Notes: generated from the sequence alone by a model not told the origin. A stretch of 64,000 nucleotides of DNA from Chitinophagales bacterium (GCA_031424775.1 JANPIB010000017.1:3342-67341); one strand, 5' to 3'; positions 1-64,000 are shown, numbered from the stretch's first letter. A program made the numbers and translations.

Positions 1-1431
1 TGGAAATCCACTCAGCCATTTCAGGTTTGCGTATTCAGTTTTAGTAAGTCCGGGAATAAGATAGAGAATAAAAAGCACTGTAAAACAGCCGATCAGCTTT
101 CTTATCAATCCTGGCTTTTGTGTTCTGTCATCATGCGGTAAACGTAAGTACCCAAAAAGGAATAGAGCCAACCCAATACTGATCAGTATCCAGATACCGA
201 TAAATACTTCTCTTTTCAAAAGACCCCAATGCATCACCAGGTCAGCATTTGAAAGAAATTTCAAAGCAAGTCCAAGTTCAAGGAAAGCCAGGAATTTTTT
301 CACCGTATCTAACCACCCACCAGACTTAGGCAATTTCGCCAGCCAATGAGGGAAGATGGCAAACAAAGCAAAAGGAAGAGCTAATGCTAAACCAAATCCG
401 GCGAAGCCGACTGTTACTGGCCAAGGGCCTTGTGTTAATGATCCGACGAGTAAAGTTCCCAGTATAACACCTGTGCAGCTGAAAGAAACGATCACCAGTG
501 TAAGTGCCATGAAAAATATTCCACCTAAACTTCCCAGATTCGCTTTTGAATCAGCTCTGTTGGCTAATCCACCTGGTAATGTGATCTCAAAATATCCAAA
601 GAAAGAAATAGCAAAGACTATAAAAATGGCAAAGAAGAAAACATTCAACGGTGCATTGGTTGAAATGTTATTCAATATCTCAGGTTGCACACCAAATAAG
701 TGAAACGGTAAGCTGGCAAGTATGTAAATAAGGAAAATGAAAAATCCATATAGCACGGCATTCTTCAATCCTTTACCTCTACTTCCTGATCTTTTCGTAA
801 AAAAAGAAACGGTTACCGGTATCATCGGAAACACACAAGGTGTGAGTAAACCGATCAAACCACCAATAAAACCAAGAAAGAAGATCATCCATAAACTTTC
901 GTTCTGAATGCTTGCATCCCCACATGGTGCTAAAGGATGTGCAAGATCAACAGTAGAAAGTAAAATATCATTTTGGGTCTTAATGGTAGCCCCTTCAAAC
1001 TGCAAAACAAAAGGTGCAGTATTAGGTAGAAATTGCTCCCCCTTTCCTAAAGAATACTCAAGGTTACCTGAAATGGAAGGAAGTACCTGACCTGTGAAGT
1101 TGATGATCTGCTTTAGTTGAATTGCACCCGAATAAACAGTTTGCTTACCGAAATTTTGATCATTAATCTGTTGAGATGTGCCAGTATAAACAACGTTTGC
1201 CTTCTCTTTTAGCTTTTCATAATCGAAATTAAAATTCGCAGGATCTAGTCCCTGAGCAGAATCTTTGAAATACAAATACCAACCTTGAGGAATGGTTCCG
1301 TTGGCTGTTACTTCATAGCGATTACTATCCAGTTTTTTTGAACTGAAACTCCAGCTTACAACAACGTCTTGTGCAAAAGAAGAAACGGAGACGGATAAAA
1401 GAACAGTTAATAAGGCTAAAAATCGGTTCAT
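1..1431 (-). CDS. dsbD: DsbD-family thiol:disulfide interchange protein (N-terminal beta domain plus CcdA-type membrane core); the 3' end runs off the window
   Basis: Absent from the ORF track because it is open at the window edge. Manual reverse-strand translation from the ATG (rc of 1429-1431) gives signal peptide MNRFLALLTVLLSVSVSSFAQ. TM helices follow with the LTPCVFPMIP and SFSCTG cysteine motifs. The frame stays open to nt 1. Confidence 0.85.
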   Translation of the reverse strand, partial: MNRFLALLTVLLSVSVSSFAQDVVVSWSFSSKKLDSNRYEVTANGTIPQGWYLYFKDSAQGLDPANFNFDYEKLKEKANVVYTGTSQQINDQNFGKQTVYSGAIQLKQIINFTGQVLPSISGNLEYSLGKGEQFLPNTAPFVLQFEGATIKTQNDILLSTVDLAHPLAPCGDASIQNESLWMIFFLGFIGGLIGLLTPCVFPMIPVTVSFFTKRSGSRGKGLKNAVLYGFFIFLIYILASLPFHLFGVQPEILNNISTNAPLNVFFFAIFIVFAISFFGYFEITLPGGLANRADSKANLGSLGGIFFMALTLVIVSFSCTGVILGTLLVGSLTQGPWPVTVGFAGFGLALALPFALFAIFPHWLAKLPKSGGWLDTVKKFLAFLELGLALKFLSNADLVMHWGLLKREVFIGIWILISIGLALFLFGYLRLPHDDRTQKPGLIRKLIGCFTVLFILYLIPGLTKTEYANLKWLSGFP

Positions 1432-1438
1432 CACTCAG

Positions 1439-1894
1439 CTACGGCAATTTGATCTCAAAAGTTTTAGTTGAAGGAGGTAAGCAACGCTCATCATTACAAA
1501 CCATATACTCTATCGTACCGGTGATGTTTGTTTTGGCAGTGCCTTTCACCTTTACATTTTGGATAAACTCAACCTTGTTGGAAAAATATTTAACGGTAGC
1601 GTCAAAATCTTTGCTGTACTCTGATTGAAGTTTGCCATTTTCTTTTACTGCACCAACTATGGTAACTAAAGGGTTTTTCTTGAAACCAATCTTTGTTGGC
1701 TGACCAGCACCTTTTGGAGATGTCATGGAATAAATATGCCAAGGACTTACAAGTGTAGCAGTAATCACTACATCGTAGCTTTTATCAGCTTTCTTTTTTG
1801 CAGTAAAACTCCAACTCACAGGGTCTTTTACTTCTGCAATTGCCAAAAAACTTCCTGCAACTAAACACAACATCAAAATGAGGATCTTCTTCAT
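1439..1894 (-). CDS. Stand-alone periplasmic DsbD N-terminal-domain-like protein
   Basis: 151 aa with a signal peptide. The opening (VSWSFTAKKK) is paralogous to the N-terminus of the downstream DsbD (VSWSFSSKKL). It ends with EYMVCNDERCLPPS (a Cys-x4-Cys pair). It lies 7 nt upstream of dsbD on the same strand. Confidence 0.7.
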   Translation of the reverse strand: MKKILILMLCLVAGSFLAIAEVKDPVSWSFTAKKKADKSYDVVITATLVSPWHIYSMTSPKGAGQPTKIGFKKNPLVTIVGAVKENGKLQSEYSKDFDATVKYFSNKVEFIQNVKVKGTAKTNITGTIEYMVCNDERCLPPSTKTFEIKLP

Positions 1895-1954
1895 GCTCTT
1901 TATTTTTCTTTGGAACAGCTACTGTAACAACGACTTCGATCTCTGCTCCTTACA

Positions 1955-2614
1955 TTAGTTTAAACCTAATAGTTCAAAAATTTTTTTGCCATCAAGATTT
2001 CCCAAGGCTTTGGATGTTGCTCTTTCAGGGTGAGGCATCATTCCAAATACATTTCCTGCTTTGTTCTTTATGCCGGCAATATTTCTGCAAGCTCCGTTTG
2101 GATTGCAAAACTCATCTGTAACACCTTGGTCACTGCAATAACGAAAGATCACCTGGTTGTTGGCTTCTAATTCATCCAAAACAGAATCATCAGCATAAAA
2201 CCGGCCTTCACCATGAGCAATTGGAATCTTTAGTACGTGCTTTCCATCTGCTGTGATGTTAACATTTTTACAGATGAATTGCTGATTCGAATTCTGTAAC
2301 AAAACGCCAGGTAACAAATGGCTTTCACACAGTATCTGGAAACCGTTACAAACGCCAAGCACTTTTCCTCCCTTGTTTGCAAACTCAATTACACTTTGCA
2401 TCATTGGGCTGAACCTTGCTATTGCTCCACACCTCAAATAATCACCATAGGAAAATCCACCAGGCAAAACAATACAGTCGTCAGTAGATAACATACTAAC
2501 GTCTTTATCCTTATGCCAAAGGGTAACAACTTCTTTGTTTAAGTCATGCTGAATAGCATCAAGCATATCTCGATCACAATTAGAACCTGGAAAAACAACA
2601 ACGCCAAACTTCAT
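1955..2614 (-). CDS. purQ: Phosphoribosylformylglycinamidine synthase subunit PurQ (glutaminase)
   Basis: MKFGVVVFPGSNCDRD start. It has the class I amidotransferase GVCNGFQ nucleophile elbow and a C-terminal HPE motif. Confidence 0.95.
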   Translation of the reverse strand: MKFGVVVFPGSNCDRDMLDAIQHDLNKEVVTLWHKDKDVSMLSTDDCIVLPGGFSYGDYLRCGAIARFSPMMQSVIEFANKGGKVLGVCNGFQILCESHLLPGVLLQNSNQQFICKNVNITADGKHVLKIPIAHGEGRFYADDSVLDELEANNQVIFRYCSDQGVTDEFCNPNGACRNIAGIKNKAGNVFGMMPHPERATSKALGNLDGKKIFELLGLN

Positions 2615-2756
2615 CTGGGTGATTTATAAGGTGTTTGAGAGCCTCAAAGTTAGGTGCTCACACGTTAAGATTAAGTGTATTTTGGAAGGATGCAAGAGGT
2701 ATGAAGTACGACCTAGGGGAATATGAACCAGAAAACATCATTTTGAACCTTGGGAA

Positions 2757-3731
2757 TTAGCCAAACCAATTATTATAGACAGAAACAGCAACTGTTAGCC
2801 AGAATAAGATCAGTGGGAAAACCGTTTTTCTTGGATAGAGAAAAGCATTTGCCACAAATGCAGCTAAAGGAGCAATCCACAGCATCATCGTATTAATACT
2901 TTGCTCGTAATGAACCAACGGAACTGGTAAGAACAAAACAAACACTAGTAACAACACTCCCCAATTCTTCCTTGACTGAATGAGCATTCGGCGATTATTT
3001 CTCTCCCACACAATTATTCCGGCTAAAAAGCTGATTATGAATAAAATCAGCGTGATCAAAAGCTTGTAATCTCTCTCCAGCACCGGCCATCTGAAGCTCC
3101 ATGATGGCAAGTAACGGATGAGATCATCAAACTGATCGGTCATAAAGAGGTAGGCTCCCAGGAAGTAAACTGGTGTGAGAAAGCCCATCAACAACACAAA
3201 TATCTCTGTTAGGTTAAACGGACGAATTACTATTACAGCAAAAAAGACAATCACCAGCACGAGTATTAATGGATGATAGCAAACGATAGCCAACCCTGTG
3301 ATCAATCCAATATTATACAGCAGCGAACGTGGATTTTTATTGTTATACAGTTTGAGGACAAGGCTATATATCCAAATGATAAAAATATTGGCAACTATAG
3401 CCGGAGAAACCGTATGCCATTGCGGCAAAAGCGAGGCAAACATTACGTAAGCCATTCCCGTTAGAAAATTGGCGTGCTGAAACATCCTCAGATCATTCAT
3501 CACATGGTTGAAACGCAATGCCTGCACAAACAGCAACAACATGTAAAGGAGAAAAACGGGTAATCCTTTAAGGTCAGCAAGGAAAATCCGGAAAAAGTAG
3601 GAGATCAGGCCGTCTTTAGCAGTAGACAGCACAACAGGCTGCTCGTAAAAAGAATGAGCATGCAAGCCGAAGGCGACAAGAATAATCCAGATTATGCTTA
3701 CAGGAGATCTTTCTCTGAATAGTACGACCAC
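2757..3731 (-). CDS. Polytopic integral membrane protein of unknown function
   Basis: 324 aa that is hydrophobic throughout (about 9 predicted TM segments). I recognise no catalytic motif. It lies 3 nt downstream of the preceding ORF. Confidence 0.6.
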   Translation of the reverse strand: MVVLFRERSPVSIIWIILVAFGLHAHSFYEQPVVLSTAKDGLISYFFRIFLADLKGLPVFLLYMLLLFVQALRFNHVMNDLRMFQHANFLTGMAYVMFASLLPQWHTVSPAIVANIFIIWIYSLVLKLYNNKNPRSLLYNIGLITGLAIVCYHPLILVLVIVFFAVIVIRPFNLTEIFVLLMGFLTPVYFLGAYLFMTDQFDDLIRYLPSWSFRWPVLERDYKLLITLILFIISFLAGIIVWERNNRRMLIQSRKNWGVLLLVFVLFLPVPLVHYEQSINTMMLWIAPLAAFVANAFLYPRKTVFPLILFWLTVAVSVYNNWFG

Positions 3732-3734
3732 TAA

Positions 3735-5282
3735 TTACAGTTCTACTTTTGCAAAGCAAATGTAGTTTCTGTATTGGCAAGGAAAAATAATTGTTTTCGC
3801 ACCAATCTGCTTTCCATAACGAGGCATAAAGTCGAAGCCTTTGTCAAGGTTACGCAAAGTTGGTCTCCTGGTTATTTGTCCTGAAGGCTCAATACTTTGA
3901 TCAGACAACATCAATGTTCTCTTCTCCTGCAGGTTAAAAAGAAAATGCAGTTCTGAACCAGTGTTGCTCATATTATAACCAAGAAAGTTGTCGCTGGCAT
4001 CATCGTACTGACTTTTTCTTATCACATTGCTCCACTCCATTACACCTTTATCGTTAAAGGAAAGAACCATAACGTTATCGGCATAATACCTTGTTTGTTG
4101 CCCGAAGCTCCTCGTTCTATACCAGGGGTACAGGTATGGATTTGTTCCGATCGGTACAAAATCTCCGGCATAAGGAGAGCCATAAATGTAATCGTACCGG
4201 CTAGCTGGATTTCCACCTCTTGTAGTTGTGTAGATAGATTCTGCTGTGATGATATAACCACCATCCTGCCTCATAACAATGTTCCTGAGGTAGTAATCGT
4301 TAAAGGCAGTTTTGTTAGCATTGTTGTTGCCTTTTGCCTCTGTTCTGAAATCGTCGGCAAATGGAATTTTGCTTTTAGTAACGCCAAGTTTAGATTTCTT
4401 ATCCCAGAGGTAAGAGAACATACCTTCTAAATTGCCCCTCCTGGTTTTGCTGTAAAACGAACTGATTAGAAAACGTCCATTCGTATTATCTGACCTGATC
4501 TTAAGATCATCGAGATAAACATCTTTCAACTCCAGGTCAAATTCGCTCAAAGCTTCAACGTTCAATGGCTTGTATAAAAGCTCAGCCTTATTTATTTCAT
4601 CTTCACCCTGGTTGGCACTACTGGCTCTTATAAATGCTATATCTCCATCATTATCAATAGAAAACTCTGTAAGATAATCGTACCTGTTTGGCATAGGGAC
4701 TGACATACGATGCTTGCTGATGGGCTTCATATCCCTATTAAAAACAGAAGTGGTGAGGAAATGTATCTTTTCGTTTTTTGTGTTGAGTTTAAAGACGCCA
4801 ATCTTGCTTTTATCATCACTATTGATAAGATTGTACACTCTGTTGCTTGCCCAAAAGTTAATATGTGTTGTATCCATTTCAATAGCTTCCCCAACTGCTT
4901 TTCCTTGTGCATCTATTTTCAGAGCCATGCAGTACACAATACTTTTCTTTTGATACTGATAGATCAGATAAGCAAAATCAGGATAGTTGATGAAATCTGA
5001 ATTGATGAGTCTGTCTGGCATTTTCTCAAGCTTTTCTTTCGCAGTCATTTTCATCTGTGGATCGTAAGTAGTGATGTAGTGATCATCACGATAGTCCTTG
5101 TAGATCAGGATGTTTGCTCCTACTTTACCAATCACTTCATAAGCTGAAAGTTGACGACCATCCTCATCCTCAGGATCGGAATAAGTTATTTTTTGGGCCG
5201 TAACATCAAAGGACATCAATACTAAAAATGCAAGGAAGACCTGTCTAAATTGAATTGGCATTAGCATTCGGATTAAAAACAT
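3735..5282 (-). CDS. Secreted hypothetical protein
   Basis: 515 aa long ORF with an N-terminal signal-like segment (FLAFLVLMSFDVTAQ). I recognise no domain. Confidence 0.6.
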   Translation of the reverse strand: MFLIRMLMPIQFRQVFLAFLVLMSFDVTAQKITYSDPEDEDGRQLSAYEVIGKVGANILIYKDYRDDHYITTYDPQMKMTAKEKLEKMPDRLINSDFINYPDFAYLIYQYQKKSIVYCMALKIDAQGKAVGEAIEMDTTHINFWASNRVYNLINSDDKSKIGVFKLNTKNEKIHFLTTSVFNRDMKPISKHRMSVPMPNRYDYLTEFSIDNDGDIAFIRASSANQGEDEINKAELLYKPLNVEALSEFDLELKDVYLDDLKIRSDNTNGRFLISSFYSKTRRGNLEGMFSYLWDKKSKLGVTKSKIPFADDFRTEAKGNNNANKTAFNDYYLRNIVMRQDGGYIITAESIYTTTRGGNPASRYDYIYGSPYAGDFVPIGTNPYLYPWYRTRSFGQQTRYYADNVMVLSFNDKGVMEWSNVIRKSQYDDASDNFLGYNMSNTGSELHFLFNLQEKRTLMLSDQSIEPSGQITRRPTLRNLDKGFDFMPRYGKQIGAKTIIFPCQYRNYICFAKVEL

Positions 5283-5414
5283 TCAAATTTAAGCGTATGT
5301 ATTAATGGCGGACTATAAAATATTGAAAAAAGCTGCATAAGGTTCTGTGAAATTGTTTTGGATTGTTCGCTCTTTTTCGATTTACATTTGTTCCGAATAA
5401 CACAACTATTATTT

Positions 5415-7397
5415 GTGGGCAAGCATCTCGATAAAGTCTCAGCTGCTGGATTATTGATAGCACTAGGAATTATTTATGGCGATATTGGAACCTCTCCACT
5501 CTACGTTTTTAACGCAATAATCAAAAACAGGGAAGTTACTCCTGAATTGATCATTGGCAGTTTATCGTGCATTATCTGGACCCTAACACTCCAAACCACT
5601 TTAAAGTACGTTTGGCTTGTTTTGAGAGCTGATAATAAAGGTGAAGGCGGAACTTTCGCACTCTATGCACTTGTACGGAGAAGAAAAAAATGGCTGGTAA
5701 TTCCGGCTATGATCGGTGGAGCCTCTTTGTTGGCTGATGGAATTATTACTCCACCTATTTCCATCACCTCAGCTATTGAGGGATTAAGGGAACTTCCTGC
5801 ACTAAACGGAATGACAACTCAAACAATTGTGATTATTGTTTTGAGCATTTTAACCCTGTTCTTTCTTGTGCAGCAGTTTGGAACAGCTTCGATCGGTAAA
5901 TTTTTCGGACCTATCATGTTCATCTGGTTCTCTATGTTGGCGATATTGGGTATCGTTCACCTTTCAGATGACTTCAGTATTTTCAAAGCCCTCAATCCTT
6001 ATTACGCCATCAATTTCCTGGTAAATTATCCGGAGGGTTTCTGGCTTTTAGGTGCCGTTTTCCTCTGTACTACAGGTGCAGAAGCACTATACTCAGATCT
6101 TGGTCACTGCGGAAGAGCCAATATAAGAAGGTCATGGATATTTGTTAAGACCTGTCTTTTGCTCAATTATTTTGGTCAGGGAGCTTACCTGCTCTCGCAT
6201 CGTGTTGGTCTTACCATAAATGAGGCTACCAAAACCAAAATGGGTGTTAATGCTTTTTACGACCTCATGCCTGAATGGTTTATCCTGGCTGGAGTTGTAA
6301 TTGCAACAACAGCAGCCATTATTGCCAGCCAAGCCATGGTTTCTGGTTCTTTTACTTTGATAGCAGAAGCATTGCGGTTGAACTTATGGCCAAAACTCAA
6401 AGTGCATTATCCTAGTGAGGAAAAAGGCCAGACATTCATTCCTTCTATCAACTTCCTGATGTATATCGGATGTGTGATTGTAGTCCTTTACTTCCAGGAA
6501 TCATCGAACATGGAAGCTGCTTATGGGTTAGCGATCATAGTTACCATGATTATGACCACCATCCTCTTTTCGAATTACATGGTAAGCAGGAGAATAAAAT
6601 CTGTATGGATATATGTTTTTCTTGCTGTTTATGTTGTGGTCGAGGCAGCTTTTCTTGTTGCAAACATTGAGAAATTCCCACACGGTGGTTTTGCAACGTT
6701 CATTGTTGGAGGTTTGATGTTCATCATAATGTATGTATGGTACAGAAGCCGTAAGATCAAGAATCGTTACGTGGAATTTGTGCGGCTGGAACATTATATC
6801 CCACAGATACAGGAACTCAGCAACGACAAAACTGTACCTAAATATGCCACTCACCTGGTGTATATGACAAGTGCAAATAACCCGAAAGAGATTGAACATA
6901 AGATCATCCACTCCATCCTGAGTAAAAAACCAAAGAGAGCTGACATATATTGGTTTGTGCATGTGGATGTTCTAGATGATCCGTATACCCAGGAATATGT
7001 GGTGGATCATATTATTCCAAACGACATCATCCGTGTGGAATTCAGGTTAGGATTCAGAGTAGAGCATCGTATCAACCTGATGTTCCGGAAAGTGGTGCAG
7101 GATCTTGTGGCTAATAAAGAAGTGAACATTATCAGCCGATATGAAAGCCAGGAAAAGAACAATGTGGCTGGAGATTTCCAATTCGTAGTGATGGAAAAAT
7201 ACCTGAGCCAGGATAACGAGCTGCCTTTCCTGGAAAGGGTAATTATGAAACTGTACTTCTGGCTTAAAGATGTTAGTTTGAGTGAAGAACGAGGCTTTGG
7301 TCTTGACCCAAGCACAGTAACAATTGAGAAATTCCCTTTGATCGTTGCACCAGTTTCAGACCTGACTATGAAACGAATATATTACGATAACGACTAA
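5415..7397 (+). CDS. kup: KUP-family potassium uptake transporter
   Basis: GDIGTSPLYV signature, a polytopic N-terminal half and a cytoplasmic C-terminal half. The track ORF starts at a TTG at 5358. The in-frame GTG at 5415 gives the usual N-terminus, so the start is uncertain. Confidence 0.9.
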   Translation: MGKHLDKVSAAGLLIALGIIYGDIGTSPLYVFNAIIKNREVTPELIIGSLSCIIWTLTLQTTLKYVWLVLRADNKGEGGTFALYALVRRRKKWLVIPAMIGGASLLADGIITPPISITSAIEGLRELPALNGMTTQTIVIIVLSILTLFFLVQQFGTASIGKFFGPIMFIWFSMLAILGIVHLSDDFSIFKALNPYYAINFLVNYPEGFWLLGAVFLCTTGAEALYSDLGHCGRANIRRSWIFVKTCLLLNYFGQGAYLLSHRVGLTINEATKTKMGVNAFYDLMPEWFILAGVVIATTAAIIASQAMVSGSFTLIAEALRLNLWPKLKVHYPSEEKGQTFIPSINFLMYIGCVIVVLYFQESSNMEAAYGLAIIVTMIMTTILFSNYMVSRRIKSVWIYVFLAVYVVVEAAFLVANIEKFPHGGFATFIVGGLMFIIMYVWYRSRKIKNRYVEFVRLEHYIPQIQELSNDKTVPKYATHLVYMTSANNPKEIEHKIIHSILSKKPKRADIYWFVHVDVLDDPYTQEYVVDHIIPNDIIRVEFRLGFRVEHRINLMFRKVVQDLVANKEVNIISRYESQEKNNVAGDFQFVVMEKYLSQDNELPFLERVIMKLYFWLKDVSLSEERGFGLDPSTVTIEKFPLIVAPVSDLTMKRIYYDND

Positions 7398-7401
7398 GCA
7401 A

Positions 7402-7429
7402 AAAGGCTGCTCATTTCTGAACAGCCTTT
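7402..7429. terminator. Bidirectional hairpin between convergent kup and sucD
   Basis: AAAGGCTG (7402-7409) pairs with CAGCCTTT (7422-7429), a perfect 8-bp stem with A/T-rich flanks. Confidence 0.6.
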
Positions 7430-7448
7430 GTTATTTTCTTACAACAAT

Positions 7449-8321
7449 TTATTTCTTCAACGCTTCAGCCATTGTTCTTCCAATATCGGCTGGACTGTCA
7501 ACCACACTAATTCCACACTCTTCCATGATCTTCATTTTAGCTGCAGCTGTGTCATCAGCACCACCAATAATAGCTCCGGCATGACCCATTCTACGACCTG
7601 GAGGAGCAGTTTGTCCGGCAATAAAACCAACCACAGGCTTCGTAGAGTTGTCTTTGATCCATCTTGCAGCTTCAGCTTCCATTCCACCACCAATTTCTCC
7701 GATCATTACAATTCCTTCAGTTTCAGGATCGTTCATAAACAGTTCAACCGCTTCTTTGGTTGTTGTTCCAATGATGGGATCACCACCAATACCAATAGCT
7801 GTTGAAATACCCATTCCAGCTTTAACTACCTGGTCAGCAGCTTCGTAAGTCAAGGTTCCGCTTTTTGAAACGATGCCGATCTTTCCTTTTTTAAATATAA
7901 AGCCTGGCATGATGCCCACTTTAGCTTCGTCAGCAGTAATAACTCCAGGACAATTTGGTCCGATCAGTCTTGTACTCTTTCCCTGGAGATAATTTTTCAC
8001 TTTCACCATGTCCTGAACCGGAATGCCTTCGGTAATACAAACTACCAGTGCAATTCCTGCATCAGCAGCTTCCATTATAGCATCTGCTGCAAAAGCAGGC
8101 GGAACGAAGATGATACTTACGTCAGCAGAAGTTTGCTTTACAGCCTCAGCTACAGTATTGAAGATCGGCTTATCGAGGTGATTTCCACCACCTTTTCCCG
8201 GAGTAACACCACCAACAACATTGGTTCCGTATTCGATCATCTGGGTAGCATGGAAAGTACCTTCCGTACCCGTAAAGCCCTGAACAATGATCTTAGAATT
8301 CTTATTTACCAGAACTGACAT
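7449..8321 (-). CDS. sucD: Succinate--CoA ligase subunit alpha
   Basis: [25 protein letters not shown]-terminus and the MGHAGAII phosphohistidine loop. The start is moved to the internal ATG at 8321, the usual SucD N-terminus. Confidence 0.95.
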
Positions 8322-8416
8322 AAGCGTAGTTTGTTTGAATGGCGGCAAAACTAAGGAAATCAGACTGGAGAATTTGGGATTTTTAGATACCAGCTTCAGG
8401 ATTCATGGCATCTTCT

Positions 8417-8443
8417 GTTGCGTCGCAATCACTTCATCGTTCC
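8417..8443 (-). repeat. Intergenic motif family, copy 1 (core TTGCGACGCAA)
   Basis: The rc reads GGAACGATGAAGTGATTGCGACGCAAC. It is about 100 nt upstream of sucD in the sense orientation. Confidence 0.5.
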
Positions 8444-8458
8444 GATATTTGTTGAGCT

Positions 8459-8968
8459 ATGACAGTACAACTGGTTAGAGGCGACATCACCAAAATGGAA
8501 GTAGATGCAATTGTTAATGCTGCCAATTCATCTTTATTGGGTGGTGGTGGAGTTGACGGAGCAATCCACAGAGCCGGAGGTCCGAAAATTTTGGAAGAAT
8601 GCAGAGCTATTGTAGCCAGGCAAGGACAATGCAAAACCGGGGAAGCTGTTATCACTTCAGGAGGAAATTTGCCAGCCAAGTTTGTAATCCATACTGTTGG
8701 ACCTGTATGGAACGGAAAACCAAAAGAAGATGAACTTCTTGCCAACGCTTACATCAGTTCGCTGAAGCTTGCAATGGAGCATGGTATAAAGACGATTGCT
8801 TTTCCGAATATCAGTACGGGTGTTTATCGTTTCCCAAAGAGCAAAGCAGCAGAAATAGCCCTTGACTCCGTTTTGGATTTTCCATTACTCGGTTCAAAGC
8901 TAGATAAGGTGGTATTTGTATGTTTTGATGAAGAAAACTTCAACATATATAATGAAATGCTGAAGTAA
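8459..8968 (+). CDS. Macro-domain protein (O-acetyl-ADP-ribose deacetylase / ADP-ribose binding, YmdB-like)
   Basis: [34 protein letters not shown] is the canonical macro-domain motif. Confidence 0.9.
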
Positions 8969-9025
8969 GTTTGAATTTACAAACAGCAGTCACGAACGAT
9001 TATCTTTGCTGCCCTTCGTTCCTAT

Positions 9026-9054
9026 CGTACAAGTGAGTGACACAAGGAACGATG
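9026..9054 (+). repeat. Intergenic motif family, copy 2 (core GTGACACAA)
   Basis: CGTACAAGTGAGTGACACAAGGAACGATG, about 50 nt upstream of aspS. It is flanked by the inverted repeat TCGTTCC (9016-9022) / GGAACGA (9046-9052). Confidence 0.5.
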
Positions 9055-9092
9055 CCATAAGCACGAAAGCTTGCCCCATAAAAAAATAAACC

Positions 9093-10919
9093 ATGTTCAG
9101 AACCAGGACCTGTGGCGAATTAAGAATTGCCAACGTTAATGAGGAAATTACACTTGCCGGATGGGTGCAAACCGTTAGAAAATTTGGGGCCATCACTTTT
9201 GTTGACCTGAGAGACCGCTACGGAATTACCCAGCTTTTGTTTGGAGAAGAATTGAACTCGGTTTTGGATGAAAATCCTTTGGGAAGAGAGTTTGTGCTAC
9301 AGGCTACAGGAAAAGTTGCTGAAAGAAGCAATAAGAACCCAAACATACCTACTGGTGATATCGAGATCAATATTTCTTCGTTCAAGGTGCTCAACAAATC
9401 AGTTACCCCACCTTTTACGATCCAGGATGAGACGGATGGTGGTGATGACCTGAGGATGAAGTACCGTTTTCTTGACCTTCGCAGAAATGCAGTAAAGAAA
9501 AATCTTGAGCTGCGTTATTCAGTGAACAGGGCAGCAAGAAATTACCTGCACGAGCAAGGTTTTATGGATATTGAAACGCCTTTCCTTATAAAATCTACCC
9601 CTGAAGGTGCAAGAGATTTTGTAGTGCCTTCCAGAATGAATCCGGGACAATTTTATGCATTGCCCCAATCTCCACAAACGTTCAAGCAATTGCTGATGGT
9701 GAGTGGATACGATCGTTACTACCAGATTGTAAAATGTTTTAGAGATGAAGATCTGAGAGCTGACCGTCAGCCTGAGTTTACACAGATAGACTGTGAGATG
9801 GCTTTTGTAGAGCAGGAAGATATTCTGAATATGTTCGAAGGCATGGTGAAGTCGATCTTTAAAGAAGTGAAAGGGATTGACTACACTGATAAAGTTGAGA
9901 GAACCACTTGGGAAGAGGCGATGTGGACTTATGGTAATGACAAGCCAGACATTCGTTTTGAAATGAAGCTGGCTAATTTGAAGTTTCCGGCTCATACTTT
10001 CCCGACAAAGGAGAGCAAAGAGAATTTGATCGGTGGAGTTGACTTCAAAGTATTTGACGAAGCTGAAACCGTAATTGCTGTTGCAGTTCCCGGTGCTGCT
10101 GAGTATAGCAGAAAGCAAACTGATGAGCTAACGGAGTGGGTTAAACGTCCACAGATCGGCATGAAAGGTTTGGTGTCTATTAAGTGTAATGCTGATGGAA
10201 CTTACAAAAGCAGCGTAGATAAATTCTATAGCGAAGAAAAGCTGAAAGCCATTGCTGAATATACAAATGCAAAACCTGGTGATCTTATATTGATCGTAGC
10301 AGGTGCAGAAGAAAGAACAAGAAAAGCAGCCAGCGATCTTAGGATGGAAATGGCAGAAAGACTTGGGCTGAGAAAAAAAGATGAGTTTAAGCTGTTGTGG
10401 GTATTAGATTTTCCTTTGTTTGAATATGATGAAGAAGGAAATCGTTGGGTAGCCAGGCATCATCCGTTCACTTCACCAAAGCCTGATCAGATAGAGACGA
10501 TGATCAACAACAATCCTTCTATCGAAAATGCTGCTGAGTATTTAAAACATCCTTATGCCAACATCAAAGCAAATGCTTATGATATGGTGCTGAATGGTAA
10601 TGAAATTGGTGGTGGATCGATACGTATCTATCAAAGAGAATTGCAGGAAAAAATGTTTGCCGCTCTGGGTATGGATGAAGATGAACAGAAACACAAGTTC
10701 GGTTTCTTATTAGGAGCTTTTGAATATGGGGCACCTCCACATGGTGGAATTGCATTCGGTTTCGACAGGCTTTGTTCCATTCTTGGTGGAAGTGAAAGTA
10801 TTCGTGACTTTATTGCTTTCCCTAAAAACAATTCAGGAAGAGATGTGATGTTGGATGCTCCATCAGCAATCGATGATAAACAGTTTGATGAGTTGCAGAT
10901 AAAGCTTGATCTGAAATGA
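9093..10919 (+). CDS. aspS: Aspartate--tRNA ligase
   Basis: 608 aa with an N-terminal OB fold ([12 protein letters not shown]) and class II motifs ([37 protein letters not shown]). Confidence 0.97.
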
Positions 10920-11395
10920 TCCCCATCCAAACTACATACCTCAAACCAAGAACCTGGACCAAGTATTTGTTTCTGCTAACTCCGGCAATAATGATCACTC
11001 TTTATTATGTTGAGGGTAGCAAAGACGATGCTTTCTTATACATAGGACTAGGATCTCTTGTAATTTTTCTGATAGCAGCCTGGCTCTTATCCAAAGTATA
11101 TGTGATGATTGATAATGACGGTATCTCCTACAAAACTGCCATCAGTATCAAAACAATGGAGTGGAAGGATGTTTCACGTTCTTACTTCAGGATAAGGCAT
11201 ACAGGCAAAAGCAGTAAACGACTTTGGTATTTCGAGAATACTACAGGTAAAAGCCTGAATTTCTCCACCGGCATGTATTCAAAAGCATCACTACAAGCAA
11301 TAGCAGAAGCACTAGTTTCTAAATGTCAGAATGCAGAGATCGAACAAAAGATCAGGGATAGCGCTGAAGGCAAATTTCCCTGGTACATATTTTAA
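10916..11395 (+). CDS. Small membrane-anchored protein of unknown function
   Basis: 159 aa with two N-terminal TM helices and a soluble tail. Its ATG overlaps the aspS stop (ATGA). Confidence 0.55.
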
Positions 11396-11400
11396 TTCTT

Positions 11401-11922
11401 ATGAAACAACATCGCTTTTACAGGATTATAAACTTCATCGTACTTCCTCTATCGGCTTATATCGGAATAAATGTAGTGATGTCCATCTTTGCCTCACTTA
11501 CAAATCCAATGTTATTGTTGTTTGAATTTGTGATGGCTTGCATTCCGATGTATGCATTTACAGCAAACTACTTTTACAATAGGAGCATCAAACTACAGCA
11601 ACCTAGCAAACGTTCATTAAAAGACTTTATCAAGGTCAATGCTTACGTTTCGATTATCTTTTCAGCCCTCATGTTTTTTGCTTCTCTAATGGTATTCGCC
11701 ATTTTAAGCAATCCTGACATGCTTAAACAAATGATGGATCAGTTGGAACAAACAGCTCCAACTCAAATACCCAAAGGGCAGCTACTTAAGTTCCTGAAAA
11801 TTTTCGTTTATATCTTTTTACCCTTCAGCATATTGCTTGTGGTGCATATTGTCATAACGCTTCGATTACTAAAACGTTATGCTCACTTCTTCACAGATCA
11901 GAAAAGCAACAGTTCAGAGTAG
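11401..11922 (+). CDS. Small 4-TM membrane protein of unknown function
   Basis: 173 aa with four hydrophobic segments, 5 nt after the preceding ORF. Confidence 0.5.
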   Translation: MKQHRFYRIINFIVLPLSAYIGINVVMSIFASLTNPMLLLFEFVMACIPMYAFTANYFYNRSIKLQQPSKRSLKDFIKVNAYVSIIFSALMFFASLMVFAILSNPDMLKQMMDQLEQTAPTQIPKGQLLKFLKIFVYIFLPFSILLVVHIVITLRLLKRYAHFFTDQKSNSSE

Positions 11923-11947
11923 TAGTAAATCAGTTTAACTTGCCGGT

Positions 11948-13231
11948 ATGGCAACACCACTTGCAGAGAGAATGCGACCGAATAGTTTGGATGAGTTGGT
12001 TGGTCAAGAACACCTTACCGGCAAAGGCAGCATTTTACGTACAGCAATTGAGAATGGCAGCATTCCTTCAATGATCTTGTGGGGACCACCCGGAACAGGA
12101 AAAACAACGATCGCTAACATTATTGCACACACATTGAATGTTCCTTATTTTCAACTTAGTGCCATCAGCAGTGGAGTAAAAGACGTTAGAGAAGTGATCG
12201 AACAAGCAAAACAACAAAGCAGTGCCATTTTATTTATAGATGAAATTCATCGTTTCAATAAAGGTCAGCAAGATGCTTTACTTGGTGCTGTAGAAAAAGG
12301 AACTATCACTTTGATCGGGGCTACAACTGAGAATCCATCCTTCGAAGTAAACTCGGCTTTACTTAGCCGAAGCCAGGTGTATGTGTTGAAAGCTTTAGAC
12401 GAAACATCACTCATCAAGTTAATCCAACAGGCAATCGAAAATGATGAAATACTAAAGCAATATCATATCAATCTAAAAGAAACAACAGCACTCATTAACA
12501 TCAGTGGTGGAGATGCAAGAAAGCTTTTGAATTTACTGGAACTTGTTGCTACATCATCGACTAAAGCCCTCTCCTTTGGAGAGGGTTTGGGTGAGGTCAT
12601 TATTACAGACACTTTGGTGATGCATGTTGCCCAAAAACGTATTGCACTTTACGACAAACAAGGAGAGCAGCATTACGATATCATCTCTGCCTTCATCAAA
12701 AGCATGAGAGGCAGCGATCCGAACGGTGCCGTTTATTGGCTGGCAAGAATGATTGAAGGTGGTGAAGACGTAAAGTTCATTGCTCGTCGTATGTTGATCT
12801 TTGCCAGTGAAGATGTTGGTAATGCAAATCCGAATGCATTACTACTTGCCAATGCTACTTTCGATGCTGTGAACAAGATCGGCTATCCTGAGTCTAGAAT
12901 TATTCTTTCGCAATGTGCTACTTACCTGGCTTCATCTCAAAAAAGTAATGCAAGCTACATGGCAATTGGGGATGCGATTGCTGCGGTACACAAACATGGA
13001 GATCTGCCAGTGCCTTTACACATTCGTAATGCCCCAACTAAATTGATGAAGGATCTCAACTATGGTAAAGACTACAAATATTCTCACCAGGGTGAAGGCA
13101 ATTTTCTAGAGCAGGAATATCTGCCAGAAAAAATAAAAGCCACTAAGTTCTACGATCCGGGAAATAATGCAAGAGAGAATGAGTTACGCAAATTTTTAAA
13201 AGATCGTTGGAAAGACAAGTATGGATATTAG
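11948..13231 (+). CDS. rarA: Replication-associated recombination protein A (AAA+ ATPase)
   Basis: Walker A [9 protein letters not shown], Walker B [10 protein letters not shown], and a MgsA C-terminal domain ([23 protein letters not shown]-type). Confidence 0.95.
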   Translation: [427 protein letters not shown]

Positions 13232-13311
13232 GTAGCCAGCACCTTCGCTCGGGTTGATCTTTTCTTCCCGTACCTACGGGACTCTTCAACTGAAACAATT
13301 CTACTGAACAG

Positions 13312-14352
13312 TTACTTACTAACAACCTTATACATTACCAGGTAAGTAGGAAAGTGATCACTATAACCACCACGGTAAGTATTTCCATCCCAGGTTCTCA
13401 TTGGATAACCTTTGTAGCGACCAGCGTTCTCCATCATAAACTCTCTGTTAAAAATGAACTGCTTGCTAAAGTACCAGCCAGTCTGCTCTTTCTTCAACCA
13501 TGGATAAGAAATAATGATCTGATCAAAGAGGTTCCAGTTATCCTGATATGCAAGCGTTCCAATTCCATTTTTATATAGCTCCATCCAAGGGTTAAACAAA
13601 CCACCCTCTCTCACATCTCTTGTTTTACCTTTTGCACCCAGCACTTCTGCAACACTCGGACTTACAGGGTCATCATTCAGATCACCCATGATCACTACTT
13701 TCTGGTAACCACTTGCTTTAGCAATTGAATCCACATGATGTTTTGCCACCGATGCAGCAGCTTCTCTCGCAGGAGCACTTCTTTCTTCACCTCCTCTTCT
13801 TGAAGGCCAGTGATTCACATATAAATGAATGGTTTCACCATCAAGCTGCCCCTTCACCCAAAGAATATCTCTTGTGAAATAAGCATCTTTGGCACCGCCA
13901 GGCAATTGAACAAATAACTTATCAGAAGCCTCAACCTTGAAGTATTTAGGATTGTAAAGCAATCCCACGTCCACACCTCTTGCATCTTTAGAATCGTAAT
14001 GAACGTATTTATAACCTCTCTTTATCAATAAAGGATGGTTAACAAGATCGTTCAATACAGTATCATTCTCAATCTCAGACACCCCAAGTATGGCAAGACC
14101 ATCAGGACTCACATCAGTTCCCATTTGAGATATAACAGTAGCAAGTTTCCCTATCTTATCCCAATAAACTGAACTGTTGTAATTTTTTACACCTAATGGC
14201 AGAAACTCCTCATCATCTACAATTGGATTATTGATCGTATCATAAAAGTTCTCTAGGTTATAAAAACCAATAATAGAAACTCGAACACTCTTCTGGCTAA
14301 AACTTAAAAACGGAGCAAAAAACAATACTGCAAGCAAAATCTTTTTCATCAA
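13312..14352 (-). CDS. Secreted endonuclease/exonuclease/phosphatase (EEP) family protein
   Basis: Signal peptide, then EEP-like blocks (NLENF, GDLNDDP, SDHFP at the C-terminus). Confidence 0.85.
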   Translation of the reverse strand: MMKKILLAVLFFAPFLSFSQKSVRVSIIGFYNLENFYDTINNPIVDDEEFLPLGVKNYNSSVYWDKIGKLATVISQMGTDVSPDGLAILGVSEIENDTVLNDLVNHPLLIKRGYKYVHYDSKDARGVDVGLLYNPKYFKVEASDKLFVQLPGGAKDAYFTRDILWVKGQLDGETIHLYVNHWPSRRGGEERSAPAREAAASVAKHHVDSIAKASGYQKVVIMGDLNDDPVSPSVAEVLGAKGKTRDVREGGLFNPWMELYKNGIGTLAYQDNWNLFDQIIISYPWLKKEQTGWYFSKQFIFNREFMMENAGRYKGYPMRTWDGNTYRGGYSDHFPTYLVMYKVVSK

Positions 14353-14661
14353 AAATATTTCTTCTGCAAACTTACGTTCGGTGCATTGTACTTCAACTGA
14401 TTATTCGGTTAAATTACCGTTAGAAGCTGTGTTCTTGCACCAGTGTTTTTAAATAGTTTCATTTTGATATTACCGTCTACCAGCTTGATTTACAGCGATA
14501 ATACTTGCTAAAAAATAAATTTCCTCACCCAATTAATTTATTATCTTCGGTATGTCCAATGTTACAGTTCTTCCATTTCTCATAAGCGTTCCTCGTAAAT
14601 GGGTTTTTTGGCTGGTCTGTTTTTGTCATTGGTTATTATTCATTTTAAAGTTTTTAAAGAC

Positions 14662-15030
14662 ATGAACATTTACGTTGGAAACCTGAACTGGGGTATGACA
14701 AGTGATGACCTTTACAACATGTTTGCTCCTTATGGTGAGGTTGCATCTGCAAAGATCGTTACTGACAAATTCAACAACAACCGTAGCAAAGGCTTTGGTT
14801 TTGTTGAAATGAGTGATGACGAAGCTGCAAGAGCTGCTATCGCTGCATTGAACGACACAGACATTATGGGTCGTAAGCTCGTTGTTAATGAATCTGCACC
14901 TCGTGCTGAAGGAGAAGGTGGTGGTGGAGGTGGATTCAAAAAGAAAAGCTTCGGCGGTGGTGGAGGTGGTGGTGGCTACAACCGTAACCGTGGTGAAGGT
15001 GGTGGCGGTGGTGGATATAACCGTTATTAA
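14662..15030 (+). CDS. RRM-type RNA-binding protein with a glycine-rich tail
   Basis: MNIYVGNLNWGMTSDDL (RNP2), KGFGFVEM (RNP1) and a C-terminal GGGGGG/YNRNRGEGGGGGGYNRY tail. The start is moved from 14599 to the ATG at 14662, the typical N-terminus. Confidence 0.9.
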   Translation: MNIYVGNLNWGMTSDDLYNMFAPYGEVASAKIVTDKFNNNRSKGFGFVEMSDDEAARAAIAALNDTDIMGRKLVVNESAPRAEGEGGGGGGFKKKSFGGGGGGGGYNRNRGEGGGGGGYNRY

Positions 15031-15057
15031 TTTTCTTCCTCAACAGTTAAGAAATGG

Positions 15058-15087
15058 AAGTCTCGCAGTGTTTTGCGGGACTTTTTT
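15058..15087 (+). terminator. Rho-independent terminator after the RRM gene
   Basis: AAGTCTCGCA (15058-15067) pairs with TGCGGGACTT (15074-15083) with one G-U pair. A T6 run follows. Confidence 0.7.
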
Positions 15088-15098
15088 ATTTTTAAAGT

Positions 15099-15974
15099 AT
15101 GAGTAACTTATCAATACCTGTAGCTGGCTGTATGAGATGGGGTAAATGGGGAGCCAATTTTATTTTGGAAGATTTCCAAAGACTAATAAATGAATGCCTG
15201 GAAAATGGAATTACATCGTTTGATCATGCTGATATTTATGGAGATTACAGCACCGAAGCTGAATTTGGTGAAGTACTCAAACACAGGTCATCCCTCAGAA
15301 GCCAGATACAACTGATCACGAAATGTGGTATTCAATTAACCAGCAATCCAAGGGAAGACTACCTTATCAAGTCTTATAATACTTCGAGAGATCACATAAT
15401 AGCTTCAGTTGAATATTCGCTCAGATCTTTGGGAACTGATTATATTGATGTGCTGCTGATCCATCGTCCGGACCCTTTAATGAATCCAATTGAAGTTGCT
15501 GATGCAGTTAACCATCTTAAAAATCAGGGAAAAGTGCTACAATTTGGAGTTTCTAACTTTCTGCCACACCATACAGACCTACTGAGAAAATATATCCAGA
15601 TAGATTATAATCAATTGGAAATATCAATCCTGAATCATTTTCCCTTTACCAATGGGGTTTTAGATCATTGTTTACAGCACGGGATAAAGCCAATGGCTTG
15701 GGCACCTTTGGGTGGTGGAATTATGAATGATGATAGCCATCCACGCTATCGTACCATTATTGCAGCTGCCACTGAACTTGCAGCGAAATACAATACAGGA
15801 GTTAACCAGGTGTTCATTGCCTATTTATTAAAACATCCTTCAGGGATTATTCCTGTTTTAGGAACAACTAAAATTGAGCGATTGATGCAAGCTAGGGAAG
15901 CGGTGAACATAAACCTAGCCCGGGAAGATTGGTTTAAACTACACACAGCTTCCACGGGTGAAGATGTTGCATAG
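15099..15974 (+). CDS. Aldo/keto reductase family oxidoreductase
   Basis: FDHADIYGDYSTEAEFG and LLIHRPDPL are typical AKR blocks. Confidence 0.9.
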   Translation: MSNLSIPVAGCMRWGKWGANFILEDFQRLINECLENGITSFDHADIYGDYSTEAEFGEVLKHRSSLRSQIQLITKCGIQLTSNPREDYLIKSYNTSRDHIIASVEYSLRSLGTDYIDVLLIHRPDPLMNPIEVADAVNHLKNQGKVLQFGVSNFLPHHTDLLRKYIQIDYNQLEISILNHFPFTNGVLDHCLQHGIKPMAWAPLGGGIMNDDSHPRYRTIIAAATELAAKYNTGVNQVFIAYLLKHPSGIIPVLGTTKIERLMQAREAVNINLAREDWFKLHTASTGEDVA

Positions 15975-15983
15975 CATTCATCC

Positions 15984-16016
15984 TGTATAAGTGAGTGACA
16001 CAACGAAGTTCAATAG
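15984..16016 (+). repeat. Intergenic motif family, copy 3
   Basis: TGTATAAGTGAGTGACACAACGAAGTTCAATAG, lying between convergent genes. Confidence 0.5.
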
Positions 16017-16038
16017 AATATCTAAAGCTGGATAAGAA

Positions 16039-16827
16039 CTATCTCCAACTAACAAGGGAAGTAAGTGGGTGACGCAATCCACGATACTGCATCATATCTA
16101 CTTTAATACTTCCAACACTGATCGGACTTTCTATACGTAATGGAATATGATTGGCATCGTCTGATACCCAAACTGTCATCTTCTCGCCACCTTCGAAGAT
16201 GGTACCTTTTACCAGCAAAGGTTTGAATTTGATTGCCTTAAACTTACCGTACTTGGTCTTCACTGTTTCTTTACCCATGTAACGAACGTATAAGTGGTAC
16301 ACTTCATTATCCAGGAACATGTCGAACGGAATTTTATCATTCTCCTTGTACTTGTTAAAGTCAATATTTCTTGCATAGTAAACAGAGCTGAGTACATCCT
16401 GAATGCAGTTCGGCACCTTATAAACTCCTTCAGTTGTGATGGCTGTATTGCTTTGCTGATTGAAGGTGATATTCTCGTATTTTTTATAACCACCCTCATC
16501 TACATTACGAACGAATTTTAAAGGCTGGAGATTGTTCGTATCTATATAGGACTCGTATTTATCCCGGACTTTAAATATCCAATCGTAGCTGGAATTTGAT
16601 TTCCCTTCACCTACAATATGATATACAGGTTTATTGCTTAGCCGTTCAAGTGTTGTACTAAATGTTGCAGTGCCGGCATTTACATATAAACCAACTACAC
16701 TATAAAATACAGTGAAGGTGATGTTCTCGCCATTTTGAAAGCTGGTGTTTCGCAAGCCACAAAAGTCATCTCCGGCTTTTAGAGTAACAGCACTGAATAA
16801 GAGAAAAAGAGTAATAATTTTTTTCAC
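16039..16827 (-). CDS. DUF3108-like secreted protein
   Basis: Signal peptide, with the FTVFYSV...AGTATFS and KVRDKYESYID pattern I associate with DUF3108. GTG start. Confidence 0.65.
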   Translation of the reverse strand: MKKIITLFLLFSAVTLKAGDDFCGLRNTSFQNGENITFTVFYSVVGLYVNAGTATFSTTLERLSNKPVYHIVGEGKSNSSYDWIFKVRDKYESYIDTNNLQPLKFVRNVDEGGYKKYENITFNQQSNTAITTEGVYKVPNCIQDVLSSVYYARNIDFNKYKENDKIPFDMFLDNEVYHLYVRYMGKETVKTKYGKFKAIKFKPLLVKGTIFEGGEKMTVWVSDDANHIPLRIESPISVGSIKVDMMQYRGLRHPLTSLVSWR

Positions 16828-16829
16828 GT

Positions 16830-17894
16830 TTATCGCTTAAAAAGTTTAATCCCAAGTATAAAAAGACTTCCAACTAAAGCAGGAATAATAAGGTTGATGA
16901 ACCAAAGTCCTCCTGCTGTAGCAATGATGCCTAATTTGTTAGTGCTTAGAATCCCGAATAATTCTATTGCTGCAAGCCCGCGAAGGCTTAATTCGATAGA
17001 TGATATTGTAGGAATTACTGCCAGTACTAAAAAAAAGACGCTTATCAATCCTGCAGATTCCCAAAATGAAATATCCACTTCGAAAACCTGTAGCAATAAT
17101 ATAAATTGGACTACAAATACTACGTAACGTGCAATAGAAAGTGACAAAATTCGTGTTAATTCTCTCCAATGCAAGTCCTCTAACTTTTCAATCAAATAAC
17201 TGTAACGATGTACGAATGGTAAACGTTCCAAAAGTTTTGTTAACCATGATAGTTCAAAATATACGATCAAAAGAACCACTACTATAAACAGAACACCATA
17301 AAAAATAATGTCGTAAGCAATGATTGTTGTTTTTGGAAGTGTTTCCAGAAACTCGATCTTACTTAAAATATGAGCAATCGATTCTTTAATATCGTCCTTC
17401 ATCGTAAACATCCCAATCAGCCCTGCCAACAGGGTAATTATGGTTTGACTGAGACTTCCAACCATAGTTAAGGCAATACCTTTCAGCCGATGACCTTCAT
17501 CCAGGTAAACTACTCTTCCTACATATTCACCAACCCGATTTGGCGTGTTTACTGCTAAGGATTGACCTGTAAAAACAGCTTTAAAAGCTTTTACCAAAGA
17601 AATTTTTTCGATAGATCGAACCAACACCTGCCACTTTCTTGCTTCAATACCCCAGTTCACAAACATCAACAGAATAACGAGGAACAACTTTAACTGGTTT
17701 GGACCTGTTACCGATGCCTTGATCATTTCCCAGGATTGATTCAGATCTTTCTGCTGTTGAATTTCCCTGTAAAGAGAATATGAAACCCAGATAAAAAGGA
17801 TTGGACCGAGAAAGTAATTCAGAAATATCTTAAGTCGTTTATTCAGAACACGTATTTGCGGCAAAAATAAGCTAAGAACTGTCTTTATACACAT
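16830..17894 (-). CDS. UPF0104 / lysylphosphatidylglycerol-synthase-TM-region-like membrane protein
   Basis: Polytopic membrane protein with an architecture like flippase-type UPF0104 proteins. The start is uncertain: the track start at 17918 overlaps ruvC, so the internal ATG at 17894 is used. Confidence 0.65.
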   Translation of the reverse strand: MCIKTVLSLFLPQIRVLNKRLKIFLNYFLGPILFIWVSYSLYREIQQQKDLNQSWEMIKASVTGPNQLKLFLVILLMFVNWGIEARKWQVLVRSIEKISLVKAFKAVFTGQSLAVNTPNRVGEYVGRVVYLDEGHRLKGIALTMVGSLSQTIITLLAGLIGMFTMKDDIKESIAHILSKIEFLETLPKTTIIAYDIIFYGVLFIVVVLLIVYFELSWLTKLLERLPFVHRYSYLIEKLEDLHWRELTRILSLSIARYVVFVVQFILLLQVFEVDISFWESAGLISVFFLVLAVIPTISSIELSLRGLAAIELFGILSTNKLGIIATAGGLWFINLIIPALVGSLFILGIKLFKR

Positions 17895-17932
17895 GCCAGA
17901 GATAGTGTTTGCAAACATCTTACTTTCACACT

Positions 17933-18496
17933 ATGCAGGAAGGTGAAGTGATATTAGGAATTGACCCCGGCACAACCATCATGGGTTACGCTGTGATAAA
18001 GGTGAACAAAGGAATACCGGTTTTGCAAACAATGGATGTGCTGAAACTCTCCTCCACCAAAAACATCTACTCGAGGCTAGAACAAATACATACCAAAGTT
18101 TCCTCAGTTATAGCCGAATACAAACCAACTTGTTTTGCCATTGAGGCTCCTTTTTTCGGAAAGAATGTACAAAGTATGTTGAAGCTGGGAAGAGCCCAAG
18201 GCGTGGCTATTGCTGCAGCAATGCAAGCTCAGTTGCAGGTTACAGAGTACTCACCCAAAAAGGTGAAGCAATCCATTACCGGAAATGGAAATGCGGATAA
18301 GGAACAGATATGGAAGATGCTTGAAACCATTCTCCAGATCCAGGATCAACCAAAATACTTTGATGCAACCGATGCTTTAGCTGTGGCTTTGTGTCATTAT
18401 TACCAAATATCTTCTCCAGTTGCACAGCTGAATAAAGGCTTTAAAGGGTGGGGAGATTTTATTACCAAGAACCCAGGTAAGGTGATGGTAAAATAA
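17933..18496 (+). CDS. ruvC: Crossover junction endodeoxyribonuclease RuvC
   Basis: ILGIDPGTTIMGYAVI (catalytic Asp), FAIEAPFFGKNVQS and the C-terminal DATDALAVALCH motif. The start is moved to the ATG at 17933. Confidence 0.93.
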   Translation: MQEGEVILGIDPGTTIMGYAVIKVNKGIPVLQTMDVLKLSSTKNIYSRLEQIHTKVSSVIAEYKPTCFAIEAPFFGKNVQSMLKLGRAQGVAIAAAMQAQLQVTEYSPKKVKQSITGNGNADKEQIWKMLETILQIQDQPKYFDATDALAVALCHYYQISSPVAQLNKGFKGWGDFITKNPGKVMVK

Positions 18497-18516
18497 AAGC
18501 CACTTTTCAGTGGCTT
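18497..18516. terminator. Bidirectional hairpin between convergent ruvC and gltX
   Basis: AAGCCACT-tttc-AGTGGCTT, a perfect 8-bp stem immediately after the ruvC stop. Confidence 0.65.
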
Positions 18517-18520
18517 CATC

Positions 18521-20044
18521 TTATAGAAGGTTTAGTGCTTTATTTATTCGTTGTTCAGTTTCAGGTTTACCGATCAATTCTGCAATATCAAAAACTCCCG
18601 GACCGAACTTACCTCCTACTAACATGATTCTTAGTGGTAACATCAACTCACCCACTTTAAAATTCTTTGTAGCAGCCAGTTCTTTAAAGGAAGCCTCTAA
18701 TGCCACAGCTTTCGATTCAACAGGAGCTAAACCAGCTATCCATTCTTTAAAGAAATCCGTTTTTTCATCATTCCATTTTCCTTTGATAGAATCTACATCA
18801 ACACTTTCAGGAGCAACAAAGAAGAATTTCGCTTGGTCATAAAAATCTGTCAGCAGCGTACACCTGTCTTTTACCAACTCTAATACTTTTTCAAATGTTT
18901 CGTTATTCTGAATCACTAGTCCACGACTTGCAAAATCTTCGCTAACGAGAAACGCGAAACGAGAAACTGTTGTTTTCTTTATCCATTCGCCATTAAACCA
19001 CTTCGCTTTTTCATAATCGAACTTTGCTCCTGATTTATGTACTCTTTCCAAAGAAAATTTCGCTATTAATTCTTCAATTGTAAATATCTCCTGCTCAGTT
19101 CCATCATTCCAACCCAGCATTGCCAGCATGTTCACGAAAGCTTCTGGCAGAAACCCTCTTTCCCTGAAACCTGTTGCTTTTTCTTGTGTTTTAGGATCAG
19201 TCCAATCCATTGCAAAAACAGGGAAACCTAAACGATCACCATCTCTTTTACTCAGCTTGCCATTACCATCAGGTTTTAAGATCAATGGCAAATGTGCCCA
19301 TTGCGGCATGTTCTCCAATCCAAACAAATACTTCCATAACAAAATGTGAACTGGAGCACTTGGCAACCACTCCTCACCACGAAAAGCATGAGAAATCTGC
19401 ATTAGGTGATCATCTACCACCACAGCAAGATGATATGTTGGCATTCCATCAGCTTTCAGCAAAACTTTATCATCCACCAAAGCAGAATGAAACACCACTT
19501 CACCCCTGATCATATCAGTGAACTTGATATCCTCGTTCACCGGCATTTTTATTCTCACAACATAAGGTGTTCCGGCACTCAGTAATGTTTGAACTTCTGC
19601 ATCACCTAAGGTTAAGGAGTTCTTCATCCTTTCCCTGATCTCGTAATTGTATTGCGGAGTTGGGTTATCATGCGTTTTAAATTGCTGACGCATTGCTTCC
19701 AACTCTTCCGTGGTATCAAATGCATAGTATGCTTGTCCGGCTTTCACTAACTGCTCCGCATATTGTTGATAGATCGCTTTCCGTTCACTTTGCCTGTAAG
19801 GTGCAAACTCACCACCATGCACTGCACTTTCATCAGGTTCTACTCCACACCATTTCAAACAATCAAAAATGTATTGCTCAGCACTTGCTACATACCTGCT
19901 TTGATCGGTATCCTCAATCCTTAAAATAAAATCTCCACCATGTTTCTTCGCAAAAAGATAATTATACAAAACCGTTCTAACGCCTCCCAAATGCAATCCA
20001 CCGGTAGGTGAAGGAGCAAAACGAACCCTTACTTTTTTGTTCAT
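18521..20044 (-). CDS. gltX: Glutamate--tRNA ligase
   Basis: RFAPSPTGGLHLGG (HIGH) and KLSKR (KMSKS), 507 aa. Confidence 0.97.
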   Translation of the reverse strand: MNKKVRVRFAPSPTGGLHLGGVRTVLYNYLFAKKHGGDFILRIEDTDQSRYVASAEQYIFDCLKWCGVEPDESAVHGGEFAPYRQSERKAIYQQYAEQLVKAGQAYYAFDTTEELEAMRQQFKTHDNPTPQYNYEIRERMKNSLTLGDAEVQTLLSAGTPYVVRIKMPVNEDIKFTDMIRGEVVFHSALVDDKVLLKADGMPTYHLAVVVDDHLMQISHAFRGEEWLPSAPVHILLWKYLFGLENMPQWAHLPLILKPDGNGKLSKRDGDRLGFPVFAMDWTDPKTQEKATGFRERGFLPEAFVNMLAMLGWNDGTEQEIFTIEELIAKFSLERVHKSGAKFDYEKAKWFNGEWIKKTTVSRFAFLVSEDFASRGLVIQNNETFEKVLELVKDRCTLLTDFYDQAKFFFVAPESVDVDSIKGKWNDEKTDFFKEWIAGLAPVESKAVALEASFKELAATKNFKVGELMLPLRIMLVGGKFGPGVFDIAELIGKPETEQRINKALNLL

Positions 20045-20126
20045 GCCGCAAAGATAACGTTAGCCGCATCTGTTAAAAATTGTTATAAGATCTGATTTTC
20101 ATGAGACCAGCGATGGATTTTCATAG

Positions 20127-20142
20127 TGCCGTACGTACGGCA
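20127..20142. promoter_or_regulatory. Perfect 16-bp palindrome TGCCGTACGTACGGCA (candidate operator)
   Basis: Read directly from the sequence. It sits in the gltX / 20195-ORF divergent intergenic region. Confidence 0.4.
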
Positions 20143-20194
20143 TTGTGTCACCTTAATTCAAACCCATATCTTTAAGCAACTAATTACAGCTCCA

Positions 20195-21163
20195 TTGAAC
20201 TTCAGACCGTTCAGATCATTTCTTCAGCTCCTTTCTCTGCTGTTAAGCATTTGTTCCTTTTCGCAACAAACACAAGCTGGCTTTCCGGCAGTAAAAGTGA
20301 TGTACGATTCAGCACAGGCATGGACGTTTGGAAATCTTCAATTAATCCCAGTTCGATTTGTAGGTGACGGTGGAAGCAAAGGTTACCTACCTTATGATAA
20401 TCTCAACTCTATGCAAAAAGCCCTCAGAGAAAAAAAGCTGAAGGTGAATGAGTTGAAAGGTTCTGGTAATGCTGATGTAAGAGTGCTGGAGATGCGAAAC
20501 ATGTCAAAAGAAGCAATCGTAATCCAATCTGGCGAGATCATTACCGGTGGAAAGCAGGATAGGATCATCAGTCAAACCATGATCATTCCACCAGATAAGG
20601 AGCGATATTATGTGAACGTTTTTTGTGTTGAGAAAAATCGTTGGGACAGAAGAGCAAAGCCATTTAACTATTATCGCTCTGCAGATATGGCTGTTCGTAA
20701 AGCAACTGATGTAAACCGAAAACAACATCACATTTGGGAAGCTATAGATAGTGAACTAAAACTTAGCGGCAAGAATTCTCCAACCTCAGCTTACAGGGAC
20801 GTTCACAATCAGAAAAAATTCTTAGACGAAGATTCTCTCTACCAAAAGTTCTTTAAAAACAAACTAGCCCAGACTGACAGCAACTTTGCAGGTTTTGTAG
20901 CAATCACAGGTAACCAGATCATTGGTACAGATCTTTACTCCACCAAAGAAATGGCAATCGAAGCTTTTGAAAACACACTCAGAAGTTATTCTGCTACTGC
21001 AATCGTTGTTGGAGATCCTCCCGAAGAAAAGAAAGAAGAAGTGATGAAATTTATGACACCCATCCTTTCTGACAACAAAACCCGTAATGATTTTCTGAGA
21101 AACAGGGGTAGAGTGTATACATACCAGGGAAAGATCATTCACATTGTGGCTTATGGTGACTAA
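20195..21163 (+). CDS. Secreted hypothetical protein (possibly DUF6569/ARPP-1-like)
   Basis: Long ORF. The TTG at 20195 gives a plausible signal peptide (MNFRPFRSFLQLLSLLLSICSFSQQTQA). The family call rests on a remembered pattern (GGKQDRI...VFCVEKNRW) and is weak. Confidence 0.5.
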   Translation: MNFRPFRSFLQLLSLLLSICSFSQQTQAGFPAVKVMYDSAQAWTFGNLQLIPVRFVGDGGSKGYLPYDNLNSMQKALREKKLKVNELKGSGNADVRVLEMRNMSKEAIVIQSGEIITGGKQDRIISQTMIIPPDKERYYVNVFCVEKNRWDRRAKPFNYYRSADMAVRKATDVNRKQHHIWEAIDSELKLSGKNSPTSAYRDVHNQKKFLDEDSLYQKFFKNKLAQTDSNFAGFVAITGNQIIGTDLYSTKEMAIEAFENTLRSYSATAIVVGDPPEEKKEEVMKFMTPILSDNKTRNDFLRNRGRVYTYQGKIIHIVAYGD

Positions 21164-21172
21164 TTTTAGCAA

Positions 21173-21853
21173 ATGTATTTTGTAACTCCTCCACGTTGGC
21201 TTAAATGGATGTACTCAAAGGTAATTTGGGAAGTTCCTGTAGAAAAAGATGAAAAGATCCTTTACCTCACTTTCGATGATGGACCACATCCTATTGCAAC
21301 GCCTTTTGTTTTAGATCAACTAAAGCTATATAATGCTAAGGCTACATTCTTTTGCATCGGCAGAAACGTTGCAGATCATGGAGAGATATATAAAACGGTA
21401 CTTGATCATGGACACAAAGTTGGCAACCATACTTACAATCATCTTAACGGATGGAAAGTAAAAGATCAACAGTACATAAATGATATTACAAAGGCGGCAG
21501 AACTGATAGACTCAAAACTTTTCCGCCCACCTTATGGCAGGATTACAAAATTCCAATCTGCTACATTAAGAGGTAAACTTGCAGAAAAAGTTGAATTGAC
21601 TAATCATGGCTCAACTCAAAGCAATGAAGTTTCAGGGTTCAACATTATCATGTGGAATGCGCTGTCTGGTGATTGGGATAAAAATATCACCGGTGAAAAA
21701 TGCTACGAAAATGTAGTGCTGAATGCAAAACCTGGTTCAATCATCGTCTTTCACGATAGTGCCAAAGCTTTGGAACGATTACAATATGCTCTGCCAAAAG
21801 TGCTAGCATATTTTGCTCAACAAGGATATCAATTTAAAGCACTACCATATTAA
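21173..21853 (+). CDS. Polysaccharide deacetylase (NodB homology domain)
   Basis: LTFDDGPHP, ATFFCIG and GNHTYNH motifs. Confidence 0.85.
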   Translation: MYFVTPPRWLKWMYSKVIWEVPVEKDEKILYLTFDDGPHPIATPFVLDQLKLYNAKATFFCIGRNVADHGEIYKTVLDHGHKVGNHTYNHLNGWKVKDQQYINDITKAAELIDSKLFRPPYGRITKFQSATLRGKLAEKVELTNHGSTQSNEVSGFNIIMWNALSGDWDKNITGEKCYENVVLNAKPGSIIVFHDSAKALERLQYALPKVLAYFAQQGYQFKALPY

Positions 21854-21862
21854 AGTAATGCT

Positions 21863-23242
21863 TTATAAACCGTATTTGTCTATCAAGTAGATCAGTGCTG
21901 CAATATTCACTGCTCCAAGTTTTAGTTCACGAATATTCACTGATTCAAACACATCGTTTGCTGCATGATGATGATCAAAGTATCGTTGTGCATCAGGAAT
22001 AAATCCAGCAGTTGGTGTATTTAGATTCCTTGCAAGCGGACCAATATCGGCACCTCCTCCTCCTCTGTTCCATTCAAATACATGATAAGGTTCAAATAAT
22101 TTTTTCCTCTGTTGAATTTTATTCCAGCTAGCATCTGTAACACTCAAACCAAATCCACGAGGAGTAAATCCACCTTCATCACTTTCTAACGCAAAAATGT
22201 GTTTCTCTCCTTTTGCTTTTGCTTCTTCAGCATACTTAGTTCCACCTCTTAAACCATTTTCTTCATTCGCAAAAAGAACAAAACGAATACTATGCTTTGG
22301 CTGATAACCTAACTCTTTCAAAGCCCTGAATACTTCGATGGTATGCACACAACCTGCACCATCGTCGTGAGCACCTTCTGCAGGATCCCAACTATCTAAA
22401 TGTCCGCCGATGGTGATATACTCATCCGGAAATTCAGTTCCTTTCAATTCGGCAATAACGTTATGTCCGATCGTATCAGGAAAGAACTTTCCATTGGTTC
22501 TGATGAATGCAGTAAGTGTTGTGCCTTTTGCTGAAAGCTCGCTCAACAGCTTAACGTCTCTCAAGCCAATTGCAACTGCAGGAATCTTTGGAAGAGAATC
22601 TACATAACGCAAAGAACCTGTGTGAGGATAATTATCTGTAGAGTTACTCATTGATCTTACCATTACCGCAACTGCTCCGTATTTTGCAGCACGGCTGGCT
22701 CCACCTCCTCTGTATCCTGCATATTTACCGTAAGCTTCAAAAGGATTTATTAATGTATCATCAAAGGGAACATCATAAAACACGATTTTACCTTTGATCT
22801 TATCCTTCTTTGATTCCAAATCATCAAAAGATTTTACCGTAATCACTTCTGCCTTAATTCCTTTTGCACCTGTACCTAGTGAATTACCTAAAGCCAGCAC
22901 ATGAAGTGGCAGCGTTTGACTTTTACCGTTCACTTTGTAAGAGGCTGTTGCGGTATCTTTTCCACCACGAACCCAATGTGGTACCATACATTCCTGAAAC
23001 CATGCATTAGCTCCGTAGCTTTTAAAGGTTTCCAACCCCCATTTTTCAGCTTTCACCATTTGTGGTGAACCGGAAAGTCTTGCTCCGACCTTCTTACACA
23101 GATACCAGAGGTTATTATATGCTGCATCCGATGAAAGGATGTTGTTAGAAATGCGTTTTATGAAAAGGGAGTCTTCTGTAAGGTTTTGAGCTGATGCTGA
23201 AAAAGCCAAAACAAGCAACGGAAGTAAGGAGAGTTTTCTCAT
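21863..23242 (-). CDS. M28-family aminopeptidase with a PA domain
   Basis: Signal peptide, with HLDSWD...GAHDDGAG and NEENGLRG metal-ligand blocks. Confidence 0.85.
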   Translation of the reverse strand: MRKLSLLPLLVLAFSASAQNLTEDSLFIKRISNNILSSDAAYNNLWYLCKKVGARLSGSPQMVKAEKWGLETFKSYGANAWFQECMVPHWVRGGKDTATASYKVNGKSQTLPLHVLALGNSLGTGAKGIKAEVITVKSFDDLESKKDKIKGKIVFYDVPFDDTLINPFEAYGKYAGYRGGGASRAAKYGAVAVMVRSMSNSTDNYPHTGSLRYVDSLPKIPAVAIGLRDVKLLSELSAKGTTLTAFIRTNGKFFPDTIGHNVIAELKGTEFPDEYITIGGHLDSWDPAEGAHDDGAGCVHTIEVFRALKELGYQPKHSIRFVLFANEENGLRGGTKYAEEAKAKGEKHIFALESDEGGFTPRGFGLSVTDASWNKIQQRKKLFEPYHVFEWNRGGGGADIGPLARNLNTPTAGFIPDAQRYFDHHHAANDVFESVNIRELKLGAVNIAALIYLIDKYGL

Positions 23243-23360
23243 AGGGGACTAAGTTAATGAATGATTAGGTTTAGCCAGACTACTGAACTAATAAAAATAA
23301 AATGTGTTACTTGCAGATGCTTAGGTTCTCGAATTCAAGGAGATGAAGAAAGTTGCCTCA

Positions 23361-23390
23361 GTAAAAGAGTGCGACGCAACGAAAGATGAA
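23361..23390 (+). repeat. Intergenic motif family, copy 4
   Basis: GTAAAAGAGTGCGACGCAACGAAAGATGAA, about 50 nt upstream of bshA. Confidence 0.5.
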
Positions 23391-23425
23391 AAAGTTACCT
23401 AAGCTGGCGACATAAAAATTTAACC

Positions 23426-24565
23426 ATGAGAATCGGTATTGTTTGCTATCCAACGTTTGGTGGTAGTGGTGTTTTGGCTACTGAGTTGGGAAAAGCATTG
23501 GCAGATAAAGGGCATAGTGTACATTTCATCACTTACCAGCAACCTGTACGGCTAAATGTATTCAGTGCAAATATCTATTATCATGAGGTGAGGGTTCCAA
23601 CCTATCCTTTGTTTGATTATCCACCGTATGAAGTGGCTTTGGCAAGTACTATGGTTGATGTGATCCTGAATCATGATCTTGATCTGCTGCATGTGCATTA
23701 TGCCATTCCACATGCTTCTGCAGCTTATATGGCTAAGCAAATTGTTCTGAAGAAAACAGGCAGAAAAGTTCCGGTGATCACTACACTTCACGGTACAGAC
23801 ATAACGCTTGTGGGTAGAGATAAAACCTACGAACCTGTAGTTACTTTTTCTATTAATGAAAGTGATGCCATTACTGCCGTATCGAAAAATCTGAGAGACG
23901 AGACTTACAATTCATTTGAGATCACAAAAGAAATTGATGTGATCTACAACTTCGTTGATGTAAACCGTTTCAATAAAAAACCGATCGATGCTTTTAGAAG
24001 AGTGATTGCTCCAAATGGTGAGAAAGTGCTGATGCATGCTTCTAATTTTAGGAAGGTGAAGCGAATTCCAGACGTACTCAAGGTTTTTGCTGCAGTTAGA
24101 AATGAAATGCCGGCTAAACTGTTGATGGTAGGTGATGGTCCTGAAAGACCCATAGCTGAAGAATTAGCAAGAGAATATGACATTATTGATGATGTTCGTT
24201 TTGTAGGAAAGCAGGAACAGATGGAAGAGATATTAGCCATAAGCGATGTTTTCTTATTACCATCTGAATATGAAAGTTTTGGTTTGAGTGCTTTGGAAGC
24301 AATGGCAGCTCGTGTTCCTGTGATCAGTACAGATGCAGGAGGTTTGATAGAGATCAACATTCATGGACAAACAGGCTATACGGCAAAAGTTGGAGACATA
24401 GTCAGCATGAGTGAGTTTGCTATTGGCATGCTGAGCAACGAGGAACAATTAGCCAAAATGAAGCAACAGGCTTTTGAGCATGCTCAAACATTCGATATTC
24501 AAACCATCGTGCCGCAGTATGAGAAACTTTATAGCAGGTTCTGCAGAATGGAGCCATGTATTTAA
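23426..24565 (+). CDS. bshA: GT4 glycosyltransferase, BshA-type (N-acetyl-alpha-D-glucosaminyl L-malate synthase)
   Basis: MRIGIVCYPTFGGSGVLATELGKALADKGHSVHFI N-terminus and the EYESFGLSALEAMA GT4 motif. Confidence 0.8.
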   Translation: MRIGIVCYPTFGGSGVLATELGKALADKGHSVHFITYQQPVRLNVFSANIYYHEVRVPTYPLFDYPPYEVALASTMVDVILNHDLDLLHVHYAIPHASAAYMAKQIVLKKTGRKVPVITTLHGTDITLVGRDKTYEPVVTFSINESDAITAVSKNLRDETYNSFEITKEIDVIYNFVDVNRFNKKPIDAFRRVIAPNGEKVLMHASNFRKVKRIPDVLKVFAAVRNEMPAKLLMVGDGPERPIAEELAREYDIIDDVRFVGKQEQMEEILAISDVFLLPSEYESFGLSALEAMAARVPVISTDAGGLIEINIHGQTGYTAKVGDIVSMSEFAIGMLSNEEQLAKMKQQAFEHAQTFDIQTIVPQYEKLYSRFCRMEPCI

Positions 24566-24601
24566 AAGAAGAAAGGACACCTTTAAGTGTCCTCTCTTCT
24601 T
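24566..24601. terminator. Long hairpin between convergent bshA and the envC-like gene
   Basis: AAGAAGAAAGGACAC (24566-24580) pairs with GTGTCCTCTCTTCTT (24587-24601), 14 of 15 bp. It is followed by TTT. Confidence 0.7.
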
Positions 24602-24621
24602 TTAAAATCATTTGCTAATAT

Positions 24622-25947
24622 TTATTTTCTCTTCAACCATTTTTCAGGGTCAAGGTTTGCCCCTCTCTCATTGGTTACCATAAAAGTTACCAATCCATTC
24701 CCATCTTCACTAGCGGCAGCCTTTCCGATCACTGTTCCTGAATAAACTTTTTGTCCTTTACTTACGTTAACAGAAGATAGGTGACTATAAGTAGTGAAGT
24801 ATCTTCCATGTCTTACCAATACGGCTTGCTCACCACCAAGATCAAAAACAGAAGAAACTTCTCCATCGGCTACACTTTTAACTGTTGATCCTACAGGTAA
24901 AGAGATATCAATTCCATCACTAACACCTTTCAACTTTGAATTGGGAACATCGTATGAGCCGAAACCTAATGCAACAAAACCTGATTCTACTGGCCAAGGC
25001 AATCTGCCACGGTTCTTCTCAAATTCTAAAGATTGAACTTCAGAAGCTGACTCAAATTTGCCAGCTGTGCCTGAACGAGTTCCTGTCGTAACTCCGGAAG
25101 TTGCTGGTCCACTAGAACCCTTAGCAGGAGTAGAAGTTCCTGTACTTGGTGCTGGTTTGTTTGCATTTGCTGAAGCTGCAGCCAATCTCTTCCTCTCTTC
25201 TTCTTCACGCTTTTTTGCTGCAGCGATCTCTCGTCTGATAATTGCTGATATCGCACCAGCCAATTCTCTTCTCTCTTTATCTTTTTTCTTGATCTGGCTA
25301 GCCAAATCTTTCTCTTGTCCTTTTAATCCTGCAACAACTTTGTCTTTTTCTTTTCTATCACTTTCCAGATCCTGCAAGGTTTTATTCTGCTCTTTCAAGG
25401 CCATATTCTTTTCCTGGATACTGCTTTGGAAGGATTGTTTCTTCTGACCCAAAACCTGCTGTGTTTTAAAAATTGTATTGAGTTGCGTTTCTCTTTGCTT
25501 TCGATAACTTTTCAGGTATTGAACACGTTTTACCGCATCATTAAAACTGCTGGCAGAAAAAATAAAGTTCAGGTAATCGTAGTTGCTCCTGTTCTTGTAA
25601 GCAAAAACCAGACTCTGGGCATACTGCTTTTTTAAAGTATCCAATTCTTTACTGTAACGATAGATATCAAGGTTGATCGTATATATCTCTTCATCCAACC
25701 TTTTCAGATCTTTACTGATGTTGTTCATCATTTCTTCCCTTGCAGCGATCTTTCGTTTCACTGCAGTCAGTTCACTTAATGAACGTTTCTTATTTCCCTG
25801 AATATTAGAAAGTGTTCTGTTCAGTTCAGCGATCTCATTCTTGAGTTGATTTTGCTTTTTTTCAAGTTCTTCTTTAGTCTGTTGACCAAAACTTGTTAGA
25901 GCAATAATTGCAAAAGCCAGTAGGAGAAGATTTTTTTTCAGCATCAT
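24622..25947 (-). CDS. EnvC-like coiled-coil protein with a degenerate LytM (M23) domain
   Basis: Signal peptide, a long K/E/Q-rich coiled coil and a Pro/Ser/Thr/Gly linker. The C-terminal LytM fold lacks the HxxxD His and the HxH motif. The start is set to MMLKKN at 25947. Confidence 0.8.
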   Translation of the reverse strand: MMLKKNLLLLAFAIIALTSFGQQTKEELEKKQNQLKNEIAELNRTLSNIQGNKKRSLSELTAVKRKIAAREEMMNNISKDLKRLDEEIYTINLDIYRYSKELDTLKKQYAQSLVFAYKNRSNYDYLNFIFSASSFNDAVKRVQYLKSYRKQRETQLNTIFKTQQVLGQKKQSFQSSIQEKNMALKEQNKTLQDLESDRKEKDKVVAGLKGQEKDLASQIKKKDKERRELAGAISAIIRREIAAAKKREEEERKRLAAASANANKPAPSTGTSTPAKGSSGPATSGVTTGTRSGTAGKFESASEVQSLEFEKNRGRLPWPVESGFVALGFGSYDVPNSKLKGVSDGIDISLPVGSTVKSVADGEVSSVFDLGGEQAVLVRHGRYFTTYSHLSSVNVSKGQKVYSGTVIGKAAASEDGNGLVTFMVTNERGANLDPEKWLKRK

Positions 25948-26010
25948 TGTGAATTTACCTGGGTTATCAATGAAGGTCCTTAGCCCATAACGCAATAAAT
26001 CAAGCTATAA

Positions 26011-26832
26011 TTACTTTATCTTATAATTTTTAGGAACATTAAACGGAAACGTTAATGCCGGGTTAAAGGCATATTGCTTAAAGTCCATCGAAAGTTCAAG
26101 TTTTCCTTTTTCTGAAACAGAGATCATTCTTTTTGTGGCAAATGGAAAACCAGCTCCGTTCGCATAATCTGAATAGGTGATGTCGCAAGTTCTGTTCCTG
26201 GCAACATCCACATCATCCAGTTTGCTATGAACTAATGTATAATCACTATTGTTCAGGGTTAACAGATGCTTGAAGAGATCTCCAACGATCAACACTAACA
26301 ACTGATCTCCTGTTTCACGATAAGAGACAACTTTCTTAGTAGCGAAAATTGGGTTGCCAACTATCATATCCTGAAGTGTTGAAAAATCGAAGGGAATATC
26401 AGTTAACTCTTGCAGATAAGAGATCGTACGATATTGAACAGTTTTATTCAGCTTGTTCATAACCGTTACACTGTCTGGCGTGATCAACAGCCTAAAGCCT
26501 TCTACACCTAATGGTCCTGTTACAGACACCCAAAGCAGTTTATCTTTTTGTAACCTTATGTGAGCAGTTCCACCGTCCTTATTTTCCTGCGACTCATAAT
26601 CAACTTTCACCTTTGCAGAGAAGGTATTAAACTCAATTCGCTTCTTATTAACCTTCTCAACTATTCCCGCAATCAGTTTTGCAGAATCAACGTCAGGTGT
26701 TTTCTTGATCACTACTGTTTCAGTAGTATCCTTTTTAGAGAGAGCTTCTTCAACTTTCTGAACTTTTTTAGTTGGGCGACAAGCAAACGCTGCCATCAAA
26801 ACCAAAACAAATATGTAACTGTGCTTTATCAT
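26011..26832 (-). CDS. DUF4292-like (LolB-like) lipoprotein
   Basis: The lipobox MAAFAC appears after the start is moved to the ATG at 26832. There is 1 nt between the dut stop codon and this start. Confidence 0.6.
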   Translation of the reverse strand: MIKHSYIFVLVLMAAFACRPTKKVQKVEEALSKKDTTETVVIKKTPDVDSAKLIAGIVEKVNKKRIEFNTFSAKVKVDYESQENKDGGTAHIRLQKDKLLWVSVTGPLGVEGFRLLITPDSVTVMNKLNKTVQYRTISYLQELTDIPFDFSTLQDMIVGNPIFATKKVVSYRETGDQLLVLIVGDLFKHLLTLNNSDYTLVHSKLDDVDVARNRTCDITYSDYANGAGFPFATKRMISVSEKGKLELSMDFKQYAFNPALTFPFNVPKNYKIK

Positions 26833-26833
26833 T

Positions 26834-27283
26834 CTAATGTTTTCCTGTGTGTCCAAATCCACCTGATCCTCTTTCAGTTTCTTCCAGATCATCCACCAAC
26901 AACCATTCCACCTGCTCTACCTTTTGTATCACCATTTGAGCAATACGATCTCCATGATTTATCTGCTGATCTTCATTGGAGAGATTGATCAATATCACCT
27001 TCAACTCACCTCTGTAATCTGCATCAACCGTTCCCGGAGAATTCAAACAAGTAAGCCCATGCTTCAAAGCCAATCCGCTTCTTGGTCTTACCTGTGCTTC
27101 GAGTCCTTCAGGCAGTTCAATAAACAATCCTGTAGGTATTAAATATCTTTCTAAAGGCTTCAACACAATTGACTGATGCAGGTTTGCTCGTAAATCCATA
27201 CCTGATGAGCCAGAAGTTGCATACGCAGGCAACGGATTTGTTGATTGGTTAACAATTCTAACCTGTAAAACAGCCATGAACAA
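26834..27283 (-). CDS. dut: dUTP diphosphatase
   Basis: [29 protein letters not shown] and C-terminal [10 protein letters not shown] motifs. Confidence 0.95.
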
Positions 27284-27365
27284 AGCTAATTTTTTGATGA
27301 TGGCTTCACCTTTTTAGTTATCCATCAATATGTTAAAGAATTACTAGAATACCAGCTTCAGATTT

Positions 27366-27401
27366 CCATAGCGTCTTCGTTGCCTCGCAAGCTCTTGTAC
27401 G
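27366..27401 (-). repeat. Intergenic motif family, copy 5
   Basis: The rc reads CGTACAAGAGCTTGCGAGGCAACGAAGACGCTATGG, about 100 nt upstream of dut in the sense orientation. Confidence 0.5.
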
Positions 27402-27423
27402 TTCCAACATTTAGCAACCGTTC

Positions 27424-27456
27424 AGATGTCAGACACTTTCAAAGTGTCAGACATCT
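27424..27456 (-). terminator. 13-nt-arm inverted repeat just downstream of ispF (hairpin or operator)
   Basis: AGATGTCAGACAC-tttcaaa-GTGTCAGACATCT, 12 of 13 complementary. It begins 16 nt after the ispF stop and has no U-tract. Confidence 0.45.
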
Positions 27457-27471
27457 ACTATCAAACTTCCA

Positions 27472-27951
27472 TCAAACCTTCTGCAACAAAACTGAAGCAT
27501 AAGCAACCAAGCCTTCTTCTCTACCAACAAAACCCATCGTTTCGGTGGTTGTAGCTTTTATTGAAACATCGGTTATACTCAATTCAACTATACCCGAGAT
27601 TACTTTTCGCATATCATCTACATAAGGCTTGATCTTCGGTTTTTCCAGGCATAAGGTTGAGTCTATGTTTACTAGTTTATAGCCCTTATCCCTTACAAGT
27701 TCATAGCTTCTTTGCAAGAGTATCTTACTGTCAATGTTCTTGAACTCAGATGAGGTATCAGGAAAATGTGTACCAATGTCACCCAAAGCCAAAGCTCCCA
27801 GCATAGCATCACAAATCGCATGAAGCAATACATCAGCATCGCTGTGACCCAAAGCACCTTTCATATGAGGTATTTTCACACCTCCCAACCATAGATCACG
27901 ACCTTCTACCAGTTGGTGAAAATCTACTCCCTGACCAATTCTAAACGACAT
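27472..27951 (-). CDS. ispF: 2-C-methyl-D-erythritol 2,4-cyclodiphosphate synthase
   Basis: IGQGVDFHQL, GHSDADVLLHAICDA and ATTTE blocks. Confidence 0.95.
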   Translation of the reverse strand: MSFRIGQGVDFHQLVEGRDLWLGGVKIPHMKGALGHSDADVLLHAICDAMLGALALGDIGTHFPDTSSEFKNIDSKILLQRSYELVRDKGYKLVNIDSTLCLEKPKIKPYVDDMRKVISGIVELSITDVSIKATTTETMGFVGREEGLVAYASVLLQKV

Positions 27952-27968
27952 AAGCCTGATTTAACGCA

Positions 27969-27995
27969 AAAAGCGAAGGTAAACCCTTCGCTTTT
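27969..27995 (-). terminator. Hairpin terminator after porV
   Basis: AAAAGCGAAGG-taaac-CCTTCGCTTTT, a perfect 11-bp stem including A/T runs. Confidence 0.65.
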
Positions 27996-28014
27996 AATTT
28001 ATTATCTGTGTAGA

Positions 28015-29187
28015 TTACTTAGTGCCCGTGTTCTCTTTATCCAGATCGAAGATCAAACTAAAGCGTAAAGTGTTTGAAAGTGGATTCCTGTTCACCCCAT
28101 TTCCTGAAGGGATCAGATAAGAGAAATTCAGCCCGAAAACGTTGTATTTAACTCCAACACCAAGCGTGAAATACTTACGATTCCCTTTGGTTTTGTCTTC
28201 ATAAAAATATCCGGCTCTCGCCATGAACTGGTCATTGTAAGAATATTCAGCACCTAAGCCAAACATCAGTTCTTTAAACTCATTTCCCCCATCAGAAAAA
28301 GACTTAAACCAGCTCTGCAACACACCGGAACTTCTGTAATCTACAAGGTTGATAGAATCTTGCTTACTATCGGTTGGATCGGTTGGCAATGGTGGGGTTG
28401 GAACCAATAATTTATTGATATCAACCGCAAAAGTTACTTTACTAGTCTCATCAAAAACCTTAGTATAAGAAACACCTAAACCAAGGTTTGCTGGAATATA
28501 GTCTTTGTTATTTACGTCGTTGGTGTAAGCGATTTTAGATCCCAGGTTTGAAAGAGCAATACCCCAGGCAAATCCGCCAGTAGCTTCTTTAACGTTACTA
28601 TGATATAGAGAAACATCACCAGCTACTGCATTACCTGCTTTATAAGTAACACCGTTTGCTGATTGTCCACCTGCAAGGTTAGAATTAATGTATCGAAGTG
28701 CAACACCTAATCCCAATTTATCACTAAGCTTACGGCTATATCCGAAATCAAGCGAAAACTCTCTCGGACGGAAAGAACCAAGGTCATTTCCGGCAAAATC
28801 GGTGAACTGAATATTACCCAAGCTAAAATATCTCGTAGAAACTGAGAGTGCCTGTTGATCATCCAACTGGTAATAACCAGCAAGAGAAGCTAGATAAACA
28901 TCGTTCAATCCCAAATCTCTCAACCATGGAGTATAAGTAACTGAAAGGGATGTTTTACTTTGAGCGAACGGGGTTTTGGCCAGGTTCCAAAAGGCTGAGT
29001 TTGCATCTGGAGCTGTAGCAATTCCCACATCACCCATACCACCTGCTCTGGCATCTGGAGATATTCTTAAGAAAGGTACAGCAGTAGTTACTACGTTGAT
29101 CTTTTCTGTGGTCTGAGCTATCGCTTTGGTTACAACCGAGCATAGAAATAACAATACAGCAGTTCTCAGTGTTATTCGTGTCATCAA
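28015..29187 (-). CDS. porV: Type IX secretion outer-membrane beta-barrel PorV (LptO)
   Basis: VPFLRISPDARAGGMGDVGIA N-terminal signature. The rest has beta-barrel character and ends in an aromatic-rich strand. Confidence 0.85.
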   Translation of the reverse strand: MMTRITLRTAVLLFLCSVVTKAIAQTTEKINVVTTAVPFLRISPDARAGGMGDVGIATAPDANSAFWNLAKTPFAQSKTSLSVTYTPWLRDLGLNDVYLASLAGYYQLDDQQALSVSTRYFSLGNIQFTDFAGNDLGSFRPREFSLDFGYSRKLSDKLGLGVALRYINSNLAGGQSANGVTYKAGNAVAGDVSLYHSNVKEATGGFAWGIALSNLGSKIAYTNDVNNKDYIPANLGLGVSYTKVFDETSKVTFAVDINKLLVPTPPLPTDPTDSKQDSINLVDYRSSGVLQSWFKSFSDGGNEFKELMFGLGAEYSYNDQFMARAGYFYEDKTKGNRKYFTLGVGVKYNVFGLNFSYLIPSGNGVNRNPLSNTLRFSLIFDLDKENTGTK

Positions 29188-29604
29188 ATGAGTGTTTTGT
29201 AAATTTTCAATTGCAGATCGGCAGGGGGCTGCCTTTCAAATTAAATGAAGTAGAAATCGATCATCCAATGCTTTTGGTTACGAATTTTAGAGTTGAAAAT
29301 GGCTGCTGTTGCCATAATCGGCTGCAATGATACGTAAATATAGACACCTTTATTTAAAATTTCGCTGTTTTGTGTTGCAGGTTTTTTAACTGATGATGAG
29401 GCAGTTTACAGCACCAAAGCATTTCAATTTGCAATCGTTTGCATATAAAGCTGTATAAAGTCAACCTTTAATTATATTTTCGCTAACACAGGACATTCAG
29501 GTGAGGCTCGTTTGGTTAAGAGAAATCTTTATATTCGCAGTCTTAACATCCTTGAAACAATATTCATTACCCGGCTTCGTTAATTACGAATCAAAATCTG
29601 TCTA

Positions 29605-31158
29605 ATGACAATGCTTAGTGGTTTAAGAAATTTCACTCTTTTATGTGCTGCTGCAGCTACTTTCTCTTCTTGTAGCCTATTTAAGAAAAAGGCTGAGAAG
29701 TCTTCAGCAACAGGCTGGAACTACAACGACAAAAACCAGGGAGGATTCTTCGTTGCCAAAGCTTCTGATCTTAAGACCGGTCCAGGACTGGTTTTCGTTC
29801 AGGGTGGTACTTTTCCAATGGGTGCAAAGCAAGAAGATGTAATGGGAGATTGGAATAACGTTCCTCGTCGTGTTACCGTAAACTCTTTCCTGATCGATAA
29901 AACCGAAGTAGCAAACGTTCATTATCGTGAATATTTGTACTGGGTAGATAATGTCTTTGGACAAGCAGGTATGCAAAACGTGGTTGACATGGCTAAGCCT
30001 GATAGCTTAGTTTGGAGAAGTGAGTTGGCTTACAACGAGCCTTACGTAGAATACTATTTCCGTCATCCATCTTTCAACTATTATCCGGTTGTAGGTGTTA
30101 CCTGGAGGCAAGCTCACGACTTCTGCGTTTGGAGAGGTGATCGTGTTAACCAGATGGAACTTATTAGAAAGGGCTACCAGAACAAGACAGTTGTTAAGAC
30201 TGAAATGGGTGGGGGTGGACAGGAAAACTTCAATACGAAAGCTTACTTAATGGGTGAGTATCAAGGAGTTCCTGGCAAACCAAAGAAAAATCCTTTGAAA
30301 GATGCTCAGGGTAAACCAAGAAATACCGTTCGTTTTGATGATGGTATTCTTTTACCTGATTACCGTTTACCAACTGAAGCTGAGTGGGAATATGCCGCTC
30401 TAGGTCAGATCGCTGAAAACCCACAACCTCGTAAAAGCGAGAAAAAACGTGGTGAGGAAGTGATCGCCAATCAAAATATTTATGCCTGGAAGAACGATGG
30501 ATATGACAATCTGCGTGGTACACGTCGTGGTACCTGGCAGGGTGCTTTCCTTGCAAACTTCAAACGTGGAAATGGTGACTATATGGGTGTTGCCGGTGGT
30601 TTGAACGACCGTGCAGCTTATACAGCCCCGGTTACTTCATTTATTCCAAATGCGTTTGGTGTATACAACATGAGTGGCAACGTAAGTGAGTGGGTTGCTG
30701 ATGTGTACAGACCCATGACAAACTTTGATGAAGATGATCTGAACCCGTATCGTGGTAACGTGTTCTCTAAAGTTGATCCTGATAAACCTGAAGGCGAAAG
30801 AAGAGATAGTCTTGGACGTATTATCATGGTTCGTGAGAATGATAAAGACCTTAGAAACCGTAGAAACTACCAACGTAGCTATGCTGTAAACCATCTTGAT
30901 GGTGATACCGCTACTGCTGTAAAATATGTTTACCAGTACGGAATTACCACATTAATTTCTGATAAATCAAGAGTAGTAAAAGGTGGTAGCTGGATGGATC
31001 TTCCATATTGGATGAGCGCTGGAACAAGAAGATTCCTTGAAGAAGAGGTTGCAAGTAGTACAATTGGTTTCCGTTGTGCTATGACACACTTCGGAGCTTC
31101 TGAAGGTAAAGGCAGGAAGACAGGCAACTTCTTCCCAGCCAGAAGACAAAAGAGATAA
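29605..31158 (+). CDS. gldJ: Gliding motility / T9SS lipoprotein GldJ (FGE-sulfatase-like fold)
   Basis: Lipobox FSSCS, SATGWNYNDKNQGGF and later VVKGGSW...FRCA. It is followed by murF, as in described gldJ loci. Confidence 0.85.
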   Translation: MTMLSGLRNFTLLCAAAATFSSCSLFKKKAEKSSATGWNYNDKNQGGFFVAKASDLKTGPGLVFVQGGTFPMGAKQEDVMGDWNNVPRRVTVNSFLIDKTEVANVHYREYLYWVDNVFGQAGMQNVVDMAKPDSLVWRSELAYNEPYVEYYFRHPSFNYYPVVGVTWRQAHDFCVWRGDRVNQMELIRKGYQNKTVVKTEMGGGGQENFNTKAYLMGEYQGVPGKPKKNPLKDAQGKPRNTVRFDDGILLPDYRLPTEAEWEYAALGQIAENPQPRKSEKKRGEEVIANQNIYAWKNDGYDNLRGTRRGTWQGAFLANFKRGNGDYMGVAGGLNDRAAYTAPVTSFIPNAFGVYNMSGNVSEWVADVYRPMTNFDEDDLNPYRGNVFSKVDPDKPEGERRDSLGRIIMVRENDKDLRNRRNYQRSYAVNHLDGDTATAVKYVYQYGITTLISDKSRVVKGGSWMDLPYWMSAGTRRFLEEEVASSTIGFRCAMTHFGASEGKGRKTGNFFPARRQKR

Positions 31159-31182
31159 GGAAAAGGTAAATACAGCAAAAAG

Positions 31183-31210
31183 GCCATCTGAGAAATTAGA
31201 TGGCTTTTTT
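31183..31210 (+). terminator. Rho-independent terminator after gldJ
   Basis: GCCATCT-gagaaatt-AGATGGC followed by T6. Confidence 0.75.
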
Positions 31211-31290
31211 CATTGTATTGATCGAATCTTTAGCTAAGGTTGGTAAAACAATGCTTAATATCTTTTTTTATACCGGCTTTAGTAACTCCG

Positions 31291-31322
31291 ATTGAATTTC
31301 GTTGCGTCGCAATCCTTTCATC
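31291..31322 (-). repeat. Intergenic motif family, copy 6
   Basis: The rc reads GATGAAAGGATTGCGACGCAACGAAATTCAAT. It lies between gldJ and murF, antisense to murF. Confidence 0.5.
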
Positions 31323-31367
31323 GTTCAGAATACATATCATCTGAACTCGTGTCCTTAAATTCGTGTA

Positions 31368-32660
31368 ATGAACATTGAACACCTTTACCAAATATATCTG
31401 CACCACCCTTCTGTTCAGACTGACACTCGTAAGCTGAAAGAAGGCGACATCTTTTTTGCTTTAAAAGGTCCAAACTTCAATGGCAACCAATTCGCTTTAC
31501 AAGCGCTGCAATCCGGAGCTGCCTATGCCGTAATAGATGAACAAGTTGATCCATCAAACGACAGGTTGATAATGGTTGAAGATGCACTTACAGCATTGCA
31601 GAAGTTGGCTAAGCATCATCGGAAGCAGTTTAATATTCCCTTTATCGCCATCACTGGCAGCAACGGAAAAACCACAACAAAAGAACTGGTTAGTACCGTA
31701 CTGTCTTCTCACTATAAAACTTATACTACACATGGCAACCTGAACAATCACATCGGCATTCCGATTACAGTTCTTAGCGTTAAAAAAGATGCTGAAATGG
31801 CTGTAATAGAAATGGGAGCCAATCACCAGGGTGAAATTGCCTCTTACTGCCAGTACGTTTTACCTACTCATGGCATTATCACTAATTGTGGTAAAGCTCA
31901 CCTCGAAGGTTTTGGAGGGATAGAAGGTGTTAGAAAGGGTAAAGGAGAATTGTTTGATTATCTCAGGGGAAATAATGGAGCTGCTTTTATCTTTTCTGAT
32001 TATGACTACTTGCATGATATGAGTAAAGGCATTGGATCGTTATTCCCATACGGAACAAATGAAGGTACTGTAACAGGAGAAGTTATTACCAGTGAGCCTT
32101 TCCTGAATATCAAGTTAACGAAAGGCACAGAACTACAGCAATTGAATACACATTTAGTGGGTGAATACAACCTGCCGAATGTTTTATGTGCTGTTGCCAT
32201 TGGTAAATACTTCACTGTGCCGGATAAAAAGATCAAAGCTGCAATTGAGAGTTATGTTCCATCTAACAGCAGGTCTCAGATGATCGAAAGAGAAAGCAAC
32301 CAGATTATTTTAGATGCTTACAATGCAAACCCCAGCAGTATGAAAGCTGCTATTGAAAATCTAGCTAAGATCAAAGCAGAGAACAAAGTGCTAATGCTTG
32401 GAGCTATGATGGAACTGGGTGATGAAAGTAATGCAGAGCATCAGGCTATCGTTGACCTGATCAAAAAATACAATTGGAAAGCTGTAGTTCTGGTTGGTGG
32501 AGATTATGCAAAAGTGCAGCACCCGTTTATTTATCTGTCCTCTTCTATTGAAGCAAGGCATTGGTATCAAAACCAGCAGTTCAGCAATGCATATATACTT
32601 ATCAAAGGCTCCCGGAGCATGAAAATGGAGACTGTTCTGGAGGCTTCCACAGCTGCATAA
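31368..32660 (+). CDS. murF: UDP-N-acetylmuramoyl-tripeptide--D-alanyl-D-alanine ligase
   Basis: ITGSNGKTTTKE P-loop and DAYNANPSSM, giving Mur ligase architecture. Confidence 0.93.
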   Translation: MNIEHLYQIYLHHPSVQTDTRKLKEGDIFFALKGPNFNGNQFALQALQSGAAYAVIDEQVDPSNDRLIMVEDALTALQKLAKHHRKQFNIPFIAITGSNGKTTTKELVSTVLSSHYKTYTTHGNLNNHIGIPITVLSVKKDAEMAVIEMGANHQGEIASYCQYVLPTHGIITNCGKAHLEGFGGIEGVRKGKGELFDYLRGNNGAAFIFSDYDYLHDMSKGIGSLFPYGTNEGTVTGEVITSEPFLNIKLTKGTELQQLNTHLVGEYNLPNVLCAVAIGKYFTVPDKKIKAAIESYVPSNSRSQMIERESNQIILDAYNANPSSMKAAIENLAKIKAENKVLMLGAMMELGDESNAEHQAIVDLIKKYNWKAVVLVGGDYAKVQHPFIYLSSSIEARHWYQNQQFSNAYILIKGSRSMKMETVLEASTAA

Positions 32661-32669
32661 TAAACAGAA

Positions 32670-32705
32670 CGTACAAGTGTGACATCCCGAAGTAGCGGGA
32701 TTTCG
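32670..32705 (+). repeat. Intergenic motif family, copy 7 (divergent), overlapping a 6-bp hairpin
   Basis: CGTACAAGTGTGACATCCCGAAGTAGCGGGAT. ATCCCG (32684-32689) pairs with CGGGAT (32696-32701). Confidence 0.4.
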
Positions 32706-32727
32706 CTTCGCTCAACAATGAACTAAT

Positions 32728-32760
32728 TGTACAAGAGTGCGACGCAAGTAAAGCTAATAG
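32728..32760 (+). repeat. Intergenic motif family, copy 8
   Basis: TGTACAAGAGTGCGACGCAAGTAAAGCTAATAG, about 100 nt upstream of trxA. Confidence 0.5.
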
Positions 32761-32842
32761 TAGCACAGTCCCCTGCTTCAAATTACTTATTGCCGCTTGT
32801 ACCATACGGAACGTAAATTGATGCATAAAAAGAAAATTTGTT

Positions 32843-33157
32843 ATGGAACCAAGCAGTAAAGAAACATTCAAAGATGTGATCAATGGAGACATCCCAGTAC
32901 TGGTTGATTTTTTTGCTGAATGGTGTGGTCCATGTAAAATGATGACTCCTATCCTGCACCAGTTGAGAGATAAAATGCAGGATGACGTTCGAATTCTCAA
33001 GCTTGATGTAGACAAAAACCCTGCAATGGCTGAGGCTTTCCAGGTACAGGGTGTCCCTACTTTGATCTTGTTTCACAAAGGCAAAATTGTTTGGCGACAG
33101 AGTGGTGTGCTACAGGCAAGCGCTTTGGAGAATATCATCAGGCAGCACACTACATAG
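32843..33157 (+). CDS. trxA: Thioredoxin
   Basis: 104 aa with the WCGPCK active site. Confidence 0.93.
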   Translation: MEPSSKETFKDVINGDIPVLVDFFAEWCGPCKMMTPILHQLRDKMQDDVRILKLDVDKNPAMAEAFQVQGVPTLILFHKGKIVWRQSGVLQASALENIIRQHTT

Positions 33158-33186
33158 GTGTAACTTTGCCGTCTAAACTTGTATGT

Positions 33187-33630
33187 GTGATAGGTTATTT
33201 ATCTACGGTGCTGCGGAACAAATGTCCACGTTGCAGGAAGGGAAACCTCTTTGTTACACAAAATCCTTACGACCTTAAGCAAAACATGAAAATGAATGAG
33301 CGTTGTCCGGTTTGTGATCAACGTACTGAATTGGAAGTAGGATTTTATTATGGAACAAGTTATGTGAGCTATGCTATCGGTGTACTTTTTTCAGGACTTA
33401 GTTTCATATTATGGTGGATGCTTATTGGATTTTCATTGAAAGAAGATGACTACAATATCTACTACTGGCTTGCTGTAAACGCTGTTCTTTTAATCGTATT
33501 ACAACCAGTTTTTATGAGGCTCTCCCGAAGCCTGTGGCTCAGCTGGTTTTTAAGACATGATCGTGACTGGAAAGAACACAATGCGATGGAGCCTGAAAGA
33601 ATCGTGGAAGAACACATGAAGAACTGGTAG
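33187..33630 (+). CDS. DUF983-like small membrane protein with a zinc-ribbon N-terminus
   Basis: CPRC...CPVC followed by TM helices. The track ORF overlaps trxA, so the in-frame GTG at 33187 was chosen. The start is uncertain. Confidence 0.6.
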   Translation: MIGYLSTVLRNKCPRCRKGNLFVTQNPYDLKQNMKMNERCPVCDQRTELEVGFYYGTSYVSYAIGVLFSGLSFILWWMLIGFSLKEDDYNIYYWLAVNAVLLIVLQPVFMRLSRSLWLSWFLRHDRDWKEHNAMEPERIVEEHMKNW

Positions 33631-33684
33631 CCCCTATCCCCCTGAAGGGGAGTTAAAAACGCTTACATTTGCCGTCCTTTAATT

Positions 33685-33771
33685 GGAGAGTTGTCCGAGT
33701 GGTTGAAGGAGCACGCCTGGAAAGTGTGTATACGGGAAACTGTATCAAGGGTTCGAATCCCTTACTCTCCG
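33685..33771 (+). tRNA. tRNA-Ser (anticodon GGA), type II with a long variable arm
   Basis: Acceptor stem GGAGAGT/ACTCTCC. Anticodon stem CACGC/GTGTG with loop CTGGAAA. T-arm AAGGG-TTCGAAT-CCCTT. CCA is not encoded. Confidence 0.9.
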
Positions 33772-34168
33772 CAGAACTTCATGTATAACCTTGTAATCAG
33801 TAATGGTGTGGCCAGCAATGATCCTCCAAGCTGCGGCAATGCCAATATTCCTGTTTTTTTAAAGAACGTTGGTGTAGGGTTCTTCATTCTTTTTTTTATA
33901 ATCATGATTTTTTTCAATAGCTCTCCTCACCCTTCGAGAACCTCAGGAGGACATTATGCTTATGGATACGACTTCTTTTATGAACGGGGTTTCATAAAAC
34001 TGTTCAACGGTTATGTCATGTTTGTCTGAAGTATCGTCTTGTTCTTTATTCCCAAATAGTTTTTTTGAAGAAATTCATGATGTAAGACCGATTTAGCTGA
34101 GATTAAAGCGAAGCTAATTAATTCTTCAGTATTTAACCCAATTCATGGATAGACCAAAATACCAGTGC

Positions 34169-34468
34169 TTACCTGATCAATTGCACACAACCTGAAACCG
34201 GCTTTTGTCCGTGAACTTTTGTATTTATTACATAATAGTACGTTCCAACGGCTGCAGGGGATCCGTTTATTTTACCATCCATAGGTGTGTTGCTGGTGGT
34301 TCTGAATACAATAGCTCCTCTCCTGGCATACACCTCGACAACTACTCCGGGATAGCTTGACAGATCAGCTACCTGCCCTGTATCGTTGATGCCATCACCT
34401 AAGGTGAAAAAGCCGAGACGGCTACCACGTTTTTCACTAAGCAATGGAAGTACTACCAAGATCAACAT
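34169..34468 (-). pseudogene. Orphan T9SS type-B C-terminal sorting domain (CTD-only mini-ORF, probable gene remnant)
   Basis: The 99-aa ORF matches the gliding-motility CTD pattern (GDGIND...VYARRGAIVF...DGKINGSPAAVGTYYYVI...GCVQLIR). It has no passenger domain. Only 15 nt separate it from the divergent GT gene. Confidence 0.55.
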
Positions 34469-34483
34469 TACCTAACTTCAATT

Positions 34484-35176
34484 ATGAGTATTAGTATTAT
34501 CATACCTACACTGAATGAAGCAGATACGATAGTACCGATCATTCACTACCTAAAGCAAAACAGTGGATCAATATTAAAAGAAATAATTGTAAGCGATGGG
34601 GGCAGCCAGGACAACACTCTGCAACTTGCGACAAATGCCGGTGCTAACGCATACCTATCTTCGAAAAAAGGCAGAGCAGGTCAGATGAACCATGGTGCCC
34701 GTATAGCTAGTGGAGAAATTCTGTATTTTGTTCATGCAGACACGTTTCCACCGGTATCGTATGCTACTAATATAGTCACAGCGGTGCAAAATGGCTTTAG
34801 TTGTGGAAGGTTTAGAACAGAATTCAATAAGAGGAGTCTTCTGCTTCGCTTAAATGCGTTTTTTACAAGGTTTGACCTTTTTGTTTGTTATGGTGGTGAT
34901 CAAACCTTCTTCATCACAAGTGAACTATTTAATCGAATAAATGGATTTAAAGAAGATATGCTAATCATGGAGGACTATGATATTACCGTCAGAGCAAAAG
35001 CGTACGGTCGCTATAAGATCTTTTCTGATTCTGCTCTAATTTCAGCCCGGAAATACGAAACGAACAGCTGGTTCCAAGTACAAAAAGCGAATTACACCAT
35101 CGTGCAGATGTTTAAAAAGGGTGCCAGTCAACAAGAGATGGTTCAGAAGTACAAGGAACTACTGAACTACCGCTAA
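34484..35176 (+). CDS. GT2 glycosyltransferase, TIGR04283-type (rSAM/selenodomain-associated transferase 2; 'arsenosugar biosynthesis' family)
   Basis: SIIIPTLNEA, VSDGGSQDNT, ILYFVHADT and GGDQTFF blocks, in genomic context with ArsS and TIGR04282. Confidence 0.75.
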   Translation: MSISIIIPTLNEADTIVPIIHYLKQNSGSILKEIIVSDGGSQDNTLQLATNAGANAYLSSKKGRAGQMNHGARIASGEILYFVHADTFPPVSYATNIVTAVQNGFSCGRFRTEFNKRSLLLRLNAFFTRFDLFVCYGGDQTFFITSELFNRINGFKEDMLIMEDYDITVRAKAYGRYKIFSDSALISARKYETNSWFQVQKANYTIVQMFKKGASQQEMVQKYKELLNYR

Positions 35177-35230
35177 ACAAAACAACCTTATACATATTTT
35201 CGCCGTATGTTCATGTAGAACCTTGTTATC

Positions 35231-36283
35231 ATGCAGCAATTTATAACAGGAATACAGCAGGCTGGCATTGGAGTAACCAACGCAGAGGACGCTTTGTTAT
35301 TATATAAGCAAATGTTTTGCATGGATGTGCTCATTTTCGACGATAAAGCCGAAGCATTATTAATGATGAGATACACAGGGGAAAAGGTGCATAGCAGAAG
35401 AGCAATCTTATCAATGAACCTGAATGGAGGTGGAGGTTTTGAAATATGGCAGTTCATCAGCCGCACCGGAAGTAAACCCATTCAAAAACCGGCGCTTGGC
35501 GATCTAGGGATTTTTGCTGTGAAAATAAAAACGAAAAACGTGTGTGCAGCACATGAATTTTTATCAACTGATTCGTCACTACATATTTCTCCCATTTATG
35601 ACAGCCCTGATGACAGAAAGCATTTCTGGGTTACAGATATTTACGGAAACACATTCAATGTTGTTGAAGGTGATGAATGGTTTAAAACGGGCAAAATTTG
35701 TGGTGGAGTTGTTGGTGCAGTAATTGGTGTAAGCAACATGAAGAAAGCACTTCATTTTTATAAAAATACACTCGGGATAAATGAAGTAATCTATTCAGGT
35801 ACCGCATCCATGGAAGATGTACCTGATGAGGCTTTAAGAGGTCAGCAGTTTCAAAGGGTGCTGTTAAAGAAGCCACTGGCAAACAAAGGAGCCTTTAGTC
35901 AGCTTTTTGGATCAATACAAATAGAACTGATTGAAGCAAAAGACAGAACACCCCAAAAGATTTTTGCTAACCGTTATTGGGGTGATTGCGGTTTTATTCA
36001 TCTATGCTTCGATGTACTGAACATGGATGATTTGAAATCAGCTTGTCATTCCTCAGGTTATCAATTTACAGTGGATAGTGCTGATTCATTCAGCATGGGA
36101 AAGAGTGCAGGAAGATTTTGCTATGTAGAAGATCCAGACGGTACATTGATTGAGCTTGTTGAAACACATAAGGTTCCTATCCTTAAAAAGCTTGGTATAT
36201 ATCTAAACCTAAAGAAAAGAAAAGATCAAAAACCATTACCTACATGGATGATCAGTTTGCTAGGATTAAACAAGGTTCGCTAA
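35231..36283 (+). CDS. VOC (glyoxalase/bleomycin-resistance/dioxygenase) superfamily protein, tandem domains
   Basis: 350 aa with two repeats of a VOC-like module. Its 3' end overlaps the convergent acyltransferase by 4 nt. Confidence 0.65.
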   Translation: MQQFITGIQQAGIGVTNAEDALLLYKQMFCMDVLIFDDKAEALLMMRYTGEKVHSRRAILSMNLNGGGGFEIWQFISRTGSKPIQKPALGDLGIFAVKIKTKNVCAAHEFLSTDSSLHISPIYDSPDDRKHFWVTDIYGNTFNVVEGDEWFKTGKICGGVVGAVIGVSNMKKALHFYKNTLGINEVIYSGTASMEDVPDEALRGQQFQRVLLKKPLANKGAFSQLFGSIQIELIEAKDRTPQKIFANRYWGDCGFIHLCFDVLNMDDLKSACHSSGYQFTVDSADSFSMGKSAGRFCYVEDPDGTLIELVETHKVPILKKLGIYLNLKKRKDQKPLPTWMISLLGLNKVR

Positions 36284-37410
36284 ATGATATTTTCAAATGT
36301 TTTCTTTGCTTTACCATCTAGCTTCATCAAATTGGTAAAGCTTTGTAGCTCAATCTTCCAATAAATAGTTACCCATGCCAACAATGGTAGCAACACCCCA
36401 ATGATTCTTACAACCCAATCACCAGTTAAGTTCCAAAAAAATATATTCAATAGAATGAAATACAAAGGATAACAGATCAGCAACATTCCAAAAAGTACAC
36501 TGTCAAAAAACACAGTGCCTTTTGTTTTTTTCCTGATCAATAGCTTAAGTGGATAATATAATGGTGAATGTAATGCTGCACCTAAAACCGCAGGTACAGT
36601 TAAAACGATCAGGGTAAGAAGTGAGAAGGCAAATTTGCCGCAAATGTAATATGGAGCTGACAACTGTTCAGAGTTCACTATCAACTTAGCATTTGCAAGA
36701 TACTGTGTTAACTTTCTGGCATCCCATTCAGGGTGATTACTAATCAACATTTGAACCGCCTTATCATTTCCCTTGCTTTCAATCATTCCATTACTTAAAC
36801 TGCTTGAAAGCTTTTGGTTGAACTGCTGATAGATCTCACCATTGCTCTTTGTCCAACTTAAATCGGAATCAATGATTGCTTGGTCAAAATGAATTACCAC
36901 CGTTTTTCCAAAATAAGTAAATGAATTGTAGCTAATACTCACAGGTAATACCATGAACTTATCAGATATTTTGAGCTGCTGCCATGCATCAACAGCAATT
37001 CGGGCAGATCCTTTTTTTAGTGCTCTCAGCCTCCAATCATTTACACATAAACCTTCTGAGAAGATCAGGAGAATACCATTTTTTAGCAAAACATCTCTGC
37101 ATGCTTCAAAAGTGGCATCATTTAAAGCGAGATTTTCTTTGCCTTCGCTCAACCGATAAATCGGTATGACATTTAAGTACGTTAATATTTTTTTTGCCCA
37201 GGGCTTACGAAATGCATCACCTCTTGCAAGAAAATGAACGGGTTGATTAAATCTGCTGCCTATGATTACAGCATCTAGAAAAGAATTAGGATGATTGCAT
37301 GCTAATAACAACGGCCCCTTCCAATTTAATACAGCAGTGTCGTTCACATAAATCTTTCTGCAATACAAGTTGAGACCACATTTCACCAGTATTTTAAATA
37401 TGCCGTACAA
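36280..37410 (-). CDS. PlsC-type lysophospholipid/glycerol acyltransferase with a C-terminal membrane domain
   Basis: CNHPNSFLD (His/Asp acyltransferase motif) and FSEGL, with about 4 C-terminal TM helices. Confidence 0.75.
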   Translation of the reverse strand: MYGIFKILVKCGLNLYCRKIYVNDTAVLNWKGPLLLACNHPNSFLDAVIIGSRFNQPVHFLARGDAFRKPWAKKILTYLNVIPIYRLSEGKENLALNDATFEACRDVLLKNGILLIFSEGLCVNDWRLRALKKGSARIAVDAWQQLKISDKFMVLPVSISYNSFTYFGKTVVIHFDQAIIDSDLSWTKSNGEIYQQFNQKLSSSLSNGMIESKGNDKAVQMLISNHPEWDARKLTQYLANAKLIVNSEQLSAPYYICGKFAFSLLTLIVLTVPAVLGAALHSPLYYPLKLLIRKKTKGTVFFDSVLFGMLLICYPLYFILLNIFFWNLTGDWVVRIIGVLLPLLAWVTIYWKIELQSFTNLMKLDGKAKKTFENII

Positions 37411-37438
37411 GCAGAGATTTTACTTTTCAAAGTAATGA

Positions 37439-38041
37439 TTATATAGGAACCTGTTGCCGGTATTTTATCCAATCAGGTTCTGTGTCTATATCATGGAGCT
37501 CAGGTAAAAGTTCAAAGGAAAGATCAGAGAGTTTGATATCCGCAAGAGTGGAAGTGAATACAGAATTAGTACTCCATTCTTTATTCCGAAAAAGCTGAGG
37601 CGTGTACTTATTCATGCCAAGCAAATAATAACCCCCATCTGCTGAAGGGCCTATAACCACATCGCTTTGTTGTAAGTGGGAAAAAGCCATATCAATAATT
37701 TCAGCCGTAAGTTGCATACAATCGCTTCCAATAATACAGCAACGCTTATAACCTTTGTTAAATAGATCTTCGAAAGCAGCACTCATTTTGATTCCAAGTT
37801 CCCCTTCGTCTTGCTTCTGCTTTTTGTAAATGTTATTCTCCCATAGATCGTTAGTATTCACCTCATCAGCATACCAAAGAAATTTATCAGATAACAAATC
37901 TCTGGTGATGACATGGGTATGCTGCAACATTTTCATGTAAATATTTACAGCTTCCTGGTCTCCTACAGTTGCAGCCAATCTTGTTTTTACTTTTCCCGGT
38001 ATAGGGTTGCGTACGAAAATAATAAGAGCTTGTTTTGTCAT
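37439..38041 (-). CDS. TIGR04282-type (DUF2064) nucleotidyl/glycosyl-transferase-like protein ('arsenosugar biosynthesis' family)
   Basis: ALIIFVRNPIPGKVKTRLA N-terminus and DGGYYLLG motif. Confidence 0.8.
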   Translation of the reverse strand: MTKQALIIFVRNPIPGKVKTRLAATVGDQEAVNIYMKMLQHTHVITRDLLSDKFLWYADEVNTNDLWENNIYKKQKQDEGELGIKMSAAFEDLFNKGYKRCCIIGSDCMQLTAEIIDMAFSHLQQSDVVIGPSADGGYYLLGMNKYTPQLFRNKEWSTNSVFTSTLADIKLSDLSFELLPELHDIDTEPDWIKYRQQVPI

Positions 38042-38111
38042 TTTATTAAACGTATTCTATTACTTGCTAAAGCTTCTTCTTGGGTTGACAGCATCAAATA
38101 TACTTTTGCAT

Positions 38112-39155
38112 TTATTGTGCTACAGATCCACCACAACTACTTCCTGCACCTGCAGTACAGCCATAGCAATGTTGATTTAAAACGATGTTTCTGTTATTAA
38201 TTTCATTGATGTTAAACTGTGAGAGATGTGTTGATGTATTGCAGTCTACTTTTAGATCAAGCATCTGGTTGAAATCACAATCATAGAGTAGTCCATCCCA
38301 ACCTACTGAAATAGTATTGCGACACATTACATTCTCTGCAGCCGAAGGGTTGAATGAACTTACCAGTTTCTGCATGTACATTTCATAATTTCCACTTACC
38401 AGAAGATAGTCAAGGTATCTACTTATGGGCATGTTGGTGATTACATATAAGTGATTGAAATCAATGCCAAATTCTTTCTTTAATTCATGCTTATACTCTA
38501 GTTCAAGACTGACCTGTGCAGGTGGGAGAAAAGCACCTGCAGGATTATACACCAGGTTTAAGATTAAACCAGTTCCATCTTTGCTATAACCCACTTCATT
38601 CAGCATTTGCAATGCTTTGATGCTATCTTCAAATACCCCATCACCTCTTTGCCTATCTGTTCTGTCTTTAGTATAAGATGGAAGAGAAGAAACAACCTCT
38701 ACTTTATGATACTTAAAGAATTGAGGAAGATCATGGAACTTTTTATTAGCAAGTATAATCGTGAGGTTACATCTTACGATGATATGCCGTTGCAGTTTTG
38801 ATATTTCTTCAACAAACCATCTGAAATGAGGATTCATTTCAGGAGCACCTCCTGTAAGATCAACCGTAGTGAATGAGGAAACATTGTGAAGTACATCCAA
38901 ACATTGCTGCATGGTTTCTCTTGTCATTATCTCTTTCCGGTCGGGTCCTGCATCAACATGGCAGTGCTTGCAAACCTGGTTACACATCTTACCCACGTTC
39001 ACCTGCAATATCTCGGGTGCCGTAGGTTTTAGTGGAAACAAACCTATATCCTGCAACTTATCAGTAAACAAAGGAAACTTATGCTGATGCTCTAATACAT
39101 CCACCTGGTGACCTGCATCGGCTAATGCATTTTTCATTGCCAGTAGTGACTTCAT
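38112..39155 (-). CDS. arsS: ArsS-type radical SAM / Cys-rich-domain protein (TIGR04167 family)
   Basis: CNQVCKHCH radical-SAM cluster motif and a C-terminal Cys-rich tail HCYGCTAGAGSSCGG. Confidence 0.85.
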   Translation of the reverse strand: MKSLLAMKNALADAGHQVDVLEHQHKFPLFTDKLQDIGLFPLKPTAPEILQVNVGKMCNQVCKHCHVDAGPDRKEIMTRETMQQCLDVLHNVSSFTTVDLTGGAPEMNPHFRWFVEEISKLQRHIIVRCNLTIILANKKFHDLPQFFKYHKVEVVSSLPSYTKDRTDRQRGDGVFEDSIKALQMLNEVGYSKDGTGLILNLVYNPAGAFLPPAQVSLELEYKHELKKEFGIDFNHLYVITNMPISRYLDYLLVSGNYEMYMQKLVSSFNPSAAENVMCRNTISVGWDGLLYDCDFNQMLDLKVDCNTSTHLSQFNINEINNRNIVLNQHCYGCTAGAGSSCGGSVAQ

Positions 39156-39177
39156 AATATTAGCGATTGTGTGATTA

Positions 39178-39513
39178 TCACATAGCGATCTCTTTCACCT
39201 TATTCATCATTTGTACACCATGCACAAGTGAAGCACCACCTCTTATAGCTGCAGCTACATGTATAGCCTCCATCATCTGGCTTTCACTCCAGCCTTTCTC
39301 AAAAGCATCATTACTGTATGCATCTATACAATAAGGACATTGCACTCCATGAGCTACAGCTAAAGCAATGAGCGACTTTTCTCTTGCTGTCAAATTCCCA
39401 TCAGAAAATACTTCACCATACCAGGCAAAGAATTTATCTGCCATAGGTTTTTGAAATTCTCCTATTGCTCCGAATTTAGCCAGATCTTCTGCATTGTAAT
39501 AGTGATTGCTCAT
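39178..39513 (-). CDS. AhpD/carboxymuconolactone-decarboxylase-fold 'arsenosugar-associated peroxidase-like' protein
   Basis: 111 aa with the CPYC motif in ALAVAHGVQCPYCIDAY, 22 nt upstream of arsS. Confidence 0.8.
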   Translation of the reverse strand: MSNHYYNAEDLAKFGAIGEFQKPMADKFFAWYGEVFSDGNLTAREKSLIALAVAHGVQCPYCIDAYSNDAFEKGWSESQMMEAIHVAAAIRGGASLVHGVQMMNKVKEIAM

Positions 39514-39522
39514 ACTAAAGTT

Positions 39523-40782
39523 TTAAAATGTATAGTTGTTTAAATAAAGGCTCCAATCATATTTTTTGAATTCAATACTGGTACTTGCATTCACTCCAGG
39601 CACACCGTTTTGTTCCAATAACTTCCGCATATTCTTTTTACCACCAAAGTCAGCCCTGAACCAACTCATAATTGCTGGAAGATGAATGGTGTTTTGTACC
39701 AAATCAAATTCTGCTTCACTATTTAAATAAGCTTTGGTAGCAGCATTAAGCTGCTCATTGATTTTAGATGATGTAAAAAAAGCAATCGGCGGACAACTCT
39801 TTGCTCCACAGTTTAAAGCAAAGTGAATCCGATAATCCACTTTATCAACTCTTAATATTTTTTCAATCTTACCTGGGAAAAAACGATTTACATAACCAAG
39901 ACTCCATTTTGTTTTCGACCTTCTTAAAATACCATGTTCAATTTCATCCAGGCTCCATGCTCTCCCTGCTATATTAATCAGTTTCGCTTTAAAAAACTTG
40001 TTTCGGCTTTTATATTGCTCAGGGTTGTTTTTAAGAAGAAACTGAGTGAAGCCATTGTAAATATTGATCCAAAATGCTTTTTTTCTATCATCACTAGTAA
40101 GTTCATTTTTAAGCGTTTCAATGGTTAACGAATTGAGCTGCTCTTGCAGATGCTTTAACGGTGCACCAGTTTTAGCGGCATAAATAAAATCAGCTGACAA
40201 ACCAAGAATACCTGTATCATTTCTGTTAGTCACAACAGTATCCTTAACAGTAATCGTACTACTATCTACTGATATTTTAGTTGGAACAACTGGTTTTTGA
40301 TTTGTATTCAACCATTGCTCAATGTTCTCTGTGGTCATCTCAGCTGTTGAAGGTATGTCGATTATCAGTCCCATCTTATTTATAACAACAGTATATGGGT
40401 ATGATCCAGGCTGGAAAAATGATTCTATTAACTTATCGGAATCTATCGCTAACGGTATATCGAACAATTTTTTTTTCTGAATAAATGATTTTAGCAACCC
40501 TTCATCCTCAGTTGATATCAAAAAAAATTGCACTCTTCCTTTATACTGATTTTGTAATTCAATAAGATGCGGCAATGCTTTAATGCAGGGATTGCACCAT
40601 GTTCCAAAGAAATCTATTATGATCAACTCTTGCTTTAAGCTGTTAAAATCGGTTACAGAAGTAGTATAGTTGAGTATTTTTTTGACTGAAAAATTCTGAA
40701 CTACATCTCCACTTTCGTACGCTTTTTGAGCTAAGGAAGCCCCACAGAGAAAAGCGAGTATAATAGAAAACAAATACCTCAT
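39523..40782 (-). CDS. Secreted thioredoxin-fold (TlpA-like) / DUF547 fusion protein
   Basis: Signal peptide and FFGTWCNPC redox motif in the N-terminal half. The C-terminal half carries DUF547-like blocks (FWINIYN, LDEIEHGILR, HFALNCGAKSCPP). Confidence 0.75.
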   Translation of the reverse strand: MRYLFSIILAFLCGASLAQKAYESGDVVQNFSVKKILNYTTSVTDFNSLKQELIIIDFFGTWCNPCIKALPHLIELQNQYKGRVQFFLISTEDEGLLKSFIQKKKLFDIPLAIDSDKLIESFFQPGSYPYTVVINKMGLIIDIPSTAEMTTENIEQWLNTNQKPVVPTKISVDSSTITVKDTVVTNRNDTGILGLSADFIYAAKTGAPLKHLQEQLNSLTIETLKNELTSDDRKKAFWINIYNGFTQFLLKNNPEQYKSRNKFFKAKLINIAGRAWSLDEIEHGILRRSKTKWSLGYVNRFFPGKIEKILRVDKVDYRIHFALNCGAKSCPPIAFFTSSKINEQLNAATKAYLNSEAEFDLVQNTIHLPAIMSWFRADFGGKKNMRKLLEQNGVPGVNASTSIEFKKYDWSLYLNNYTF

Positions 40783-40872
40783 ATTATTCCAAGATAAGTA
40801 TCTTTCGCTTATCCTTGTTTTATACGTAAGTTGATGAAAAAAAGTTCCCAGCTTAAGGGTATTTTTTAAACA

Positions 40873-41664
40873 ATGAAATCCATCGCTAATAAAATTGTTT
40901 GGATCACAGGTGCATCTTCAGGAATTGGAGAAGCACTCGCTTATTCTATAGCAAAAGCTGGCGCCAGGCTTATCATAAGTGCTCGAGATGTTGAAAAACT
41001 CCTACTTATGCAAAAAAAGTGTGGTAGCCAAAATGTACAGATTCTACCATTAGATCTCGAAAGCGGCAGTTTGATTGCAAAAAAAGTAACCACAGCAATA
41101 AGTATGTTTAATGGTCTGGACATTCTTATTAATAATGCGGGTATTTCTCAGCGAAGCCAAGCAAATGAAACTGAGTTCCAGGTCTATCGCAGGATAATGG
41201 AAGTTAACTATTTTGGAACAGTAGCATTAACCCAGCAGGTACTTATTTTTTTTCATGAACAGAATAGAGGCACTGTTGCTGTCATCAGCAGCGTGGCAGG
41301 TATTACTGGACTGCCTTACAGAACAGCGTATTGCAGCAGTAAGTATGCATTAGAAGGTTATATGGCATCTCTACGGACAGAATTATGGAAAACAAATATT
41401 AAACTCTTAATTATAAGACCTGGAGCTGTAAACACAAGTATTGCTAAACATGCTTTAACAGGTGAAGGCAAGCCGTTTAATAAAAGCGATAATATGATTG
41501 AGAAGGGAATGGAGCCTGCATTCGTAGCTGAGAAGATCGTGGATGCAATTGCTACAGGAAAAAAAGAGTTGATGATCGGCTCCTTCAAAGAACGTTCAAT
41601 GTTTATTATCAACCGATTGTTTCCTAAGATCGTATTTAATACTGCTAAAAAGATAAAATATTAG
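40873..41664 (+). CDS. Short-chain dehydrogenase/reductase
   Basis: TGASSGIG, NNAG and YCSSK (YxxxK) motifs. Confidence 0.9.
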   Translation: MKSIANKIVWITGASSGIGEALAYSIAKAGARLIISARDVEKLLLMQKKCGSQNVQILPLDLESGSLIAKKVTTAISMFNGLDILINNAGISQRSQANETEFQVYRRIMEVNYFGTVALTQQVLIFFHEQNRGTVAVISSVAGITGLPYRTAYCSSKYALEGYMASLRTELWKTNIKLLIIRPGAVNTSIAKHALTGEGKPFNKSDNMIEKGMEPAFVAEKIVDAIATGKKELMIGSFKERSMFIINRLFPKIVFNTAKKIKY

Positions 41665-41666
41665 CA

Positions 41667-42491
41667 ATGGAAAACATGCTTCAAAAGATAAGTGAAACTG
41701 CATCTTATTTAAAAGAGAAGGGATTTAGCGGAGCAAAAGCAGGTGTTGTATTAGGAACCGGATTGGGTTCTTTCGTTGAGAAGATTAAAGTGATTCATTC
41801 CGTTTCATATAATGATATCCCGCATTTTCCAATATCAACTGTAGAGTTTCACAAAGGACAACTTATCTATGGAAAATTGGGAGATGTTAAAGTGATCGTT
41901 ATGCAGGGAAGATTCCATTATTACGAAGGATATACAATGCAACAGATTACTTTTCCTGTACGTGTAATGAAAGATTTGGGTATCGATTATTTATTGCTCA
42001 GTAACGCTGCAGGAGGGATGAATCTTAGTTATCGTAAAGGTGATCTTGTACTGATAAATGATCACATCAATCAGCTTCCCGAAAATCCACTTAGAGGCTT
42101 GAACGATACAGCCTTTGGTAACAGATTCGTTGATATGAGTATGCCATACAATCAAAAAATTAATGAAAATATTATTACCACTGCATCATCACTCAACATA
42201 ACACTAAAACAAGGTGTATACGTTGCTGTATCAGGTCCTAACCTTGAAACCAAAGCCGAATACCGTCATCTTCGAAGCATAGGTGCAGATATGGTTGGTA
42301 TGAGTACGGTACCAGAAGTTATTGTGGCTAATCATATAGGACTACCATGTGCTGCAGTTAGTATTATCACAGATGAATGTGATCCTGATAATTTACAACC
42401 GGTAAATATTGCAGAAATTATTGCTGTAGCTGGTAAGGCTGATATTTTACTGTCGAACCTTTTAACAAACATTATAGAGCGTTACTCATAG
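41667..42491 (+). CDS. Purine nucleoside phosphorylase (trimeric PNP/MTAP family)
   Basis: GRFHYYEGY, SNAAGG and VGMSTVPE motifs. It starts 2 nt after the SDR stop. Confidence 0.9.
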   Translation: MENMLQKISETASYLKEKGFSGAKAGVVLGTGLGSFVEKIKVIHSVSYNDIPHFPISTVEFHKGQLIYGKLGDVKVIVMQGRFHYYEGYTMQQITFPVRVMKDLGIDYLLLSNAAGGMNLSYRKGDLVLINDHINQLPENPLRGLNDTAFGNRFVDMSMPYNQKINENIITTASSLNITLKQGVYVAVSGPNLETKAEYRHLRSIGADMVGMSTVPEVIVANHIGLPCAAVSIITDECDPDNLQPVNIAEIIAVAGKADILLSNLLTNIIERYS

Positions 42492-42535
42492 AAAAGCAGA
42501 AGTGGCTAACCTGATTTTTGTAAAATAAAAAAGCA

Positions 42536-42559
42536 GGTGAAATCACCCACTTTTTCACC
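42536..42559. terminator. Hairpin between the convergent PNP and GH3 genes
   Basis: GGTGAAA-(10 nt)-TTTCACC, flanked by A-runs upstream. Confidence 0.5.
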
Positions 42560-42586
42560 TCAATTGAACCTAATAAAAATTAAAAC

Positions 42587-44752
42587 CTATAGCCTTATTA
42601 TAGAATTTAAACGAATGTCTTTTGAAGAACTACCTATAATAATATTATAAATACCACCATCTATAACCCATATATTTTTTACATCATTAAAATACTGGAA
42701 GGCATCTTCGTTTAAAGTTATGGTGATCGTTTTTTGTTCTCCAGGCTGCAAAAATATTTTTTGAAACCCTTTCAGTTCTTTTGTTGGTCGAGGCAGTAAT
42801 GCGTTTGGTTGTGCTACATATATTTGTGCAACCTCAGCTCCAGCCCTTTTGCCTATATTCTTTAAATTAAAGGTGATGATAGCTTTTTTACCTGTTGCTG
42901 TGACTTTAAGGTTACTATAGGCGAAAGAAGTATAAGACAAACCATGTCCGAAAGAAAATTGGGGCTCAACTTTGTAAGTATCGTAATAGCGATATCCTAC
43001 ATAAATATCATCAAGATAATTTACAAGAAGAGTATGAGATGTATCACCAGGGTACTCTCCCAATGCATGAGAACCATGGTCCTCAAGTTTTTTGGGGAAG
43101 GTCATGGGAAGTTTTCCTGATGGATTTACCTCACCAAAAAGAATCTTCGCCAACGCATTTCCACCTTCCATACCTGCGTACCAGTTTTGTACTACAGCTG
43201 GCACTTTTTCGATCCACTGATTCATATCTATTGCACCGCCACCCATCAATACAACAATTGTTTTAGGATTTGCCTTTACAACTGCATTAATTAATTCGTT
43301 CTGTCCAAAAGGCATTTTCATATCCGGTTTATCTATGTCTTCAGCATCATATGCATTATCGCGCCAAACGCTGTAATTATAACCATGAGTCCATCCACCT
43401 ACAAATATTACAACATCCGCTTTAGCTGCAACTTGTGCAGCTTCGTTAATAAGATCAATGTTAGCTTCGGCTCCTCTTGTTATATCATATCCTTTTGCGT
43501 AGACAATGTTTACATTGTCTCCTAACAAATTTTGCAACCCTTGCAACGGTGTCACTTCATAAAATGCTTTTACCTGAGAACTTCCACCACCCATTGATTG
43601 CTTTCTTTCAGCATTGTAACCGATAACAGCAATTGTCTTAACAGCCGTCTTATTCAATGGCAGAATTTGATTCTGATTTTTAAGAAGCACTATGCCTTCT
43701 TCTGCAATCTTTAGTACTGTTTGTTGATGTTGCTTGCTATTGTACTCTCCTTTTTTTCTTCCGCCATCAAGCATTTTTGTTTTACTCATCACATATAGGA
43801 TTCTGCGAACTTTCTCATCCAAAAGGTATTCAGGAAACTTACCTGATCTGACAAGCGAGATAACAGTATCACCCATCCAGAATTTTCCATAATCCGGATT
43901 GGGTAACATATGCAAATCAGTTCCCATTTCAAGGTCCATCCCATTCCAAAGTGCCTGCATTGTATTATGCACAGCGTCCCAATCACTCATAGCAATCCCT
44001 TTAAAGCCCCATTCGTTTCTGAGTATTTGGGTAAGCAGGTAATGGTTTTCAGAAGCCCATTGGCCTCTAAATTTATTATAAGAACCCATGATAGTGTTAG
44101 CACCTGCTTCTTGAATTGCCGCTTTAAATCCGGGTAAATAAATTTCTCGCAGAGCTCTTTCACTCATATTTACATCAATAGTAAATCGTTTGCTTTCCTG
44201 GTTATTTGCAGCATAGTGTTTAACACAGGCAGAAATACCCTGATCTTGAATTCCCATGATATTTCCAACTGCCATTCGGGAAAGGAGATATGGATCTTCG
44301 CTGAGATATTCAAAATTTCTACCGTTAAGTGGAGACCTGATAATATTGATACCAGGACCAAGTATTACATCTTTACCACGAAAGTTTGCTTCACTACCTA
44401 ACACAGAACCAAATGCATAACCAAGTTGCGGATTCCAAGTTGATGCAAGGCACACTCCAACCGGCAAATAAGTTCCTGAATCAAGTTTATCATTATCAAG
44501 TTGCCAGTCTCTTCCATGTTCTGGACGAACACCATGCGGACCGTCAGAAGTAGTCAGTTCTGGAATTTTCAATCGCTTAACACCACCAGAAGTAAAAGAC
44601 GATGATGCATGAATCATGTTCACCTTCTCCTCAAGGGTCATTTTTTTTATCAGTGCGTTGATCTTTGCAAGGGTATCTTGTTTTTGTGCAGAAGATATAA
44701 TGCTAAACAACAGATTTATGAAAACAAACGTAAAAGCAATTAACCTTTTCAT
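42587..44752 (-). CDS. GH3 beta-glucosidase
   Basis: 721 aa with a signal peptide, a GH3 N-terminal domain containing GIAMSDW (nucleophile Asp region) and a C-terminal FnIII-like domain. Confidence 0.92.
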   Translation of the reverse strand: MKRLIAFTFVFINLLFSIISSAQKQDTLAKINALIKKMTLEEKVNMIHASSSFTSGGVKRLKIPELTTSDGPHGVRPEHGRDWQLDNDKLDSGTYLPVGVCLASTWNPQLGYAFGSVLGSEANFRGKDVILGPGINIIRSPLNGRNFEYLSEDPYLLSRMAVGNIMGIQDQGISACVKHYAANNQESKRFTIDVNMSERALREIYLPGFKAAIQEAGANTIMGSYNKFRGQWASENHYLLTQILRNEWGFKGIAMSDWDAVHNTMQALWNGMDLEMGTDLHMLPNPDYGKFWMGDTVISLVRSGKFPEYLLDEKVRRILYVMSKTKMLDGGRKKGEYNSKQHQQTVLKIAEEGIVLLKNQNQILPLNKTAVKTIAVIGYNAERKQSMGGGSSQVKAFYEVTPLQGLQNLLGDNVNIVYAKGYDITRGAEANIDLINEAAQVAAKADVVIFVGGWTHGYNYSVWRDNAYDAEDIDKPDMKMPFGQNELINAVVKANPKTIVVLMGGGAIDMNQWIEKVPAVVQNWYAGMEGGNALAKILFGEVNPSGKLPMTFPKKLEDHGSHALGEYPGDTSHTLLVNYLDDIYVGYRYYDTYKVEPQFSFGHGLSYTSFAYSNLKVTATGKKAIITFNLKNIGKRAGAEVAQIYVAQPNALLPRPTKELKGFQKIFLQPGEQKTITITLNEDAFQYFNDVKNIWVIDGGIYNIIIGSSSKDIRLNSIIRL

Positions 44753-44949
44753 AATTTCATGATTGAGAATTCAGTGGAATCGTTATCTATCAGAACCTCA
44801 CTTTGTTTTTGTTCTTCCTAGGATATTGACGAGCCCAATAAGAATTTTTTAAAATGTTCTTTTCCAATAAAAGGTGTGAGCACTGACTAGAAAACCAGTG
44901 CTGTACCATTTATATGATTGCTTGCTTGTAGTAAAATGCAAATGAGAAA

Positions 44950-45792
44950 CTATTCTATCATTTTATAAACACGTATGTAGTCAATCAACATTGTTTGTGG
45001 AAATATACTGTCATCAACACCTTGTGCACCACCCCAATTTCCGCCAATTGCAAGATTTAGAAGTAAATGAAAACGCTTATCGAAAGGCCAAGCTGCAGCA
45101 CCTTTTCCTTCATTTACAAAAGTGAATACAAGTTGATCGTCAAAATAACCGCGAACAGCATAGGGTGTCCAATCAACTCTGTACTTGTGAAAATCACTTA
45201 TTGCTGTAGGAATAATTTGTGATGAAGTTTTCTGTGTTCCAATACTATGATTGTAAGATTCGGTATGTACACTAAAGTGAACTTTATTAGCATCATAACC
45301 AACATGCTCCATAATATCGATTTCTCCAGATTTTGGCCAGTTTCCATAAGCCCAATCTGTAGGCAACATCCAGATGGCTGGCCAAGTACCTCTTCCAGAA
45401 GGAAGCTTTGCTCGTGTTTCAATTCTACCATAAAGAAAATCACCCTTATTTTTAGAAACTAACCTTGCAGATGAATAATTAAGCCCACCAGTCAATTCTT
45501 TTCTTGCAGTAATCTCTAAATTTCCATTCTGCACCTTAGCATTGTTCTGAAGATTGGTATAGTATTGCAACTCGTTATTACCCCATCCACCACCTCCAAG
45601 ATCATATCCCCATTTGGCAGTATTTGGAAGTCCAGCAACATCAAATTCATCAGACCAAACAGGAACAGTTTCAAATTGCCAGTTTTTATCTACTGGTGGT
45701 TGAGGAGTGAACACTGTACCCCCACCTGTTGATTTTTTAGAACATGATGACGCAAACAGCATCACCACTAATAACAGATTTATCATCTTCAT
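44950..45792 (-). CDS. GH16 endo-beta-1,3-glucanase (laminarinase-type) lipoprotein
   Basis: EIDIMEH catalytic ExDxxE motif and lipobox FASSC. The start is moved to the ATG at 45792. Confidence 0.9.
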   Translation of the reverse strand: MKMINLLLVVMLFASSCSKKSTGGGTVFTPQPPVDKNWQFETVPVWSDEFDVAGLPNTAKWGYDLGGGGWGNNELQYYTNLQNNAKVQNGNLEITARKELTGGLNYSSARLVSKNKGDFLYGRIETRAKLPSGRGTWPAIWMLPTDWAYGNWPKSGEIDIMEHVGYDANKVHFSVHTESYNHSIGTQKTSSQIIPTAISDFHKYRVDWTPYAVRGYFDDQLVFTFVNEGKGAAAWPFDKRFHLLLNLAIGGNWGGAQGVDDSIFPQTMLIDYIRVYKMIE

Positions 45793-45811
45793 AACTCTTT
45801 TATTCGCCTTT

Positions 45812-46699
45812 TTAAATAGAAACAAATGTGAATTGCCATGTTCCCCATCCGTAATCAAGTTTTAAAACCATTCTTGTTTGTGTGATTGAAACAATCTGGT
45901 AGGTGATACTTGGCTGAGGCGTTGTTACAGCTGCATCAGGAGGATTAGCAGCTTTATATAAGCCCATATGTGCTCCGGTTCCTATAACTTTTAATTTATT
46001 ATTGGTGATCACATCGAAAGTGAATGGACCACTTGAAACCCAAGGCTGAAATTGAGCAGGTATGTCTGCATTAGGATGGCAACCGATAGCCGGCATCCCA
46101 GCAGGATGTGGATTTCCAGCTTCATCATCAACCCAAGTATCTCCTTTGGTATCAAATGTCATTACACCACCTGTTTTAGTGAATGTCCATTCGTCGTTGA
46201 ATTGACAGCCCCTGGTAGCAACATCCCCAAGGCTGTTAGCCCACCATGTTGCACTATAATCACTAGGACCAATCCACAATGCTCCAGCTTCAGGAGCAAG
46301 CTTCCATTTCTTAGTGCTATTACCAGTTAACATTTTAAGCGGAGTTAATGCAGCAGGGTCATCAAGTAAAACATTGATCACCTGTGAGGCTGTATCCATT
46401 CCACTTTGTCCGTAAGTCAGCAGTCTAACACGATAGGATCCTTTATCAGGAAAGTAAACAGTATCAACTTGCTTACCTAAGGCATAAATACCTGTTGCTT
46501 TATCCCAATCGTAACGATAACTGTATGTTGATGTACTGGTGAGCAAATATTTATTTACCTGTCCAGTAATAGGTGTAACAACAAAGGATGCTTTCGGATT
46601 TGGAGACAGATCATTAACATCATACTTACAAGATGTAAGGAGAAATGTCGAGAGAATTATCACAAAAGCACTATGACGAGCAGTTATAATTTGTTTCAT
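45812..46699 (-). CDS. PUL-encoded surface lipoprotein with an N-terminal PKD-like domain (probable glycan-binding protein)
   Basis: Lipobox LLTSC after the start is moved to 46699, with a PKD-like segment (YDWDKATG...GSYRVRLL). It sits directly after susD. Confidence 0.55.
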   Translation of the reverse strand: MKQIITARHSAFVIILSTFLLTSCKYDVNDLSPNPKASFVVTPITGQVNKYLLTSTSTYSYRYDWDKATGIYALGKQVDTVYFPDKGSYRVRLLTYGQSGMDTASQVINVLLDDPAALTPLKMLTGNSTKKWKLAPEAGALWIGPSDYSATWWANSLGDVATRGCQFNDEWTFTKTGGVMTFDTKGDTWVDDEAGNPHPAGMPAIGCHPNADIPAQFQPWVSSGPFTFDVITNNKLKVIGTGAHMGLYKAANPPDAAVTTPQPSITYQIVSITQTRMVLKLDYGWGTWQFTFVSI

Positions 46700-46721
46700 T
46701 ATCAAATTTTTTGTTGATGAA

Positions 46722-48233
46722 TTAATAGCCAGAATTCTGAGTGAGTCCACCAGTTCTTACATCGTAATCAGGAACAGGCAACAGATTATGTTTTGCTACA
46801 AAACCTAAAGATCCCAACTCTGTTGTGGCAAGACCCCAACGAACCAGGTCAGTAAAACGAACACCTTCGAAAGCAAGTTCAAGTTGTCTTTCTTTAACGA
46901 TATCAGTAAATAAGGCTGTGCCACCGCTAGCAATTGGTGCAAGACCAGACCTTGACCTCACCATATTAACATAGCCTCGTGATTTAGGATCATTACCAGA
47001 TTTATTATAGGCTTCTGCGGCCATCAGCAACACATCTGCAAAACGGATATGTCTCCAATTTGTGCCATAATTCAATTCACTAATCGGACCACCCGTTTGA
47101 CTGCTAAATGATCCATATTTTCTTTGGAAAAATCCTTCATAATCGTAAGCTGTAGGATTACTCCAATTACCCCCAGCTGCAATTAACTCGGCTGATGACA
47201 TTACAGTTTGCCTTCTTCTATTTACATCTCCTGCAGTTATATAAGCATCCCATAGCTTTTGCTTTGGCAACACAAAACCCCAACCACCTATTAAAGAATC
47301 TGTAGGAGCTTTAGTATAATAATCAGCTCTCGGCCCCATTAGTTGTATATGGATATTACTTTCTGGTGCACCACCCCAAGGAAAATTTCCCCAGTCATAA
47401 GCTCTCTGGTTTGTGTATGATATCTCAAAAACAGATTCCTGACCAAACTCTAAGTTTTTTGAGAAAGCAGCTCCAATTGAAGATGCTAATGCATATTGAT
47501 TAGATGTGATAACCGATTCTAATTGAATAGCAGCTTCTGCAAATTTTTGCTGGTACAATAAAACTTTCCCCAAAAGTGCCTGAGCAGTACCTTTTGAAAC
47601 CCTGAACTTGTCTGCAGAAGAATAAACATTCTTCAATGGAAGCACAGCAATTGCTTCTGTCAGATCTTTTTCGATCTGGGCATATACACTTGCTTTTGGT
47701 GCTCTTCCGGTTGAAGTATAAGAAGCTGGCGGAATATCATTCAACACCAAAGGAACATCGCCCCAAAGAGAAACTAACTCAAAGTAATTGTAAGCTCTTA
47801 ACACTTTCGCCTCAGCAATTAATCTTTGGCGTAAAGCGCTTGCTGGATCAATACGATTGATCACTTTATTTGCACGATAAATTGTAAAGTAACTCATTCT
47901 CCATGCATCTCTGACTTTATCATTTGTTGCGTCGAAGTTGAAGTTATCCAGTGTTTGATAACCTGGCTGATCGCCAGCATCACTTCCACCTGCATTTGAC
48001 TCATCAGAAAGTAAAGTTTTTACCATATACAAGCTTGCCCAATTGTTATTGTAATGAGCTTGCATCATGTCATACACACCATAAACAGCCTGTGTAGCAT
48101 CGCCATCTGTTTTATAGAAATCCTGTTCAGGAAAAGCACCCGGAACTTCCTGCTCCAGGAATTTTTTGCATCCACTACTCAGTGTCAGGATGATAAAACA
48201 TACTATGGTTATTTTTATAAATAGATTCTTCAT
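46722..48233 (-). CDS. susD: SusD/RagB-family nutrient-binding outer-membrane lipoprotein
   Basis: Lipobox LSSGC and TPR-like SusD blocks (RAYNYFELVSLWGDVPL, ERQLELAFEGVRFTDLVRWG). Confidence 0.9.
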   Translation of the reverse strand: MKNLFIKITIVCFIILTLSSGCKKFLEQEVPGAFPEQDFYKTDGDATQAVYGVYDMMQAHYNNNWASLYMVKTLLSDESNAGGSDAGDQPGYQTLDNFNFDATNDKVRDAWRMSYFTIYRANKVINRIDPASALRQRLIAEAKVLRAYNYFELVSLWGDVPLVLNDIPPASYTSTGRAPKASVYAQIEKDLTEAIAVLPLKNVYSSADKFRVSKGTAQALLGKVLLYQQKFAEAAIQLESVITSNQYALASSIGAAFSKNLEFGQESVFEISYTNQRAYDWGNFPWGGAPESNIHIQLMGPRADYYTKAPTDSLIGGWGFVLPKQKLWDAYITAGDVNRRRQTVMSSAELIAAGGNWSNPTAYDYEGFFQRKYGSFSSQTGGPISELNYGTNWRHIRFADVLLMAAEAYNKSGNDPKSRGYVNMVRSRSGLAPIASGGTALFTDIVKERQLELAFEGVRFTDLVRWGLATTELGSLGFVAKHNLLPVPDYDVRTGGLTQNSGY

Positions 48234-48255
48234 CTTTTTAGGTTTTGATTGTTGA

Positions 48256-51200
48256 TTAGAAAGTAAATGTTAACCCAGCAACAGCTCTCCTTGGAATCGG
48301 ATAACCGCCACGATCAATACCAATACTATTTCCGCCATTACTTCCTGCCTCAGGGTCTACACCTGGGTATTTTGTGAAGGTGAAGAAGTCATCAAGCGAT
48401 ACATACACTCTGGCATTTTTAAACTTTATCTTGCCAGCAACTGATTTTGGTAAAGTATAACCCAATTGCATCTGACGAATTCTTGTGAAAGAACCATCGA
48501 ACACCATTAAATCACTGTTATATATGTATGGATTGGATGTATTTGCTGCAAACCAGGAGTTAGTGCTTCCAGCACCTGTCCACCGGTTTGCATAGAAGAA
48601 GTAAGGTTTATTTGCAGTTGATCTATCTGTACGATTAAAGCCCATCAGCTTTTCATTTCCATATTGCCCTTGTACAAAAACGGTAAGATCAAAATTCTTG
48701 TAGCTGAGGTTTGCCCTGAAACCATACATAAAGTCTGGATGTGGACTTCCGATGTTAGTCATATCTGCAGGAGATATTTGCTTATCACCATTTATATCTA
48801 AAACGATTGGATCGCCAGGTTGTGGAGCATATCCAATTAATCCATTTTTTGTAATGTAAGATGATATCTCACTTTGAGTTTGAAATATACCATCTGTTTT
48901 GTAACCATTGAAATACCAGATAGGATTGCCAACCTGCATTGCTGTAGCAGCCCAGCCTGTTCCAATACCAGCACCATATAGGATAGGTGAGTTTGGATCT
49001 AGGTATGTAACTTCATTCTTTAATGTGGTAAAATTTACGAATAACTCGTAACCAAGGCTCCTTTTAGAGCCACCCTGGTTTTTGTATCCTAATTCAATTT
49101 CAAAACCTGAATTCACAACATTTCCAGCATTTACTGTTCTTAAAATATTCCCTGCAAACAAAGGAGCATTACCACCGGTCAAAAGATCTTTTGTTGTTTT
49201 CTTATAGTAATCTAAGGTTACTGTAAGCCTGTTTTTTAAGAAAGACAGGTCTAATCCAAAATCGATTTGCTCACTTGTTTCCCAGGTAAGTTGAGGATAA
49301 GCAAGACTTGTTGGCGCTGCGCCAACCATTAAACCGCCGTTAGCATCAGGATACAATAAACCTGCACCAATTGAGTTAAGCCACTCTCCTAAACCTACAC
49401 TTGATAGACTACCATTCTGTCCCCAACTTGCTCTTAATTTACCATAGTTCATAAAACTTGATCTGAAGAAGTCTTCACTTGAAAAAACCCATCCACTAGA
49501 AACCGATGGGAAAGTACCCCACTGATAATCTGGTGAAAAGAGTGAAGAACCATCTCTTCTTAATGTAGCAGCAAACAGGTATTTATTTTTATAGTCATAG
49601 TTAACTCTTCCATAGAAAGAGGCAAGCGTTCTGTCGAAAGCAATACTTCCGATACGATCTAAAGCATCTGGAACAAAATCAGCATAAGAAAACTTATCTT
49701 CTTCCTTAAACAATCCTGAATAGCTGCCCCCCATATGTTGTTCATGTGTTTTTTGTGCGGAAACACCTGCTAACAAAGACAGAGAGTGATTACCGAATCG
49801 TTTTGTATAGGTGGCAAAATTCTCCAATTGCCATGTAAACCAGGTATTGCTGTAATCATATCCGTTAGCAATAGTATTCTGACTTTCAGATGAGAACCAG
49901 AAAGTTGGTGTCCATCCATGCCCTACCTGGAAAGCTGCATCAATACCAAAACGTGAAGTGAATTTCAGGTTCTTTATAGCTTCTATCTCGGCGAAAACGT
50001 TACCTACGATCTTGTTTTGAACATTCTCACCTTTTGCCATATCAATCCTTGCCAATGGATTTCCGTATTCGCCTTTCAGGAAATTTGATAAACCATAAAG
50101 GTTACCGTTTGCATCAACCCTTAATGGATGTCCTGCATTGATTGCATTTTGAACGTGTGTTGGAAGTGCGGAACCGGAAGGATAACTCACAGGAGTGGTT
50201 GGATCCATCACCAATGCACTTCCCAAAATAGACCCAAATTCATCATTCTCAGATATAGCTCTACGCCTGTGGTGTGAGTAAACAAGTCTGTTACCAAAGT
50301 TTAACCAGGGCTTTATTTTAGAATCTGAATTAAACCGAACAGTGTAACGATTGAATCTTGCTTTTTCACCACCAACAATACCTTCCTGAGAAAAGATGGT
50401 ACCATTAACAAGGTAGGTACTCTTATCGTTTCCACCGCTAAGGGTTAATGAATGATGTTGTTGAGGTGCAGTTTGCAGCACTTCCCTCATCCAGTTAGTA
50501 CCCTCACCTATATTAGCAACATCACTCATAGTTGGTGCACCAGCCACTCCGGCTTCCTGGAGGTATTGCTGATATTGCTTAGCGTTCATCATTTTTACAA
50601 AATCGTCTTTCACAGATTGCATTGCAAACTGGGCATTATAAGTAATATCTGAGGTCCCCTTTTTTCCTGTTTTTGTAGTAATGATCACTACACCGTTTGC
50701 ACCTTCAGCTCCATATATGGCAGCTGAAGCAGCATCTTTTAAAATTTCAATTGATTCAACTTCAGAAGGATCAATAGACTCCATACCACCTGCTCTAATC
50801 CCATCTATAATAAATAATGGATTGTTGCTTCTGTTTGAACCTGTACCCCTGATCCTTACGCTAAGTCCAGCACCTGGTTGGCCGGAATTGGGAACAATCT
50901 GAACACCTGCTGTTCTTCCCTGAAGTGCTTGTTCAATTCTTGTGTTGGACACAGTCGTTAACTGATCAGCCTTTACTGAAGAAATGGCACCTGTGACCAA
51001 TGCCTTCTTTTGCTGACCATAACCGACCACTACCACTTCATTTAAAGAGCCAGTACCTTCTGACAATGAGATATTCAGGTCTCTAGCCTGATTTACAACT
51101 ACTTCCTCATTTGCCATACCTGTAAAAGATATCACCAGGACTGAACCCGGCTTTGGAACATTTATGGAGAAAACCCCATTTATGTCAGTTACCGTGGCAG

Positions 51201-51360
51201 TGGAAGTGCCTTTTACTGAAACTGTTGCAGCTTCAAGTGGCTGGCTGGAAGTTTTTGAGGTAACCTTACCGGTGACCTTAAATGTTTGAGCGAAGCTTGA
51301 GGTGCCCAAAAGCATAATGCATGAACACACCAGTAGTAACGTTTTTAATTTCATATGCAA
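48256..51360 (-). CDS. susC: SusC-type TonB-dependent transporter
   Basis: 1034 aa with an N-terminal carboxypeptidase-regulatory-like domain, a plug (LQGRTAGV) and a C-terminal beta-barrel ending ...GLTFTF. Confidence 0.93.
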   Translation of the reverse strand: MHMKLKTLLLVCSCIMLLGTSSFAQTFKVTGKVTSKTSSQPLEAATVSVKGTSTATVTDINGVFSINVPKPGSVLVISFTGMANEEVVVNQARDLNISLSEGTGSLNEVVVVGYGQQKKALVTGAISSVKADQLTTVSNTRIEQALQGRTAGVQIVPNSGQPGAGLSVRIRGTGSNRSNNPLFIIDGIRAGGMESIDPSEVESIEILKDAASAAIYGAEGANGVVIITTKTGKKGTSDITYNAQFAMQSVKDDFVKMMNAKQYQQYLQEAGVAGAPTMSDVANIGEGTNWMREVLQTAPQQHHSLTLSGGNDKSTYLVNGTIFSQEGIVGGEKARFNRYTVRFNSDSKIKPWLNFGNRLVYSHHRRRAISENDEFGSILGSALVMDPTTPVSYPSGSALPTHVQNAINAGHPLRVDANGNLYGLSNFLKGEYGNPLARIDMAKGENVQNKIVGNVFAEIEAIKNLKFTSRFGIDAAFQVGHGWTPTFWFSSESQNTIANGYDYSNTWFTWQLENFATYTKRFGNHSLSLLAGVSAQKTHEQHMGGSYSGLFKEEDKFSYADFVPDALDRIGSIAFDRTLASFYGRVNYDYKNKYLFAATLRRDGSSLFSPDYQWGTFPSVSSGWVFSSEDFFRSSFMNYGKLRASWGQNGSLSSVGLGEWLNSIGAGLLYPDANGGLMVGAAPTSLAYPQLTWETSEQIDFGLDLSFLKNRLTVTLDYYKKTTKDLLTGGNAPLFAGNILRTVNAGNVVNSGFEIELGYKNQGGSKRSLGYELFVNFTTLKNEVTYLDPNSPILYGAGIGTGWAATAMQVGNPIWYFNGYKTDGIFQTQSEISSYITKNGLIGYAPQPGDPIVLDINGDKQISPADMTNIGSPHPDFMYGFRANLSYKNFDLTVFVQGQYGNEKLMGFNRTDRSTANKPYFFYANRWTGAGSTNSWFAANTSNPYIYNSDLMVFDGSFTRIRQMQLGYTLPKSVAGKIKFKNARVYVSLDDFFTFTKYPGVDPEAGSNGGNSIGIDRGGYPIPRRAVAGLTFTF

Positions 51361-51440
51361 GCTGTTTTAGATTGAACCCTACGTAATAGCAGGAGGTTTT
51401 GTAAAAGTAGGTCTGAATACTACCGACCACCTAATTTGGG

Positions 51441-51514
51441 ACTACATCATTACTACATCAATGATGAAAAATAGGTTGAGAACTAATTGATTTTGGTTCT
51501 TCATTACTACATCA
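51441..51514. promoter_or_regulatory. Three copies of ACTACATCA (two tandem, one 54 nt away) plus an embedded 7-bp inverted repeat in the susC/regulator divergent promoter
   Basis: ACTACATCA occurs at 51441-51449, 51452-51460 and 51506-51514. CATCATT (51445-51451) pairs with AATGATG (51460-51466). Confidence 0.4.
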
Positions 51515-51552
51515 TCGAAATTTATCTACCTTTCTCATTGTAATTTGCTGCC

Positions 51553-54438
51553 ATGTTAATATTCCGGTACATGTTTGTATTTCTGCTTGCATATAGTATT
51601 GGAAATGCCCAAAACACAATCGGGTTACCAGATATTGTAAACTATTCTACACAAGTTATTAAAGGTGCCCAAAACAGGCAAATCAGACAAGACAAAAAAG
51701 GTTATTTATACTTTGCTAATAATGAAGGAGTACTCACTTTTGATGGTGTCAGTTGGAAAGCATATCCACTCCCAAATAAAAGTATCGTAAGGAGTATTGA
51801 ATTTGGACAAGATGGCAAGTTATATGTTGGTGGACAAGATGAATTCGGATATTTCCAGCCGTCGTCTACTGGGCAGCTTTTTTTTCAATCACTTAAACCA
51901 CTCTTACCCAAGTCTGACAGGTCTTTTACAGATGTTTGGGAAATAATTTCTTACAGGGGTGGGCTTTTTTTTCAGACTACAGATAAAATATTCCTCATTA
52001 GCAATAATCACACGACTGTTTACAAAAGCACACATTGGCGGTTTATGTGTTCCTGGGGCGACAAATTGCTTGCACAGGATTTTGAAAGAGGATTGTTGAT
52101 GTTTGAGAAAGGTATGTGGGTGCCTTTTTTAAAAAGTTCTGAAATGCCCAAAGAGGCATATGCTACATCGATAACTCAAATAAACAAAGACTCTGCACTA
52201 ATTACTACGTTAAAGCATGGCATTTATATATTACATGCAAGCCAGCTTAAGAAGTTCAAATCTGTATTTACTGATCAGCTTTCATCGCAAAACATATCGG
52301 GTTCAGCAATGGTTAACGATAGGCATATAGCTATTACAACGAATCTTGCTGGCTGTTATGTTATAGATAAAGCCGGTAACCTTGTAAGAAGTTTTAGCAG
52401 AAAAGAAGGATTGCAAAACAACAACATTCTGGACGTGTTTTTGGATAAAGAGAAGAACCTCTGGCTGGGATTGGACAATGGAATAGATTTTATCGCCTAT
52501 AATAATGCTATTAAACATGTTTATCCTGAATTTCAAAATGAAGGATCGGGTTATGCCTCATACATCCATAAAAATGAACTGTATATTGGAACGTCCAATG
52601 GCTTGTATAAAGTTCCACTGTACAATGAAACCGACCTTAGTTATATAAAAGGAAATTTCACCCCTGTAAATAATACCAAAGGACAGGTTTGGAATCTTTC
52701 TGAGGTAAATGGGAAGTTATTGATGGGGCATCACGAAGGTGGATTTCTAATATCTAACAATACTGCTACACCAATTGATAACGCAAGCGGCTTCTGGAAT
52801 TTTCTTCCTTATGATAATGTACTTCCCTCTTCTTTAATGGTTAGTGGAACATATAATGGACTGAATTTTTATAAATACCAGAACGGAAGTTTCAGCAAAG
52901 AGAACGTGCATGCACATTTTGAATCTGCAAGGTTTGTAGTGATTGATAATGGAAATATTTGGGTTGCCCATCCCTACAAAGGTTTATACCGGATAAATCT
53001 GAAGGCTGGTAATCCTGCGATTAAGTATTATACGGAGAAGGAAGGAGTGAACTCTACAAATGGCAATTTTATTTTCAAGATCAAGAATGCACTTATTCTA
53101 ACCACTGAAAAAGGCAATTTTGAATATAACTTAAACGAAGACAGGTTTGAGCCATCTATTACCTACAACAAATTATTTGGTAGTAAATCCATCAGGTATC
53201 TGAAAGAAGACCAGGCAGGTAACATTTGGTTTGTGTACGATAAAGTTTTGGGATTAGTAGATAACTCTACTAGCCAACCTCAGATCATTTACTTTCCTGA
53301 GTTAAACAATAAGTTCGTTGCAGGTTTTGAGCATGTGAACCCTATTGATAAAAACAATGTATTCATTGGAGGGGAGAAAGGTTTTTACCATATCAACTTT
53401 GAACACTATAAAAAGATTAAGAATCCACTCCAGGTATTCATCACATCAGTAAGCTCAATTAATATTAGAGACAGTCTTTTATTTGGGGGATACAGCAAGA
53501 CCGTAAACGAGATTGTGGCAGAACAAAAAGCTACAGAAAATATTAGTCATGATTGGAACTCATTTCATTTTGAATTTGCAGCACCAGCTTATTCACAATT
53601 AGCGAGTGTAGAGTATAGCTATCAATTAGAAGGTTTTGATAACAGGTGGGCTGAGTTCTCAAAGAAAAACCAGAAAGAATACACTAATCTGCCTGCTGGC
53701 ACTTATACTTTCAAAGTAAAAGCCAGGAACAATCTTGGTAACGAGTCTGCTGTAAGCAGCTACACATTCACCGTTTTGCCACCATGGTATGAAAGCTGGT
53801 GGGCTTACTGTATATATTTTATTTTGTTTGGATTTGCAGGATACAGATTGTATCGTTATCAGCAAAAGAAGTTCATTCGTCAACAAAACAGGCATGAGGA
53901 AGAACAAAAACGTTTACAGTATCTGCATCAGCTGGAGTTGGAAAAAGCAGAAAAAGAGTTGATGCAGCTAAGAAATGAAAAACTTGAAGCCGAAATAAAT
54001 CACAAGAATACTCAGTTAGCTTCTACGGCAATGCACCTGGTACAAAAAGGTGAGCTTTTAGGTAAGGTGAAATACCAGATGCTGAAATTGAAGAAACAAA
54101 GTGATGGTGATGAACTTAAAGGCATTATTAAAACATTAAGCGAAGAGGACAGGCTAGATGATCAGTGGGAGCAATTTTCAATTCACTTTGACACCGTACA
54201 CTCAGATTTTCTATCTATAATAAAAACAAAATTTTCAACGCTTACGCCAAACGAATTAAAACTTTGTGCTTACCTGAGAATGAATCTAAGCACTAAAGAA
54301 ATTGCTCAGCTTTTGAATATCTCAGTAAGAGGTGTTGAAATCAGTCGCTACCGTTTACGTAAAAAGCTTGGAATTCCTACTGAGGTGAGCCTGTTTGATT
54401 TCCTAATAAATTCTACAAATCAACAAACCAAGTTTTAG
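51553..54438 (+). CDS. Transmembrane one-component regulator: periplasmic beta-propeller repeats, Y_Y_Y domain, TM helix, coiled coil and LuxR-type HTH
   Basis: Y_Y_Y block (VEYSYQLEGFDNRW...GTYTFKVKARN), TM helix WWAYCIYFILFGFAGY and C-terminal LTPNELKLCAYLRMNLSTKEIAQLLNISVRGVEISRYRLRKKLG. I see no HisKA/HATPase or receiver motifs. Confidence 0.85.
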   Translation: MLIFRYMFVFLLAYSIGNAQNTIGLPDIVNYSTQVIKGAQNRQIRQDKKGYLYFANNEGVLTFDGVSWKAYPLPNKSIVRSIEFGQDGKLYVGGQDEFGYFQPSSTGQLFFQSLKPLLPKSDRSFTDVWEIISYRGGLFFQTTDKIFLISNNHTTVYKSTHWRFMCSWGDKLLAQDFERGLLMFEKGMWVPFLKSSEMPKEAYATSITQINKDSALITTLKHGIYILHASQLKKFKSVFTDQLSSQNISGSAMVNDRHIAITTNLAGCYVIDKAGNLVRSFSRKEGLQNNNILDVFLDKEKNLWLGLDNGIDFIAYNNAIKHVYPEFQNEGSGYASYIHKNELYIGTSNGLYKVPLYNETDLSYIKGNFTPVNNTKGQVWNLSEVNGKLLMGHHEGGFLISNNTATPIDNASGFWNFLPYDNVLPSSLMVSGTYNGLNFYKYQNGSFSKENVHAHFESARFVVIDNGNIWVAHPYKGLYRINLKAGNPAIKYYTEKEGVNSTNGNFIFKIKNALILTTEKGNFEYNLNEDRFEPSITYNKLFGSKSIRYLKEDQAGNIWFVYDKVLGLVDNSTSQPQIIYFPELNNKFVAGFEHVNPIDKNNVFIGGEKGFYHINFEHYKKIKNPLQVFITSVSSINIRDSLLFGGYSKTVNEIVAEQKATENISHDWNSFHFEFAAPAYSQLASVEYSYQLEGFDNRWAEFSKKNQKEYTNLPAGTYTFKVKARNNLGNESAVSSYTFTVLPPWYESWWAYCIYFILFGFAGYRLYRYQQKKFIRQQNRHEEEQKRLQYLHQLELEKAEKELMQLRNEKLEAEINHKNTQLASTAMHLVQKGELLGKVKYQMLKLKKQSDGDELKGIIKTLSEEDRLDDQWEQFSIHFDTVHSDFLSIIKTKFSTLTPNELKLCAYLRMNLSTKEIAQLLNISVRGVEISRYRLRKKLGIPTEVSLFDFLINSTNQQTKF

Positions 54439-54576
54439 ACTAACGAATCAATTCGAGATCCTATACTTAAGACTCATTATGAATATCTAATACTCATGAG
54501 CTTTGTCGTGGAGCACTTTTTGAACATTTTAATTCAAAAATTGTATTTTCAAACTTATTCTATTTAATAAATCAAA

Positions 54577-55737
54577 ATGTTCCATTCATTACTGCCACAT
54601 AAAATACGATTGTTATTATTCACTTGCTGTTTTTTGCTAATTGAACTTACAAATGCACAAACTATATTTTCTTTTACCACAAAAGAGAACAGAGATACTA
54701 TCACTACTCAATTGGTTAATAATGTTAATACAGCCATCCTACTTCCACTGCATAAAGACAACTACAGCCGAATTACCGGAGCATTCTGGGCAATGGAAAT
54801 AATGTTATACAAACCAGTAAACATGCATAGTGTTATCATATCACATTTTAATCAACTAATCAGTACTCCAGCATGGTTTCAACGTAGTTTTTTAGAAATG
54901 CTTTATACTTTATACCCCAATAAATACAAGAATGAAGTTGCCATAATTTGGAAGCAACTAGGATCACTTAAAGTGAAAGCAATGGCATTGGAGTATCTAA
55001 GACAAGCCGGATATACTGTTAAAACAACACCTTATACAGAAGATAGTTTGCAGCTGTATTTTTTTAGTGCTCAAAAGACTTACACTGGTTTTAAAGAAAC
55101 AGATATACTTGACAAATATCTTCTTCCTGGCGAGCTATTGGTTGTTAGCTTTCAATATAAAGACAGGAATAAGCCTGGACACATAATGATCAGAAGTAAA
55201 CATCATGATTGGATCACAACAAATACCGGTGAAGTTTTTAAGGCATTCCAGTTAGCAAGATCTATCAGCAATATGCCATGGTATTTAACCAATGGCAATA
55301 CGCCACAAGGTCTATATAAGTTATTGGGCTTTGATAGTTCGTCTATTGATTGGATTGGGCCTACTACTAATCTTCAAATGCAAATGCCATTTGAAGCAAC
55401 GCAAAAAGTTTTCTTTGGAGATAGCACTATTTCATGGATTGACGGTTATTCACAGCTACTCGGCCCTTTAAAAAACAATGAACAATTATGGCAGAGCTTT
55501 TACGCTGGTAAACTGGGAAGAAGTGAGATCATTGCTCATGGCACTACTATCAATCCTGAATACTATAAAAATCAGCCCTATTATCCTAACACACCCAGTA
55601 TGGGTTGCCTTTGCAGTCCGGAAATATGGAACGAAAAAGGAGAACGAATTAAAAGCAGCCAGCAAGAATGGATTGACATGCTAAAACAATCAGGTGGCGG
55701 TAACGGTTATTTACTTGTTGTTGAACTTGAAGATTAA
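54577..55737 (+). CDS. Secreted hypothetical protein with a possible divergent YkuD (L,D-transpeptidase-like) C-terminal domain
   Basis: Signal peptide. The C-terminal region carries TPQGLYKL ... IIAHGT ...(20 aa)... SMGCLC, resembling the His...Cys layout of YkuD domains. The call is weak. Confidence 0.45.
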   Translation: MFHSLLPHKIRLLLFTCCFLLIELTNAQTIFSFTTKENRDTITTQLVNNVNTAILLPLHKDNYSRITGAFWAMEIMLYKPVNMHSVIISHFNQLISTPAWFQRSFLEMLYTLYPNKYKNEVAIIWKQLGSLKVKAMALEYLRQAGYTVKTTPYTEDSLQLYFFSAQKTYTGFKETDILDKYLLPGELLVVSFQYKDRNKPGHIMIRSKHHDWITTNTGEVFKAFQLARSISNMPWYLTNGNTPQGLYKLLGFDSSSIDWIGPTTNLQMQMPFEATQKVFFGDSTISWIDGYSQLLGPLKNNEQLWQSFYAGKLGRSEIIAHGTTINPEYYKNQPYYPNTPSMGCLCSPEIWNEKGERIKSSQQEWIDMLKQSGGGNGYLLVVELED

Positions 55738-55998
55738 AACTTCCATCTAACAAAAGCCTCCATTGCTGCATACTTGTAAGCCCTAGCGGAGCCTATAATG
55801 CTGCTGTGTTGGCATTACGTTCTTCTGCTCTTTCTCAGAACTATTTATTATCACTTTGAAGGTGTCTTTTCTTTTATCAAATCAGCAATTTGGTAAGCAA
55901 CGAAAAAAGAGCCTTCCATTGAAAATGTAAATATCTTACCCGGAATACTTTCAAAACTGTCTATCAGATCAACAGTCAACTTTTGAAAGCATGAATTT

Positions 55999-57003
55999 CT
56001 ACTTTTTCTTGATTAGGATAGCACTTACTACCGGACGCTCAACTCCGTTATCTCCAGGTCTCACAGTTTTAGTTCCGTTGATCACAAGTGAGGTAGAACC
56101 ACCACCATCCAAATTGATTGCATTTGTACAACCGAGTGTTTTAAGTATGTCTGCTAACATTGCAAGATTTACACCCGTGTAGTTTGGAGGATTGTCTCCT
56201 TCAATCGCAAGTACCATTACAATACCATTTGCATTATATCCAATGGCTGAACGAGGACGATCGGTAGTGTTATTAATAGAGATTAATTCTTCGTTATCCG
56301 TGATCTGAATATTATTGTTGTAAATGAGCATTGGTGAACCACCTATTGCACTTATAGTATTCCAGATTGATCCTCCCGAAGGGAAGGTGGCATCAGGTAT
56401 TGGTTGTGGTGCAGAATTTAACAAGTTTGGACTTGGTACAGGATAACTATAAATCAGATCATTACCTGCACCTAAGTTATAAATCCAACCAACAGAAGGA
56501 TTGCCGGTATTACTTACACCAAAGGCAGCCCTGGTTGGATAGTAGCTCGTATTTGCACCATTATAAACTCTGGTTAGCAACTTTATGTTAGGTGAGCTTA
56601 CAACATTGTTATACTTCACCAAGCTATAACTCTGATTTCCCCCAAAATAACCTCCGTTAATACATGCATAAGTTATTCCTGGTTCATTAGCAGCAAAAGC
56701 AGATGGTGTTGTTGCAGTAGAAGACATTACAGTTTTAAATTCAAGTGCTGCATTCTTACTGTCATAAGCCAAACAAAATGCTTTTACTTTTTTCCCTTGC
56801 ACTAATGAATCGAACTGGTACACTTGTATAGCTGAAGGAAAACCTGTTCCGAATGTGGTACTCACTTTCCAGCCCGATGGCAAGGTAATGAGATTTGATA
56901 CAGGTGGAACCGGAGGTATAGGTGTAGTATTTGTTGATGGTGTGCTGCTCTTTGAACAAGAAAAAAGAAACACGAAAGCGAGACAAGGCAGTAATTTTCG
57001 CAT
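55999..57003 (-). CDS. Phosphodiester glycosidase family lipoprotein (NAGPA/DUF2233-like)
   Basis: Lipobox LFSCS, with CINGGYFGG and AINLDGGGSTSL blocks. Confidence 0.8.
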   Translation of the reverse strand: MRKLLPCLAFVFLFSCSKSSTPSTNTTPIPPVPPVSNLITLPSGWKVSTTFGTGFPSAIQVYQFDSLVQGKKVKAFCLAYDSKNAALEFKTVMSSTATTPSAFAANEPGITYACINGGYFGGNQSYSLVKYNNVVSSPNIKLLTRVYNGANTSYYPTRAAFGVSNTGNPSVGWIYNLGAGNDLIYSYPVPSPNLLNSAPQPIPDATFPSGGSIWNTISAIGGSPMLIYNNNIQITDNEELISINNTTDRPRSAIGYNANGIVMVLAIEGDNPPNYTGVNLAMLADILKTLGCTNAINLDGGGSTSLVINGTKTVRPGDNGVERPVVSAILIKKK

Positions 57004-57012
57004 AGACTTTTA

Positions 57013-58077
57013 TTAATATAGTTTATCGATTTTTTTTAGAGATTCGAAGTAAAAAAGGCATTCACCATTAAAGCCATATTTACGGTTGAGATTGATCATC
57101 TCCTCAAGCATTTCTTGATCTATCATATATCCATTGCCCAAGCCTGTGAGTATTCCTGGGTAAAACCGATGCTTCTCTTTCGTAGGAATTTGCTGACCTA
57201 ACTCTTTCAATATTTTCTCATACCCTACAATATCATAGCGATATAATTGAGGCAGAAAATAATCTGCATATCCACCTTTTAACCAAGCTGGCCAATCTTG
57301 CAAGTATTGTTCTTTACTCCATGGATAAATACTTGGTGACCATGTAACCAAACATTTGGGATTCTTCTTCTTTACCGCTTTATACAAACTCTTTCCAAAA
57401 GCACTAAGTTTATTCGCTTTCCATTGTAACCATGATGCTTCTCTGCAATTTAATGGTGGCAGCTTTCCTGTCTCTTTTTTATAGAGCTTTTTAGTAAATT
57501 CATCATAACCACCTTCTGCAGGCATAGCCGGCATTCTGTCATCACCTTGTATACCATCAACTTTATACTTCTGCACTACCTCTAAAACAAGCGAGGAAAG
57601 AAATTTTTGTACTTCAGGATGCATTGCATTCCACCAATAAAAGCTATTCTTCTGTAACGGCTTTCCTTTAACATCTTTTGCAAGCCAATGCGGATATTTC
57701 TTTGACCAAAGCGAATTGCTATCCTGGTAGGCATAAGAAAATCCAAACTCAAACCATGCATGAACTTTCAAACCTTGCTTATGTCCTTCGTCTACAATTG
57801 ATTTAATCGGATCAAAACCTTTGTACACAGAGTCCTGCTCAATGCCAATGTATTTTTTTACCAGTTCACTGGGATACATTGTAACACCTCCGTTCCATAC
57901 AACAACGAAAATTGTGTTCAATCCTTTTTTCTTGCAAAGCGTAACAGTCTCTTTTACATTCTTCTCGCTTAACAGAGCATCGCTTGCAACATTTGTAACC
58001 CATGTTCCTTTAATAGGTACCTGTGCAGCTACGGTAAATGAAATAAAAGTGACAATTATTGATACCAGGTGTCTCAT
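57013..58077 (-). CDS. GHL10 (DUF187, YngK-like 'family 10 glycosylhydrolase') protein
   Basis: KGTWVTNV...NTIFVVVWNGG...DPIKSIVDEGHKQGLKVHAWFEFGF pattern. It is a paralog of 61102-62277. Confidence 0.8.
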   Translation of the reverse strand: MRHLVSIIVTFISFTVAAQVPIKGTWVTNVASDALLSEKNVKETVTLCKKKGLNTIFVVVWNGGVTMYPSELVKKYIGIEQDSVYKGFDPIKSIVDEGHKQGLKVHAWFEFGFSYAYQDSNSLWSKKYPHWLAKDVKGKPLQKNSFYWWNAMHPEVQKFLSSLVLEVVQKYKVDGIQGDDRMPAMPAEGGYDEFTKKLYKKETGKLPPLNCREASWLQWKANKLSAFGKSLYKAVKKKNPKCLVTWSPSIYPWSKEQYLQDWPAWLKGGYADYFLPQLYRYDIVGYEKILKELGQQIPTKEKHRFYPGILTGLGNGYMIDQEMLEEMINLNRKYGFNGECLFYFESLKKIDKLY

Positions 58078-59012
58078 AAGATCTTCGATGTTTGATACTC
58101 GATGTATCTATTATATAAATGATGAGCTTGTATATAAGATGATTGTGGACTCATGAAATGAGAGAACTCAAAAGTGATAGCTTTATCATAGCCAGCTCTT
58201 TCAGCAGCTTCTAATTTCAACTTTAGTTTTTCGAACTTGATAGGTAGAAACTTGATTGGCATGTCACGGTCAAAACTTTCAGCATTCGTCCAGCATTGCA
58301 TACCATATCTATCAGCTAATTGTTTGTTGATGCAAAAAAAATCATCAAGTTCATGATATTCAATATGACCATCCTGAAAAGCAACGGCATCTACAGCACC
58401 TTGAATACCGCTGAATATTTCACTCCACTCTGTTTCATGCTGTTGCAAGCTAACGGCATCATCTTTACTAATTACACCAGAAGAAGCCATCACAGCTTTC
58501 TTTCCATCTATCCAAGGAGAAATAAATGTTGATAAACCACCACTCACTACTTTACATTGATTACCTAGCGTTCTAAAAGCTGCTACTGCTCCTTTTGTTT
58601 TACGGCTGATCTCCATACTTAGATACCAGCCTTTGAAAGAAGGATGATGACCGTAGTGCTTCCACACCTCATCAATTACAAAACGGTTGTTATCAATTTC
58701 CACCTGCATGTTACCGGTATCCCAATACTCACCACTATCATACAAACCGAAATAAAACTGCATATCATATTTATCAGCTAAACCAAGAAATAATTCAACG
58801 AGATCAACGGGAGGTTTATAACAACCTTTGCTGATAAGATAAGCTGAAGGATATGTAATGAATCTTCTATAACCAGAACGGATTAGTATCACCGTATCAA
58901 TACCTGCAGCTTTCATGTGCTGGAAATCTTTCTCCCACTCTGCTGCACCCCAATTCTGGTGAGGAATATCGTGGCTGATCTCATCTATGAATGTTCCTGT
59001 AATCAGCATCAT
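58074..59012 (-). CDS. DUF4434-like TIM-barrel glycosidase-like protein
   Basis: ITGTFIDEISHDIPHQNWG...MKAAGIDTVILIR pattern. Its stop overlaps the next gene's start (ATGA). Confidence 0.6.
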   Translation of the reverse strand: MMLITGTFIDEISHDIPHQNWGAAEWEKDFQHMKAAGIDTVILIRSGYRRFITYPSAYLISKGCYKPPVDLVELFLGLADKYDMQFYFGLYDSGEYWDTGNMQVEIDNNRFVIDEVWKHYGHHPSFKGWYLSMEISRKTKGAVAAFRTLGNQCKVVSGGLSTFISPWIDGKKAVMASSGVISKDDAVSLQQHETEWSEIFSGIQGAVDAVAFQDGHIEYHELDDFFCINKQLADRYGMQCWTNAESFDRDMPIKFLPIKFEKLKLKLEAAERAGYDKAITFEFSHFMSPQSSYIQAHHLYNRYIEYQTSKIL

Positions 59013-59025
59013 TGAAAGGTTTAAA

Positions 59026-59700
59026 TCAGAATAATTTGTATTGCTGTATGATGGTTTTCCATTTCATGTAACCTTCTCCTGTTAAGTGTAAGCCATCGTT
59101 CGTGTACTTTGTATCCAGCTTGCCTTCATTATTCAAAAACTGAGGATATAGGTTGATGAAAGTTAGCTTTTCATTATTGCATATTTCTTCTAACCTGGTA
59201 TTTACGGCAAGAATATGCTCTGTTTTGTTCTGGTGATTCTTAAACTCCTTAAAGCTATTATTGGTGGGTAGCACACTTTGAATCACCAATTTGGTTTTTG
59301 GACTTTCATTTTTAACTCTTGATATAATGCGTTGATAATTGAAAAGTATCACAGAATCTGGAATGTTCTTAGCGATATCGTTGATACCAATCATAAAAAA
59401 AATCAGCTTCGGTTTGGAAGAGATCACTTCATCTAATCTGGCTAAAACACCATAAGTATTATCACCGCTAATACCCCTGTTTTTCACTTTCCGATTTTGC
59501 CAGATCTCTGCCCATTCCCCAATATCAGTAATACTATTACCCAAAAAAATTATTTCGTTTTTTGTATCAGGTAATAATCTGAACAAAGAAGTTTTCTGCC
59601 CGTAGTATGTTGTTTGATAACTAGAATCCCATGCAACTGTTTGTGCTACTACAGCAAAGCTGAAACAAAAAACCAGGATCAGAATTGATATTGTTTTCAT
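59026..59700 (-). CDS. SGNH/GDSL-family esterase
   Basis: Blocks I GNSIT, II GISGDNT, III GINDI and V DGLHLT, with a signal peptide. Confidence 0.85.
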   Translation of the reverse strand: MKTISILILVFCFSFAVVAQTVAWDSSYQTTYYGQKTSLFRLLPDTKNEIIFLGNSITDIGEWAEIWQNRKVKNRGISGDNTYGVLARLDEVISSKPKLIFFMIGINDIAKNIPDSVILFNYQRIISRVKNESPKTKLVIQSVLPTNNSFKEFKNHQNKTEHILAVNTRLEEICNNEKLTFINLYPQFLNNEGKLDTKYTNDGLHLTGEGYMKWKTIIQQYKLF

Positions 59701-59709
59701 ACGCTAATC

Positions 59710-60996
59710 TTAGGCATTTGAGACTGGTGCCAAAGGCTTTTTTAAAGGAACGATCCACGTTACAATGAAAGCAGGTATTGTTGCAAACATTACCCAAATA
59801 AAAAACTGCTGATAACCCAACCAATCTGAAAGTTGCCCGCTAAACGAAGATGAGATCAGAAATCCTGCATTTGCTACTGCACTTCCGAATGCATAGTGAG
59901 CCATTTTATAAGGTCCTGGTGCAACATACTGCATAATGAACAGGATCAATCCCACAAAACCAAACCCATAACCAAAGTGCTCAAATGAGATTGCAAATGC
60001 TACAATGCTCTTTTCTGTTGGTTGAAAGATTGCCAACAGTGCATAAGCAATAAAGGGAAGATTGAAAACACTACACAGGAATATCAGTACTCTTCTGTTT
60101 AAACCTTTGCGTGAAACAAAATAACCGCCAACGATAGAACCTAAAATAAAAGCGATTGTACCAAACACACCTACGATCAAGCCATAATCTTCATTCGTCA
60201 TTTCTAATCCGCCTTTCGCTCTTGTCTCTTTCAAAAACAAAGGAACGATCTTGATTGCCTGACCTTCTGCAAAACGGTAGAAGATGATGAAGATGACCGA
60301 CAACCAGATCATCGGCTTCTTGAAAAAGTTCACCAACACATCTTTAATACTACGTCTACCTATATTAGAATCAGTTTGCTGTACAGCTGAGTTAGGCAAC
60401 ATCCTGGAATTATATAATGAAAGGAGGATCATTATCACCCCAAATCCGATCATCACTAATGTCCACGCTTGCAAAGTTCCCATGCTTTTCTGGAAAATTC
60501 CTGCCAGGTAAACCATCAAACCGCTGGTAAACACCTTTGCCACATTATAAAATGCTCCTTGCCAGCCAGCATAAGCTGCTTGCTGTTTTTCATCGAGTGC
60601 CTCTAAATAAAATCCATTAGCAGCAACATCATGCGTAGCACCACTTAAGGAAAGGATAATAAAAGCAGTAATAGAAATTGCAAAAAAATGTGGCAGATGC
60701 AAGCTTAATGCTACCAATCCAAAGAGTATCCCTGTTATGCATTGGGTAGCAAAAATGATGAACTTTTTGGTACGATATACTTCCAAAGCAGGGCTCCAGA
60801 AGAAGTTGAGGGTATAAGCCAAGGTAGTGAGTGATGTCCAAAAAGCGATCTGTTTGTCGCTAATCCCAAAATCTTTGTACATAATTGTTGCAGCAGCAGA
60901 GAGGGCTATAAATGGTAAGCCCATTGCAAACCAGGTTGTTGAAATCCAGGTTGCCGGGTGTATCTGTGGTTTGGAGGCTAAATTTTTCACAAGCAA
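59710..60996 (-). CDS. AmpG-family MFS permease (muropeptide/disaccharide importer type)
   Basis: 12-TM MFS with an AmpG-like FFWSPALEVY motif after TM2. Confidence 0.75.
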   Translation of the reverse strand: MLVKNLASKPQIHPATWISTTWFAMGLPFIALSAAATIMYKDFGISDKQIAFWTSLTTLAYTLNFFWSPALEVYRTKKFIIFATQCITGILFGLVALSLHLPHFFAISITAFIILSLSGATHDVAANGFYLEALDEKQQAAYAGWQGAFYNVAKVFTSGLMVYLAGIFQKSMGTLQAWTLVMIGFGVIMILLSLYNSRMLPNSAVQQTDSNIGRRSIKDVLVNFFKKPMIWLSVIFIIFYRFAEGQAIKIVPLFLKETRAKGGLEMTNEDYGLIVGVFGTIAFILGSIVGGYFVSRKGLNRRVLIFLCSVFNLPFIAYALLAIFQPTEKSIVAFAISFEHFGYGFGFVGLILFIMQYVAPGPYKMAHYAFGSAVANAGFLISSSFSGQLSDWLGYQQFFIWVMFATIPAFIVTWIVPLKKPLAPVSNA

Positions 60997-61101
60997 TAGT
61001 TATCGTAAAAATAATAAGATTCTAAACATAATAAAAAAATTAAAAAAGTATTGAGTGAATTGCTATTTTTTTTCTTAAGTTCGTATTTGTAATTATTTGC
61101 C

Positions 61102-62277
61102 ATGAAACGATTGCTTTTTTTTACAGGTAAATTCCTGCTAACGTCTTTTTCTTTTATTCTACTTCTAAGTTCAAGCTGCAAAAAAAGCACAGGTGGAGGT
61201 GGTGGTACAACAGGACCAGTTCCTATTCCGCCAACGAATTTAGACCCTGATGCTTTACGTGGTGTTTGGATCACCACCGCTGCGAGTACAGTTTTAGATA
61301 GCAGAGCAGCAATCAAGCAAGCGGTTGCTAACTGTAAAGCAGCCAATATCAACAATATTTTCATGGTAACGTACAATAACGGCAGAACCGTTTATCCAAG
61401 CACTACCATGCAAAACCTGATTGGGATTCCGATTATGGAAAGATTTGCTGGCAGAGATCCACTTCAAGAGATTATTGAAGAGGCTCATGCTGTTGGTATT
61501 AAAGTACATGCCTGGTTTGAATATGGATTTTCTTCATCATACTCCGCTAACGGTGGAGCCATTGTTGCTGCAAAACCAAATTGGGCAGCAAAAGATGTAA
61601 ACGGAAATCTTGTAGTAAAAAATGGGTTTGATTGGTTGAATGCATTTGATCCTCAAGTACAGAATTATATGATCAGCCTTTTTAAAGAGGTAGTAACAAA
61701 TTACCAGATTGATGGTGTTCAGGGTGATGATCGTTTACCTGCGTTACCATCAACCGCAGGTTATGATACCTACACGGTAAACTTGTACAAAGCTGAAAAT
61801 GGTGGAGCTAATCCGCCAAGCAGTTATAGTGATGCTGGTTGGATAACATGGAGAGCTAAAAAACTGAACATCTTCCTGAACCGGTTAAGAACAGAGTTGA
61901 AAGCAATGAAGCCAACTCTCCAAATCACTATGAGTCCAAGTGCATATCCATTTTCACTTACTGAATATCTACAAGATTGGCCTACTTGGGTGGACAGCTC
62001 TTACATAGATGCAGTTCTACCTCAATGTTATCGCTATGATATCTCAGCTTACACCGCTACGCTTACCCAACAGAAATCCTATTACAAAAACAGCAGTGTA
62101 AAATTCTGGCCCGGCGTTCTAGTAAAGTCAGGAAGTAATTTAGCGTCCGATGCTTATCTCACACAAATGATACAGGCAAATCGAAGCAACGGATTTAAAG
62201 GAGAGTGCTTTTTCTTTTACGAGGGCATTAAAGACAAACTCACCTTCTTTCAACAGCAGTATCCATATATAAAGTAG
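61102..62277 (+). CDS. GHL10 (DUF187) family lipoprotein, second copy
   Basis: Lipobox LSSSC, a Gly/Thr/Pro linker, then RGVWITT...NNIFMVTYNNG...DPLQEIIEEAHAVGIKVHAWFEYGF. Confidence 0.8.
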   Translation: MKRLLFFTGKFLLTSFSFILLLSSSCKKSTGGGGGTTGPVPIPPTNLDPDALRGVWITTAASTVLDSRAAIKQAVANCKAANINNIFMVTYNNGRTVYPSTTMQNLIGIPIMERFAGRDPLQEIIEEAHAVGIKVHAWFEYGFSSSYSANGGAIVAAKPNWAAKDVNGNLVVKNGFDWLNAFDPQVQNYMISLFKEVVTNYQIDGVQGDDRLPALPSTAGYDTYTVNLYKAENGGANPPSSYSDAGWITWRAKKLNIFLNRLRTELKAMKPTLQITMSPSAYPFSLTEYLQDWPTWVDSSYIDAVLPQCYRYDISAYTATLTQQKSYYKNSSVKFWPGVLVKSGSNLASDAYLTQMIQANRSNGFKGECFFFYEGIKDKLTFFQQQYPYIK

Positions 62278-62287
62278 AATCAACCCA

Positions 62288-64000
62288 ATGATCAGAATAT
62301 TTTTTATAGCTGTACTATCCATGTGCAGCTTTTTTTGCGTTTCACAGAAGTTGACAAAGTTTGTAGACCCATTTCTTGGAACCGGTGGCCATGGACACAC
62401 CTATCCTGGTGCTGTTGTTCCATTTGGAATGGTACAATTAAGCCCGGATAATGGTCCAGAAGGCTGGGATTGGAGTAGTGGATATCATTACAGCAGCAAT
62501 ACAATTGCAGGTTTTAGTCACACACACCTTAGCGGAACAGGTATTGGTGATTGGTGTGATATCTCTGTTTTGCCTTTAGCGGATACAAGTGAATTACGAA
62601 AAGAAAAAATACTCGTTCCATTTTCTCATACATCCGAATCTGCAAAACCAGGCTACTACAAAGTGAAACTGGCAAGTGGAGTTACTTGTGAACTCACAGC
62701 AAATGAACGTACAGGATTTCATAGGTATACCTTTCCCAACAATGAAGGATGGCTAAGGTTTGATATGGGCTTTTATCTGAATTGGGATAAGAGTACAGAT
62801 GGGATGTTGCAGATCATAGACGATTATACAATTGTTGGATATCGCTACAGTACAGGCTGGGCTAAAGGACAAAAAGTATACTTCGCAGCCAGGTTCTCAT
62901 CTCCTATTAAAAAATATCTATTTATAGATGACTCAACACACACCACAAAAAAAGGAGATGGCAAATTAGTGAAGCTGGTATTACAGTTTAACACAGCTAA
63001 AAGTTTACTGGTTAAAGTATCAATCAGTTCAGTAAGTACAGATAAAGCTTTACAAGAATTAAGAAGAGCAGCATCTCAAACTTTCGAGGGAACGTCTATT
63101 AGGGCTGAACAACTTTGGGAGAAAGAATTAAGTAAGATTCGTATCAATACCAATGATAAAATATTCGCCACAAAATTTTACACAGCTTTATACAGAACCT
63201 GTCTTGCACCACTCACACACAGCGATGCTGATGGTGAATATCAAACCCATAACAACAAAAAGTTGAAGTTCACCAAAGGGAAAAACAAGTACACCGTTTT
63301 TTCTCAATGGGATGTTTTCAGGGCATTAAATCCATTGTTTACGATCACCCAGCCTGTAAGATTACCAGACATGATCAACAGCATGCTTCAATTATATGAT
63401 GACAATGGACTGCTGCCAGTTTGGGATATCAGTACCTGGGAAGCGAATACAATGACAGGCTATCATTCTGTACCGATCATTGCTGATGCAATGCTGAAGG
63501 GCATCAAAGGTTTTGACTACAACAAAGCCTATGAAGCAATGAAAAAAAGTGCTTTCCAAAACCAACGAGGAACACAGGATTATATTAAGTATGGATACCT
63601 ACCACAAGACAAACATGGTTGGAGTGTTACGATCACACTTGAATATGCATTTGACGACTGGTGTATTGCTCAAGTTGCTAAAATGTTGGGTAAACAAGAT
63701 GATTACAAGCTTTTTATGCAACGTTCACAGAGCTTTAAAGCTTTGTTTGATCCTACTACAGGTCTCTTTCGTAGTAAAAGTAGCTCTGGACAATTCGTTG
63801 AACCATTTGATCCATTGTTAAGTGAACATGGATTTGACGGACAGTATATCGAAGGAACGGCTTGGCAGCACAGCTTTTTTGTACCGCATAATGTAGAAGC
63901 CTTTGCAGCATTACATGGCGGCAAAGAAAAATTAGTTGCAAAACTTGATCAGCTTTTTACTGCTCCATCTGAACTTCATGGAGAAAATGTTTCTATTGAT
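62288..64000 (+). CDS. GH92 alpha-mannosidase, 3' end beyond the window
   Basis: Absent from the ORF track (no stop within the window). Manual translation gives MIRIFFIAVLSMCSFFCVSQ...VDPFLGTGGHGHTYPGAVVPFGMVQLSPDN...GFSHTHLSGTG...GYYKVKL...TGFHRYTF. The frame is still open at 64000 (…APSELHGENVSID). Confidence 0.9.
   Translation, partial: MIRIFFIAVLSMCSFFCVSQKLTKFVDPFLGTGGHGHTYPGAVVPFGMVQLSPDNGPEGWDWSSGYHYSSNTIAGFSHTHLSGTGIGDWCDISVLPLADTSELRKEKILVPFSHTSESAKPGYYKVKLASGVTCELTANERTGFHRYTFPNNEGWLRFDMGFYLNWDKSTDGMLQIIDDYTIVGYRYSTGWAKGQKVYFAARFSSPIKKYLFIDDSTHTTKKGDGKLVKLVLQFNTAKSLLVKVSISSVSTDKALQELRRAASQTFEGTSIRAEQLWEKELSKIRINTNDKIFATKFYTALYRTCLAPLTHSDADGEYQTHNNKKLKFTKGKNKYTVFSQWDVFRALNPLFTITQPVRLPDMINSMLQLYDDNGLLPVWDISTWEANTMTGYHSVPIIADAMLKGIKGFDYNKAYEAMKKSAFQNQRGTQDYIKYGYLPQDKHGWSVTITLEYAFDDWCIAQVAKMLGKQDDYKLFMQRSQSFKALFDPTTGLFRSKSSSGQFVEPFDPLLSEHGFDGQYIEGTAWQHSFFVPHNVEAFAALHGGKEKLVAKLDQLFTAPSELHGENVSID

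Follow-up and report, generated by a model that had tools for sequence, protein, structure and literature searches.

A putative nine-gene arsenosugar pathway cluster of the Chitinophagaceae type without a linked arsM gene

What does an ArsS-type radical SAM enzyme take part in when its gene lies close to one for a membrane acyltransferase and no arsM is at hand? The question is raised by a locus in a 64,000-nucleotide stretch of DNA from a Chitinophagales bacterium, referred to here as the window; the source is a soil or freshwater Bacteroidota bacterium. A preliminary description had reported seven tightly packed genes at 34484–40782 in two convergent units, with a 4-nt overlap and minus-strand gaps of 9–70 nt, and we recovered all of these at the same positions. 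The seven ORFs are real, but the set was incomplete: two flanking members, encoding an SDR oxidoreductase and a purine nucleoside phosphorylase (PNP), lie at 40873–42491, so that the unit comprises nine genes (34484–42491). On balance, the locus is probably a Chitinophagaceae-type arsenosugar pathway cluster, with nine genes in three transcription units.

The plus-strand unit encodes a soluble GT2 glycosyltransferase of the TIGR04283 family (34484–35176, 230 aa) and a VOC-superfamily protein built of two domains (four modules), whose C-terminal tail is conserved (35231–36283, 350 aa). Convergent with it on the minus strand are genes for a PlsC/LPLAT-type acyltransferase with three C-terminal hydrophobic segments (36280–37410, 376 aa), a DUF2064/TIGR04282 protein with a CofC-like nucleotide-diphospho-sugar transferase fold (37439–38041, 200 aa), ArsS (38112–39155, 347 aa), an AhpD-like TIGR04169 protein (39178–39513, 111 aa) and a ResA-like thioredoxin fused to DUF547, predicted to be exported (Trx-DUF547; 39523–40782, 419 aa), separated by gaps of 28, 70, 22 and 9 nt. 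The acyltransferase gene is thus embedded in the operon, as had been described. Positions 36280–36283 belong to both the VOC and the PlsC ORF, the VOC stop codon TAA occupying 36281–36283 and the PlsC stop being the complement of 36280–36282. A 90-nt A+T-rich spacer (40783–40872), presumed to hold promoters, separates the Trx-DUF547 operon from the divergent plus-strand pair, consisting of the classical SDR gene (40873–41664, 263 aa) and that of a trimeric-type PNP with Asp236 and Ile248 (41667–42491, 274 aa), which starts 3 nt past the SDR stop. All nine ORFs are intact and full length, with catalytic motifs present. The arrangement of the cluster genes is far beyond chance, and the number of independent loci in which they are found together is well over a hundred. 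At the left edge of the window, a truncated T9SS-domain ORF and a tRNA-Ser gene suggest a past rearrangement.

The family placements proposed for these proteins held, with the curated cut-offs of TIGR04167, TIGR04169, TIGR04282 and TIGR04283 all passed and PF04784 (DUF547) scoring 108.8 bits; the motifs singled out in ArsS, the AhpD-like protein and PlsC are likewise present. ArsS scored 453.3 bits against TIGR04167 (equivalog cut-off 300), spanning profile positions 3–303 of 303, and matched PF04055 (39.2 bits) and, over residues 210–344, DUF3641 (PF12345, 186.6 bits). Its radical SAM CX3CX2C motif is CNQVCKHC (residues 58–65) and its Cys-rich C-terminal tail reads HCYGCTAGAGSSCGG. According to the literature, characterised ArsS adenosylates DMAs(III) to 5'-deoxy-5'-dimethylarsinoyl-adenosine. 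The TIGR04169, TIGR04282 and TIGR04283 partners all lie within 3 kb of ArsS and score above cut-off. The AhpD-like protein, with the motif CPYC, reached 176.3 bits (cut-off 120) and matched the AhpD part of NF041537, an ArsM/AhpD fusion selenoprotein (E 1.7e-5); its gene adjoins ArsS in 72 of 81 loci. Trx-DUF547 combines its DUF547 domain with AhpC-TSA, Redoxin and Thioredoxin matches, scores 65.6 bits against the ResA-like model NF002854 and carries the motifs CNPC (in the Trx domain) and CGAKSC. Its N-terminus, MRYLFSIILAFLCGASLAQ, resembles a signal peptide, and the Trx domain of its AF2 model matches the extracytoplasmic proteins ResA and Etrx. DUF547, alone or fused, is found in 17 of the 81 ArsS loci.

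The DUF2064 protein (44/81 ArsS loci) scored 212.8 bits against TIGR04282 (cut-off 134), 105.6 bits against PF09837 and 25.4 bits against CofC, and matched PDB 3CGX, a 'putative nucleotide-diphospho-sugar transferase', with an E-value of 2.9e-25. The GT2 protein scored 207.7 bits against TIGR04283 (cut-off 182) and 65 bits against PF00535. Among proteins of solved structure, GpgS and DPMS come closest to it in sequence, though both match weakly.

The PNP is the most informative mechanistic clue in the cluster. It scored 345.4 bits against NF006054 (cut-off 218) and also exceeded the housekeeping model TIGR01700 (303.6 bits; cut-off 293.35). Membership of the MTA phosphorylase (MTAP) family was rejected, as its TIGR01694 score, 104.3 bits, falls below the cut-off of 274.85. 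In the alignment, D236 occupies the position of human PNP N243 and I248 that of H257. We take Asn243 of the human enzyme to be the 6-oxopurine specificity residue and His257 to bind the 5'-OH; the window PNP has equivalents of neither. In all 42 cluster-linked PNPs, the residue aligned with N243 is Asp and the one aligned with H257 is Ile or Leu. Judging by these residues, the enzyme may work like MTAP though outside that family. Solved structures gathered regardless of cluster also include PNPs with Asp at the D236 position, and given this and the housekeeping score, a general role or one in 5'-deoxyadenosine salvage is also possible. Of the 81 ArsS loci, 26 have a PNP gene, which takes at least four different arrangements; among 40 long loci seeded with VOC, 12 have one. 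The SDR scored 234.8 bits against NF004825 (cut-off 215); its gene lies between GT2 and VOC, or beside PNP, in seven other loci (L003, L017, L025, L109, L117, L135 and L164).

PlsC matched PF01553 with 59.6 bits (gathering threshold 23). Assignment to the 1-acyl-glycerol-3-phosphate acyltransferase subfamily TIGR00530 was rejected on score (43.4 bits; cut-off 102.95). The family-invariant motifs are NHPN-F-D, ARGD and F-EG. Motif I, NHPNSFLD, retains His and Asp at a spacing one residue longer (H-x5-D) than in the catalytic H-x4-D motif, and N39, H40, P41, N42, F44 and D46 are invariant in 27 homologues. The hydrophobic segments span residues 254–285, 298–329 and 331–351. The VOC protein had weak Pfam matches (Glyoxalase/Glyoxalase_4, 30.9–32.6 bits), and its AF2 model (pLDDT 88.9) contains four modules, as paired beta-alpha-beta-beta-beta units. 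Foldseek returned two-domain VOC proteins (E 1e-13 to 1e-10; top matches GLOD4, 1zsw and PcpA, TM 0.5–0.6), which point to no specific subfamily or function. Invariant residues include H54, E71, E232, H257 and E308. ArsI-type C-As lyases, which are VOC proteins, need a vicinal Cys pair for As(III) binding; the VOC sequence contains no adjacent Cys-Cys pair, and membership of the ArsI type was rejected.

A context-blind search with the VOC protein, counted over 40 long contigs (metagenome loci), found its homologues adjoining a TIGR04283 GT2 in 26, DUF2064 in 21 and PlsC in 17. Down to ~50% identity, the flanks are nearly always a TIGR04283 GT2 plus PlsC, DUF2064 or ArsM. Chitinophagaceae, Flavobacterium and Adhaeribacter all conserve the GT2-(SDR)-VOC unit and the order DUF2064-PlsC. 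Since VOC homologues stand beside GT2 in 26 of 40 contigs, we regard PlsC, VOC and SDR as genuine parts of one sub-variant of the cluster, and the synteny comparison called for in the preliminary description came out in favour of PlsC and VOC as conserved members. PlsC, VOC and VOC-SDR homologues are also found away from ArsS in some contigs (L165, L124, L125 and L138–L154). The conservation of PlsC and VOC makes a lipid-linked product a reasonable proposal, and to that extent the earlier suggestion of such a product stands. Other hints of lipid are the C-terminal membrane domain of PlsC, the conserved C-terminal tail of VOC and an OlsE-like fatty-acid-hydroxylase-family protein that recurs in nine GTDB loci.

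The reported absence of ars genes was borne out for the window. A tblastn search of the 64 kb with an arsenosugar-type ArsM query gave a best E-value of 1.4, and neither HMM scans of 40 other ORFs nor a search for motifs in every ORF of 70 aa or more found arsM, arsR, arsC, acr3 or arsB. The rhodanese NF045521 of the NCBIfam arsenosugar set is missing here, as is ArsM. Of 80 related species-level loci, 31 encode NF038099 ('arsenosugar biosynthesis ArsM'; 581.6 bits, cut-off 400) no further than 10 kb from ArsS; the other 49 lack arsM in that range, and dispersed arsM is therefore common. All nine closest ArsS relatives (76–77% identity) have NF038099 ArsM in their cluster. L163 (Asinibacterium sp. 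OR53) and L164 share the window's gene order from DUF547 to GT2, except that an ArsM gene stands between DUF2064 and PlsC; in L164 the SDR-PNP pair is there too. The PlsC, VOC and SDR genes therefore travel with arsenic methylation elsewhere. In the window, PlsC fills the slot after DUF2064, the position of ArsM in other clusters. L082, L091, L092 and L108 have the arsM-less PlsC architecture too, and in L166, the nearest relative, PlsC again joins DUF2064 with no arsM between them. The cluster is thus a recurrent arsM-less variant of the arsenosugar cluster, and any methylated arsenic that it uses would have to be supplied by an arsM at another place in the genome or by the environment.

From these genes a route can be proposed. 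The CxxC proteins would keep dimethylarsenite reduced or pass it on, with the cytoplasm as the site for the AhpD-like protein and the periplasm for Trx-DUF547, which is predicted to be exported. ArsS would form 5'-deoxy-5'-dimethylarsinoyl-adenosine by moving the 5'-deoxyadenosyl group from SAM to arsenic. From this product PNP would remove adenine by phosphorolysis to leave 5-deoxy-5-dimethylarsinoyl-alpha-ribose-1-phosphate; the base-specificity residue of this enzyme is Asp, which it shares with MTA phosphorylase, and Ile replaces the 5'-OH-binding His. The CofC-like DUF2064 protein would join the arsenoribose phosphate to a nucleotide. The GT2 enzyme, if inverting like other GT2 enzymes, would then put arsenoribose on a glycerol-type acceptor as a beta-riboside, and membrane-anchored PlsC, with VOC and SDR, would make or tailor an acylated (lipid) form. 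The beta-riboside is the form seen in natural arsenosugars. Several points weigh against parts of the route. DUF2064 may be a glycosyltransferase in its own right instead of a nucleotidyltransferase; GpgS, the closest solved relative of the GT2 protein (a weak match), is a retaining enzyme; the PNP also fits the housekeeping model; motif I of PlsC has the longer spacing; PlsC and VOC homologues are found away from ArsS too; and the window shows no source of methylated arsenic. We found no experimental test of the steps after ArsS in the literature, and one review still calls adenine loss hypothetical. Taken as a whole, the arsenosugar/arsenolipid route, with the cluster read as an arsM-less form, seems to us somewhat better than an even proposition.

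Other readings of the same genes have to be weighed. The cluster might be a conventional one, with arsM elsewhere, ordinary water-soluble oxo-arsenosugars as products and PlsC, VOC and SDR as mere neighbours with a separate lipid or housekeeping role. The frequency of ArsS loci lacking arsM within 10 kb (49/80) fits this, as do the occurrence of PlsC, VOC and VOC-SDR homologues without ArsS and the fact that the window represents 64 kb of a 73.8 kb contig. The overlapping ends of the VOC and PlsC ORFs, the flanks that VOC homologues keep down to ~50% identity and the gene order shared by Chitinophagaceae, Flavobacterium and Adhaeribacter speak against mere neighbours, and we think this reading unlikely. 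A genome without any arsM could instead use methylated arsenic made by the community, with Trx-DUF547 and the AhpD-like protein reducing DMAs(V) to DMAs(III) for ArsS. That arsM has gone from the exact slot it holds in L163 and L164, that the arsM-less PlsC form is found in several lineages including the nearest relative, and that two thiol-redox proteins, one apparently exported, are kept would all accord with scavenging. However, Trx-DUF547 is equally present in arsM-containing clusters (L163, L127 and others) and so is not specific to such a lifestyle, and the finding that arsM is absent covers the 64 kb window; we consider scavenging as such a distinctly unlikely explanation. Its elaboration, in which some heterotrophic Bacteroidota, themselves no methylators of arsenic, take up their neighbours' dimethylarsenic, reduce it with Trx-DUF547 and the AhpD-like protein, build arsenoribose via ArsS, PNP, DUF2064 and GT2 and acylate it with PlsC from the slot of arsM to give arsenic-containing lipids, is in our view doubtful.

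The preliminary description had also allowed for a non-arsenic product, and this part found no support in the comparison with the relatives. An ArsS-like enzyme adenosylating another acceptor, within a module making a 5'-deoxyribosyl glycolipid, would agree with the lack of arsM, arsR, arsC, acr3 and arsB in the window and with accessory proteins that are mostly uncharacterised. Yet ArsS matches an equivalog model over its full length at 453 bits and is 76–77% identical to ArsS proteins encoded beside arsenosugar-type ArsM, and the same PlsC and VOC genes occur in arsM-containing clusters. Because the clusters of the closest relatives carry NF038099 ArsM, with the same gene order in L163 and L164, we consider a non-arsenic function very improbable. 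Equally hard to credit is a decaying remnant that ceased to function once arsM was lost, to which the missing arsM and the rearranged left edge of the window could be taken to point: the nine ORFs are full length with catalytic motifs, and relatives keep the arsM-less arrangement with proteins at 43–86% identity, which indicates continued selection. Under the arsenosugar/arsenolipid reading that we prefer, a cluster with lipid-modifying enzymes but without the ArsM of its relatives provides testable candidates for the later steps of arsenosugar and arsenolipid synthesis. Were the neighbour-fed arsenolipid reading true, it would for the first time make arsenolipid biosynthesis, and the steps that follow ArsS, accessible to genetics.

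The locus shares the radical SAM family TIGR04167 with the ArsM/ArsS pathway of Synechocystis sp. PCC 6803. It differs from that system in its heterotrophic host, in having no arsM in the cluster or the 64 kb window and in its five further conserved partners (PNP, SDR, VOC, PlsC and DUF547), for which roles are predicted. The NCBIfam arsenosugar set comprises TIGR04167 ArsS, NF038099 ArsM, TIGR04169, TIGR04282, TIGR04283 and the NF045521 rhodanese; four of these families (ArsS, TIGR04169, TIGR04282 and TIGR04283) are above cut-off here, and genes of this set also lie around ArsS in related loci. PNP, SDR, VOC and PlsC drew no arsenosugar-specific name in our NCBIfam results, yet they are conserved in the sub-variant. 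With PlsC/LPLAT lysophospholipid acyltransferases, the window PlsC has in common PF01553, equivalents of motifs II–III (ARGD, FSEG) and membrane association, whereas the H-x5-D motif I, the three-segment C-terminal membrane domain, a TIGR00530 score below cut-off and the arsenic-related cluster set it apart. MTA phosphorylase and 5'-deoxyadenosine salvage (MtnP, DHAP shunt) convert 5'-modified adenosines to a ribose-1-phosphate derivative by phosphorolysis. The window PNP is MTAP-like in its Asp at the base-specificity position and its hydrophobic residue in place of the 5'-OH-binding His; unlike in that pathway, no MtnA-type isomerase or aldolase gene lies near it. In the synthesis of the bacteriohopanepolyol side chain, the radical SAM enzyme HpnH adds 5'-deoxyadenosyl and the PNP-superfamily enzyme HpnG takes off adenine, which leaves a ribosyl derivative. 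The acceptor there is the hopene double bond, here arsenic, and the window PNP is PunA-type and trimeric and no orthologue of HpnG, so that the likeness is one of mechanism, not of family. HpnH is a distant match of ArsS (E 1.5e-6), and the pairing of ArsS with PNP suggests the logic of HpnH and HpnG.

The arsenosugar-type cluster in the window is a real, conserved variant that lacks an arsM gene. Families were assigned by HMM scans against curated cut-offs, complemented by Pfam. On the plus strand, a GT2 gene (TIGR04283; 34484–35176; 207.7 bits, cut-off 182) is followed by a VOC gene (35231–36283; weak Pfam Glyoxalase matches). Convergent with these, on the minus strand, lie genes for a PlsC acyltransferase (36280–37410; Pfam PF01553), DUF2064 (TIGR04282; 37439–38041; 212.8 bits, cut-off 134), ArsS (TIGR04167; 38112–39155; 453.3 bits, cut-off 300; DUF3641 in Pfam), an AhpD-like CPYC protein (TIGR04169; 39178–39513; 176.3 bits, cut-off 120) and Trx-DUF547 (39523–40782; Pfam DUF547). 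The VOC and PlsC ORFs share positions 36280–36283, and the gaps within the minus-strand unit are 28, 70, 22 and 9 nt. The preliminary description had delimited these seven ORFs exactly; its families passed the curated cut-offs (TIGR04283, TIGR04282, TIGR04167 and TIGR04169), with Pfam adding DUF547, and the motifs it named are present. As a full set, however, its unit was too short. An SDR gene (40873–41664; NF004825, 234.8 bits, cut-off 215) runs divergently from Trx-DUF547, followed 3 nt later by a purine nucleoside phosphorylase (PNP) gene (41667–42491; NF006054, 345.4 bits, cut-off 218). Since SDR and PNP both recur in related clusters, the unit comprises nine genes, 34484–42491.

A tRNA-Ser(GGA) gene (33685–33772) lies ~700 nt upstream of the cluster; it was the only RNA element, riboswitches included, that Rfam detected in the vicinity. 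Between the two, a 99-aa ORF (34169–34468) carries a T9SS type-B C-terminal sorting domain alone (32.5 bits, cut-off 35). This ORF resembles the surviving 3′ end of a larger gene truncated where the GT2 gene begins, and the left edge of the cluster may be an insertion or rearrangement scar. A gene at 23426–24565 encodes BshA (550.6 bits), which catalyses the first step of bacillithiol synthesis. Bacillithiol is probably in use in this organism and could serve as the thiol for reducing or carrying arsenicals; FosB enzymes of the VOC family use bacillithiol. Directly downstream, and unrelated to the arsenosugar finding, is a polysaccharide-utilisation region (42587–51360) with a GH3 gene (42587–44752), a GH16-like glucanase gene (44950–45858) and two ORFs that are SusD-like and SusC-like by size (46722–48233 and 48256–51360), the larger of which groups with SusC-like ORFs of related loci.

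The reported absence of arsM and ars genes holds within the window, which covers 64 kb of a 73.8-kb contig from an uncultured organism; the encoded proteins also occur in the Logan runs SRR20217182/3. A tblastn search of the window with an arsenosugar-type ArsM query gave no match (best E 1.4). Forty other window ORFs were assigned by NCBIfam and Pfam to housekeeping, T9SS/gliding, PUL and glycosidase genes, with no arsM or ars among them, and a motif scan of every window ORF of 70 aa or more detected no signature of a class I methyltransferase, ArsR, ArsC, Acr3 or ArsA.

One scan identified ArsS relatives in at least 598 species-representative genomes, the best 80 of which come almost throughout from Bacteroidota, at 60–76% identity. 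ORFs within 10 kb of ArsS were clustered for these 80 and the window (81 loci). The AhpD-like protein was present in 72/81 loci and adjoins ArsS almost always, followed by DUF2064 (44), PNP (26), GT2 (25), DUF547 (17), a rhodanese (NF045521; 15), an OlsE-like fatty-acid-hydroxylase-family protein (9), VOC and SDR (7 each) and PlsC (6). A 323-aa methyltransferase found in 31 loci is the dedicated ‘arsenosugar biosynthesis arsenite methyltransferase ArsM’ (NF038099; 581.6 bits, cut-off 400), and the nine ArsS proteins closest to that of the window (76–77% identity) all have ArsM in the cluster.

Several further genes accompany these clusters (L-numbers denote related loci compared with the window). 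Many Cytophagales-type loci (L018–L020, L023, L043, L047, L052, L066, L071) have a second, divergent DUF2064 paralogue (28–37% identity) directly upstream of AhpD-ArsS, and the nearest relative, L166, likewise has a second DUF2064 gene next to ArsS (19766–20341). A PiT-family phosphate/sulfate-type transporter adjoins ArsM in several clusters (L016, L019, L046, L077, L078), while a pyridine-nucleotide-disulfide oxidoreductase related to MerA and dihydrolipoyl dehydrogenase adjoins GT2 or ArsM (L010, L011, L015, L016, L046); they may be partners for arsenate uptake and reductant supply.

VOC homologues were also sought in metagenomes, blind to context, counting loci of at least 8 kb (n = 40). 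The adjoining genes were GT2 (26), DUF2064 (21), PlsC (17), ArsS (15), PNP (12), DUF547 (11), SDR (10) and ArsM (10). These counts indicate that VOC, with PlsC and SDR, is a genuine member of a cluster sub-variant, and by synteny both PlsC and VOC, whose membership had been in question, are conserved in it. Within this sub-variant, the slot that separates DUF2064 from the convergent VOC gene is occupied by PlsC, ArsM, both or neither: across 29 loci with ArsS and VOC, 11 have PlsC only, 10 ArsM only, 5 both and 3 neither. Looking up PlsC homologues yielded two examples with both. Asinibacterium sp. OR53 (L163) has the order PNP, Trx-DUF547, AhpD, ArsS, DUF2064, ArsM, PlsC / VOC, GT2, and a locus in a 4.8-Mb MAG (L164), ordered Trx, PNP, SDR / DUF547, AhpD, ArsS, DUF2064, ArsM, PlsC / VOC, GT2, has the architecture of the window with ArsM inserted. 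In L166, whose VOC is 86% identical, DUF2064 is followed directly by PlsC with no arsM between. Because the arsM-less PlsC form recurs there and in L082, L091, L092 and L108, it is a genuine, repeatedly occurring variant, not an artefact of assembly.

The sub-variant is not the only setting of these genes, as homologues of PlsC and VOC in some cases lie apart from ArsS. In L166, a metallophosphoesterase gene, a hypothetical gene and a SusD/SusC-like pair (12843–19738) split the DUF2064-PlsC part from the ArsS part. Distant VOC homologues (41–49% identity) have an adjacent SDR and no ArsS, GT2 or PlsC nearby (L138, L140, L144, L147, L148, L150, L152–L154); in L138 and L144 the VOC homologue is near an ORF whose N-terminus, judged by eye and not by HMM, resembles an RND efflux pump of the CzcA/CusA type. 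An older, arsenic-independent function is possible for the VOC-SDR pair. High-GC contigs carrying such pairs without ArsS were too noisy to point to a function.

PlsC is a divergent LPLAT whose motif I, NHPNSFLD (residues 39–46), has H-x5-D spacing in place of the canonical H-x4-D and is invariant in 27 homologues. The VOC protein gave a good AF2 model, which Foldseek matched to generic two-domain VOC proteins (GLOD4, 1zsw, PcpA); a role as an ArsI-like C–As lyase was dropped, as there is no vicinal Cys pair. PDB sequence searches with ArsS, VOC and PlsC gave no matches. Trx-DUF547 begins with a signal-peptide-like segment and contains a ResA/Etrx-like domain, and therefore probably acts outside the cytoplasm; with its AF2 model (pLDDT 81), Foldseek returned thioredoxin-domain matches only and none to DUF547. 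The AhpD-like protein matches the AhpD portion of a family of ArsM/AhpD fusions; this match and its near-constant position next to ArsS are consistent with it keeping or delivering trivalent methylarsenic.

Noting no arsM and an embedded acyltransferase, the preliminary description had considered a lipid-anchored product that might or might not contain arsenic. The non-arsenic reading is disfavoured, since ArsM-linked enzymes include close orthologues of the window ArsS, and PlsC, VOC and SDR all occur in arsM-containing clusters. An arsenolipid is a plausible product, judging from the membrane domain of PlsC, the OlsE-like hydroxylase of other variants and the conserved C-terminal tail of VOC. 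An acyl-DHAP route, with PlsC as DHAP acyltransferase and SDR as reductase, would be pure speculation. A membrane protein of the fatty-acid-hydroxylase/sterol-desaturase family recurs in arsenosugar clusters, often those without PlsC, both near ArsS (L005, L011, L013, L014, L027, L072, L074, L077) and in other loci (L081, L084, L086, L104, L108, L121). Its best NCBIfam match is OlsE, an ornithine lipid hydroxylase (88.6 bits, below the cut-off), and the protein gives a second hint of lipid chemistry.

PNP and ArsS are linked in at least four different arrangements, with PNP lying divergently upstream, between ArsS and DUF2064, behind DUF2064 or upstream of AhpD. Asn243 of human PNP selects 6-oxopurines and His257 binds the 5′-hydroxyl; adenine is favoured by the N243D change and by the equivalent Asp of MTA phosphorylase (MTAP). 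The window PNP has Asp236 and Ile248 at these respective positions, and in each of the 42 cluster-linked copies the first is Asp and the second Ile or Leu. On this residue pattern, the cluster PNP looks suited to 5′-substituted adenosines. The window protein also passes housekeeping PNP models, and Asp-type PNPs occur among solved structures retrieved regardless of cluster, so PNP may instead be a recruited general enzyme or serve 5′-deoxyadenosine salvage.

The conserved neighbours suggest a complete route, inferential throughout. DUF2064 has a weak CofC Pfam match, a solved homologue (3CGX) with a nucleotide-diphospho-sugar transferase fold and a CofC-like nucleotidyltransferase signature, GKVKTRL. 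ArsS is known to adenosylate dimethylarsenic(III) to 5′-deoxy-5′-dimethylarsinoyl-adenosine, and the literature offers hypotheses only for the steps that follow. Phosphorolysis by PNP would give an α-ribose-1-phosphate derivative, from which DUF2064 could make an NDP-sugar, and an inverting GT2 would then yield a β-riboside, as in natural arsenosugars.

In many foods and waters, organic arsenic is present mainly as arsenosugars and arsenolipids. To our knowledge, the only enzymes identified for their synthesis are the first two, ArsM and ArsS. Adenine removal and the attachment of arsenoribose to glycerol or lipid have been a paper hypothesis for decades. The conserved neighbours provide a complete set of testable candidates (a PNP with MTAP-like residues, a CofC-like transferase, GT2, an acyltransferase and VOC/SDR), and they can be tested in cultured carriers such as Asinibacterium sp. 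OR53 (L163), Flavobacterium turcicum F-339 (L017), Adhaeribacter rhizoryzae DK36 (L018) and Segetibacter aerophilus; such concrete candidates for the later arsenosugar and arsenolipid steps, plus cultured organisms, are the main value of the cluster. Heterotrophic Bacteroidota widely carry genes for arsenosugar-type chemistry (a close ArsS relative in at least 598 species-level genomes), and the arsM-containing and arsM-less forms of the cluster bear on which organisms make methylated arsenic and which merely transform it in soils and waters.

The core set is already named arsenosugar biosynthesis by NCBI, and ArsS has been characterised biochemically. The literature searched held no arsenosugar work in Bacteroidota and none on enzymes after ArsS; nor did it describe the conserved PNP and its MTAP-like residues, either of the units GT2-(SDR)-VOC and DUF2064-PlsC, or how ArsM and PlsC alternate at a single position. 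The pairing of ArsS with PNP would work like that of HpnH with HpnG in hopanoid side-chain synthesis, a likeness of mechanism and not of membership.
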